DNA of 64,000 nucleotides from Paragordius varius (GCA_964247055.1 OZ176054.1:6138001-6202000); one strand, 5' to 3'. Positions 1-64,000 are shown, counted from the first letter of the stretch. The notes: generated from the sequence alone by a model not told the origin. Numbers and translations: made by a program.

Positions 1-317
1 AAATCACTTGAAAAATGTATATCATTAATATATTAGATGCTGACAAAAACTAATACAATGGATGCGTTTCGATAAAGACTTTACTATAAAAGTCGAAAAT
101 TAAAATATATTTTTTATATTTGTACGCATTCCAGCTTAATTTTTTTTTAATAAATTTCATAAATACAATGCGTAATTCTCTCAATTTTAATATAATACAA
201 TGGATATCACATTTTTTAATATATAGCACAAATCGATAGAAATGTTTATATATGTTGCATAAAAAGGCAGTAATCATTAAGTTTGTTTCTTATTGCTATA
301 TATATATATATCAACAG

Positions 318-3300
318 ATAACATAAACCCGCAAAATTTGTTGACATATTTGTCTCACATTTACAAAATCATGATGAATCCGGTGAATGGTTTGAAGTTA
401 ACTAGCAACCGTGTTATACTGAAAACATATCCAAACACTATAATCGGTTGATATTTGTTTCATAACACGTTATATACCAATATTAAAAGGCGGGGCGCTT
501 TGAACCGAAACGGGGTCGTTTTTAAACGTTAGAAACCGATCTGACTCTTAAAGGGTGGTTCTAACACAACGGAACCGTTTCGTGCTAAAATTTCAGGAAT
601 CCGGTTTTGTTCTGGTTCGAACGCCTGCTAAAAAGTCCATTAAAATATTTAACCATTTTTTCGGATTATATGTTTGGTAAAAGTTAATTTAACTACCATC
701 GGTATAATTAGCACAAGATTAATTATATTAAAAACTTTTTGGTTAACCAATGCCTCATAAAATATAATCATTTATATTGTTCTTATTTTAAATCAATGCT
801 TATTCTATATTTTTTCAACTTATTAAGAATGTACTATCGAATATTGTTTATAAATTTATTCAAATTTTTTGATTCCAATAAGCCATAATTCACTCTCTAA
901 AATATATTTAATAGGTTCCTCTATTACCAAATGGTTGCACACCTATATCATGAAGAAATACCAATCGGCTAATAATAACCCTGATTTAGCCCCACAAAGT
1001 GGCTCTCAAACCAAAAACAATGTAACTCATTCAGCAGATATTTGTAGAGAACTATCTTTGGCACTTGCAAAAGCATTGTTAGATTTTAATTACATAGAAT
1101 ATGTGTTAGGAGGTGGGAGTTCAGATACTATCATGACGTCTAATATTATTTCAGGGCCTAAATACGCCCCTGTGAAAGGTTTAATCGGTTGTGATTTGGA
1201 TAATGAGCAACCGTTCAAAGAAACTGAAATATATCGACCAGGTTTGGCCTCGGTTAAAGGGAATGCACTACTTAAAGAATCTGCCTTACGATTGTACCTG
1301 CTCAAAAATAGCGTTTTGTTTAGTTTACCACCATTTATTATGGCGCAAGATTATGCAGTAGAACATGGAGAGGATAGTGATGTGTTAGGTATGTAAAACA
1401 CATCAATTTTTAAATATTTAAAGCAGTGATACGTTTCATGCATATTATTTTAATAGATTTTGCATCAAAACCAGTGTCCCCAACACTTAATGATCTAAAA
1501 ATGACATCTGAAGTAGATAATATTCTTACTACTACTACACCTCATCCTCATGAAAACATTACTCAACAACTCCAAGTTAAATTAAACCTGGATTCTAATA
1601 CAACTCAAATATTAAACAAGTTTTTGTTTAATTTTATTTTTTGTTGCGGTGTTGGCTAGTTCACCTTTGATATATTATCAGCCGAGGCTAGTTTGGATGT
1701 TTCGCAAAAAGTATTACAGGAGTCCAAATAAAATTTGTTTTACTTCAAATTATAAAATTTTTAAGTTTTAGCACTGCCACGAAATTTTGTTTTTACAACC
1801 GTATCCAATGTTTTGAGACTGCATGGACATCTTTAAATAAAAAATAAATTAAGGAATCTATTTTAAATATAAAAGGTATTTTTTATATCATTTCCGGTAA
1901 TCGAAAAATAATTTTATTATTTAAATTGAAGTTTCCTTGTTTAATTATAGCATAATTTCGCGAGGTTTTATATCAGATACAATTTTTAATGTATTGTTTT
2001 AAGCTGATTTTAAAGTAATATAATATTTTAATATTTTAAAAATTTTATTAAGTTTAGAAACGGAAGTATTTCCCATAATACAATCTATCATGTTCATCAA
2101 AAATATAGTTTTGTGTAAAGATAGTTATATAGTTTATTGTAGGTATTCCGATTTTTCGCTTCCGGATATATATGAAAATTGATTAACTTTAAATGGCTCG
2201 TAATATTCAAAATTAAACTTACGTAATCATTAAGTCCTACGATAACCATTTAAAATCTGAAAAATTTATAACCAATTCTGTATGAAATATATTTGGTCAC
2301 CCTTGTACCAGAACGATGCTTTTTAACGGGTAAAAATATTTTTTATTTAGAATCATAACTAACGAAATCGATCCCTCAAAATTACTGTTGCCTACAAATG
2401 CTTACACTTCATCGATTGCTCAATTTTTGGATGATTTTTTGTGGGAAGTTATGAGTCAAACCCTACTTTACAATAACATATATGATAATGTTTCATTGAA
2501 ACATACAAATTCTACTCAACAACACAGTAACAATTTAACAGGTGTCCGAAGAAGAGCAATATTAGCCAAATACATTCATGCCTTGAGTCTTTTCGCTTTC
2601 AGTACGTTAAATAAGAATGGAAATGACACAAATGCTGGGCATCCGAATGATACCAGCTGCAATAATAAAAATAATAATAATACACGTTATAAAACCAATT
2701 TTAATGTGATGGAAAACGTTAAAATTAAAATGATTCATCACAAATGTCACAATGATAACGCTTCTTCAATTAATGATTTGACAAAGGTTATTGATGGCGA
2801 AAATCTATATGAGTATTGGTGCAGTGATGGAATAAATCCATTTTTTCATGTTTTCCCAGGGATTGTGTTTAAGCACAACCTTATACATGATTCCATGATA
2901 GCTATGGCTAATACATTACCTAACGCTGTACATGATGATGAAACATTTGATTCTCAATACCCTTTATGGCTTCCAAACTCATGTATAAAAAGGTCGGGTA
3001 CATGCAAACCTCTTTTAAGTTTAAAACACCCAACTATTCTCCTGTTCACGGGCCCAATTGAATACCAAAGGGGCTCTCAACAACAAAAACAACATAAAAA
3101 TGGTGGTGGTCTAAAAGCAGTTGCCGCAACTTCCGTTTTTACTGAACAAAAGAAATTTACATCCCTCGAACCGATTTTGCTTCAAGAACATGAGTATTTA
3201 AGGAATTTTTGTAACAATATTGCACGCCTCAGGCCTGATCTTATATTGGTACAGGGTATGATAAGCTATTTGGCGCGTCAGTGTTTGATTGATTTCAACA

Positions 3301-6300
3301 TACCATTTATATACAATTTGGCAAAATCGACATTGTTACACAAAATCGCCTCCGTAACTGGAGCTACCATAGTCCCAGGTCTAGTTGAAAGTGGTCAATT
3401 GCTTTTAATTAAACCTAGGATGGGAGTTTGTAAAGCATTTCACATCGTTTCTATGGCATCGGGATGTGGTCGCAGTGAAAATAACACTTTTATTTTCATT
3501 GAAATATGCCCATCCATACAACCAATAATACCTATTGTAAAAGATAAATCCACCACATTCGGTCAACAAAGTTTTGTCAATACTCACCCCTACCATTTAG
3601 ATTACATGACTATATTGGTCAATGATTATAACTATTATAAAAAGATTAAATTATTGTTAAAGTTATGCATATATTTGGCACAACATTTAACATGTTTTAA
3701 GGTATTTTTAACCACTCAAATGCATACTCTTAGCATAGAATATGAATTATCAAATGATTTTCTCATAAACCATCCTTTAGTTTCGTACAAATATTTTGTA
3801 GAAGGCCAAGATGAAGATGAAATATTGATCCAAGAAAAAAAATTTATAAATTTGTTGAAACTAAAAGATACCCTTTTGTCCCAGTGTGATGAACCTATCA
3901 AGATTGATAACACGGAATGTATGGAATTAATTCAAAATAAAGTAACGAAAAGTTCCGGAAAACTGTCCCGTTACGAGGCATATCAAGTCTTGTTAAAACA
4001 TATTATCTTGACTTGCAACCCACTTGTAACCTTTAAACCACCATTTTTAGACACGAAATATGAAATCGGCGGTCATTTAACGAAATATTTGCCGAAAAAC
4101 CTTTATTATTCCCCGACGAATTACAATAGTTTTCTTAATAATAAGAAAATGTGTTTGCCGAAAAAACATGTGAAAACTAAATTTTTTGATCCTAAAGAAT
4201 TGTCACCTCATGATTTTATATCCCTGTTTAGATATGATGAAAATTTTTTTAAAGAGTCAATGGACCAAAATAAAAATGATGAACGCCAAGAAAAAAATAC
4301 GGATGAGCCACCGTCTTTTTTTATTGATTCTTTTGCATTTGATCAAGTGCAATTAATGGAAGTCCTTTTTTACAGCTTTGTACCAAACATTCAACAATAT
4401 ATGGGTTATTGTATATCTCCCCGTATTATTCCAATTCATTTTTATGGGCTTCATGATATATCCTTAGGGACGCTTTTAAATCAATTTTGCTTTAATACAT
4501 CATACATTTGTCCCAACAAGCGATGCAAGGCATTGGGGATGGATCATGTTCGAAGATTCGTTCATGATGACACAAGCCTGAATGTAATTATTATTAAAAA
4601 GAAACCAAATAATAATAATGCTACCAATGATACCAATGAAAAAAATTACCAGCATCGTCTCAATACACCTATCGATTATGTCCAATATTGTGGAAAGTGT
4701 GGCATTCTTTTATCATACTCGCCCAATATTGTTGCTAATCTGGGGTCACAACTCTCCATGGGTGCATTTATCCAAAATTTAATTTACAGCAAAGATGATT
4801 TAACTAACATTACATCTCGTTCGTTTCTAACTCATCCTTTGTTTTACGAAAAAAGTTATCACATTTGCAGCAGCGATGTATCCCATAACCCTGATACAAA
4901 TATTCAAAATACCATGAAAATGCCAGAAACATTAAATATCGTTCATTGTTTTAATCAAAATAATAACGTTGCAATGTTTTTACCATGTCCCATTATTTTG
5001 GGTTCGCTAATTTTTCCACCCTACTATATTAAATATCTACAAAGCTCTGAGTATAAACGTATATATTGTGAAGAGATAGAAAAATTCACTGTAGATAACC
5101 ATAACACATTCGATTCCATAATTAAAAAAATTGTAGATTTACAAAACGTATGTTTAAGTAACAACAGTGTAATCGATCCTGTCAGACCAAACTTTGGGAC
5201 CATATTACAAAAAACCAAAGATTATTTGTATGACATAGAAAATGAAAAGACAACTATTAAAAATCTAATAGATCAAGCTCAACTTCAACTTTCACAAAGT
5301 ATTGGTAATGGCAATTTTGATACATCCCAAAAAGATATGATCGATAGTTTCCTTAGCATTGAAAATACCATTAATGAAGGCAAATCACTTTTAACTCAAT
5401 CAGTGTATTTTTGGAACAAACATTTACTGGATCTTCACAACTTACGCACTGAAAAATGGACAGGACGTGTTGAACGATCAGATGCAAATAATAACGACCC
5501 TAAAAAGGTGACTTCGGCTCTTTCCACAATAAGTGGGCAAATTGATTGTAAGTATATAGATAATAAAAAAGTTACTGGAGTCGAAAACATTAATAATGCT
5601 ATTGTATCCACTTTGCCTCCTAACAAAGACAAAGAAATATTTGCCACGAATTTAAAATCAATCATTACGTCTTGGATAAATAATTCGGGATTCGAACCTA
5701 TCATGTGCCCCTATCCACCTACGCAGCATTCCAATCTACCCTATGCGGGACCAAATTTTTGTCGCGTTATTATAACAGATGATAATGCTTGCTCCATTGT
5801 GGCATATTCGTTATCATGTATGGAGTATCAAACAAAGATTAAAGCTACACCAATGACTACCAACTCAGACTGCTCATTTATCAACCTAAATTCGGCTAAT
5901 GAACTCAACTCAGACACAATTTCAGACATCAATGAGAAATATCATATCGAAACAAATTTTTGTGATAATATCACCAACTACAAATTCAATTGTAAAATTT
6001 ATTATGCAGCCGATTTTAAGGCATTTCGTGAAAAAATGTTCCCTGCCGGAGAAATACAATTTTGTCGATCCTTATCAAAAGCTAGCAAATGGATTTCAAC
6101 CGGTGGTAAATCGGGATCAACTTTTTTGCGGACTCATGATGAACGTTTTTTGATTAAACAAATGTCACGGATGGAACTACAGTCATTTTTAACGTTTGCC
6201 CCTCATTACATGCGTTATGTGGAGAATTGTAATGATGAGATAGGATCACAAATTACTTCTCTAGCTAAGATTGTTGGTGCTTACCGGATAAGTTATAAAA

Positions 6301-6977
6301 CTGGCAATTCGACCATCACCACCAAACAAGATGTGTTGGTAATGGAAAATTTGTTTTATGATAGGAAAAACATTCAGACGGTATTTGACCTTAAGGGTTC
6401 ACTCCGAAACCGTCTAGTTGAAATCAAAGAACTTAAGGTGCTTAACAAAGGAGCGAACAGTAGCGGAGAACTTAACAACAATAATGTTAAATCGTCATTG
6501 ACTATCGAAATCGAAAGTGATGCACAAACTTTCAAGCACCAGGAATCAGATAACAGAGGAATGGGTAATCGAACATCAGATGTATCTGTTGTGTTGATGG
6601 ATGAAAACTTTATTCGTTTAACGTTGGATTCACCTCTATACATTAGGCCTCATTCAAAACTTATACTCATGACAGTTTTGGACAGAGATACGGCTTTTTT
6701 GTCTTCACACGAAGTAATGGATTATTCATTATTAGTGGCATGGGATCCAAGTCGTCAAGAGTATATCGTTGGCCTAATTGATTTTATACGTACATTTACG
6801 TGGGACAAAAAGCTTGAAATGATGGTCAAACGTTCAGGTCTACTTGGAGGCCAAGGTAAAATGCCTACTATAGTATCACCCCAATTGTATAGGCAACGCT
6901 TTTTAGAAGCGATGAATCGGTACTTTCTAACCGTCCCTGATCATTGGTATGGATTATCAAAATTTTCAAACATTTAA
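318..6977 (+). CDS. PIKFYVE: 1-phosphatidylinositol 3-phosphate 5-kinase (PIKfyve/Fab1), 5'-partial
   Basis: Exons 318-446 and 915-1388 join in phase 1 to give a DEP domain (LSHIYKIMMNPVNGLKLTSNRVILKTYPNTII/GSSITKWL...ALLDFNYIEYV). A further exon starts at 1457; its junction to the next exon is unresolved. The giant exon 2351-6977 has a CCT/TCP1-like region (LKHPTILLF..PIEYQR, LEPILLQEHEYL, RPDLILV) and the PIP kinase domain (GGKSGSTF, FLIKQ, DLKGSLRNR, MDYSLLV, IDFIRTFTWDKKLE, PTIVSP.LYRQRF). The FYVE exon(s) are not in the window. Confidence 0.96.
488..630. mobile_element. Possible degenerate MITE in a PIKFYVE intron
   Basis: GC-enriched island with repeated AACCG/CGGTT motifs and imperfect inverted ends (ggcggggcgctttgaacc ... 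ggttcgaacgcctgct). No TSD confirmed. Confidence 0.3.
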
Positions 6978-7210
6978 ACCCATTTATTTTAGATATGCCA
7001 ACGTTTGTATTCATGCTTCAATTTAACATAATGATGCACAAATATTTAAAATTATTTGTGTTATGGAAAAAATTTGATCTTAAAAATTTTTTAATATACA
7101 TTTAAATTATTTACATGTCTATATTTATTTCATATATTTGTAAAACCAATAAATTTATATTACAACATTATATTATTGGATTATGCTCATAATTAGTGGG
7201 ATCGTTGTAA

Positions 7211-10200
7211 TCATTTAACGTATAATTGGGATGATAAACCCTTTTTTAGTTTGCGCACACTGTAAAAAATCGAATTTTTAATGCCTATAATAAAAATATA
7301 AAAATTAACCTGTGCTGAAGAATCCTTTAACCGTTTGTTGTATGCTTGATCTAAATACTATTTTTCTCAAACCTAAATTTAAAATATTGGCTCTCAAATA
7401 ATATACCATTTACAATTCAAATTCACCCTTGAATTCAAATTCACACTAAAAATAAATTATCTGTTTTCGGGATAATATAACTCATCATTGATATGAAATA
7501 TATTTTTACAACATAATTTATTATTTTTTCAGCATTATGTCAATTTTAACCAGAATTTCATATTGAAAATATTATAAAATAAAAGAAAATTTTAATCACA
7601 ATTTATTTTAGGGTGAATTTGTACTGTAAATGGTATATATAAATTAAAATATTAAAACAAAACATACATTTATTTATGGCATCCTCTAAGTGAACCCATT
7701 TTGACATAACATTGAAACATTCTTCTTGATCATACATTCTTTTATTAGTATCTATAAATTCTCTATAAAAATTTATAATTTTTGAATTTCATAAAATTAT
7801 TTTAAAATAAAATATTATTAAATACTTGTGGAGTAATGAAGCCAAGTTGGATGGTAAATGCATTAAATGATGAAATATTGCGTCCGGGCTTAAATCTTGC
7901 TTAAAAAATATTACATGACATAATTAAAATTTGCTAGAATTTATGCTAGAGTATATGAAAAAAATATTAAAAACGCCTTTAAATTGTTTTAATTAAGGAC
8001 AGTATATTCCAGTATAATAAGCTCTATATGGGAAAAATAGTATGAGACTACAGACTATTTCGGAAGTTAAATATATAGTTTCAGGTTTTTATAATAGGTT
8101 TCCAAATTATAACGATTAATTATGAAAATAATTACCAGCAGGAGCTAATTAGTTTTAGCGGCTTGAAAATAATAAAACTAAAAAGGTAAAATAATAATAT
8201 TTTATAACTATAATAACCGAAAACCAACATTTTATATAATATCGAATTGCCATATATTATGTGGGAAAATAATGGGCGTATTTGTTCAAATATATATTAT
8301 GTTTATATTTTTAACCAGAAGGGCGGAAAGTATAAATAATAAGAATACAAAAGTAATTAGTAGATGAAAAAAATAAGCCTAAAAAATTCCGAAAAGATAG
8401 ATCTGAATCTAAATAACTCTATTTAAATTAAGGACATATTGAATTTTATTTTGTGAAAATTGTATATGTCCTTAACTTTGTAAAAAAATCAAATTTCATA
8501 TATCATTAAAAATGAATAAAAGTTTTAGGTAATAAAAAATAATCTTCGATAAAACTAAAAAAGTAATACTTTTAATATATTCTACCTCAAATTCTTCCAT
8601 CGCATCATTAAAGTGTAAAAATGGCTTAAAATACTCTTTAATCAAAGGAGTGTAGAGATCTAAAAATGCTTGTTTTTGCTTTTGAACAATATTTGGTATT
8701 TTGTTGACATCTTCAGCAAAGTACATCCGAAAGTCACCTAACGTAGGATAAAAACGAACAAATCAGTAAAATGAAATTTTAATGGTAAAAATGAAAATAT
8801 TATTTTGTTAGAGATATAATGAAGTATTACTTTATTTTTGCTTTCTGTGAAATTTTAATTATAAAAAATATTTTATAATTATATAATACACCAATTTTTT
8901 TTATTAATTTATATTTTTCTGTCATACATTCTGTCCAAAATATAAAACTCAAACTAATCAGATATTTTTATACATAAAAATTTTTCGTTTGCGAAACATT
9001 TCATTTTCATTCCAAGTCCGTCCATAAAATTTCATTTTAATTTTTTTGTATGTTTCTATTTACTTCAAACAGTGACCATTGCTAAAGTTTATACGTTTTA
9101 TTAAGGTTGTTTACCTATTGTATTAAGCTGCCTAGAAGTGACATTTATGGGTTAATTTTATTTAGAATAATGGTGTTTGAAATTTTGTCGGTCCATTTTA
9201 TTTGGAGAAGTTTCCTCCAAACCCATAATTCGAAAGAATTTATTTGACGTTCGTCATATTTACAGTGTCCAGCTTTCCCCCCATATATGAATGTGGGAAA
9301 AACTGTGGCCTTGATTATTCTGATTTTGGTTTGTATTTTAATGTCATGCGACAAAATCCTGTTATATTTAAAAGTTACTGCTTTAGCAATAGCAATTCTT
9401 CGCTATATTTCTGGCGTAGAGTTATTCTCTCTAATAATAATGCTACCTAAGTACGTGTAGCTGCTAACTGTTTCGATTTGGTTGCCGTTGAGAATTATTG
9501 GATTGGTTTGAGCCGGATTTATTTGCATGACTTTTGTTTTTTTGAAATTGATATTTAATCCAAATTTATTGCATTCCGTTGTAAACACTTGCAAGGGTTG
9601 GGATAATGTGTCTACGCTGTCTGCGAATAAGACTGTATCATCGGCGTAGTGAACGGATGTAAGTAGGTTTCCACCTACATTAATGCCATAAGCTTGTGGG
9701 ATGTTTCTTATTATGCACTCCAGGTATGCGTTAAAAAGAATTGGGGATAAAACGCATCCTTGATGGAGGCCGACTTGTATCTTACATGAGTCAGATATAC
9801 CGTGAGGTGTAGATATTACAGCCGTGGAATTTAAGTAAATTGAGAATATGACGTTGATTAGATATGTGACACTCCAGGTTGTTTTAGAGCTTTCCGTAGT
9901 TTATTGTGCTGGATGGAATCAAATGCTTTGGAAAAATCGACAAAGCACATATGCAATTCTTTGTTAAATTCGATGTGTTTCTCGATTATCCACCTCATAT
10001 TACATATCATATCTCGGCATCCTCTACCTTTTCGAAAGCCAGCCTGAATCGTGGATATCTCGGGGTCAAGAATGGTATTTAGTCGAAACTGTATTATTTT
10101 TAGGAAAACTTTGGACACCTGGTTTATGAGCGCTATGGTGCGATAGTTGTCGCACAGTTCTGGATTACCCTTTTTTAAAATCGGAATCATAATGGATGTG

Positions 10201-13200
10201 CACCAATCCTCAGGAATTTTTTTCTATCTCAAATATGGTTTGAAAAAATTTAGTAAGTATATCGATTGGAATATATTTTATTATTTCAGTAGGGATGTCT
10301 CTGTGATTTCAGTAGGGATGTCTCTGTGGCCCTCTGATTTGCCGGTGCTAGAGTGTTTTATCGCGAGTTCCACTTCTTCTTTTAGGTGGTTCTTTTTGTT
10401 GAGTAAGTTCGTTAATAGTCGGTCGGTTATTTACATTGTATAGTTTACTTATGTGTTTATGCCATAGTTTGCGAATTTCGTCTTTTTCAGTGACGATTGA
10501 GTTGTTATCGTTTCTCATAGGTCTCTTGTAAAAAACTTTTTTGTGTGGAATAATATTGTTTGCATGGGCAAAAAGGTTTCGGTTATTATGGCGTCTATAT
10601 AGTTGGTCATAATACTTATTTTTGTTCTCTCTTGCACTCTTCTGAAATTCACTGTTTAGTTGTTTGTATGCATCCCATTTGCATTTGATTTTGGATTCTC
10701 TACGTTTTTCTGCGATCTCAAAACTTTTGGTTAACAATTTTATTTTTTGTTTAGTACGTTTGAAAGGCTGAATAAATTCGTCGGCTGTGTCTCTGCAGAT
10801 TGTGTGTATAGCGTTCCAAAAGGAGTTTATATCCTGATAGTTTTCGGAATTATGATCAAGACAGTCGAAACTTGATAAAGCGGTGCTAAACTTGTCGTCG
10901 ATTGTATCATAATCTAATCTTGTTCTGGTGGGTTTGGATATTTTAGGAAGTTGTAATTTAATGCAGAGTTTGGCGATCAATAGGATGTGGTCGCTGTAGC
11001 AATCCGATCCTGGTAGGCATTTGACATTATGAAATGAACTTTTGTATTTCCCCATACCTAATATGAAGTCAATTTGGTTACGGTATCTTTGACACGGGGA
11101 ACGCCATGTGTATAGACGTCGTTTGGGCTGTTTAAAAAAGGTGTTGGCGTCGAAGAAACGATGGTTAGCACAAAATTCAATCAATCTGTCTCCTCTCTCG
11201 TTTTTATGCCGAAGCCATGCCGCCCGTCATATGAGGTGTCTTGTCTCTTGCGATGATTGAGTTGAAGTCGCCTAAGATAAATATGATATCCTTTTTTGAG
11301 ATTTGGGAAATCGCCAAGTCGAGATCGCTATAAAATTTTTCACAGTCGTCATCGCTGTAAGAGGAGGTAGGTGCGTAAATTTGGAGGATAGTAATGGGTT
11401 GAGGGGTTGTTTGTATGCGGATTGCAATTATACGTTCATTAATTGGATTAAAAATGTCCGATAAGTTAGCTAGTTTTTTGTTCATTATTATGCCGACACC
11501 GTTGTATTTTAACGAGTCGTGGCCGGAATAATACAAACTATGATTGTCAAATTCTAAAGTTCCGGTAGAGGGAATGTGTGATTCTGAAATTCCTAGCATG
11601 CCAATTTTATGCTTAGTGATTTCGTTAACGACAATATCTAGTTTGTGATTGAAGTAGGCTCCACGTAAGTTCCACGTGGCGATACGGATGCTGAGATTAC
11701 ATGATTTCAACATTAGCAGAATGTGATTAGAATGGGAGAATGTGAATAGGAAATATGTTATGGCTATGTAAGGAATAGAATCTAACTATTTCTAATTTTC
11801 GGAGAAGGTATAAAATAAAAATATGGAAATTTATTTAAAACGTATCATAGAATAAATAAAATTCGAACGGTTTCGGACATTTTAACGTGTGTCCGTCCTC
11901 AGCATAAAAAAAAATATAAAAATTAGGATGGATAAAATGGTGCTTTATATACAATTTTTAAAAACGTTTATTGTTGTTTCTTTTCTCGTAACAAATGATA
12001 AGTTAAAACCATTTGTCATTGTTTAAAGCAATTTGACATTGGTGTGGGGTTTAAACCAGGTCTTAAATTAAAAACTTTTTTATCAAATAATAATAAATCC
12101 AAATTAAATTATCCAGGGGTGTATAAAGTTCCATGCGAGTGTGGCAGGGTATATATCGGCCAAACCGCAAGGAAAGTTAAAACACGCCTGAATGAACACA
12201 AGTATAACATAAAGAATGGAGATTTTAAGAGTTGTATTGCGGAACATTGTTGGAAGGAAAATCATAATGTTTCCTTTGACAATGTCAGTTGCATTACAAT
12301 TTTCAATAATAATCAAAGGCTTACGCGGGAATCATTAGAGATTCTCAAAGGAAACAACTTTAACCGAGAGGAGGGACAAAAGATGAGTGATATATGGAAA
12401 GTCATTCTTGATGATTGAATCCATATGGACTCTTTTGTTTTCCACTCAAAGTTGTTCTTTGTGTTTTTTTTTTTAGTATATGTTTATAAATTTAATTGTT
12501 TGTTGACATGGTTTAAACCACTCTCAATGACAAATGGTTTTAACTTATCATTTGTTACGAGAAAAGAAACAACAATAAACGTTTTTAAAAATTGTATATA
12601 AAGCACCATTTTATCCATCCTAATTTTTATATTTTTTTTATGCTGAGGACGGACACACGTTAAAATGTCCGAAACCGTTCGAATTTTATTTATTCTATGA
12701 TACGTTTTAAATAAATTTCCATATTTTTATACTATTCACGTGTCGAAAATAATTTATATTCTTCAAGGTATAAAATGTTTTTGGTAAAAAAGATCGATAA
12801 GAGATGGGTAGATATACCGTACCTTTCATTATTCTAAATAAAATTAACCCAGAAATTTCACTTCTAGGCAGCTTGATACGGCAAAAACTCTCCTTTTTCG
12901 GGCACATTATGAGAGCCAACTCACTTGAAAAATCACTGATGCTGGGAAAAGTGAGTGGTGTTGAAAAAAGAGGGAGAAGACGAACTCGTTGGATGGATAA
13001 CATCCTCAAAGAAACCAACCAATCATTATCCGAACTAAACACCAGATCCGGAAATCGCAGTGAATGGAGAAGCTAAATTTTCAATGTTGCAGTGAGTCGG
13101 AATCGACCTTAGCAACAACAACCTATTGTAAGATATAATAAAAATAGAATCTCGATTTTATGCCAAAAGCCAAAAACAATTTTTATGGCGAGCGAGCGAT

Positions 13201-15768
13201 TTCAAAAAAATAGGGCAACCGCCGCTAGAGCTTCAAAAAATATTTTAAATAATCAACCAAATATAGGAAAAAAAGCGTAAAAGAGCGTGGCCGCCGATAA
13301 TAGCAGACGCTAACAAATGCATAGTGAGAAACGTGTTTTACTAATCAAAATTATGTCAACTCTCCAGCAAATATGATGACTAGCTTAGAAAGTATATTTT
13401 ATTTGGCAAATTTGGTACTCTGCTCATGCAATACATATTCCTTATCTATATCAAACGTCTTTGTGATATCGACACAACTATGTATAGAGCATGTTTGTGA
13501 CAACGAATTTTCTTAAACACATGATTAATGAAAAAATAGCTTATTGTCCCTCCTAGTCTCGGTCAACCTACAAACATAATGCAAATTAACATCAGTCACA
13601 TTTTAGCGATATATAAAGTCTTATTAACCCTATTTACTAGTGCACTACCCCAAGTGGCAAAATCAATTTTAGATTGCATAAATATCACTAGCGATTATAT
13701 AAGCATATGTTCCCCAATCAGTGGAAAATTAAGACCAATCATGGTGGATGTATTAATAGACTAAAATAAAATATGTACCTATTCTGCAAGTTCGTGTCTG
13801 GTAATAGAAGAAGACGGAGATGCGACAAAACTTAATATAAAATAAACCATAATTAGTTTAAAAATTGAGCATATTTAGAGGTTATATGTAGTCTAATAGT
13901 CCATAAGCACTGGACAGTGTAAAAGAATTGACTTTTTTAAAAAATGTAAGAACTTATGCGAATAAGATGGACATAACATCGACCGGTCAATAGATAAGTA
14001 TTATGTGATTACTAGAAGATTTTAGGATGATCATCAAAAATTTATAATCCAGCTTACGATTCGTGAAGATACCGGGTGGTAATGGAATGCGTTTAAACTT
14101 CATTTATAAAAGGTCTTTAGCAGGCTTCGATATCTCCTAAAATGGACTCTAAAAGTTATGGAGTTTTTACATATATATTCTTTTAGTTATTGTTCTATGC
14201 GGACGAATTATATATAATAACAGATTTTAAAGATTGCTTTAAGCCATTTGATAACATGAAACCGAATCGAAATCTGTTAATTTGATTTAACTATGGCATA
14301 TAGAGCACGACTTGTGTAAGCTGAGCTAAAATTTTTGTGAATTTGGTTATTTCGTTTGTCAAATCAGGAAGTGCGCGTGTTTCTACTCAAACAAAACACG
14401 GAAAATCTCATCGTTGGCGGTATTATTGTTTAGCTCTCGACCAAATTTTACAAAAGCTGAAACTAAATTTTTTAAGCCCTAAGAATCCAATGTACCTTAG
14501 TTTGTATGACCCCATTCCCCAAGGCATACCCGCAAGGCTCAGTTATTTGTTAGGCGGTATTACTGAGGAGGTCTTTCGAAACAAAATCCATTTTGAAGTA
14601 ACGATACACAAATTAACAGCTAAGAGAGATATGCTGTCATTAGCGTTAGCAATATCATCGTCTGGCTTGAATGCGATGGTTCGCCAATAACGCTATAATG
14701 AAACAAACCTCCTAGACCAAACCAGTGCATATAAAAAGATGTGACAATCGATGCGCATATTTTTGTAGCGTTTGTCGGTTTGAGTGAGACAAAGCAGGAA
14801 TCGGTCAAGAATTGAAATTAGGGAACCGTTAGAGTCAAATAACAAAAATACTGGACTATGAGAAGCTACGGCAGTACTTTGAAAACTAACATGTTATTAA
14901 TCTTTCTAAATCTGTTTTTTTGCCTAGCAACGCATATTGATGTAGCATTGATATAGAATCTTTAGGGCCCCCCTGTTTTAAAGCGTGTAAAAGCGTAGAA
15001 AACAAGTAACGGTCATGCTCTATAGGGAGTAGCGATTACAAACCTGTTATGCACTTTTCTAGTTACCAGGATAGGTGTTAATATCTTCCTATCATTTTTT
15101 ACATTCATATTAAAAATAAAACGTTATGCTTACGTAAACCGTTTAAATGACTTATACAGTTAGCTGTTAAATATATCATACCTTTGTAAGATAAACTTGA
15201 TATCGTTAGAAACAAAGAAGAAGCGGAAAATTTATATGGTAATAACAGTAAGGAACAATGTATAGCAGATTTTAAATTCATTTTTTGGGCATTTTTCAAT
15301 ACTAAATTCGTTTGAGGTATAGGGTAAACATCTAAAATCTTAAAATTAATAATAAAAACTGGTTTATGCAAACGCCCCGCTACATAAAGAAATTTCCAGT
15401 TGTTCAAATCTTCTAAAAGTTTATTTTCCGATATCACACCATATTTAATTAACTTTGTAATTTAAAAAATAAACTTCATTCTCTATAGGTATATATGTTT
15501 TATATGTTATGCCAGACGCATAGTTTTGATAATATTGTTGAAATTCGGTCGGTAACACGTTAAAGTAACTGTAATGACCGGGATTAAGAATTTTATTTGT
15601 TGAATGCCATTGACTTGCATTTTTGGTCACAAAAATTAGATCTATCATCTAAATGCTTAAAAATTAATAAACTTTATTGCGTGCATTTCTAATAGCCGAA
15701 CCATATGAAAAAACCCAAACATTTTCTTTTGGAAAATGATTTACGATCCGTCGAAGAAGCTCCAACAT
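7211..15768 (-). CDS. TAMM41: Mitochondrial phosphatidate cytidylyltransferase (Tam41/Mmp37), about 325 aa
   Basis: Exons (minus) 15768-15673, 15648-15475, 15452-15360, 15338-15182, 8737-8586, 7899-7826, 7762-7668, 7372-7310, 7284-7211, all GT-AG and phase-consistent. Motifs: FSYGS, MIDLIF, LIKYGVIS..LLEDLNNWKFLYVAGRLHKP, NLKSAIHCSLLLLP, LSYKGDFRM..AEDVNKIPNIV, SSIQQTVKGFFSTGIKNSIFYS. Confidence 0.95.
7285..7309 (-). other. 25-nt spliceosomal intron (TAMM41)
   Basis: gttaatttttatatttttattatag. Its removal restores KGFFST-G-IKNSIFYS; length is not a multiple of 3. Confidence 0.9.
7404..7635. mobile_element. TA-flanked MITE (Tc1/mariner-type ends), copy 1
   Basis: TIR taccatttaca ... tgtaaatggta plus subterminal aattcacccta/tagggtgaattt. 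A second copy lies at 25220-25466. Confidence 0.7.
10283..10328. repeat. 23-bp perfect tandem duplication inside the RTE
   Basis: atttcagtagggatgtctctgtg x2. Confidence 0.9.
11817..12764 (+). mobile_element. 5'-truncated Penelope-like element (GIY-YIG) with inverted pseudo-LTRs
   Basis: ORF 12044-12418 PGVYKVPCECGRVYIGQTARKVKTRLNEH...IAEH...RESLEI is a PLE-type GIY-YIG domain. Inverted repeat arms of about 207 bp at 11815-12021 and 12525-12730. 12-bp direct repeat aaggtataaaat at 11805-11816 and 12765-12776. Confidence 0.9.
12643..12680 (+). ncRNA. Minimal hammerhead ribozyme motif in the PLE pLTR (mirror copy on minus strand at 11865-11902)
   Basis: CTGAGGA-c-GGAC-(12-nt loop)-GTCC-GAAA-ccgttc. 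Core boxes and stem II are intact; stem III is reduced to AAC-C-GTT and stem I is weak. Confidence 0.65.
15339..15359 (-). other. Candidate 21-nt in-frame intron (TAMM41)
   Basis: gtttttattattaattttaag immediately after RLHKP. It is GT-AG with intron-like composition, but stop-free and 3n, so not forced by frame. Confidence 0.65.
15453..15474 (-). other. 22-nt spliceosomal intron (TAMM41)
   Basis: gtttattttttaaattacaaag is the only GT-AG pair I found that joins ...PIENE to LIKYGVIS; non-3n. Confidence 0.92.
15649..15672 (-). other. 24-nt spliceosomal intron (TAMM41)
   Basis: gtttattaatttttaagcatttag contains an in-frame TAA; it joins ...SYGSAIRNARNK to MIDLIF. Confidence 0.9.
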
Positions 15769-15850
15769 CAATATAAAGCAAAACCATGTGGGAAAATTTA
15801 AATGTATATTAATACATTCATAAAATATTTTTGAATTTTACAACTTTGCC
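15769..15850. promoter_or_regulatory. Putative bidirectional promoter between TAMM41 and UCHL5 (82 bp ATG to ATG)
   Basis: Divergent start codons at 15768 (-) and 15851 (+), with a central imperfect palindrome aatgtatattaatacatt. Confidence 0.6.
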
Positions 15851-18050
15851 ATGGGTACTGAAACTGGGAAATGGTGTTTGATTGAAAGTGATCCAGGGGT
15901 ATTTACAGATCTTATTCGTGGTTATGGTATAGTTTAAAATTAATATTAGGTGTAAAAGGGGTCCAAGTCGAAGAACTTTGGAGCCTTGATGAAGATAGTT
16001 TTGACAAATTAAAGTACATTTTTATACAATTTAGACCTATTTTTGGATTAATCTTTTTATTTAAATGGAAACCTGAAATGAAAACCGATACTCAAATGGA
16101 AACTGTCGATAAAATATATTTTGCCAAACAGGTTAAAATTATACATAACATAAGGTAGTAGATAATGCATGTGCCACTCAAGCCATTTTAAATATATTGT
16201 TAAATTGTTCGTCAAATGACATTGATTTGGGGGAAACTTTGACAAATTTCAAGAGTTTTAGTGAAAACTTTTTACCTTCGGTAACTTTGATTTTAACCAG
16301 CACATGTAGCTTAAAGGTGTTTGTTTGACAAATTGCGATACAATAAGGAATGTCCATAATAGCTTTTCGAGGTAAGTGTAAATTGTAATTTAATGTTTTA
16401 AAAATAGTTTTTTAATATGTTCGTCTCATATAGTTTTTTTTGTTAAAAAACCGTATATTAAAATATTAAATATATTTTTAAACATAATGGAATGGCTAAT
16501 TTCCGTAATTTTAAAGGTATGGCAAAAATATTTTGCCTAAAAACTAAAGGATTTTAATAACTTGGTCCATTTTTTAGTTTAAATAGCTGTAAATTTCTCA
16601 AACTATTATTTTTGCATCCACTGGGTAAAATAATCGGTTCCACATGTGTTGTGAGATTTATTCATAGCATTATCTAATATTTTTTCCGCTAAAATATTTT
16701 CTATTCTTTGACTCTATATTGTTTTTGATGGGACGTCGTCTCCTAGATAAACGAAACTTAGATTAAACCGACCAATCATTTGTACAAAGATCTAAGGCGC
16801 ATAAAAATATGTATATCTTGCGCTATTTTTTTGTTAAAAATTTGATGTAATACACAATATAAAAAGATGGGAATAAAACTCTTAAACCGTTACATTTACT
16901 CTATTGAGCTACATTTAATAACATTAATCGGTTGTTCTTAAATATAAAACGGTTTATTAAATTATTAAAACAAATAGGATTTTTTAAGTGCGTTTTGTAT
17001 GCAGGCATCAAATTTTTGAAATGGATGATAAATTGTCGGAAGAAAAAGATGATGTATTCCATTTCACCTCATACATTCCATTTGATGGGCACATTTATGA
17101 GCTTGACGGTCTTAAAAATACCCCTCATCTTTTAGGTTGTTTTTATTAATTACATCATTATTATATATTTCTTTATTTTACATTTCTGTGTATGATCTTT
17201 ATAATTTAGGAAAGATAGAACCAAACGAGGATTGGATTAAAAAAATTCGCCCTATTATTGAAGAACGGATGAACAAGTAACTACTTTTTATAGACATATT
17301 TTCAATTTCTTTTTTTCTATTTTTTTGAAACTCAAGATACAGCAATAGCGAAATACATTTCAATTTAATGGCTATCGTTCCCGATTTAAAGCGTAAATAT
17401 GAAAAAGAATTGGAGGAATTAAAAACTTGCCATAATGTAATAATTATTTTTGATAATATATCAATTCATTTATTTAATATTTGATATAATTGGAAATAAA
17501 TAAATTTACTTAATTTTGTTCAATATACTTTTTAGTATAATTTTAAAAACAGACGTTTTAGCCATGGTATTGTAGTTATATATCTATTTTTAAATATAAA
17601 AGTTAGTTTGACTATTATGGTGTAAATTAAAAATTCCTTTAATAAAACTTTCAATAATTTTAAAGATTTAGGCATCAATAAATTGATCTTATATTATAAT
17701 TTTCATCCAATTTTTTCCGCTATTTAATTATATTTTAGGATATGGAAACTGATGAGAATCAAGCTCATATAACTCATCTCCAAATGCTCATTGCAGAAGA
17801 AAATGAAAAAATGCAAAGATATCAGGTACAAAAAATTTTATAAAGCTTTTAAAAATTTTAAATATAAAATATTTTTTATTTCATTTGTTAATTCAACTAA
17901 AACGAACTTATATAATATTAGATTGAAAATCAGCGACGAAAACATAATTACATACCATTTATAATGGAGTATTTGAAGATTTTGGGTATGGAAGGCAAAC
18001 TTGGTCCAATTACTAAGGCTGTTGCCAAATATATCTCCCAAAAATCATAA
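15851..18050 (+). CDS. UCHL5: Ubiquitin carboxyl-terminal hydrolase isozyme L5 (UCH37), about 312 aa
   Basis: Exons 15851-15926, 15950-16013, 16035-16131, 16155-16280, 16310-16371, 17005-17135, 17210-17276, 17337-17436, 17739-17825, 17922-18050 are phase-consistent. Motifs: [91 protein letters not shown]. Catalytic Q/C/H/D are present. Confidence 0.97.
15927..15949 (+). other. 23-nt spliceosomal intron (UCHL5)
   Basis: gtatagtttaaaattaatattag; non-3n; restores [14 protein letters not shown]. Confidence 0.9.
16014..16034 (+). other. 21-nt intron (UCHL5), in-frame and stop-free
   Basis: gtacatttttatacaatttag. Removal gives [15 protein letters not shown] as in UCH37 homologues; retention would insert 7 aa. 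Confidence 0.8.
16132..16154 (+). other. 23-nt spliceosomal intron (UCHL5)
   Basis: gttaaaattatacataacataag; non-3n; restores [14 protein letters not shown] around the catalytic Cys. Confidence 0.93.
16281..16309 (+). other. 29-nt spliceosomal intron (UCHL5)
   Basis: gtaactttgattttaaccagcacatgtag; non-3n. Use of the nearer AG (20 nt) would lead to CAC ATG TAG stop. Confidence 0.88.
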
Positions 18051-20088
18051 ACTTCCTTCCACACAAAATTCTATTATAATTATTATACTATTTTTTTAAA
18101 AAATAATTTAGATATGCTCTTTAAACAAAAGTCACAATGGCAATTTACAGCGGAGATGTATAGTCTAATATATAGCAATTATATTTTGTCTTGATTAAAA
18201 CAAACATAGGTTATTAAATATTCGCGAATTTCATAAATTGTTGGACAAGCGGTGGAAAAAAATAGCTACGCTGGTTGCATTGAAAAAAATGTCATATCAA
18301 TGCTAATTCATTTAATTTTTTCTGGTTGTTGCATTTAAAATTGGAAGATTTACCCAGATTCTACAATTTAAAAAAATTAAGAATCAAAATTTATTAAAAA
18401 AATTTAGTCTAGTTATCTACGGTTTTCGTCTAAATTTTGGTGGATTATTAAATAGCTATAAAAAGATAATTTATACCATAAAGAATCCTTAGTTTATACG
18501 AAAATTTATTTAAGGTAAAATATGATATATATATAATTTATCAACCTTAAAACATAACTAGGAATAAATCTGAATAAATATTGATATTAAAAAATAAAAG
18601 TCATTTGTTTTTGTATGATTTATTAGATACTTGATTTTTTATAACTGAAAAATGTTGTATTTGGAATTTTTTCGAATTTTTTGCGGGTGGCAAAAACATT
18701 TTTAAGAGATGCATGGGGCTCGTAGAGCGTTTGAACACCCTTGCTTTAGATGAATATATTGTAATATTTTTTATAGTTATTTGATACTTTAAATAAAATA
18801 GTTGGCTAAAGCGGTATAACCTTATTGCAGTCAAGCCAAAGTAAAAAATCTAGCGATCATCATTGAACAAAAGTGAAATACAGAAGGGATAGTGAGCTTT
18901 AGATGAACAGTCGGTGTTTCCATTTAAATAATAGTAAATTGTGATTAAAAGAAATCGCTCCTGTTATGTTCTCATGAATAATTATTTTTATACTATATTC
19001 CGAAAAATCAATTTGAATGGAACGATTAATATAGAAAGTGTTTTTATATTTTAAGGCGTTTACAAACGTTTCCACTATAGTACACTTTAACAAAATTTTT
19101 CCAAAATTAAATAATCAAAGTATGCGTTATTTGAAAAAAACTTTTTGGATGATATTTTCTATCATGTATTAATTATATATTGTGCAACCTCATTTTTTCG
19201 TTTATTTTGCAAAACTAGCCTATTTTATGGGGCTCCAGAAATTTGAGTCCTTCGAAGCTACCTATATTATATTTGATATAAATTTGATTTTGCATTTTAA
19301 ATATAGCTTTTGATATATTTTCATGATTTTAGCTTGAAAAGCATAATATGCGCTAATGCCATTTTCCATATGCAGCATTTACCACAAAAGTGCGTATGAT
19401 TTTCTTAAAATACTCGTAAGCTCCGAAAGCAAAAGCACCATGATAATCCTGTTACTTTTATAATTCCTCAGGAGGATATTTCCTTATTTTCCTGGTTTTG
19501 TGCGCTATGTAATTATATCTAAGCAATCGTTCAAAAATTATTCTAATAATTAAGGGCCATGAAATGCTTTTAGGCCCGCGGTTATAGTATCATTGCATTG
19601 CATGAGTCACATCATAATTAAAATATATCTTTGAAATGTATGGAGGAAATAATTCAAAATTGCCATTCCTTTGTCTGGCTGATGCAGGTAATAATATTAA
19701 ACAGCAAAATTAACGAGTTGTTCGTGTAGGCGAAATCTTAACTCCAACCAAAAAACCAAAAATACGAAAATTTTACTAACCGATGTGAACTAAAAATATT
19801 GGTAGGCAGGATTATAATAATGGATAAGGTAAAATGGTTTATTTGTGTCATTTAATAATTCTAATTAATTCACCATGTTTAATAATTTATGAAAAAGGTG
19901 TTGAATAATCCTTATAGTTTTTGTTCTAATAAGCTCCGCAGTATAGTTGGATCCAAAAATGCAGTATGTGAGGCAATGAAAATGCAAAAAAACACTATAA
20001 AAACCCGTTTCAAGTGTTATGATTTAATTTAAATCCAATTTTACCCTCCACTATTTTAAAAACTTTTTACAGAAATGTTTCAGTTATT

Positions 20089-20274
20089 TATAGTATGAGT
20101 AATACATTGCTATAAAGTTATAATTATTGCCAAAAAGTAAAGAAAACAAAAGGCAGTATAATTGGCTAATAATAGTAAAAAGTGAAAAAATAACTATAAG
20201 CACTGCCCTTTGTTGTATTTACTATTTGGCAATAATTAATAACTTTCTAGCAATGTATACTTACTCGTACTGTA
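20089..20274. mobile_element. Fold-back MITE with about 70-bp imperfect TIRs
   Basis: tatagtatgagtaatacattgctataaagttataattattgccaaaaagtaaa...ggcagt is mirrored by actgccc...tttactatttggcaataattaataactttctagcaatgtatacttactcgtactgta. Confidence 0.75.
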
Positions 20275-21773
20275 TTTATCTATTCAAATATAGCGCTTAA
20301 TAGGAAATTATAACCAAACATACAACCATTTCAATTTATAATAGAAGCGGAAAGAGATGTAATTTGTCGATTGTTTGATGTTTAAGAGATTTGATATAAT
20401 TTTTGTTGGATATTGTTTAATATTAATTTATATAAATGCTTTATAGTGACAAAGGGCTAAACTTATAATTTAACGAAATTGGATAATTGTTCCAACCCAT
20501 GTTTAAGTGCAAACAGAACTTCCGAAAGTTGATGAACACACAACCTTGCAGACAATATTTGTTCATTTTAAACCGATGTATTTATTCTTGACAAAAACCG
20601 ATTTCTAAACACATACAAATAAAAGAGGTTTTAAGGAAATTCCTTTATTAATGTCCGTTTATTTATACCAGTAATATATTTTGTTTTTCAAAATATAATC
20701 TGTTTAATTTTCTCGCATGTTAAAACAAATTGACTTTATAAAATATACTTTGAATATTCTAATAGTACCTATTTGGGTTCATATTTACATTAAAAAAAAA
20801 TTTTACCCACCTCAGGACATTTTAGTATATATGAAAAAAAAACATTTCCTTTACAGAGATATAACAGTAAAATTACTACAAAAAATATTTTTTACGCTAT
20901 TTATTTCACACAAACAAAATTGAATGTAAAAATTTTCATCCATTCATTGACTTTTGTTGACGTTAATGCATTTTTGACAAGGAATGATGAGTTATGTCTT
21001 TTTTAAGTTACATGGATTTCGTCCAAAAACATAATTTTTATTTTTTTCTCTGTTCTAACCTTTTTCAAAACATTAGTTTTGGTATACACATGATCATTTC
21101 TAAAAATATATTTTTTTTAACTTTAATTAATGAATTATTAATGTACGTAATTATGATATTCCAGCCATAAATATTTCAAATTGGCATGTTTAAACTATCC
21201 TATATTGTTGATCATTCCCATATATATATATATATATATACATATTTATTTAATGTGCAAAAAAATGCAAATTTGCGCAATGATTAGTGATTATTAATCA
21301 ATTTTCACAAAAAAATTATTTTATTTTAAAATATTGTTAATATTTGGCAAGGACAGTTAAATAATCTCCCATATGTTAGCATTTAAATTGAAATATTTAA
21401 CGCTAATTTCTATTTAATCGCTTGTTGTTGGTTATCGGTTTATAATTTATTGATATCGGTCACACAAAGTTGGAAAAAAACATTTATTACCAACGCTATC
21501 GATATCATTGTTAAAAAGTTCAAGTTCAAGATTGTGTTGTATTACATTCCAGTACCAATTTTTTTATAGCCTCTTTATATACATATATCGTTTCGATCCA
21601 TAAAAATAGATCTAACGATTGTAATCGAGAATATATATTTATATCTACTTACCATATACATTGCGCTTTTAACTTAATATCCCAATTTGTTATATATATA
21701 TATATATATATCGTGGACAAAAGAATTATTTCTTTGGTGCAAAATTTTATTATATACCATCCATTCTTTTGTA

Positions 21774-24168
21774 ATGCCTATCTTAGCCCGTCGCAAATCT
21801 TCAATTCCAGGGGGTCAGCATGGATTTCACAGTGGTGAAATTGGTCCGGTCGAAGAGGCCGGGGACAGTACATTCGATTACAGCAAAGAAGATGAGTATG
21901 AAAGCACGGCTTTAAAACATACCTGGATAGTGGGTTTGTGTTCGGGTTTAGGCAAATATTTAACGGCTGAAAATTTTGGTCACAAAATTAATATGACGGG
22001 TATAGCTATGAGAAAAAAACAGCAGTGGACCCTGATCCCTGAGTTTCGAGATGGTGTCTTTGCAAAACATGAATATTCCCCACAAACACAAACTCAAACG
22101 ATGACAACCGCTGCGAGTGATACAAAAAGCGGGGAAAATGCACATGGTTATTATCCTATCGTTTACATAAGATCGCCAGTTAATCGATTTTTGACCTTAG
22201 ATAAATTTGGAAATGTGACTTGTGAAACCGAAAAAATGGGTGAAAGTCAAAGATTTGCCTTAATTAATACGGATGACATTTTCCCAACCACGGGTGAGAA
22301 AGAAAATAAACATGGTAATGCATCTCAAACCTGGGGTCCTTGCCTTATTTATAATATAAAACATGCATATTTTCTATCCTCTCATTGTGTTGATAATGGA
22401 CTCCAAGGTTTCAACAAACCTGACACGGCTCGGGCAGGTGATTTTTGGAGCTGTCATTTACATATACATCCACCTCATATAAATATCATGCATGTGCATA
22501 GACAAAAATTTATAAGATATTTGAGGGATATGGATTGTGTTAATTTGTTAGATAGTGGTTTACCTTGGGGTCTTGAGGCCTTATTCACGATCGACAGAGT
22601 ACCCTATTATAGTGAAAATGTAATAACAACACATTCATCAAAAGAAGTTTCGTTAAAACCGTCGAACCAACAATCCCCGAATTCACTGCAACAAAATCGC
22701 AAAGGATCCAGTCCTAAAATAAGTGGGGCCCATCTAATAATCCCAATTAATAGTGAACCTTTACCTACCCGGTATTGTATTCGAACTTCGAATGGGAGTT
22801 TAGTTACTTCTACTGGGAAATGCATAAAACCTAAAACAACATCATCATCATCATCATTGAATGTGTTAAACAAAAATGGTATTAATAATATTCCAACAAA
22901 TGCTCTCTTTACCATACACTTTTCCCAAGGTTATTTAGCCTTCAAAGATGACACGGGTAAATATTTAACATCTATCGGCAATGAAGGCCATGTGAAATGC
23001 AAAAAATCAACTCTAGAGAAAGAAGAATTATGGACTATTGTTGGAACTAAACCCCAAATAAACTTAAAAGGATGGAATGATAAATATGTAACGACCCAAA
23101 AAGGTACAAATTTATTTTAAACACTTATTATACAGTAAAAATTATAATTAAAAACATAAACACACATTTTTAAAAGACAGCCATACTTGTTGAAACGTCT
23201 ATATTTTTTACATAAACTATTTAGACACAAATTTAAAATATGCATTGTGTGTGTGTGTTATTAATTATGAATATACAGCAATTCCTTTATCTGGAATTGT
23301 AAACGTTAAGTTATTCAAAAAAACAAATTTAAATGGTTGCCTTTTCATATAAAAATCTTGTCTTTATAATTTACGTTTTATCTAAATTTCAATTTTTACT
23401 ATAATAAAATTTTTTGTGATTTTTATGATTGATTTACTTATTGATTCTGAAAAGGTATGGACATATCAGTAAATCAAGATGAAATCACAAACTTTGAGAC
23501 ATTCCAATTGGAAAATGACGACAATGGTAAATATTGGCGGTTTAAAACAGTGGCAGACAAGTTTTGGGGATTAGGAGAAAACAATGCAATCCATTGTATG
23601 GATGATAGGTATAATAATTAACTAATTACATGCATGTTAGATAATGGTCGTGTGTTTTACCCCCTAATGTTTAATTTTTATAAACATAATTTGTTTAATC
23701 ATAAAAATTTCATCAAATAATATACCCTATTTCAAATCGATTTTTTTGTCCATTTATATATAATTTATAAGGGTTAAAGCTACCCGCATTTTCCACAAAA
23801 GTTTAAAACTGTAAAATTTTGATATAATGCATGCGATCCTTTTAAATTATCTTTATTTTCCTTAACTGCTAAAAAGTTTATAAAATTATATATAAACTCT
23901 GTTTTGAAACTGAAATGCTATTAATAGTGTCAAATAACATTTTTATAGAATGGATGCGCATGTATGGTTAAAGCACAGATAAGATAATTTTAATGGCATA
24001 AAAGCATATTAATACATTAATCGGTGATATTTTATGCATTAATACTAATTAATTTTTTGATCTGTAGTTCCAGCATACTAATCGCTAAACTTCGTTCCAT
24101 GACACTCGATACCAAGTTTTAATATTTATTAATCAATATAACCTAATTGACTTTATATCCCCACCAAT

Positions 24169-24221
<53 letters not shown>

Positions 24222-26328
24222 CCAGAAACTCTTCCTCAAACGCAAACATCAATAAAACTCTGTTCGAAATTATATGGCTACCCAACCATCAAATAGCAAT
24301 CAAATCTTTGGCGAATCAAAAATATTTAACCTTAAAAATAAATAAACAGTTGTTTGCAGCTGCTACCGATATAAGTAAATTTTATCAAGAATGATACAAA
24401 TTTTTATAAATTTTAAGACTTTTACAAGACATTTAAATTTTTTCATCGCAAAAATATTGACTGTATGTACACAACCTTTTTTTCTTGGTAAAATTTTGTA
24501 TCTATCTTTTTTATCATCTATATATTTATAAAAATGGAAAATGCGGGCTTTGTGATCTGGTACCGGAAAACAGGTAGACCCATTCAAATCCAAACTTTGA
24601 AAAAATATATCATTAATGAATGCCCCAACTATAGCTTCGCCTTTTTTTGAAATAGGCCCCCAGTTCGGGCCCACCCCGTGTGAAAAACGGTTTTTTTAAC
24701 AAAACAGAAGTCCACAAAAATCGTATCTTTGAGACAATTTTCTGGAAAACGTGTTGGACCATTGAATTTCAAATATGATTTTTGTTTACTTATTTTTGAT
24801 CGCGCTGAACATAGTCGACTCACTTTTTTGATTTAGGCCCTTTTACCCGCTACCCCCGTAAAATGCCATTTTTTCAAAAAAAACAAAGCCCACAAATATA
24901 ATTTTTTAAATCTATTTTTCCCACAAGTAAACAATATATTAGTATGAATGCACCGTTTAAAAATTTTTATATATTCATATATTTAAATAATGTTTCGAAA
25001 TAATCCACATATGTGGATCCTTTTATTGTCCCTTATTTCAAATACCCCCCCCCCCCCCAGAAGTCCGAAGGACTTCCTCGTGCTGCGTAGCAGCACGAGA
25101 TTTACGCTAGTATGATATAATTATATTTAAAAAAATTTATATGAGAAAACGAAATATAATATTAATTATTATTTTTAATTAATTTTCATCGCATTAAAAG
25201 CCAATTTCTTTACAATATATTCCATTTACACTTCAAATTCAACCTTGAACAATTCAAATTCACCCTAAAAGAAATTGTGTTTTCAGTTTAAAAATTACCC
25301 ATTTTTTATGTTTATAAAAAATGAAATTTTGTTTAAAATTAAAATAATAGGGAAAAAATAATAAAATATGTTCATATTAATAATGAGTTATATTAGCCCG
25401 AAATTTATAATTTATTTCTAGGGTGAATTTGAATTGTTCAAAGGTGAGTTTGGATTGTAAATGGTATATTATTTATAATTTAGGCGATAAAGAAAAATTT
25501 AAACTGTTTCTATTGAATCGACCTTTCTTTGTATTGCACGGAAGTGAAGGTTATGTCGGAGAATCCAAAAACCCAGGATCTCCATTAGAAACGGCAAAAA
25601 TAAATTACGAAGAAACTTATCTCGAACAAATCTCTTTTGATGCCTACTTGTTTAAAAGTAAGCGTACTATAAAGTAAATTAGCCATGTTTCACTTTAAAC
25701 TACAATGCAAATATATTTAAAATTAAAACAAAAAATAAAAATAATTGTATTTTAGTAGATTAGCGGTGCTTAAATCCACTTGATTTAATATCTTGAAAAC
25801 ATACCTTGAATTAATTAAATATTAAATCGAAGAAGTCATTGCTTGTATAAAATTAGTAAAAATAAACTGACGCTTTTGTTAGGGCCATAAAAATCCTCCG
25901 AATAGTAGGGTCTAGCAGTAATATAAAAGCAACTAATTATTATCAAACTATGTATTTTCTCTAAAAGGGGTAAATTTTATTTGTTGAAACAGCAGATTGA
26001 TATATATTATATTTGGGGCCTTGTATACTACGGATACACTCTCATATATATATATATATATATACATATATCGTTTTTTAATTTAGCCAAAAGTGGTCTT
26101 TATTGGTCATTACAAGATGATGTGGCACATCCTACCATTTGTGGAGTTCCAATTTCATCAAACACCAATGTAAAAAATATAGCAGGACTTAGATTTTATA
26201 TAGTTTTCACTTCGAGTGATAGGATTATCATAAAGGCATCGAATGGGAAATATCTTAAAATCGGTTCTGGAAAACGTCTTGAAGCCTCTGAAGAAAATGA
26301 GGAAAAGGCTTCTATATGGCATATTTGA
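21774..26328 (+). CDS. FSCN1: Fascin (singed-like actin-bundling protein)
   Basis: Exons 21774-23103, 23455-23608, 24226-24374, 25484-25657, 26087-26328 are phase-consistent. Beta-trefoil motifs: GLCSGLGKYLTAENFG.KIN......RKKQQWTL, AFKDDTGKYL, KEELW, NDKYVT..KG.DISVNQDEIT..ETFQLE, NRP..VLHG, IKASNGKYL. The paralogue assignment is nominal. Confidence 0.92.
24172..24219. repeat. (TA)n microsatellite abutting a fascin splice acceptor
   Basis: Uninterrupted TA run followed by atccag|exon at 24226. Confidence 0.95.
24517..25110 (+). mobile_element. Non-autonomous Helitron (594 bp) in fascin intron 3
   Basis: A|TCtatatatttataaaaatg 5' end; 3' GC hairpin ctcgtgctgc-gta-gcagcacgag followed by 7 nt and CTAG|T; inserted at an AT dinucleotide with no TSD. 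Confidence 0.85.
25220..25466. mobile_element. TA-flanked MITE, copy 2 (same family as 7404-7635)
   Basis: ccatttaca ... tgtaaatggta termini and the same aattcacccta/tagggtgaattt subterminal motifs. Confidence 0.7.
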
Positions 26329-26553
26329 AAAAAATTCTCCTACATTTTAAACATTTTTTTAGTATATTTATCTATTTTTGGTGTTTAAATCCTTTTTGTA
26401 TAATTATGATATAACATTCAATCGATTGCTTTAAAGCGTATTAATACGTAATTTTACACGTATGAATTTAAAAACAACAACAATAATATAAATAAATGAT
26501 TTGTAATCCTCATAGTCTCATTCAGTTATATTATAAAGTTTTTTAACGCATAT

Positions 26554-27030
26554 ATGCAAAACAATTTTCAAAATTCAATTGCAACAAAATATCCTCAGGC
26601 AATACCGATGCCAGCAGTGAGACCCAATGTTAACGATCAGGGATTCTGTCAAAACCCATACCATGCTTACTTAAATAATAACCCTAATTTGCCAAAAAAC
26701 ATTCCAGCAACTACTTTTAACAATAATTTCAAATGCAAAAATAATATCCACAAGTACACTAAACCTACTAACAATTTACCAAATAATCTAAGTCCCTTAT
26801 CGTACCAATATAGCTCACAACCAAGCAATAAAGCTACTAATTTTATGTCGTTTGTAAGTCAAACTTTTCCAAACCCTATAGCCAATCGTGCGATAGTTGA
26901 TGCACTAGAACTCGCTAAACAGTGTCCTCATATGTCACGGTGTACATTAGTTAGCATATGTTGCGATTTATATGAAGGTTATGCGTATCAGGCGTGTGGA
27001 CAGCCTATTCCCAATTTCAGAAACATTTAA
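26554..27030 (+). CDS. Single-exon orphan protein, 158 aa, N/P/Q-rich with a Cys-containing C-terminus
   Basis: 477-bp ATG-initiated ORF in very AT-rich DNA, with higher GC than its flanks. No family recognised. Confidence 0.6.
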   Translation: MQNNFQNSIATKYPQAIPMPAVRPNVNDQGFCQNPYHAYLNNNPNLPKNIPATTFNNNFKCKNNIHKYTKPTNNLPNNLSPLSYQYSSQPSNKATNFMSFVSQTFPNPIANRAIVDALELAKQCPHMSRCTLVSICCDLYEGYAYQACGQPIPNFRNI

Positions 27031-28905
27031 ATAAATTGTTTTAATATCTTCAAGAATATGTGGAGAGGCTAAGTTTTGTAATATATATATAACATATTTG
27101 AGGATTTGGGATATGACTGATTGGATGTTTTTGGAATTTTTGAGAATTAATCTTCCAAAAAGTATAAATATTTCCTATTAAAAAATTTCAAAACTTTACC
27201 TCTAACACCTTTTTAATAACATTTCCTCCAATCTTTCACAGCGCGTCTTATTTTTTAATCTTGTCACTTGTTTTAAACTAATTATGGCATCCGATTTATA
27301 ATACATATAGCCTCGAAACTGATCTATGAAATATAAATAAAACCTTATAGAAACAAGTGTATTAGGCTTTAAGTCTATATTATTATACAAATATGGCTCT
27401 ATATAGTTATAATTTGCAAATTATAACTTACATCCTCAATTAAGAGAATTGATAACATTATAGAGTCTGCATATAATATTCAATCGTTCATTCATCGGGT
27501 GTAGTTTTAGGTGTATAGCGGATTTTTTGGTAAAAAACACCTAATCTTCATGGGAAAAATTATTAATTTTATTTATAATATTGTCCATCTTCTTCACATT
27601 TCACTCATCTCTCAGCTAAAAAATGAATTGCCAGAAAAAAATTAAAATGCTGCTCTGCGAGCGTGTGCCCACATTAGTGCGAAGGTTGCATTAGTCAGAT
27701 AGCGCATGGTCAGGAGTGTACGGCGAATGCGGAATTTTTGAAGCTTATTAAAGGTGTCTTTCACTGTTTTTGCTGTGCGAGATGGTACATTGTATTATTT
27801 TTCATGTCTTGGCCAATTCCGACCTTTTTTCGATTAATGCATCATTTATTATCATTTGCTGATGAAAGCATTTTGTATTAATGATACTGGGCTTCAAATG
27901 TTAATACACAAACCGCCCACCAGACTCAGAGCACAATCTTTTTTCCGAAGCGATTTAGCCTTGATGACTTGGCAAGGTGTTCATGTTTTCCGCCTTGAAT
28001 TAACAATATATAGCCAGTAGCGGAACTATAAATTGTAGGCCCCCCGCAAGATTCAAATAGTGGCCCCCCTTCCCCCCAAAAAATTGTTTGCAGTTATTTT
28101 TCACCTGGCGCAACACCTAGATTCGTAAAGAAATATTATATTTAAAAATGATAATATTTACAGGACTTGGCATCCTAATTCTAAAAGTTTTGCGTTCCGG
28201 GTATTTTTATATATGTTTATTACACCCGCCCACCCGAACCACCACCAACTCATTAAACGTTCATTTTTAAAGTTTAAAATAATTAAATAACTTATTAAGA
28301 GCATGTATTAATCAGATGTTTTAAATTTTCGTTTTCTCGATTTTGCGTGAGAACATTTTCTAATATCTTTTTTATCCATTTGATCCGCCATCTCCGCTTC
28401 CATTGCCAAACGATAAATTGCTCAACCTTTTTTCAGCCATATGCTTTTAATATAATTTTTAATTATTTTTAACTTTGAAATGAATGTTCCGCTTAACTTC
28501 ACACAATTGGTAGCGACTGGTGGCATTTTAATTAATAGCTCTGCAAATTGCCAGGCATTGTTAATTTGTGCGATCTCATCCTTAAGGGATAAACCATGAC
28601 GCGCTGTAACTAACACGAACATAATTATAAACCTGTTTTAACAATAAGGGTGTAGCGTCGGAAGATCGTCGGCCACCTACCGTCAAGGCAATCCCTACCC
28701 ACCCGTAGCGCATTGAGCTTCAGAGCGGGGAGACACATCGAAGCTTGGAATCGACGTTAGTATCTACATACATAATGAAGATTAATTCCTAATTCATGAA
28801 TGGGACAGCTTGTTTAGTGAAGATTTCTCTTTTTCGCTCGCCATGCTCACATATTCGTTTTTCATATAAATAACATGCGCAGAATACGGGCCTACATAGG
28901 AATAG

Positions 28906-29253
28906 CAGCGGGCAAACTTCTTAAATATAAACTAATTGCTAAAAGTTATATTTTTGAAATTCGCAGAAATAAAATTTTGACAACTGTTTAATCAGAATAA
29001 TAAAATATTTTTTATGGTAATATGGCTTTTTGAAATTATAATAACAGGGATTCGAACCGGTCCCAAAAAAGTGGAATTAGAACCGGACTCTAATTTAAAA
29101 ATGGAACAGGAATCGGTTCCTAAAACAGGAACCAGGTTCCGGTTTAAAGGCCTGATAAATATGTATAAATGCACTATTAAATGGAATATGAATGTGCGGA
29201 CCGCCAACATTTTTTTTTGAGAATGGCCTGCTGAAAAAAATTGCCTACCCCTG
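28906..29253. mobile_element. Charlie/Buster-type hAT MITE fragment nested in hAT copy 1
   Basis: Right end gcggaccgcc...aaattgcctacccctg. The left end is degenerate (cagcgggcaaac). This segment is absent from hAT copy 2. Confidence 0.4.
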
Positions 29254-29725
29254 TTTTAGTGTGTGGTGAAAGTTTATCGAAAATTTTATGTTTTCGAACT
29301 AAAATTTGAAAATAACATGCATCAGGGGTTAAAAACATTATAAAAACAATGTATAAATGTATACCAGTTAACAAATGTTGGCCAATTCAGTTTACAATAA
29401 AGTATGTAAAAAACAATCATTTTGTGAATTTTATTCTCAATGTATGCATTAAAAAACATTTTAATTATTGTTATTTCTCATACTTTGCTGTAATATGAAT
29501 TGGCCAACATTAATGTGAGTTGGCCTGCATTAAATTGTATATTGTATGATTAAAATAAATAAATTAAGATACTTGTTAGAGAATATTATAATGATGAAGG
29601 TTTTTTTCCTTCCTTTTCTTGTTCACTATTAAAAACCAGAAATCAATTAAGGAACAACAATATCATTATGGCTAAAATTTGATGGATAGTGAAAAAAAAT
29701 GATTTTTTGCTCTTTCTTCCTTTAA

Positions 29726-30276
29726 CACTTGGATAAAACACATTCATTTTAGTCCTTCGATTCAAATTGGGGTATTTAAATACCCCAGGCCTGTTTAAAA
29801 TTAAATTCTTTAAAAATATGGAAGGAATCGATACTATGACAAAATTTTGCACTTATATAACATTAATAAACCGAAAAATTTTATTCAAAAATACTTAATA
29901 TTACTCAATTTAAGCTAAAACCGAAAGGTAATAGTCAACGTGACATGTGTGCAATGGTAAATTTAAAAAATAATACAAAATAAACCGCTTTTTCTATTGC
30001 TATCAATGTTAGATGTATTTAAATAAAAAAAATTTCCCTTAAAATTAAATGAAGACGATATTTTGCATAATTTTGTTAAATAAAAATGGCGTCGAAGTAG
30101 TTTGACATGGAACTTTTTTTAAAAGGAAATTTTATTTAGATATTTTGGCATATTTATATAATTTTTCTTAGGAAGAAGCATAAATTTTAATTTGGACCGT
30201 TTCCTTAGTAGTTTTTTAAGAATCCTAACTCAAATTTAGTCTGGGGTATTTAGATACCCCAAATTGAATTGAAGTG
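29726..30276. mobile_element. TTAA-type (piggyBac-like) MITE, copy A, nested in hAT copy 1
   Basis: ttaa|cactt ... aagtg|ttac with internal ggggtatttaaataccccag inverted motifs. The empty site is visible in hAT copy 2 (ctctttccttaataatattaaaatttacatgaaccc). Confidence 0.8.
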
Positions 30277-32026
30277 TTACAAAATATTAAAATTTACATG
30301 AACCCATATAAACAAAATATATTTTTACGCTATATGAATAAATTATTGCAAAAGAGATTTTATTTGTAATTATTTTGGTTTAACAGAGGCAAAAAAATTA
30401 CATCTGTCGAAATTTTGTGAATTCTCATAAAAATATAATTATATAAAATAACAAAATAATTTAGCACTTTTAATAAGCTTCACTTAATTTTTGGTGTCAA
30501 CTATCTATACTGGTTTAATTATTTTTTAACTGTTTTCCCTTTGTAAGGTGTTAACTGGAGAGAATTTAAAGTATTAATTTTCAACTTATAATAAAACCGC
30601 TTATTGAAATAGTGAAAAAATGTATTTTCGCTTTTTCTTCCTTTCAATCCAGATAATTCTCTTTATTCTTTGCCAGTATACTTTCAGGAAATCATTACTT
30701 ACATAGTATATAAAAAAAGGTAATAAATTTTAGGCCCGCCCCCCGCAAAATAAAAATGGCCCAAATTTAATATAAATAATAAAAAAGGGCCCCTGTTTTG
30801 CCTTGGGCCCCCCACACTGCTTCCCCTAGTTCCCCGTAGTTTCGCCACTGTATAAGCTCCACTCCGTCGCAGTTTGATGTGCATTTCCTCTATTTAGGCT
30901 GGAACCTACAAATCACCTTGCGATTTTAAACTTGTCGTTTACTTGATTGTGTGGGATTATTGAGTTTATTGGTCTTTCATTTGTTCTAAGACCTCTATTA
31001 ATTCTCCCGATTACTGTTGTTGTGTTTGTTAATTCTTAACAACTCTTGCATTTTGTTGTTTTCTCAGTTGTGCGGTTCTACAGAGCGCCCACTCTCTTTC
31101 ACATTGAAATCACAATTCATTTTTTAACCATGTTTCACATGTTTTAATCAATGGAGCAACCATATGTTTCTACTATCAGACGGTTTTCAGCCGCTTGATG
31201 GAATAAAAGCAATGCGTGCCGCAAATTTTCTTTTTTAGGCACAAAATTCGACATGATTACTGAATGATATAAATAAGAAGCTAGTTTTGACAAGCACCAC
31301 TTGAGTATGTTTCTTAATGTCAGGTGAACAAATGGCGCTTTTAATTTAACAGTTAATGACTACATCTGGGCTATACCAAAGTTTATAATAATGCTAATAC
31401 ATTTTGTAATAACTGTTGATAAATCCGTAAAAAAGAGATAAACGAAAATTAAATATAAAATTAATTGAAAGATATTATTAACAGAAATTATAAACGATAT
31501 GTGAAACCCTTTCGTCAATAGTAGTTTCGTGGTTGTTAGCCCAACTCAAAGTCAAGAGTTGCAAACAAGACAATAATATCAGTCCAGAGATTAAGATAAT
31601 TTTAGAATTTGTGATATATTTTTTGTTTTTAAATGTGAGGAATGCTACAAGTTTAATAAAACAATGTGAGATAGAAAATGTTGAATTCGTACTAAATTTG
31701 TTTTACTATTGAGGAAGATAAATTATTAACTAATTATACCATTTCATTCCCAAATATAGCAAAACCAAAGGTGTAAAAATTAGGTCTTTGCTCTGCCGTT
31801 TGTCAAAACCTAGCTAAATCTTAAATATTTGATTTAAAACAATCAATAATTTCTTAGCATAAAAGAAATATCGTCATCTACGGATTAGCTTACAAATTTT
31901 TATTTTATGTATTTTTAGCGGTTCAGAATTTGGTGTGCTAGCTCTTAAGTAATGTTTATACATTAATAGATATTTTTTCAAAACTTAGTAGAATTTTAAA
32001 TTCTAAAAACTTATACTTTGCTAAAA

Positions 32027-35000
32027 ATGGATCGTGAATGGGAGGATAGTGAAAACAACTTAGTGCCCTTTAAAAATTTATTTTTGTTAATCATGGCGTT
32101 AACATTTACCCTACTAATTCTTTGGTTACTTTCTGTGCAATTTATACGTTTACATCAAAAACGATTATTACAGAAAGAGGAAATGGCTGAAACCCATTAT
32201 CAAATTTTATTAAATAACTTTAATTTCATGGGTCATCTAACTTCAAAATTTATGAACAAAAATACTAAAACAACAAATTCAAACAGCATGAATCAAGCGG
32301 GTGAATTGATAACTAATTTGACCGACACTTATATAAACCCTAATAAACCCTTTGATAAAATTGTTACTGAAAATGAAAAGAGATTGGAGATAGAAAGTCC
32401 TTTAAATGTCGATGATTCCTATCAAAAATATATGGAAACCCTAAAAGGTTCATACAAAGCCAAAGATTTCAAATGTTCGCCCAAAAAGGATACGTTGTAA
32501 TATATTTATATAAAAAATTTAGCGAAATCGAATATATAATTAAAATCTAGTTGGCGTTTATCATCTCTTTAAACTTTAAATAAATAACGTATGCTTACCA
32601 ATAATAGAAATGTACTGCTAACCTTTAACGAACAATGTGTTGGTATTCAATCAGACACTAGAGATCAACATGTTCTAAAGGATAACCTTTCATCAGAGTA
32701 TGATTTTATGACGAAACCATTGTCTCTCAAAGAATTTCAACAACATTATCTTGATATAACTACTACAAAGAACAAAAATTTAGAAATCGAATTTAATCTT
32801 CTAAGCCGCACTCCTCTTAAGAAAGAAAATTGCATAATCGCACTTAAGCCCGAGTATAATGGTAGAAATCGAAACCAATTTGATGTTCCATACGATACGA
32901 ATCGGTTCCTTATTTCAACATCCAAAAATAATCCGGATGGATATATCAATGCAAGCACGATTACAGACCACGCAGGTCATACCAAGTATGATTTAGCTTA
33001 TGAGAGAAATATTAATATGATAGGGCTGTTTTTAATATCCATTAATAAAAGTGCCCTTAACATTATAATACAGTAATTTACTGTTACATTTACATGATAA
33101 TTATCATCATGTTTGTGTCCATCATAATGTGAAATAATTTAAAAAAATATAATAGGCCCATAATAGATTTTATTTTTCGTGCACTTTTATAGATTTACCA
33201 GTTTTAAAATTAATCCTTGTCATATTAAACGATTTGTTAATTGGTAACTTATAATGCTCTAACTTTTAAATTTATATTAAAGTTCTAAAATCCTTATTTA
33301 ATAAAATAATTTGATTTACTATTTACATCCCGACTCTATAATTTCTATTTCAAATATGACAATCAGTCAATATTTAATTTATCATTATGCATAAATAAAT
33401 CCCAACAAAAACCTGCGCGATGTTGAATGATAAAATGTTGTTCTTTTCCCAAAGTGAAATTTTGTTAATGTTTATTTTGAATGAAAAAGTTTCAGTTTTT
33501 ATACAACATTTTCGGGATACTACATATTTAATTTATATTATTTATCACAACATAAAGTAACTTATCCTAATTTCTACTTATAATATAGCTTCATAGCAGC
33601 ACAAATACCAATTAAAGATTATTTGATTGAATTTTGGGACATGGTCTGGAAGAGTTCTGCATCGGTCATTGTTTTTGCTCATTCGATAGACAAAAAGGGA
33701 CTCAAAACAAATGACAGATTTTGGCCCCTAAATCAAATAACTTTCAAAGAGATAAAATTAGTCGTAACACTAGTCAAACGAATAGATAGTACGATAATAA
33801 CTATTTTGCAAATACATATAAGTCAATCATATACGAAAGAGTACAGAGAAGTGACCATATATTGCTTTAATGGATCCAATGAGGAAGATTTATGTTTCGA
33901 TACAAACGTTGGGAGAAGGTTTGCTTTGCTAAATAATTTCCTGACCTTTTACCATTGCGTCATGGGTAAATGTGAAAGCGGAAATTATTCGCCAAAAATA
34001 GCTCCATGCATTGTTTTATGTGGCGAGGACAAAATGGAACTTAGTTCAGTTTTTATAGCTCTACACAATATTATGGTCCGTTATGAATATGTGAAAACTG
34101 TAAATGTTTTATATGAGGTGGATAGACTCAGAAAACAGAGAATAAACATGGTGCCATTTTTTAGTTTATATGCACTACTATATGACTTGGTGTATGAAAA
34201 ACTATCGTGCCCATACATGTATGTTTCGCTATTACATTACAACTTTGAATACTTTCGTCACATTTGCTCCATGGTAGATTATGAAAGTCACAAAACAATT
34301 CTTGAACACCAATGGAAACTCTTGCAAGACATTCAAGCAGAAGATTTACTAACAGTTGATTTATATCGCATGTTGAATCCTGGAAAACGAAGAGAAAATA
34401 TCGATAAAAATCGTGATGGAAATATCCTGCCAAAGAATGAACGAAGACCCAAACTGTATGATTACCGAACATCTGGCAGTAGCCAATCAACTTTAAAACA
34501 TACTACAGAAGTTTATATAAACGCTACCTATATAAATGGGTACAAGATAAAAATCCAATATATAACTACACAGTGGCCAATGGAGAATACTATTGAAACA
34601 TTTTGGCAGCTAGTTTGGGATTTGAATGTTAAATCTATCATAACATTGTATAAGAATTATGATAAAGTTGAAAAAAGTAAATCACGTACACAACAAACGA
34701 AACAGCCAAATGCATATTGGCCCACAAACCAAAAGGACCCAGTTAGTATTCCAGGGCGGGATAATTATTTCTATAAAATTACATTGATTAATGTTAATGC
34801 TATAGTCAATGAAGATATGGGTCAATTCTTGATAGTTCGCACATTACAATTAGATGCTAACGTAGCTACTTTATTGTGTAATTTTAATTCCGCCAAGGAT
34901 GTAAATACTGCACCCCGAATCATAAAGCATTTTCAATTAGTTGGTTGGAGAAATCGTGATACGGTTCCACCCTCCTGTATAATACTACAAGAGTTGATAG

Positions 35001-35320
35001 AAAGAAGTCAAACCTGCAACTCCAAAATTGATATAAATGGAAGTATTCGGGATAATATTGATAAAATTAATGAGGATCCTCCTATATTAGTCCATGATTT
35101 AGATGGGTACAGTAGAGTGGGACTCTATATAACTTGTGCTAACCTTTATCAACAACTTAGATTTGAGCAAGGCTTAAGCGTTTACTTAGCCGTTAAAAGC
35201 TCAAGGGAAGATGTGCCCTATTTTATTACTAACATAGAACAATACAAATTTTTGTATAAATTTGCATGGCAACAATTGTTGCTACTTAAATTTTTATCCC
35301 TAACTCACCCATCAACCTAA
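32027..35320 (+). CDS. Receptor-type protein tyrosine phosphatase-like protein (TM + tandem D1/D2), predicted catalytically inactive
   Basis: Exons 32027-32493, 32608-32985, 33589-35320 are phase-consistent. TM: LFLLIMALTFTLLILWLLSV. D1: RNRNQFDVPYD, YINAS, FIAAQIP..DYLIEFWDMVW, signature VLCGEDKMELS. D2: KNRDGNILP, YINATYING, TTQWP..NTIETFWQLVWD, VHDLDGYSRVG, EQYKFLY. Confidence 0.88.
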
Positions 35321-36063
35321 AATGTCAAATTTATAAAATTATTTCAAATATGTAATGAATTTATTATAAATTTAAATTTCCCGATCATATTAGTTTTAAA
35401 CAGTAGAGCTTAATAGCTAACTAAGCATGAAAGAAAACGCTATACATGGATGTTGGAACCTTTCAAAAATGTAAGTTTAATCAAACATAAAATTGCCTAC
35501 AATCGAATAATATAATTCAAAATGGCCTATTTATTAATTTTTAAGTAATAAAATTTTTTTCACATATTGTGTTGATTTCAAACTATGATGTTGATATTAT
35601 AAAAATTTTAGAAAAGGAAATTAGTTATTAAAACCTATTGGATTTTTACAAAGATGCAATCCTATGGTGAAGTCCTATACATTGAAAAGCGTTTCTAAAA
35701 TCATAAAATATTAAAAACTGAAATGAACACCATTACCAATTTAATCGGTTTAAAAAACATATTTTAGATTTTGTTATTTAAAGATCTTAATGAGGGTCCA
35801 AGCAAAAACCGATTAATTACGAAACTGAGCATGACAAAATATTTTAAAATATTATGTTACATCACTTGACATTTTTAGTTCATTTAAAAAATATACACTT
35901 TTTCTAAAAAAACAATTGAAAAATTTTTCAGTCAATCAAAACATTTTGAGTTAATAGAAACATTTTTTAAGTCAATCAAAATAATTTTTCAATTAAATAT
36001 AAAACGTCTTTCTTTTCCAAACAATCGAGACAATTTACCAGTCAATCGAAACATATTTTACCA

Positions 36064-36316
36064 TTCCCAATCAATTTTAACGAAACTTAACAAATACGTT
36101 CTATTGATAATATCTGTTCCAGCATCATTATAAAGTGGGTCAATAATGGTGATTTGGAACTTGGAAATTAAATTAATGAAACATAAACAAAATATATGAA
36201 ATTTATAATTAATATTTTCCCAATCAATTTTAACAAAACTTAACAAATGTTTTCTATTAATAATATCTGTTCAAGCGTCATTATAAAGTGGGTCAGGTGA
36301 TTTGGAACTTGGAAAT
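36064..36316. repeat. About 100-bp imperfect direct repeat, period 153 bp
   Basis: ttcccaatcaattttaac.aaacttaacaaat...attataaagtgggtca...gtgatttggaacttggaaat starts at 36064 and again at 36217. Confidence 0.85.
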
Positions 36317-38099
36317 CAAAAATTTCAAGCCATATAATTAGCATTAAACCAGGTATTTCGAATAGGTCCGCTCAAAAGTCGAAATAAGAAAATTTAAACA
36401 ATTATTTGTATGACTCATGTAAATTTCGAAACCTTTTTACAAATTTATTTGGCAATAAAAATTAACCACCTCATTGTCCTGTCTTTTAGTTAAATTGAAA
36501 TCATACGGACAAAATAAAACATTTTTTCCAAAAGACCCTGCACTTTTTTAAAGTTGGTTATTTTTAATATAACCCATTATTGAAAATTGGCATGAAATTG
36601 AAATGTATATTGGTAACAGAATCAATTAGATATTTAATTTTAATTATATTTTTTTTAAAAGTATGGTTATCTTTCGTAAAAAAATATTTTTATATTTTTA
36701 CGTTTTGTCCGGGGAAATTCAATTTTTACTGTTTTTCCACACCGAAATGGCTAGAATGAAATGAGTTACAAAATTAACGGAATCAATATTCGACAAATAA
36801 CACCCAACTTATGGGAAAAATCAAAAATATATTTATTTATCAACATGAAACATAATCAAAATGAAATTAACATAAACAGTAAAAACATAAATTTAATTTA
36901 AAGCGTATCCGTTAGAATTGAAATTATACAAAATGGAAGGTAATGAATGCGGTAAGAATTAATACAGTTAGCTAAAGAAGAAAAGGTAAGGTAGTAAGTA
37001 ACAAAGTAATTCAAAATTGTAAAAATTTATGCAATTTAGCATAAAATTAAATATACAGGTATACCATACCAAAATATATAGTATAAATATAATATATTTA
37101 ATGCTTATATTTTCGTGTAATTGCGCATTTATATATATATATATACAGAAGTATAAGTATTTTGAAAAAATATATTTTTTGGATTAAACAAATTTTTCAT
37201 AAAATTGAAAGAAAGAAAAAGTTGGATACAAATTTCATCCAAAAAATCATTTTTTGATAATCACACATTCAGACAAAAGTCATTAAAAACGATTTAATTT
37301 ATAACTTTTGCCAATATTTTGTCAGAAAAAGAAGAAAAGTCTAATTAACTATTACACACCAAATATATAAATTTTATCGGAAATAGCATTTAGTAAGTCA
37401 GTTAGTGATCACATTATTATGGATTATTATTATTATTATACACTAATTAAACATTGAACAAAAATTAAAAGGTAATGTATGATATATTTAGAGTATATAT
37501 TTGTATTTCGCAAATCATTTCGCATAAACCATGTTTCAAGGTAAAAATGTAAGCTTGAAAAATCGAAATTTTATTTTTTTATACAGGTTAAGTTAAGGTT
37601 CTGCTCTTTGTGGATCCCCCTTAATACAGTATTGAGCTTGTTTTAAGGTTCATTCTCAACGTTTTTTGTCTCCAAATAATTGTGCCAAACTAAATATTTA
37701 AAGAAGAAAATACAATAAAAATTTAAGTGACAAAGAGGAAAAGTAAAAACTAAAAGACAGATATTTTTTCTAAAAATCAATACTAAACTTTGAGTTTTTA
37801 CCAAAAATGATTAAAATTTTAAATGTCTAATTGACATATATATATTTATTCCTTATTTAGGAACTCAAAACAAAGGTTTTATTTAAAAATTAATGTTTAA
37901 AATATATGATTGGTTTTCAAAAAAATTTGTCTTTTAATTTTTATGGGTTGTTATAATTCAATTTTACTCATGATAATAGGCCATGTTTTTATATTAAATT
38001 TATCAGATCGAATTGGTTATAATAAGATAAACACCCCTATAATTTTACATTAATATAAACTTATACCATAATTACCAGTGTTAAAAAAACGTTAAATAA

Positions 38100-41000
38100 T
38101 CAATAAAAAAAATCACATCTGTTAAAATAGACGGCAAGTTTGTATAGAGCTTCACTTTCATCATTGGACGTGTCCTTGCTTATATTATCCGTGCATAAAG
38201 CATCAGTATAAACATCTATAATCATAAATAAAATAATTTACATCAAATATAGATACCCATTAAACATTTTGTAATTTGTACAAATAGTAAAAATTTACCA
38301 TCTTGCTGTTGAATGTTTAAATTATCACATGTATCGTATTGAGTGCTATGATCAATAAAATCATATAAGGGCGTAGAATTAGTTGTGTCTTCAATTGATT
38401 TAGGAGACGATTTCGAAAATTTCTGTTTAATTTGTTGGCTCTTGTATTCAATGTTAAGATTTTTTTCCAAGTTATTATGTATACTAGTTGGGACATTTTG
38501 TAGATCCTTCATACCAGGATCAATTTTGTTAATAGTGTTGGATGTATTTTCAGACAAGTTACTACTGTTGTCAGATCCTAACTCACAGTCATTGTGAATA
38601 AAATCAAAAGTTAACCCGTTCGTACTATTTTGTGGCATTAGTGTAGGGCACAAAAAAACAACAGGCATATTTTTGGTATCAGAATCAACATCATCATTAT
38701 TCCATAGAGTAGTTTTAAATTTTGTAGAAGGCGAAATCGTCCGTTTCTTAGCGTATACTGTTTCGTGATTTTGGGATACAATAGGTTTGATCTTGAATAT
38801 AAGTGTGTGCAAAATACATTAATCGAAAAATTGTATATGGTTAGAAAAATAATTCTATTAAGGACTGTTTTGACTCTGATTAAATTATTAGAATAATTAA
38901 TACCTAATGGAATTTTGAAACAAAAACCCATCCAAAAAAACGGATTTTAACTAAATCCTAATTATGGCTTTAAAATATATATTCTACATACTATTTTTGC
39001 ATTAATTTGAGCAGCATTAGTTCCAAGGGCAGGAAAATCGGTTAACGATTCTATGGGTATAGCATTTCGTGCACTATTATCCTTAATGATTTGATCATTT
39101 AAATTATTACTATTATTGTTGTTATTGTGAATCTGCTTCGTTGATGGTTTTATGTTTTGTTTTTTATTATTGCGATTTGTTATGGCTTGTGGAGCATTCG
39201 AAATTTCTCGAGCGCTAATATTTTGTTTTTGTAATTTAGTATCAACAAATTTTTGGCTATTATTATTATTATTATTAATGTTATGGTTCAATGTGGAGGA
39301 TAAAGTGTTTGAATTAGCCTTCTTAATGCTATTATTATTGTATCCGGTGCTGTTTAATATATCATTAATATTATGTTGATGGTTTTTTGATTTAGTTAAA
39401 TTTTTAACTTGACCAGTAGATTTAGTTTCTTCGGAAATAATTAATTTTTTGTTACCATGTTGTAAGGTAATATTTCCAGTGGAGGACACCTCTCCACTAA
39501 ATTTATTATAACTCGTAGGCTTTTGCGATAACGTTGGTGATTTGTGATGGTTTCGATGATGTTTTTTAGTTACAACCTAAAAAAACAAACATAAAAAATA
39601 TAAATGCATACTTTAGGAGTAGCAGAGATGTCCAACACAAATGGCTTCACGGACCGCATTCGCAGAATATATCGGCATTGATAATATTTTATTAGATTTT
39701 AAAAATCATAAGACTTATAACATTTTTTGCTAGTTCATTGCCTTATTCTGAAATATTTATTCAGAAAATTTGTTGGTCAAGAAAATGTATTTAACTCAGA
39801 TTTCGTAAAATTTTATATCAGAGATGATTTCTCGCGGACTATGCAGAAGTATTTTTGAGGGCCGCGTGTTGGACATCCTTCGTTAAAATATATACATAAC
39901 ATATTATTCTGTAATGATTTTTTACCTTTATATAAATTTTTTATGTTAATTTTTGCCTTAAGAAAATGTTTTGTATTACACAATAAAATATAAACAGACT
40001 TATTAATACAACTTGCGATATTTTCATATTAAATAATTAGATGAAAACCAAACGTTGTTAGATTACGCTTTTAATAACAAAAAAAGTTTTTCAAGAAAAT
40101 CAAAATAATATCATAAAATTAAGAATGGTGGGTGTATATTACTTGAAATTTAGTATGTGACGGTGATAAGGGTATTGAATCATCATTATCTAAAATATAA
40201 TAAGGGTCTAATATTTCATTTTCGTGTTCGTATTCCGTGGTTGTGGATGACATAACGACACTTTGAGCAATCGAATCATCCTCATCATCGGGTAAAAGTT
40301 TTTGCGACACGGAATTTATCTTAAAAATAAAAGTATAAAAAATATTTTTTGGCTTATAAAAATTAATAATTCAATTCAAATCATGTTTTTACTCTTTCAA
40401 TATAGATTAAAATAGTTACATTAATTTATTTATAATATGAAAAATAATCAATAAATCATAAACCATTAGAACAATTAAAAAAGAAAATATATATATATAT
40501 ATAGTTTAACCCAAAAAGGTAAAAAATAGCCTTTAAATGAGCGAATGATCTAACACAAGTGGGTCATCAACCATTTTTGACTTCAAAGATTTTAATTTAT
40601 CATTTTATTATAATTTTATATAATCATTAAAGTTTTTGGATGGAAAAATAGCATAAAAAGTTTGATATGAAACTACTTTGTAAAACTTAATTTTAAACGA
40701 TTAAATATAATATAATTAGTTATGGGCGGCATATCTAAAAATAAATATTGAATTTTAAATAGCCGTGCGATGTTAAAAGTTGTATAGAGCAACTAGCCCA
40801 CCATTATTTTAATACCACTATCATTTATAAGGTGAAGATAATTCAAATCAATTGTAATTGTGAATAACAAAAACTTATAATACCTGTTGCAAATTTTGTT
40901 GTTTATTCGATTTTATTAAGGCTAAATCCTTATCTAGCATTAGTTTTGATTGTTCACCATGTATATTTTCTTTTGTGACTGATTTTAGAGCAATATCTGA

Positions 41001-41814
41001 ATTTGAAACTTTTGTTATAGCCAATTGCTGAAAATCATGATCTGAATTATTCGGATGTGTTGATATTTTTTTACTTTTATTATTATTATTATTATTGTTG
41101 GGAATCTGATTTTTCGGGTTATTATGCAAGGTTTTAGTCGGTAATGTTGTACCAATGTTTTGTAATTTGTTTGATGTAGGATTTGTGGTGGCGGTATTGC
41201 CATGTTGTTTATTGTGGGAAGTTTTAATCGTAGTCGATTTATTAGAGGATGTTGTTAGGACACCGTGTTCAATAAAATTGACATGTTCATCAATATCGGA
41301 TATTGAAATAACCGGTTCCGTTATACTGTATTCATTCTTGACCTGTAAATATTAATATGATAGATCCCATAAAATCATATATTATTATTAATTGATTAGT
41401 TATTAAAAATCAAACTTTTAAATAAATTAACCACTTGATATATAAACATAATGCGCATTTACTTTGGATTTTTTCTGTTTTCGGAGTCTTTTCTCAGCCA
41501 TTTGTTGTAAATTGCTATTTCGGTTATAACTATGACCAAATAATTTTAAAATATTTTAGTATCATGTAAGTTATGGAATATATTTCTGAAAATACTGTTA
41601 TTGGGAAAATTAGAAAAATAGTTTTTAGTGATAAAATTTTTAAAATTTCGATTTCCTTATCCAACAAAAAATTAAACTAATTCCGTATTTTAATAAATAA
41701 GGCATGTTATACTTATAGGTGGCAGGTTTAGAAATTTCTTCTTGTGGTGAATACAAAACGGGGCGGTTTGAAGATAAATTTATGTTACAAGATCCATATG
41801 AATTGTCTAAAAGA

Positions 41815-41857
<43 letters not shown>

Positions 41858-44675
41858 TGAGGCATGAAATATACTGCTATATTTTTACATAAAAGGTTAG
41901 AATCTTAAATTATAAAAAAACCCAGAACTTTATATAATAGGAAAAGAATATATTGAAATGTATGATTCTTACAGTTATTTGAATGATCATTATTATGCAG
42001 TATATTGGCCGTTTCCATATCGTTATTGGACGATGACACCAAGTTTTTCTTTTTGCCCTTATGACTTTTTTTCTTTTTTGCATCGATTTTGTTTAAATTA
42101 TTATGCTCATCATTAACATTATTATTTTTGCCTTCAGTGTTTTGAGCATAAATGGAAGAGCTAAATATAAAAATTACAGTTTGTATGGTATAGTACGTAG
42201 AGCGCCGAACTCTTACGCTGCGGCCCGCTGTTCTAACCCCGAAACTACGCATTTTTTCCATCATCACTGTCAGCCCTGGGCAGGCGAGTGTTAAAGCCTT
42301 CACAGGTCCGGATACAATTTTAGTCCTTACCTTTAATAAAAAAGAAAAAAAGAGACTAAACTGTACATTTATAGTTTTTATGCGTAAAAGCTACCCCTCC
42401 TCACTCATAATGAGTTTTAAATGGCGGCGTATAAAATTAACTCATGTTGATTCCTATTTTTAAATAGTTTTAATTTTCAATACAGTCGTAATAAGTTGCA
42501 TGCGACTCCCACAAACTCATTAGTTAGTAAGTAATTTTAAGTTATCATCCCAAAGCAATAAAATCTAAAAATATCTGTGGAATAATATAAAAAAGGAGTC
42601 ATGTGAAACAGCATGTATTGCCATAAAAATCTATTTATTGCATCCTCAGCTTTAACCTTGTTATTTACCAGTTATCTCTTTCTTGTGTGTCCATCCTCTC
42701 CTCTCCAGCTTATATAAAGATATTCTGGAGGCATGAATTTTAAACCAATAAGAGAAAGAATAATAAAAAAGACTACGTTGGTTTGGGCACAAGGAGAAAT
42801 ATTTATTATATTGCGCATTTGATGGACATTCATATTGAAGAGAAGGGAGGTCGGGGACGTCCTACAACGAGACGAATGAATGGAATCAATAAAGAGAGAA
42901 CTAGCAAAATAGAAGCTAAAGGCAGAGGACGCTATAGATAGAGTTCTATGGCGAGTCAGGCTGTCTCAGACAACCGCTTTCACGAGTTAAAATATGTAAT
43001 TTAAAATTATTAGCCTAGTTTATTTTGAAGCGGATAATAAGCCATGTAATTTTTGCCGAAAATGGGATCATTTAAGTGAGATACCCTTCTATAATTGCAA
43101 ATTTTGATGGGAAAAAACATAAATCAAAAATAAAATACTTTTCTTTGGAGTGCCGAGTACTACAAGATGTATTCCCATTTAAACCCTTGTAGATACTTCT
43201 ATCCATATACTATAAAATATATGTTTATATATAATTTCTAATATATAATAATTTTAATAAAAATATTAAAATTATTATATTTATTCTAAATAAATAGATA
43301 TGTTTCGAATGGCTTAAGATTGTAGATTTTTTTTCTAAAAAACACCAATCAATTAATAAATATCTTCTGATATCATATATTCATCCTTTTATAGATAAAA
43401 ACAAAAATAATTCCAGTCAAAATCTACTGGTTTATACAGTTACCTGGTATATTTATCAATTTAAACTTAAAGATGAGAAAATGATTATATATAAATATAA
43501 TTATAAAAAAATATTGGTCAATAATTAAATTTCCCTGAACAATAATTTTTTTCAACATCTATTTCAGCGTAAGTATAAGCAGGCAGTTCAATACATTATT
43601 TATATAATAAAATATATTTTAGAAAATTATAAAGAGAAACATTTCAATTTTTTAACAAATCTTGTGATACCAACTGTCTTTGTCACTTATAATATATAAA
43701 ACAATGTTTGTACTTTTTGTGTGGTATGTATAGCAAACAGGACATAAATCGCAATAATTATTTTTAATTAATAATAATTGTATATATATTTTTTCATTAA
43801 TGCAATCGGCACCAACACAAACATTATTATGTATATAATGTATAATTATTTAAACCATAGTCCGAAATTTAAATACATATCATATTTAAAGAAGTATACT
43901 TCAAGTAATTATATTTTAAGAATTCTACTTATAATTTATTAATATTAATTTTTCCTATATTCAAAAAGGTTTCGCAACATTGAGTATTGGTTTAACGAAA
44001 AATTTCATTATATATATATAACATAATTAAGAAATGCCACTTAAATACTTTCAAACATAAATCGCAATGTATACATATTTACAAGTATACGTATATTAAT
44101 TACTTCCATTTCTATAGCGTTTTTGGAAGGTTGTGTTAAACATGTTAAATTTTTATTGGTTGAAAATTTCCAATCTTTTAACAAGAGTTCACGGGAATTT
44201 AGTAAATCTTTTTTAAGAGAAAAAGAGTTGGGTTTTATATTGCTTACGTTTTCAACATTTTCCGTCGTGATGTTTTCGTTTTCATTAACAAGAGGATTAT
44301 AGGATATTTTGGATGCTTTTATGGATTCTGGGTAATAATACGGATCTTTATCAGGCATGGCCTCAGATAATTGTTTCAAAGAGTCAGTAGAATACTTTTT
44401 ATTAATGTTATTATTAATAAGGGTGTTTTTGGAATAAAACTGTGAGGGGCTAGAATACAATTGTGCTTTGGTTCGAATCAAGTGTTGAGATGGAGAAAAC
44501 CTAGGTATTGAAATAATGTTAAAAAAATGCAAATATATGTATAAAAAATTTGTTAAAATATGTTTGCTTTTAAAAGATTATCATGTTATTCGGAAAAGAT
44601 TACCTTAAGTTTTTTTTATAAATAGTTTATTTTAGAGATGGTTCGCAAACAATAATTCGGTAACTTTAATAAGAC

Positions 44676-44737
<62 letters not shown>

Positions 44738-47700
44738 ACTTGTTCATTAATATAATTTTGGAATTTAATTATTATATTAGACAGTATATACAATTTAGAC
44801 CTTATCCCCTCAAACAATATAAATATACTAGCATTTAATTTGATAAGTTTAATGAGGTGACATTATTACTCTCAACTAAGAACACATAATCTATATTCTC
44901 AGATAAAATATGGAAAATACCCTTTATTTTCGAAAAACATAATATATATAGCAAAGACAACTTTTATTTCTATGAAATGTGTGTATAGTAAAGTTAACAG
45001 CCATATTATTAGTTATAAATGAATGGCTTTATATAATGACAAAGGGATCATTAAATATAAGTGTTGACAAGTATGAATCTTTATTCAGAATAATTGCAAA
45101 AAAAACCAACATATCCATATCACCAATAATATGGCTGTTTAATATTTTTTGCAAATCACATGATGAATAAAAAAAACTAAAATTTTATACATAGTTGTAG
45201 GCGGCATTCGTTCATTATTTGAAGCTGGTGAGGATAAGACATTAAAAGGCAAAGGATCATCAGCATTAATGATTGAATTGTTCTTTATATCATTAGTATT
45301 TTTCTTAGCTTCATTCAAATGATTTTCAATACATTTTTTCGTAAGTAGTATTTGTGTATTAACATTCATATGGCTGCTATGAATCCCATCAGATTTGGTT
45401 TTCTATTATATAATAAATGACATATATAATAATTATAACTGAAGTTATATAATGAAATGGGGATTATATTTAATTAAATTGGAAAATATGAATATCAAAT
45501 GTTGATATATCTGACTTTTCCAGTAAAAAAAATATCAGAAACAATAGAGTGGATACCCAATTTCCACATTTAATCTTCTTTAGGAAATAAATTTTTTTTA
45601 CTAAATAGCTTTCTTTTTTGAATATAATATTTTTCAAAGATATCCGCCACATGTTGTAATAAAAGGGCTTCGAAACTCATAAATTTCGTAAGGTATTCTC
45701 ACAGTAAACGATATACAATTTAAATAAAATTATAAAAGTGCATAAATGATCAGCATGAGTTTAGTAGTTTATCGCTGTTATGTTAAAAACCAATCATCTG
45801 AGGAGTCATTATAAAAAAGTGTCCATCCACTGTATATTGAAATTAGCCCAAAATATGCATATATTTTGCAAAAGATAAATTTATTTTACCATTTTTCATC
45901 AAGATTAAAGAGCACAAAAATAGTGTCATAACCAAAAAACATATAGTAAAATATTAATAAAACAATACATGTAACGGTGATCCCACTCCACCGCCGCCAT
46001 CGTCATTCTTGACAATATTATTATTATTATTATTGTTGATGTTTGAGACTAGATTAATTTGGGGTTCTGTACTACTATTCTTATTGTCGCTGTTTTCAGA
46101 ATTATTCAAGTTTAAGTCATAATTTTTTGTAGATGATAATGATGGTATATCAACACTATTATTGTTTTGCGTATCTTGATTCCTGATTCCGTGGTTAACA
46201 TTTCGGTTGGATTCGTCAGTTAAAACATTTGTTAAATTGTTGTTCAATTTATTACATGAAATATCCGATAAAAGACTACTACCACTACTACTACAAGATG
46301 CATTTTGAATTTTATTATTTTCGTTTTTATAAATAACATTATCATCATCATCAACACCATCATCAATCATATCGATGTAAACGGAATTATCAACATTATT
46401 ATTAATATTGTTATTGCATTTCAATATTTTTTCGTTTTTGGGAGCAGTGTTGCTGTTATTTAATAAATCGACAAATGAGGTCTGATGACATTCTGATAAG
46501 GGGGGAGAAGCGATTTTGGGTATTTGAGTTTTATGAATGGTTGATACTGTGCTTTTATTCGAATTTAAAGATGTAGTGTGGTTAGAATTATTAGCCCAAC
46601 CCGGATTGGGGGTACAACTATTAATGTTTCTACATATTAAAAAAATATTTATAGTCGCTTATAATTTTACAATTAGCGTTACCTTTTTTTAACTAATCAA
46701 ACAATAAAACCGATGGAATGGCTTATAAAGATATGATTGTTCTCTTCTAAGCTTAGATATTTTTTACGAGTTAAAAATAACCGGTCTGACCGCTTACAAA
46801 TGAGGTCAACTTAAACCCTCTAAATCAAAACGTTAATTTGATGTAATATAGTTTTAGACGAGTTATGAATTGTAAAAAAATTTTTAACGCTTTTTTAACT
46901 TTACGTTAATGTTTTGTACCAATGCTACTCCCACAAATTTTAAAGGGCCAAAAAAAGTTTACAATTGCTATTTATCAAATATAAAGATACAAGCATTTCA
47001 ATTGTATATATATATATATATATAACAGGTTATTCCTAATACTACTAAGTATTCCTAAATCGCGATTTTATCAAAAAACTATATAAATACTTCGTAAAAT
47101 ATATGATAAAACAAATTTTTAATAATAATTAACTTCTTTAAAATAGCCACTAACAAATTAAAAATGATATTTTAATTATGTAATGGTGTATTGTATGAGA
47201 GTGGACCGTTCACGCCCCCACCAAATTGAAAATAAAAATTCTCGCGCCCTTTCTCCCAAAAAAAATCCAAGATAAAAATGTAAATATATTATAATTATAT
47301 AAAAATCCCAATCAATGAAATTTGTGTTTCCGACTGGTGTTTTAACGCAGCTTTGTGCATGTTCATACAGGAGCATTATTAATTTTATTTAATATTCTTA
47401 TATTGGCCTCCATCAGGGCTCAACTCTAAGCCCACTACTGTTTATAATAATAATGGATTATATAAGCAGAGACTTTGCAGCTGTTCACATGGAACATGCT
47501 GTACGCCGATTTGGTTATAGCGAAAACAGCACATGAACTGAAAAGTTCATACCTCAATTGGCATACCTGTTTCCAAAAACATGGGCTAAAAATAAACATA
47601 GAAAAGACGAAGGTAATGATCACAGGAGATGAGAAAAGAACCATAAAATACCATTGCTCCTTTTGTTACTAAGAGGTTAAAACAAATTCTATTCTATGTA

Positions 47701-49169
47701 CATCGTGTAAAATGTGGGTCCATAAAAAATGCTCTAACTTGAAAGTAAAATTAGTTGACAATAAAAATTTTAATGCCAAAGCTGTATATCAGGGAAACCA
47801 AACATCTCTAAATCAAGGGAGTTTAGTATCGAATATTGTAGGTTCGAAATCGTCAACGATTTCGCCTATTTAGGTAATATCAGTAATAATAATGGGGACC
47901 CTCAAACAACCATATCACATAGAATCAAACTTGGCTGGGCAAAATTTAACCACTCAAATATGTATTGACACATAAAGACATAACCGTAATAAATAAAATC
48001 AAAATGTATAAAGTGGGTGTCCGCCCTACCCTTACCTACGCCTGCGAAACCTGGGCAATCACAAAAACATCAGAATCGAGATTGAAAAGAACGGAAGACA
48101 ATATGCTAAAATATATGATGATAAATTCTACCATTGAACTAGAACTAATAACAGCTTTTATCAGAACAAATAGACTTCGGTATTTTGGACACATAGACAG
48201 ATCCAGTATAGACTCACCTGTAAAGGAAATTCTTGATTTACAGATTTCTGCCCCCAACCGTAAAGGGAGGCCTAAAACAACTTGGACTCAAATTATAGAG
48301 CAAGACATTAAATTCCTTAACATACCTCGAAACGCAACAAATGATAGAAACATATATCGTAAATTAATCCATGGAGTCCCAATAACTGGGCCAAACCAAT
48401 AATACAATCAATGAAATTTATATCAAAAAAAAATTTCCATATCGGTGAAAATCTTGATAATTCGCACCTGAAATCCTTCAATTTGTTTTTAGTATTATTT
48501 TTTCATCAAAATTTTCGCGCCTGGCCCACTTTTAGGAAGGACTAATGTATGACTTTGGGATTAATGTTAAAAATAATACCTTAATGTATTGTGACTACTC
48601 CCATCCTGAGTTATTGAACAAATGGCGGAAGAACTAAATTTTGGAGGCATATTAACAACCATGGGCTTTGAATAAAGGAGTGGTGTACAAATAGGTCCTA
48701 TTGCAAAACTAGAATCTTCAACACTGACATTACTGTCGTTCGGTAATTTAGCATCGGATTTTTCCATATTTAGCAGGGGAACAAATAGTCCAACATCCGA
48801 TATAGGTTGTGTTAAGTGTAAGGAATCGCCTGATACAGTTTTATCTAAGGAATCACCTATTTTGTCATTTTGAACATCAATTGAATGATTCGCGTTAATA
48901 TCGGTGATATTGTCTATTAATAAGTTTTGCTCTTCGTTTGAATGTAAACTACAATTACTTCCATCACTTGTATAATTAAATAGATGTTTAATATTTTGAC
49001 TAGATGAGGAAGAAAGCGAATCGCCGGAAGAATTTAATTTTACATTAGTGCGTAGCAATAATTTTTTATTATCGTAATAATTGGCTAATATTTGTTTTTC
49101 CTTTTCTTGATCTTTGTCTTTATCGTTTTTTATTTCTAACTCTAAATCATCGTTGGATTCTGTCATTAC
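38100..49169 (-). CDS. Unidentified large Asn/Ser/Thr-rich multi-exon gene (3' and 5' ends not resolved)
   Basis: Series of same-strand open blocks ending in GT donors and starting after AG: about 49169-48580, 46630-45975, 45403-45190, 44500-44100, 42180-41965, 41342-40884, 40320-40140, 39580-38980, 38870-38300, 38210-38100. All are low complexity with poly-Asn; no domain recognised. Whether this is one gene is inferred, not shown. Confidence 0.55.
39623..39880. mobile_element. hAT (Buster/Charlie-like) MITE
   Basis: cagagatgtccaac...ggaccgca at the left and gagggccgcgtgttggacatcc at the right. Confidence 0.6.
41819..41855. repeat. (TA)n microsatellite
   Basis: Uninterrupted TA run. Confidence 0.95.
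42720..42990 (+). mobile_element. 3' remnant of an RTE-type retrotransposon
   Basis: KRLRWFGH and IEEKGGRGRPTTR motifs, frameshifted. Confidence 0.6.
44679..44732. repeat. (TA)n microsatellite
   Basis: Uninterrupted TA run of about 27 units. Confidence 0.95.
47470..48410 (+). mobile_element. 5'-truncated RTE-type retrotransposon (RT 3' half), decayed
   Basis: LLFADDL-like region, GLKINIEKTKVM, a Cys-rich insert (CSFC...CTSCKMWVHKKC), YLG, KMYK..VRPTLTYACETW, NRLRYFGHI, RKGRPKTTW. Confidence 0.85.
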
Positions 49170-50232
49170 CTAAAACGAAATAATGTTTGCTTATTACAAC
49201 ATTTGGGTTGGCATGGAAAATTTACGTAGAATAACAGCTGGTAAAAAGGAGGTCGAACAGCAATAATATAAAACGCAAAACATACGATAAATAACCATAA
49301 CACTTGAAATAATTAAGACACAGATAAAATGCTAAAATATAAAATTATTATATTTTTAAACCATAAATTTTTATACTATAAAATATTTTTACCTGTTGGA
49401 ATATAATACATAAGCGTTAGTGAAATATCCTAGACCAAGGGCTGTTAAAAATCCCAAAAAATATTTTACATTAGGCCTAATTTAAATGTATACTTCCTAG
49501 CGCTTCGATTTTAGGTGGATTTACTAGTGACCACAGAACAATTTTTAATTGATATATTTAAACTACTGAAAGGGCGGTTCTAATTTAAAATTATGCTGTT
49601 AATCCTTGATTTAAGTTTTGGAAAAAATCCAATCGAAAATTCGACGCCTTCAAATTTATGTCAAATATAAATTGTGCTTTTTTAAAAAAATATAACGACT
49701 TTTTTAAAGTAAACGAACCTTTAAATTATAAGAGGCGATAGAAATTGTCAGCATCATAAAATTAGGGCTTTTATACGAAAACGTTTTTATACCGTTTCCA
49801 TCACGCTTTAAAATCATATGAAGTACGCTTCGAACAAATTTTGCTAAAATTAAATAACAAAAATGCATTTAAAATATTGTTATTTGAATTTAGCATATAT
49901 TTATAATTTTATCCCGCTTTTGCGTTAATAACAGCCAATCTACAAGACAAAATTTTGGATTTTCGCCCAAATCTCTAAATTTTTTTATAAAAATTGTTAT
50001 GCTTTTTATATATATTTTATTTTAATTGTATTTTTTAGAATGAAGCAATCTAGCTTTTCCCAAAGTATTATTTAAATTAATAGGCGCAAATTTTGAGCAG
50101 TTACCACAAAAGTGTAAATTTTTCTAATAGGTTATTGTTTTATAGAACCTGATATTGAACGCAGTGTTATGGTTAGAAAATGTATATTATATTATTATAT
50201 TAACCTTAATATGATATCAGGCTACCTTTTAA

Positions 50233-50791
50233 CACTTTGATTCATATTGTGGTATCTAAATAACCCAGACCATATTTCAGTTAAAGATTTTTCAGAACTA
50301 CTAAAAGAAACGGGTCAATTTAAATTTATGCTTCTATCCAAATAAAATCATATAAAAAAGTCAAAATATCTAAATAAAATTTGGTTTTGACAAAAAAGTT
50401 CCATGTCAAACTACTTCGACGACATTTTTATTATGAAAAATTTTTGCAAAATCTCGTGTTCATTTGACTTTAAAGCTAAAATGAAGGCTAATTTTTCATT
50501 TCATCTATCATTGATAGAAACATAAAAGTGGTTTGTTTTGTATAATTTTTTGCGGACATCTCATGTTGACTAAATTTTTATCTTGAGGTTTTACCTAAAA
50601 ATAAGTAATATCAAGTATTTTCGAATGAAATTTTTTATATATTTTGGTTCATTAATGTTTAAATGTGCAAATTTTTGCCAGGGTTTTGATTCATCCCATA
50701 TTTTTTGAATTATTTAATTTTAAACAGGCCTGGGGTATCTAACTACCCCAATTTAATCGAAGGACTGAAATGAATATGTTGCATCCCAGTG
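50233..50791. mobile_element. TTAA-type MITE, copy B
   Basis: ttaa|cacttt ... ccagtg|ttaa; reverse-orientation homologue of 29726-30276. Confidence 0.8.
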
Positions 50792-51231
50792 TTAAGTACA
50801 AACTTGTATTTTAGTATATTGGACCTGTCCCAATTTTGGGCTCTAAAAGTTAAAAAAGTAAAAATTTAAGTTTTTAACATACGAACAGTGTTCGATAATT
50901 AGTAGTTTAGTCATAAAATTTAACTATGGGACGAAAAAACTACCCCTAATATGTCATGCGCACAAAAAAGTGAAAAGACATGAAGTGTAAAATTTGGGTG
51001 AATATTTGTTTAGGGTTTATCTTAAAACGTTTTTAAACCGTTTTTATCCTGCCATAAATTATTATGAAGTGCGCTTCAAGAATTTTGCTAAAAATTTAAT
51101 TTTTAAACAAGTATTAAATATTTTTTAGGTAATATTAAAATTTAGCAGATATTAAAATTTATATAGCGCAGTATTGGCATTGTTGTGTTTATTTTAACAC
51201 CTCATTACCTATTTATTTTTTCTCCTAGTTA

Positions 51232-51724
51232 ACCTTTGGGGTAATTATATAATCCAGAGCTCATTTGGTAAATAAAACCGTAGTTTTAAAACTTATTTTA
51301 TATAAAATTTAATTATCGAACATAGTTCTTAGGTAGAGGAAAATAAAGCTTATATTTTTTACAGTTTTGTGACTTCTAGAGTTAAAAATCATGACAGCTC
51401 CGAAACACAATAAATTAAAATATATCAGGTTTTTGGTGATAAGTTATAGCCTGAAAGCTTCTTATAATTAATTACATTTTCTAACCATAATATACATTTA
51501 TTCGCTTGTTGCATCAGCGATTTAAAAAAATGTAGAAAAAAATGGTGACGAAAAAAAATGAGTTAAGGATTTTTTATTTTACATTTTTAGAATAAAATTT
51601 GACATAATCCGAAAGGGCTAATAACATATTTTTAAATTGGACTTAATTCATATATTACCTTTTAAGATATTCGAAGTTCAAATGCTCTGGGGTACATATC
51701 TACCCCAAAAGGTAAAAGGTGGTT
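51232..51724. mobile_element. Second TTAA-type MITE family, with a partial tandem copy to about 52230
   Basis: ttaacctttggggtaattatataatccagagc at the left, gctctggggtacatatctaccccaaaaggtaaaaggtggttaa at the right. 51520-51720 resembles 52030-52230. Confidence 0.5.
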
Positions 51725-52637
51725 AAGAAAACTAGCCCATTAAAGAAAAAAAATCATCTTAAAATTATTCTTTTAAACATTCATTCGCTTTTAATATGTA
51801 TTTTATGATATATCATATTTTTTGGAATGAAACATTTAGGTTTCAACAAAAAAAATATAATTTTAATAATGTGCGCAATTTTGCCATTTTTTGATAGAGA
51901 GCACTTAACACAAAAGTGTACACAACTTTTTTAAATCACTTGTAACGGCCAAAACCAAAAACACTATGATAGTATTGATACATTAAGATTACATATATTT
52001 AATCAAGTTATTTTTTGTGGACATTGTTTGATATTTAAATTTGAAGAAAAAAATGGCGGCGAAAAATTATGATATTTTACAATTTTACATTTTTAAAAAA
52101 TTGTATAATGCGCCTAAAGGGCTAAAGGCATGTTTTTAAATTCGGACTAATACTTTAAATACTTTTAGGATATCCAAATCACAAACCGCTCTGGGATATA
52201 AAACCACCTCAAAATGTCATGGAGTGTTAAAAGCAAAAAAGCCTTTAAATTAAAATTCTGAGATGATAGAGATGTTAAACATAATCGAATTACATAGAAT
52301 AGAGTTGTTATATTAACGTCTGCACGACTCAAATTATTTATCGTTCTTCCTCCTATTCTTTCTCATAATTGGATTGGTAAATAAGGCCATGATCAAACTA
52401 ATTAAGATATGGAACAACAAAACTGTATAGACCAAAACAAGGTAATTGTTTCGTTCATCCGGTTATTACATATTGGTGTGAGAGCTCGACTCTTAAAAAT
52501 AGGCAAGAAAAATTTTATGTGTTTTGAAACGAGCTGTTGTCCTGGTATTCTTTGATATACATGGAAAGACATTAATAATGACGCTATATACACGAGTAAA
52601 CATTTTGGTCATGTTATGGGGTTTGATTCCCTAAAGG

Positions 52638-53009
52638 CAAAGGCGTACCGAGGGGGGCAAGGGGGTGCAAGGGGGTGCATCATGCCCCAGGCGCCGTTAT
52701 TTAGGGGCGCCTGAATGATTTTTTAAATCATTATTGTTCGCCATTATGATAAGATCAATTCAATATATGCAACAAAAACATTATTTTTATATATAATTTC
52801 CATATTATAGAATTTATTAGAATATTTATGTATTTAAAAATGAATAAATTTAGTATCATATAATTATATATGACTGTGCTTCTCTATGGTGTTTAGGTTA
52901 CAACGTTTGTATTTTTTTTCTAAATTGTTTTATTGGCTTTTTTTAAAAAAAAGGGGGGCGCCATAAAAGTTTTATGCCCCGGTCGCCGCAAATGCTCGGT
53001 ACGCCACTG
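52638..53009. mobile_element. hAT MITE (372 bp) with perfect 8-bp TSD
   Basis: TIR caaaggcgtaccgag / ctcggtacgccactg; TSD cctaaagg at 52630-52637 and 53010-53017. Confidence 0.9.
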
Positions 53010-53556
53010 CCTAAAGGAGAACATGTTTTTGGAAATGGCAAAGAAACCGAGGCCGACTAAAGACGTGATATGAACGATTTGAATATATCGATGGATAAAA
53101 ATACAAATTGACATTGCACACTATATTTAAAAAGTCGATTTCTCTTAAAAAAAACAACCCAACCATCCCTAAAACTCCCATTTTAAAAAATTGTCATTTA
53201 TATAAATTTTATAAATTTATTTATTTTTTAAGAAAAAAACATTTTTGAAAGAATATTAAACTAACAATACTTCAAAGTTCTTTCGATATAGACATGAACG
53301 CGTGAAGGTTTGACTATATTAACATTACCACCACAAATTACATATTTTAATAAGTATCCCACATAAGTCGCATGTAGTCCAGCATTCACGTGGGTTGTAT
53401 TAACTGAAATTCGGATATTCTATTATTTTTATATATTATATAACTATGATTTAATTGACTTAGGAAAAGTTATAACCGAAATTTCTAGCATTGGGAGTAG
53501 AGATCTAAGTTTTTTATAAAATTTATATTAACATTTATATCTGACGTTAAAATAAA

Positions 53557-53587
<31 letters not shown>

Positions 53588-54115
53588 AATATATTATTCT
53601 GAAATAATAATTTGAATTCTAAAATTTATTAAATTGAACTATCTCCAATTATGGCAGTATCTTTTTCAATGGATATATGATAAGTACCGTGTATTTATTG
53701 CGATATTATTAACTAATTTTCAATAAATTATTGGCTTTAATTGGTAAACAGTGATAATGCCCTGAGATTGTCTACCACTTAAGTTAGAGTCTTTAAATGA
53801 TATCTTAAAACTTATCATTAAACTTGATCGTTTTAATTATCTTTTTAGCAGAAAAGAGGCAGCCTGCCAAATTTAAATATCACTTATAGCCAATATAAGC
53901 CTTAATTTTGTTCATGATGGCAATAAAACCATTTTTGATTGCGTTTTCCTATTCTAAATAAAAACTATTGCAATAAAATTAAAGGAAACAAGCGATGAGG
54001 AAAAAATGACATTCCGCAAATATGACTTATTGGTTAACGGTAATAATATGTAAACATGTATATTTAATCATATTTATAAAAATTTTAATTTTTGTATTTT
54101 GATAGGTTTAAATAC

Positions 54116-54217
54116 CTGATGGTATGCGACTGTTAAATTTAACTCCGATTCTTCCAAACTCTGCTTGTTAATTAATTTTAGGGTACAATAATTGGTTCGA
54201 GCGAGGGAGATGTTGAA
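54116..54217 (-). CDS. Candidate internal exon of an unannotated gene
   Basis: taatag|FNISLARTNYCTLKLINKQSLEESELNLTVAYHQ|gtattt, 102 nt, phase 0-0, stop-free. Nearby same-strand open blocks at 54681-54983 and about 53270-53412. Confidence 0.35.
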
Positions 54218-55078
54218 CTATTACACATATAAGTATATATTATTAAACGCATAAAAATGTCAAAACATTATGGGCTCGTACAAAATGTGTTAGCAGGATA
54301 GATTAGTCAAGTTTTAAAGTCTTTTTTTTTCATCTTAAATTAAAATTGAATTAGTTATTTGGATATCGCCTAAAATCCCTAATTTATGACGCAATATTGG
54401 ATTTTTTTAAAAAAGGACGTGGCATTTCTGTTTGTTGAACTTTACAGTAACAAACACCGTTATAGACCACATCTATATTTTAAATTGCTAAAAGTGTAAA
54501 TAATTTGAGTCAGAAGCGATATCTGTATTTTTTTTGTTTGATATATTTGTGAAAAATATGGAGAAAAAATACAGTGTTAATTAAATACACAACTAAGAAA
54601 GTGAAAATTCTCATACATGGCAACAGACATGTTAGTCCTTTAGCCATTTAAAAAATAGATATGGACAAAAATAGTGCTTGTTACACTATATATGGTTTGG
54701 ATTTAAGTAAAAACAATACAAGACATACTGGTTCAATGTACGAAATAATGTATGGATGATTATAGAAATGTTCCAATTGGGTTGTATCAAAAACCGTAAT
54801 CTTTATTGCTTCACCAAAAATAGTTGATCCTATGTGCAGTTCGTGATTGACATATCTCAATTCCGAAACAGTCATCTCATTGGAATAAAATGATTTTTGC
54901 ACATCGACATAAAGATTTCTTAATGAAAATTTATAATGCACATATATTTTGCAGAGTAGCCAAAAATTTTGGAACTTTGGCAAACGAAAATGATGACAAT
55001 GTTAATGAAGAACAAAGTAAAATTTTAAAAAATGAGACGATGTTTGTAATAAAAGTATAACCCATATTATAAGGGTCG

Positions 55079-56996
55079 CAGTGGCGGAACTATAAATTGT
55101 CGGCCCTCCCGCAAGATAAATACTGCCCCCCTCTCCTTCCCCAAAAAAATCGTTTGCAGTTATCTTTTCACCTGGCGCATCACTTAGATTCGTAAAGAAA
55201 TATTATATTTAAAAATGATAATATTTCCATGACTTGGCATCCTGAGTCTAAAAGTTTTGCGTTTCTGGTATTTTTATATATGATGGTTAGTATACACCCT
55301 CTCACCTTAACCACCGCCAATTCCTTTATCTCAAGGTCCATTTTTAAAGTTTAAAATAATTAAATAATTTATTAAGAGCATGTATTAATCAGAAAATCAT
55401 GTTTTAAAATTTCGTTTTCTCGATTGGGGGCAAAATTTCTAATTATATCTTTTTTATCCATTCCGCCATCTCCGCTTCAATTGCTAGTAACGACAAATTG
55501 CTCAACCTTTTTTTATCGTGCTTCCAATGAAATTTTTGATTACTTTAAACTTTGAGAATGAATGTTCCTCTGTAGCAACCGTAGCTGGTAAAGCCAAAAA
55601 CAATAATAATGCTGTTATAACTTCATCACAACTGGCTGTGGGGTACTTAATAATTAATAGCTCTGCAAATTGCCTGGCATTGTTAATTTGAGCTATCTCA
55701 TCTTTAAACGAATTCAAAACTGAATCGGAATATAATCGTTTGGATAATTAATTATTATATTTTTTGCTGTATTGATAATTTCCACTTCACACATTTAGTT
55801 AACTTTGATGGGAGCAGAAATGAAAACATATCCGCTATAACTATAAAAAGTTACAATATCTAAAATTTATTTAAAACAATCATTCTAAACTTATCATCTA
55901 AATTAGAAAATTTATGGTCATCGGCAAGTTCATCATTAAGTGTTTTAATAATTTTATGTCTCTTATCACTAAAAACAGGTTTAATGTACCATTTTATTGC
56001 CATTTCCATGAGTCACTTCTGTATGTTAATAAATTTATATTTAAACTTATGAGCTCTGTTTTTACTTTTATAAGGTCTATATCATTTGATTGTAATGTTG
56101 TAGAGACTTTATGTACAACATTTTTTACAAAATTATTGTTATTTCTCATATTTTACTGTAATATGAATTGGCCAACAATATGTGGCCTGCATTAAATAGC
56201 ATATTGCATAATAATCAAAATAAGTAAATTGAGATTACTTGTTAGAGAATATTGTTATAATGAATATATTTCTTTTTTCCCTCCTTTTTTTGTTCACTTT
56301 TAAAACTGCCAGAAATTAATAACGGAACAAACAATAGCATTATGACTAAAACTTAATGGATAGTGAAAAAAATGCATTTTAGCTCTTTCCTTAATAATAT
56401 TAAAATTTACATGAACCCATTTCCTCATAAAAATTAAAATATGTAAATTGTTTTTCACACTACATTAAAAAACAAAAATATATTTTTACGCTTATTTGTA
56501 ATTATTTCAATTTAACAGAAGTAAAAAAAATCTGTAAAATTTTGTGAAATCTTATAAAACTATAATTTTTAATAACAAAATAATTTAGGCCTTAAAATTT
56601 ATAAGCTTCTCTTAATTCTTGGTGTCAACTATCTATACTCATTTATTTATTTCCTAACTATTTTAACTTTTTACGGTATTAACTGGAGAGAATTTAAAGG
56701 CGTTTATTAATTATAAACTTATAATAAAACCGATTATTGAGATAATGATAAAAAAGCATTTTTTCGCTTTTTCTTCCTTTTAATCAATAATAATTCTCTT
56801 TATTCTTTGCCAGTATACTTACAATCAGGCAATCATTATTTACATATCTGTAAATAGAAAAAGATAATAAATTTTAGGCCCGCCCCCCGCAAAATAGAAA
56901 AGACGCCCAAATTTAATATAAATAATAAAAAAGGGCCCCTGTTTTGCCTTGAGCCCCCCGCACTGCTCCCTCTAGCTCCCAGTAGTTTCGCCACTG
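55079..56996 (-). mobile_element. Internally deleted hAT transposon, copy 2 (1918 bp)
   Basis: Termini cagtggcggaactata ... tagtttcgccactg; perfect 8-bp TSD aagggtcg (55071-55078 / 56997-57004); hATC remnant LLLFLALPATVATEEHSFSKFKVIKNF at 55502-55717. Confidence 0.92.
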
Positions 56997-59900
56997 AAGG
57001 GTCGGAGAACCATATATAGTTTAAAAAATAAGGTTAAAATACTGATAATGCTTTGTGAAAAATGGTAGATTTTAAGTTTTTATAATGTCAAAAAATGGAA
57101 CTTTTGTTTTAACCTTTGTATTGTGTTACCTTACAAAACACCATTGTAAACCTATCGGCCACATAATGTTGTAATAACCGGATACTCGAATCAATCGGCA
57201 CATTTTTCGTTCATTGATATAATTGTCTGTGGTGTAAAAGATGCATAGAATAATCGATAAATTATTTTAATTTAATAATGCATTCAAACCTCTTTTGTCG
57301 AAATACTAACGATGATCATAAAAAAAATTAATGCGAAAAAAACTTTCGGCAAAAATTTTTTATTTATGTTGTATAAAATATCAAAAAACTCGGATGGACT
57401 ATAAAAGAAATAAGAAGAGATAATTAGCAAAGAAAGTCCACATAAAAAGAGGTTGACTCAATTATCGTAAAAATAATATAAAAATTTTACCTATTCTATG
57501 GTACTTTTGACGAGTGTGCATATCTAAACAAGGGTTAATTGTTTAGAAATTATTTAAAATAAAAAATATAATTATATCTAACCATTCTGATTGCCACAAT
57601 GCTCTAAAACCAAAAATAATGCGATTTTCAAAGGTTTTCTTGGTCGCGCGTTTTGGGTTTTTATCAAGAAATTATTGAAATATTTGATCCCGATTGGCCA
57701 TAATTCTGTTTGGATGTAAAAACGATTATTTGTGCTTTTATTCTCCCCAATTTCCCGAATCTCAATGGGCGTTTTCCAAGCTTGGGTAATGCGAAACTGT
57801 TAAAATTGTTGTGAGCATATCAAATAATTTAAAAGAGATAAGTGTACGTTAAAAACTACCCCAAATTATTGATGTAATTTTATAAAATTTTCAATTTTAT
57901 TTAAAAATTTTGTTTTCCTACTATCAATCTAAAAAATATATATACATTAGCTTTTCGTGTTTGTTGATCTATCAGACTATCGTAAAAATTTCTCATAGAA
58001 ACGCAAATCTGTTTCTGAGATATTGATTGCGAGAATAGGAATTCCGTGTAATTATGCGTTCCACATAATTCTTGAATGTCATATTTTTCTCCAAACACTT
58101 CAATAAATATCTATTAAATAAATAAATCAATCCTTAACGTTGCAAGTTTTATTTAACCTAAATTATCGCAGCGTTAATATTGACATAATAGCAAACATAA
58201 TAAAATTTAATATATTTAATTTGACAAAAATATTTCAAATATAGTTTCCCACCGGAAAAAATTACAATAATATAAACGGATCTAGATCCAATCCATAAAA
58301 TGTTATGTTAAATATTAAATTATTAACTTATTTATGTTTTAAAAATTTTCTCATAATATAATGAGATAGTAGAGCTAATATTGATGTATGATTGGTCAAT
58401 CATGGTTAGATAATTTAAATTGACGGATTATTGAAAAGTGTTCAAGATTCAGTAATTATTAGTAAATCTTTATTGAACACAATCGTTACAAAGTTCTGCC
58501 AATATCAATATTTTATTAATTTTTTATTTTTACACTTCACTATATAATATTATAAATGACTTAAGAAACTTAAAGCTATGCGGTAAAATTATATTTGAGA
58601 AAAATATATTTTTAAATAAATAAAATAGCTAGACTCTATCCTGCGTCGCTGTGACTCAGTCGACACCGTCATTAGTGAATTGATAATATATTTTTTGTGC
58701 AATAAATAAAACTGTTTTTAATATCGTACAGGGTCGGGCTGTACCTAAGGGTTAATCAAACAAGTGCTTGACTAATATTTTTCATTTTATACAGATAGCA
58801 ACCAAAATTATTATTGATTATATATAATCATATAGTCCAAAAGTTGCCCCAAAGCCATCTTATATTTATATGGTGGTTAATTTCCCTTAGGATGAGGCCC
58901 TACTCAAGGGTTAATTTACAAAAGCCCTATAATCAAATATCTGCCTATATAGGGGAAATACCAACAACCATTATTGGTATTATAAGCCACCGATGCGATT
59001 CAGCGCTAGGATTTTAATTGAGGGCGCATTTTATAGATGGGAGCATTATTAGGTTAGCATGAGGTTATACTAGAAATGACTAAAACCCTATTCAATAAAG
59101 GTTTTAGATTCCCACTAACAAGCAGTATCTTACTCTATCGTACATACGTGCGCATGTAAAAATACCTGGATTAAAACAGATTTAAATAAAAAATTTTTTC
59201 TATTTTATTTATATATACGCCAAAGATAAACGCGTCTTTTATGAATTAGATCTAGGTTATACCACTCTCCCCGTAAAATTACGTTTTGGACAATAAACTA
59301 AGTCCTAATTTTTTCTTCATCTGGAAATATGAGAATATATGGATATGATCCTTGTCTTATAAAGGGAAAGATATATAATCGAGCCCGGTAAATTCAACCC
59401 AATAACAAATGCGCTATCTGATTTAACATCATTTATGGACTATATCACAGAAAAATATTTTCAATTTGATGTGAAAAATAACCTATTTTAATGAATAAAA
59501 TTATTAACAAATATTTTATTTACAACATAATTTTGATCCAATTCGGTGATAACTTTAAAAAAACTGAATCGCATAGGTAATCAAGTATACGTTAAATTTT
59601 TTACTTTTAAGTAAATCTAATTTCTAAAAGCATTTTGTATTATCTATAATTACCAAAACTATAGATTTATTTATAGTTTTATTTTTTAAATAACTATATC
59701 TTACTTCGATAGAATACACCTAATATACATGCATTGAGGACACATTAATTTTAACCAAAAAATTTATTCATAACAATAGCATTTAATTTAGGTACATTTT
59801 TAATTTATTTGTACATTTTTACGTTTAATTAAAAAAATTTATTTCATAATCTGTTAAGATTAAATAACAACAGTTAGGTGCAAACACCTTAGCTTTATTT

Positions 59901-60907
59901 ATAAAGTGTAGTCAATTCGGTTAAAGTACATCCAAGAGGTGTTTATAATAATAATATTATATAGATCAGGAAATTTTATTTATTTATAATTTATAAAACA
60001 ACTCTATCTCTCTGCGCTGTTATGCGCAGCTATAATTTAATCTTAAACAATGATTTGTAAATTGGGCTAATATAATATTTTGGCAATAAACTAGGATAAT
60101 AAACTGGTTAAATAATATTCTAACATTTCTCATTTATCTAAATTTTATTTAATGTGTGTAGGCATGATAAACAAATTTAAGCAATGCAAAAAAATTCTTA
60201 GCTCAAACATTTTGCCGCCACTATTTTCTTTTAGTTATTTTAAATCGCTATTGCAATAGGCATAAAATGTATATTATCGTTAAATGTAACTAATTAACTT
60301 AAAAAGCTCTAAGGCTACATTTTACCAGAATTTATTGTTATTTGCTGATTTAAAATATCAGCTGTTTGTTCCATTCGTGTCGTGGAGCTATTCAAATTTT
60401 GGACTCTAGAACAGGGGTGTTTAAGTCAAACATTTTGGCTGGCTGCTTTATTTTAGTTTTTATTTATCATAAGGCCAATTTTAAATGATGTATCTTCTAA
60501 ATAATCGTATATTTAAATTTCATGAATGTTTTTTATTTTTAGAGTAAAAGCGTTTTGGGCATCCCGGCGTTGGAAATTAGAAAACTATAAAATCTTTTTT
60601 ATCTACCAAGTTAAATATCTAACTTTTAACCCAAACAAAAATTCATTTACTCATTACTGGGGTAAAAGGCTAACCCAACATGTCAACACATAGAAACAGT
60701 AATGTAATTAAGCGTTAGTATTACTGTAAATTAAATGATACTTTTTACGATTAAGTTTAATTTATATATCACCAAGTAAAACTTACACTCTTACTGCCCA
60801 ACTTGTGAGGGAGTACGATATAAAATCCATGGCACTCATATAATAATCATGTTCTAAATATTTTTTTACTCAATATATTTTTTTATAAAAAAGAGATTTA
60901 GCGTTAA

Positions 60908-61414
60908 CACTTTGATTAAAATTGGATCTAAATACCCCAGACAACATTTTAAATAATATTGAAAAACTACTGAAAGAAACGGTTTCGATTTAAATTTATG
61001 CTTTTATTCTAATGAAAATTATATAAATAAGCTAAAATATCTAAATCAAATTTAGTTGTGGAAAAAACTTCCGTATCAAAATACTTGAGCGCCATTTTTA
61101 TTTTACAACATGCTAAATATTGTGACTTAATTCTAAGCCTAAAATTAGTTTACTTTTTAATTAAAAACACATTTAACGTTGACATGAAAAGAAAAAGTAA
61201 GCTAAATATCATCTTGAGGTTTTATCTCTGAATAAGTAATATCAAGTATTTGAATATTTTTTTTTATTATATTTCGGTTTATTAATGTTATATAAGTAAC
61301 TTTTGCGATGGTTCCAATTTCTTCCATTTTTTAAATTTAATTTTAAACAAGAATGGGGTATCTCACTACCCGAATATGAATCGAAGGACTGAAAGATTGT
61401 GTTGTATCCAAATG
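60908..61414. mobile_element. TTAA-type MITE, copy C
   Basis: ttaa|cacttt ... ccaaatg|ttaa; colinear with 50233-50791. Confidence 0.75.
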
Positions 61415-61986
61415 TTAAATTAAATTTTTTATGTGCGCCCGCCGGATTTTTTTGGATAAAATGCATTTCCTAAAACTTTTTTTCTGAATACCCCCTATTT
61501 ATATAATTATTTAAAATTATAGTCGAAAAATACCCACATTGAATTTTTATTTTACCTCCGATTTGAACTTTGTCCACAAAATTTGAAAATCCATCAGAAC
61601 ATTTTCTGTAATCACATATTTTATAGTGTCATTATCGACTGTTTCAATATATAATGGAACATTCCATATAATGTTTCCTGCTTCTTTATAAAAACTATAA
61701 TAGTTGTTGGATAATGTGTTTTTCCTTTAAAATAGATAGAATATAAATATGTAAAATACCATGTTTTTATAGTTAAATCTTTGACTAAAAAGGGCCTCGA
61801 AATATTTATAGAGCAGATATCTAAAATTTACGCGCATATATATATACTAATATCTGAATATATAATTCTTACTAATAAAATTAAAATTAAAAACATTATT
61901 TAACTGCAATTAAATGTTTAGTGTTATCAAAGTTCAATAAAATAAAAAATCTCAGCACATTTAATTTTTAAACACGCATACATACA

Positions 61987-62851
61987 ATGGACGCAAACAA
62001 ACCTCAACTTACTGCGTACGCATATTCATCCGGTTCAGACAACGAATATCAAAGCGATGAGGAAACAGAAACTATCAAAAGTAAAAGTGAATCTAGTGAT
62101 GATGTTGAAAAACAGAACAGCCAAAACGATGAAGATAGTAAAATTGAGGATAATATGGATTATGAAAATGATGATTCTAGCTTCAAAAATATATCTGGTA
62201 AAATAATTAATTATAATTATTTAGATTCAGAAAATGGAGATGATTTACTTACTGAATTAGTTGATGCCACTAGTGAAATTATGACTGAACCTGATAAAAA
62301 CGAAATAAATTCCGGACCATTTATATTTTGGGATAATGCAGGTCCAGTATGGTCACTCGCCTCTTCTCTTAAAAAATTAGCAAAGGAAAATGCTTTTTCT
62401 TTGGAAGGTATTAATTATATTTTAAGTATTTTAAGAGAAGAATATATTAACTAAATTACCCAAAACTAAAAGGTTATGTTCAGATGTATTGCAAGAAAAG
62501 TTTCGACATTTATACGATTTAAAACAAAAGGAACATTCAAAGTATTTACTATTAAAACACTCTTAGTTTGATTGCCTACTATATTCATTTTTTTGCAGCG
62601 AACAACAAAAAGATTTTAATTCCATGATAACTGATAATAAAGCATTTCGCAATCCCAGCATTTATGAAAAACTCTTACAGTATTGTGACATTGACGATAG
62701 TGGTACAAATTGTCCACCCACCACTGATTTTATTGTTAATTCCAGTTATAATACTAACTTTGACAATGAATCAGCTTCGGAAGATCCTAATTCACCGACA
62801 TCCAGAAATTCTCAAATTAAAAAATTGGGTATTAATCATTTTTTGACATGA
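61987..62851 (+). CDS. SAP30BP: SAP30-binding protein (HCNGP family)
   Basis: Exons 61987-62197, 62225-62407, 62436-62541, 62599-62851 are phase-consistent. Acidic N-terminus (AYSSGSDNE), then LCSDVLQEKFRHLYDLK and the HCNGP core AFRNPSIYEKLLQYCDIDDSGTN. Confidence 0.88.
62198..62224 (+). other. Candidate 27-nt in-frame intron (SAP30BP)
   Basis: gtaaaataattaattataattatttag; intron-like composition but stop-free and 3n. Confidence 0.65.
62408..62435 (+). other. 28-nt spliceosomal intron (SAP30BP)
   Basis: gtattaattatattttaagtattttaag; non-3n; needed to reach LPKTKRLCSDVLQEK. Confidence 0.85.
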
Positions 62852-64000
62852 AAAGTTATGTTTTTTTTAAATAAAAGTGTGAAATCTAAATTTGGCATAT
62901 TTTATTCTTTATATAATGCTTTTATATAAAAATGTCTTGAAACTGTTTTATATTATTAGTTTAACCCAATATTAAGCCTTGAATACGTTTGAATGATCCG
63001 AAAAATATCTAAAGTTGAATATTAACGGAATTTTTTTACCATTTTTTATATCATATTTTTAAAATCGTGTTTTTAAGGGTTTGATGTTTTGCTCTTTATG
63101 TAACGTATGTGTTTCATGAATTAATAAAATATATTTTTCGTATAATATGGATATAAAGGGAAGAGTGTCAATAGTTAATTGCAAAATCTCTCTATCTATA
63201 TGTACTATTTCTTTATTAATAATGTCCTTTCATTTTCTTGTTTACTGTAATTACATATTTACCCAACTCACCCTTAAACATATTTAATATGGTTAATTCT
63301 TAGTTTGAGCTAATACAATTTATATGTTAGTTAAAGGTGTTTTGCTTTTCCAGATTTTAAAAAATAAAAAGTATTTTTTTATTCAAGTGGGTTGTTTTGA
63401 TGAAAAATATGAACCTTAATGGAAAAATAATATAAAATTTTGTGTGCTAGGCCTTAAGCTTAATTTTGAATGTTTTAGTAATGTTTAAGGGTGAATTTAT
63501 GGTATTTTTAAAAAGCGCATGGCATAATTAATTGTGATTAATTTGATAGGTTATGGAATATATAATACCAAACGCTCTACCGGTAAAAGGTTATGGGGTA
63601 ATGCCAGTTTTTACGAAGAACTAGCCAAAACTCAAAAGACCGAAATGGAAAAATGGGAAAAAGACAGGTTAAATAGTTTATATATATAAGGATAATTTGG
63701 TCATTTTTTAATGCGTTAGTGACGACTGTGACCAATTATAAATATAACCAGTTAAAAACTTTTAAAAATATGTATAGATTACGTGGTTCAAAGAGTTTGT
63801 TGAAATTTAACGAATTCTATATGCTATTTAAACCAATTTAAACATTAAACTTTATTATGTTTGGTATACATACAACATATATTTTGCATTAGCATTAATG
63901 ATTGATTATAACCAGAATATGTGCATTCATAATGATTTGTTGTAGTTTTTTAATCGGATAAACCAACCCTTTTAATTGTATTTTATTTTAGAAAATTTTT

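Follow-up and report, generated by a model that had tools for sequence, protein, structure and literature searches.

The window (the whole stretch of DNA analysed, 64,000 nt) carries the genes UCHL5 and TAMM41, the 5' part of SAP30BP, part of a PIKfyve gene and a PTP gene. The reading frames of the first three are interrupted by ten segments of 21–29 nt, each with GT at its 5' end and AG at its 3' end (10/10; Table 1). Removal of seven of these (22–29 nt) is required by the frame or by an in-frame stop, while the other three (21, 21 and 27 nt) are candidates. A preliminary description of this DNA had listed forced GT-AG introns of 25, 22 and 24 nt in TAMM41 and of 23, 23 and 29 nt in UCHL5, together with two 21-nt in-frame candidates and, in SAP30BP, segments of 28 nt (forced) and 27 nt; all were present at the claimed sizes. 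From the base composition of the window, we calculated a chance of ~0.3% per placement that a required deletion would have GT...AG ends, and the presence of such ends at 7/7 forced segments cannot be attributed to chance. UCHL5, TAMM41 and SAP30BP together have about 21 introns, 7 to 10 of which are micro-introns, and none was found in the window's PIKfyve part or PTP gene.

Table 1. Genes, exons and introns in the window (positions counted from its first nucleotide)
Feature	Position	Strand	Length and sequence	Remarks
UCHL5 gene	15851-18048	+	spliced CDS 939 nt, product 312 aa	10 exons; 0 internal stops
UCHL5 exons 1-5	15851-15926, 15950-16013, 16035-16131, 16155-16280, 16310-16371	+		
UCHL5 exons 6-10	17005-17135, 17210-17276, 17337-17436, 17739-17825, 17922-18048	+		
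UCHL5 micro-intron 1	15927-15949	+	23 nt, GTATAG...ATTAG	frame-forced; variant inside at 15943
UCHL5 micro-intron 2 (candidate)	16014-16034	+	21 nt	in frame, stop-free; variants inside at 16024 and 16027
UCHL5 micro-intron 3	16132-16154	+	23 nt	frame-forced
UCHL5 micro-intron 4	16281-16309	+	29 nt	frame-forced
UCHL5 ordinary introns (five)	within 16372-17921	+		
First ordinary intron	16372-17004	+	633 nt, donor GTAAGT	
Further ordinary introns	17136-17209, 17277-17336, 17437-17738, 17826-17921	+	74, 60, 302 and 96 nt	
TAMM41 gene	15768-7211	-	product 332 aa	open frame
TAMM41 exons	15768-15673, 15648-15475, 15452-15182, 8737-8586, 7899-7826, 7762-7668, 7372-7310, 7284-7211	-		
TAMM41 micro-intron 1	15672-15649	-	24 nt	forced by in-frame TAA; variant inside at 15658
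TAMM41 micro-intron 2	15474-15453	-	22 nt	phase 0; frame-forced
TAMM41 candidate micro-intron	15359-15339	-	21 nt	phase 0; in frame, stop-free
TAMM41 intron 3	15181-8738	-	6444 nt	phase 1; packed with transposon remains
TAMM41 last intron	7309-7285	-	25 nt	phase 1 in Gly codon; frame-forced; TAA right behind donor
SAP30BP (HCNGP) gene, 5' part	61987-63667	+		spliced frame open; may continue beyond window end
SAP30BP candidate micro-intron	62198-62224	+	27 nt	in frame, stop-free
SAP30BP micro-intron	62408-62435	+	28 nt	frame-forced
SAP30BP ordinary introns	62542-62598, 62829-63549	+	57 and 721 nt	

The introns fall into two classes within the same genes: a micro class of 21–29 nt, about 85% A+T, which begins GT(A/T) and ends (A/T)AG, and an ordinary class whose lengths run from 57 nt up to 6.4 kb. 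Micro-introns frequently neighbour one another toward the 5' end (introns 1–4 in UCHL5, the initial two or three in TAMM41); the final TAMM41 intron, at the 3' end, likewise belongs to the micro class. Inspection by eye revealed AA or TAA 13–18 nt from the 5' end in most segments and no pyrimidine tract, a pattern that is indistinguishable from composition at n = 10 and 85% A+T. The long ordinary introns are inflated by transposons. The 6444-nt intron of TAMM41 contains LINE remains, including RVT_1 and Exo_endo_phos fragments (Pfam) at 9406–11785, and lies in the same gene as introns of 22–25 nt, which does not fit a compact genome poor in long introns. More generally, the genome sampled by the window is AT-rich and transposon-rich. 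A search with Rfam found no snRNA genes in the 64,000-nt window, and other families were likewise absent; the spliceosome adapted to introns of about 22 nt that the preliminary description suggested is thus far a putative one.

After removal of the segments, the UCHL5 and TAMM41 products contained no further stops or frameshifts. Exon pieces of UCHL5 matched the Pfam Peptidase_C12 profile at 1–16, 44–84, 85–125 and 152–189, with the exons on either side of the third micro-intron accounting for 44–84 and then 85–125. Compared with human UCHL5, exon pieces matched residues 28–82 and 83–121, which are contiguous at 82 and 83 across the third micro-intron, and the translation of the 21-nt UCHL5 candidate (YIFIQFR) corresponded to an exact seven-residue gap. 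With an HMM of 60 animal TAMM41 proteins, the TAMM41 model reached a score of 322 bits (322.4 bits both with and without the 21-nt candidate). Its exon pieces fell on the Tam41_Mmp37 profile at 1–26, 36–93, 95–173, 175–212 and 282–306, those at 36–93, 95–173 and 175–212 being contiguous, and insect TAMM41 proteins were 37–40% identical to it over the full length. Removal of its 25-nt intron joined ...KGFFST-G to IKNSIFYSVRKLKKG. Successive SAP30BP exons matched the HCNGP profile at 4–27, 26–65 and 71–93.

Intron positions and phases were compared for TAMM41, with the locus of a bird ortholog as the reference. Five of the six bird introns share alignment column and phase with introns of the window gene. 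The 22-nt intron is identical in column and phase (0) to bird intron 2 (850 nt), the 21-nt candidate lies after a conserved K-P at the position and phase (0) of bird intron 3 (2772 nt), and the 6444-nt intron has the position and phase of bird intron 4 (2255 nt). The 24-nt intron is two codons away from bird intron 1 (1233 nt), in a gapped region of the alignment. At the phase-1 site homologous to the 25-nt intron, the bird gene carries G/GTAAGA, and from this site onward its annotated tail loses homology to the family. The search for TAMM41 homologs returned only insects; the Gryllus gene, which is intronless, and two cDNA-like marine matches are uninformative on intron positions, and in one metagenomic eukaryote the position of the long intron was the sole one in common with the window. 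Judged by these alignments, at least some of the micro-introns occupy ancestral intron positions.

We also examined the region 15000–18600 in contigs of four DNA runs, representing at most three samples and two species labels (contig totals, 150–520 Mb). In these contigs, exons and micro-introns carried substitutions only, all indels (7/7) were located within the long UCHL5 introns, and no contig from the four runs skipped a micro-intron. Two contigs covered 15000–16440 with substitutions only (X2 and X3), and another, from the other species label, covered 15889–16216 free of gaps (X4). Variants were found at 9/1478 exon positions (0.6%), 4/142 micro-intron positions (2.8%) and 23/1347 long-intron positions (1.7%), giving micro-introns a density ~4.6 times that of exons (Fisher one-sided p = 0.02) and exons a density ~3 times below that of long introns, with 6/9 exon variants synonymous. 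Overall, five runs containing the stretch behaved as DNA, with introns evenly covered and splice joints absent. Among indexed RNA runs, none containing the stretch was found, and four RNA-labelled runs with the same species label yielded zero contigs aligning to 15000–18600, even at 85% likeness.

Our preferred reading, to which we assign a probability of roughly 0.85, is that the 21–29 nt segments are real spliceosomal introns of the U2 type (GT-AG) and are spliced out, as judged from DNA sequence. Ancestral introns would have been shortened in situ to 21–29 nt. Following the model put forward for the introns of myxozoans and dicyemids, their excision from the pre-mRNA would proceed by intron definition, with a branch A about 13–18 nt from the 5' end and no real polypyrimidine tract. 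The claim of the preliminary description that this animal has real 21–29 nt GT-AG introns is borne out by four independent, indirect lines, namely the collinearity, the bird intron positions, the indel-free DNA and the non-coding variant pattern, with splicing itself the probable explanation. Together with the GT...AG ends, these lines make it unlikely that the segments stem from errors of assembly, from pseudogene decay or from excision at the DNA level.

Decaying pseudogenes or non-functional duplicates, carrying small frame-breaking insertions while functional copies lie elsewhere, could account for the frame being broken seven times across three genes and for RNA-labelled runs that do not match the locus. 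However, each disruption is bounded by GT...AG, its removal gives perfect collinearity, and several disruptions coincide with ancestral intron positions; moreover, neither the 312-aa nor the 332-aa product has any other stop or frameshift, and exon variants are scarce and mostly synonymous. This explanation is very improbable. Programmed DNA elimination similar to that of ciliate IESs, or translational bypass, is more improbable again: the segments resemble ciliate IESs or small introns in size, but their ends are GT...AG rather than TA...TA, they are kept in the contigs of all four DNA runs and their positions coincide with spliceosomal introns of the vertebrate ortholog. For either of these routes we know of no animal precedent. 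Least probable of all are false frameshifts from assembly or sequencing indels; AT-rich, low-complexity DNA is error-prone, but each micro-intron has the same length in separately assembled contigs of the four DNA runs, and errors would not produce GT...AG ends ten times. The preliminary description had named assembly indels and pseudogenes as what could overturn its reading, and both are contradicted by the DNA-run contigs and the variant pattern.

A narrower version of the intron reading deserves more weight, although we consider it unlikely: only the frame-forced segments would be introns, and the three stop-free segments with lengths divisible by three would be coding insertions or alternatively retained. 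All three are open in frame (21 nt in UCHL5, 21 nt in TAMM41 and 27 nt in SAP30BP). The TAMM41 HMM score is indifferent to its segment, which as an insert would start V-F-I-I, similar to the family consensus V-K-I-L, and the SAP30BP segment lies within an unconserved acidic region. Conversely, the UCHL5 segment fills exactly the gap relative to the human protein and has two variants in 21 nt, and the TAMM41 segment begins exactly at the conserved phase-0 intron site.

The lineage of the genome was addressed with the PIKfyve kinase domain encoded in the window, which grouped with Gordionus (Nematomorpha) with 100/100 support and not with lophotrochozoans, a grouping that is based on one gene and in which the window and Gordionus sequences are both on long branches. 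The genome is probably that of a nematomorph-related ecdysozoan. A search for fascin homologs, intended as another marker of the taxon, gave four weak mollusc matches. At the annotated Gordionus PIKfyve locus (isoform X1), the shortest intron is 41 nt, which gives no support for a tiny-intron trait common to all Nematomorpha; synteny of this locus with TAMM41 or UCHL5 was not found.

To our knowledge, animal introns below 30 nt were long held to be impossible. We tentatively propose, as a possibility with somewhat less than even odds, that the window represents a third lineage of animals (probably Nematomorpha) in which spliceosomal introns of 21–29 nt, produced when ancestral introns shrank where they stood, make up a discrete class, that it is the first such lineage whose genome is large, rich in transposons and still furnished with kilobase-long introns in the same genes, and that part of the nematomorph BUSCO and gene-loss signal is an annotation artefact. 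If true, one spliceosome would have to cope with a roughly 300-fold range of intron sizes within a single transcript. Since kilobase-long, transposon-filled introns are found in the same genes, extreme intron shortening would not need genome compaction. Gene finders and BUSCO-type tools usually disallow introns so short, and the minimum intron lengths of aligners and gene finders (30–60 nt) would lead them to fragment or overlook many conserved genes. A rampant loss of universal metazoan genes has reportedly been seen in nematomorph genomes; under this proposal, that loss and the low BUSCO completeness of Gordionus (71.6%) would be partly artefacts of annotation.

Outside animals, introns of this size are well known, with about 25 nt in Paramecium and 18–21 nt in chlorarachniophyte nucleomorphs. 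In these unicellular eukaryotes and relict nuclei, practically every intron is tiny, and introns with lengths divisible by three tend to carry stops. The window introns share their size range, AT-richness and GT-AG ends with those of ciliates and nucleomorphs, whereas four of the ten have lengths divisible by three and three of those four are stop-free, a sample too small to judge. Shorter introns still, of 15–16 nt, have been described in Stentor (cited in PMC13644364).

Among animals, flatworms offer a parallel in genomic setting. In Opisthorchis, Clonorchis, Schistosoma, Echinococcus and Macrostomum, intron lengths peak at 37 and 90 nt, and microintrons are by definition below 75 nt (PMC6530080). 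As in the window, they are a discrete short class that coexists with long introns (about 3 kb) where the genome is rich in repeats, are clustered side by side with a 5' bias, and have been under-annotated through the minimum intron length of software (PMC6530080). The window differs in its sizes of 21–29 nt, in belonging to another phylum and in the last intron of TAMM41, which is also micro. The preliminary description had called tiny introns in a transposon-rich genome an unusual combination, which is overstated given that flatworms already pair microintrons with introns of ~3 kb (PMC6530080); the novelty lies in the size below 30 nt and in the lineage, not in the combination of short with long.

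A close parallel in size comes from a survey of 51 genomes (September 2026), in which myxobolid Myxozoa and Dicyema were the only groups with introns below 30 nt. Its authors associated such introns with a parasitic life and with reduced genomes, and expected further cases (PMC13644364). The preliminary description had rightly included dicyemids among known tiny-intron lineages but omitted the myxobolids (Henneguya, Thelohanellus and Myxobolus), which hold the animal record with median introns of 22–27 bp (PMC13644364). In common with the introns of myxobolids and Dicyema japonicum, those of the window are animal GT-AG introns below 30 nt at conserved positions (PMC13644364), with reduced motifs (GTa...AG), and the organisms that carry them are parasites; the lack of a polypyrimidine tract and the A residues upstream of AG, as seen by eye in the window, may be further likenesses. 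Splicing of the myxobolid and Dicyema introns was demonstrated with long RNA reads, whereas for the window we infer it from DNA sequence. The lineages also differ, with the window PIKfyve grouping with the nematomorph Gordionus. Finally, myxobolids and Dicyema have compact genomes (about 75 Mb in Henneguya) whose median intron is itself tiny, whereas in the window tiny introns share their genes with transposon-bearing introns of 0.3–6.4 kb.

Indirect evidence supports well the view that the micro-introns predicted in UCHL5, TAMM41 and SAP30BP are real. As proposed in the preliminary description, UCHL5 is intact only after removal of segments of 23, 23 and 29 nt; the spliced model, which has five more introns (633, 74, 60, 302 and 96 nt), gives a CDS of 939 nt and 312 aa with no internal stops. 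Its exon pieces match Peptidase_C12 profile positions 1-16, 44-84, 85-125 and 152-189, so the exons flanking the second 23-nt segment are residue-exact neighbours, and in alignments with human UCHL5 chains exon 3 runs up to residue 82 and exon 4 continues from residue 83. Translated, the 21-nt candidate segment gives seven residues (YIFIQFR) that form an exact gap in the alignment with human UCHL5.

For TAMM41, we built an HMM from 60 animal proteins retrieved with exon 3, and set the boundaries of the larger introns (6444, 686, 63 and ~295 nt) by HMM scoring of all frame-compatible GT/AG pairs. With the 24-, 22- and 25-nt introns also removed, the 332-aa model scores 322 bits against this HMM and shares 37-40% identity with insect TAMM41 across its full length, its exon pieces matching Tam41_Mmp37 profile positions 1-26, 36-93, 95-173, 175-212 and 282-306. 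A three-frame listing bears out the 25-nt case, where removal links ...KGFFST-G with IKNSIFYSVRKLKKG. In SAP30BP, successive exons match HCNGP profile positions 4-27, 26-65 and 71-93, the 28-nt intron is forced by the HCNGP frame, and introns of 57 and then 721 nt follow downstream. The in-frame segments listed earlier, one of 21 nt each in UCHL5 and TAMM41 and one of 27 nt in SAP30BP, are present as candidates.

Predicted micro-introns, candidate segments and genes in the window
Feature	Position	Strand	Description
PIKfyve 3' part	large exon 2334-6974	+	recognisable animal gene
TAMM41	ATG 15768	-	recognisable animal gene
TAMM41 micro-intron	15672-15649	-	24 nt, 3n, in-frame TAA inside
TAMM41 micro-intron	15474-15453	-	22 nt, frame-forced
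TAMM41 candidate segment	15359-15339	-	21 nt, in frame
TAMM41 micro-intron, last intron	7309-7285	-	25 nt, frame-forced
UCHL5	ATG 15851	+	recognisable animal gene
UCHL5 micro-intron	15927-15949	+	23 nt, GT-AG, removal required for frame
UCHL5 candidate segment	16014-16034	+	21 nt, in frame, stop-free
UCHL5 micro-intron	16132-16154	+	23 nt, GT-AG, removal required for frame
UCHL5 micro-intron	16281-16309	+	29 nt, GT-AG, removal required for frame
Fascin-like gene	21678-26325		
Tandem-domain tyrosine phosphatase gene			
SAP30BP/HCNGP		+	recognisable animal gene
SAP30BP candidate segment	62198-62224	+	27 nt, in frame, candidate only
SAP30BP micro-intron	62408-62435	+	28 nt, needed from acidic first exon into HCNGP frame

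The same frameshifts could arise as assembly artefacts, or could mark the TAMM41 and UCHL5 copies as pseudogenes, both of which the preliminary description had named as possible refutations. Contigs from four DNA runs, which represent two species labels and no more than three samples, cover 15000-18600 and make an artefact very unlikely: none skips a micro-intron, and all seven indels are confined to long introns. Two of these contigs cover at least 15000-16440, and one of the second species label spans 15889-16216 gap-free. Sorting 39 substitutions from the same runs by the two gene models placed 9 in 1,478 exon bases (0.6%; six synonymous, three conservative), 4 in 142 micro-intron bases (2.8%) and 23 in 1,347 long-intron bases (1.7%), with variant density higher in micro-introns than in exons (Fisher one-sided p = 0.02) and two of the four micro-intron variants inside the 21-nt UCHL5 segment. 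The exons are under purifying selection, which makes pseudogenes very unlikely, and variation in the micro-introns resembles that of non-coding DNA.

Comparison with a vertebrate TAMM41 gene (locus L007, assembly GCA_013399735.1), which its accession pattern suggests is from a bird and which is called the bird gene here, bears on the origin of the micro-introns. Exons mapped from the TAMM41 protein, with junctions refined to GT/AG, defined six introns that were compared in an alignment with the window protein. Bird introns 2 (850 nt, phase 0) and 3 (2772 nt, phase 0, after K-P) share column and phase with the 22-nt intron and the 21-nt candidate, respectively, while intron 1 (1233 nt) lies two codons off the 24-nt intron in a gapped alignment region. 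The counterparts of introns 4 (2255 nt, phase 1), 5 (2115 nt, phase 0) and 6 (2102 nt, phase 1) are the 6444-, 686- and ~295-nt introns. Where the window has its 25-nt intron, G|GTAAGA stands in the bird DNA in identical phase, and family homology of the annotated bird protein (P0268; L007 12470-12541) ends there. Because its tail seems to continue past a consensus donor without family homology, this public model is probably mis-annotated, the tail suggesting read-through of a real donor into an intron. Given the matching positions and phases, the micro-introns look like ancestral introns shortened in place. A eukaryotic JGI metagenome contig (L004, 6001-6965) carries TAMM41 as two called genes with a ~62-nt gap between them, the first stopping at the conserved SY-G, where the window gene has its 6.4-kb intron.

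Splicing is inferred rather than observed, because four RNA-labelled runs with the same species label gave no alignment to the stretch, even at 85% likeness; none of the indexed RNA runs contains it. The ends of the ten micro-introns and candidates (GT[A/T]...[A/T]AG), their 85% A+T and their conserved positions indicate ordinary U2-type splicing through intron definition. In most of them AA or TAA lies 13-18 nt in from the 5' end, a hint (n = 10, AT-rich) that the branch point may keep a constant spacing from the 5' splice site. U1 and U2 would both have to fit into 21-29 nt, and the adapted spliceosome proposed in the preliminary description is hypothetical. No snRNA gene was found in the 64-kb window.

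Only 82 bp separate the start codons of the head-to-head genes TAMM41 and UCHL5, which implies a very compact bidirectional promoter amid repeat-rich surroundings; one DNA-run variant (15847) falls in this gap. The 6444-nt TAMM41 intron holds a decayed LINE (non-LTR retrotransposon; 9148-11785, minus strand) with Exo_endo_phos endonuclease and RVT_1 fragments spread over several frames. It also holds a stretch (11795-12750) whose inverted arms (11795-12021 and 12525-12750; complementarity 100% over the inner 115 nt, 92% over the outer 119 nt) enclose an intact 138-codon ORF (12002-12415). Visual inspection suggests a GIY-YIG-like motif in this ORF; a Pfam search gave no match at E<=0.001. The fascin-like gene is strongly divergent, and a protein database search returned only four distant matches at E<=1e-5 (22-28% identity, mollusc or unnamed), none of use for placing the genome.

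The PIKfyve kinase region best matches Gordionus sp. (Nematomorpha; 412 bits), followed by a nemertean (351 bits); window and Gordionus share 60% identity over 346 columns, against at most 52% for others (BLASTP). In a maximum-likelihood tree from a set lacking nematode, priapulid and tardigrade sequences, window and Gordionus were long-branched sisters (100/100 support). The large exon shares just 34% identity and intron content differs, marking the pair as distant: between window 335-6974 and the Gordionus locus (L001 10001-31094), an exon end near residue 405/406 is common to both, and a Gordionus intron at residues 782|783 falls in an uninterrupted window exon. The shortest annotated intron at the Gordionus locus is 41 nt, with GT-AG ends. 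Window G+C of 25-36%, and thus AT-rich, fits the published picture of nematomorph genomes (200-300 Mb; Gordionus, 27% G+C and 64% repeats). A nematomorph origin of the window is likely.

The accessible nematomorph genome literature makes no mention of introns. A survey of 51 animal genomes (PMC13644364, September 2026) reported introns shorter than 30 bp for myxobolid Myxozoa and Dicyema japonicum alone, with reduced GTa...AG motifs and A residues ahead of AG; it linked the trait to parasitism and reduction, anticipated further cases and left nematomorphs and flatworms unmentioned. Flatworm microintrons peak at 37 and 90 nt, are mutually adjacent and 5'-biased alongside ~3 kb introns, and are overlooked by default annotation settings (PMC6530080). 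The combination that the preliminary description called unusual, tiny introns in an expanded, TE-rich genome, is thus not unique: flatworm microintrons are a precedent, at a somewhat larger size than here.
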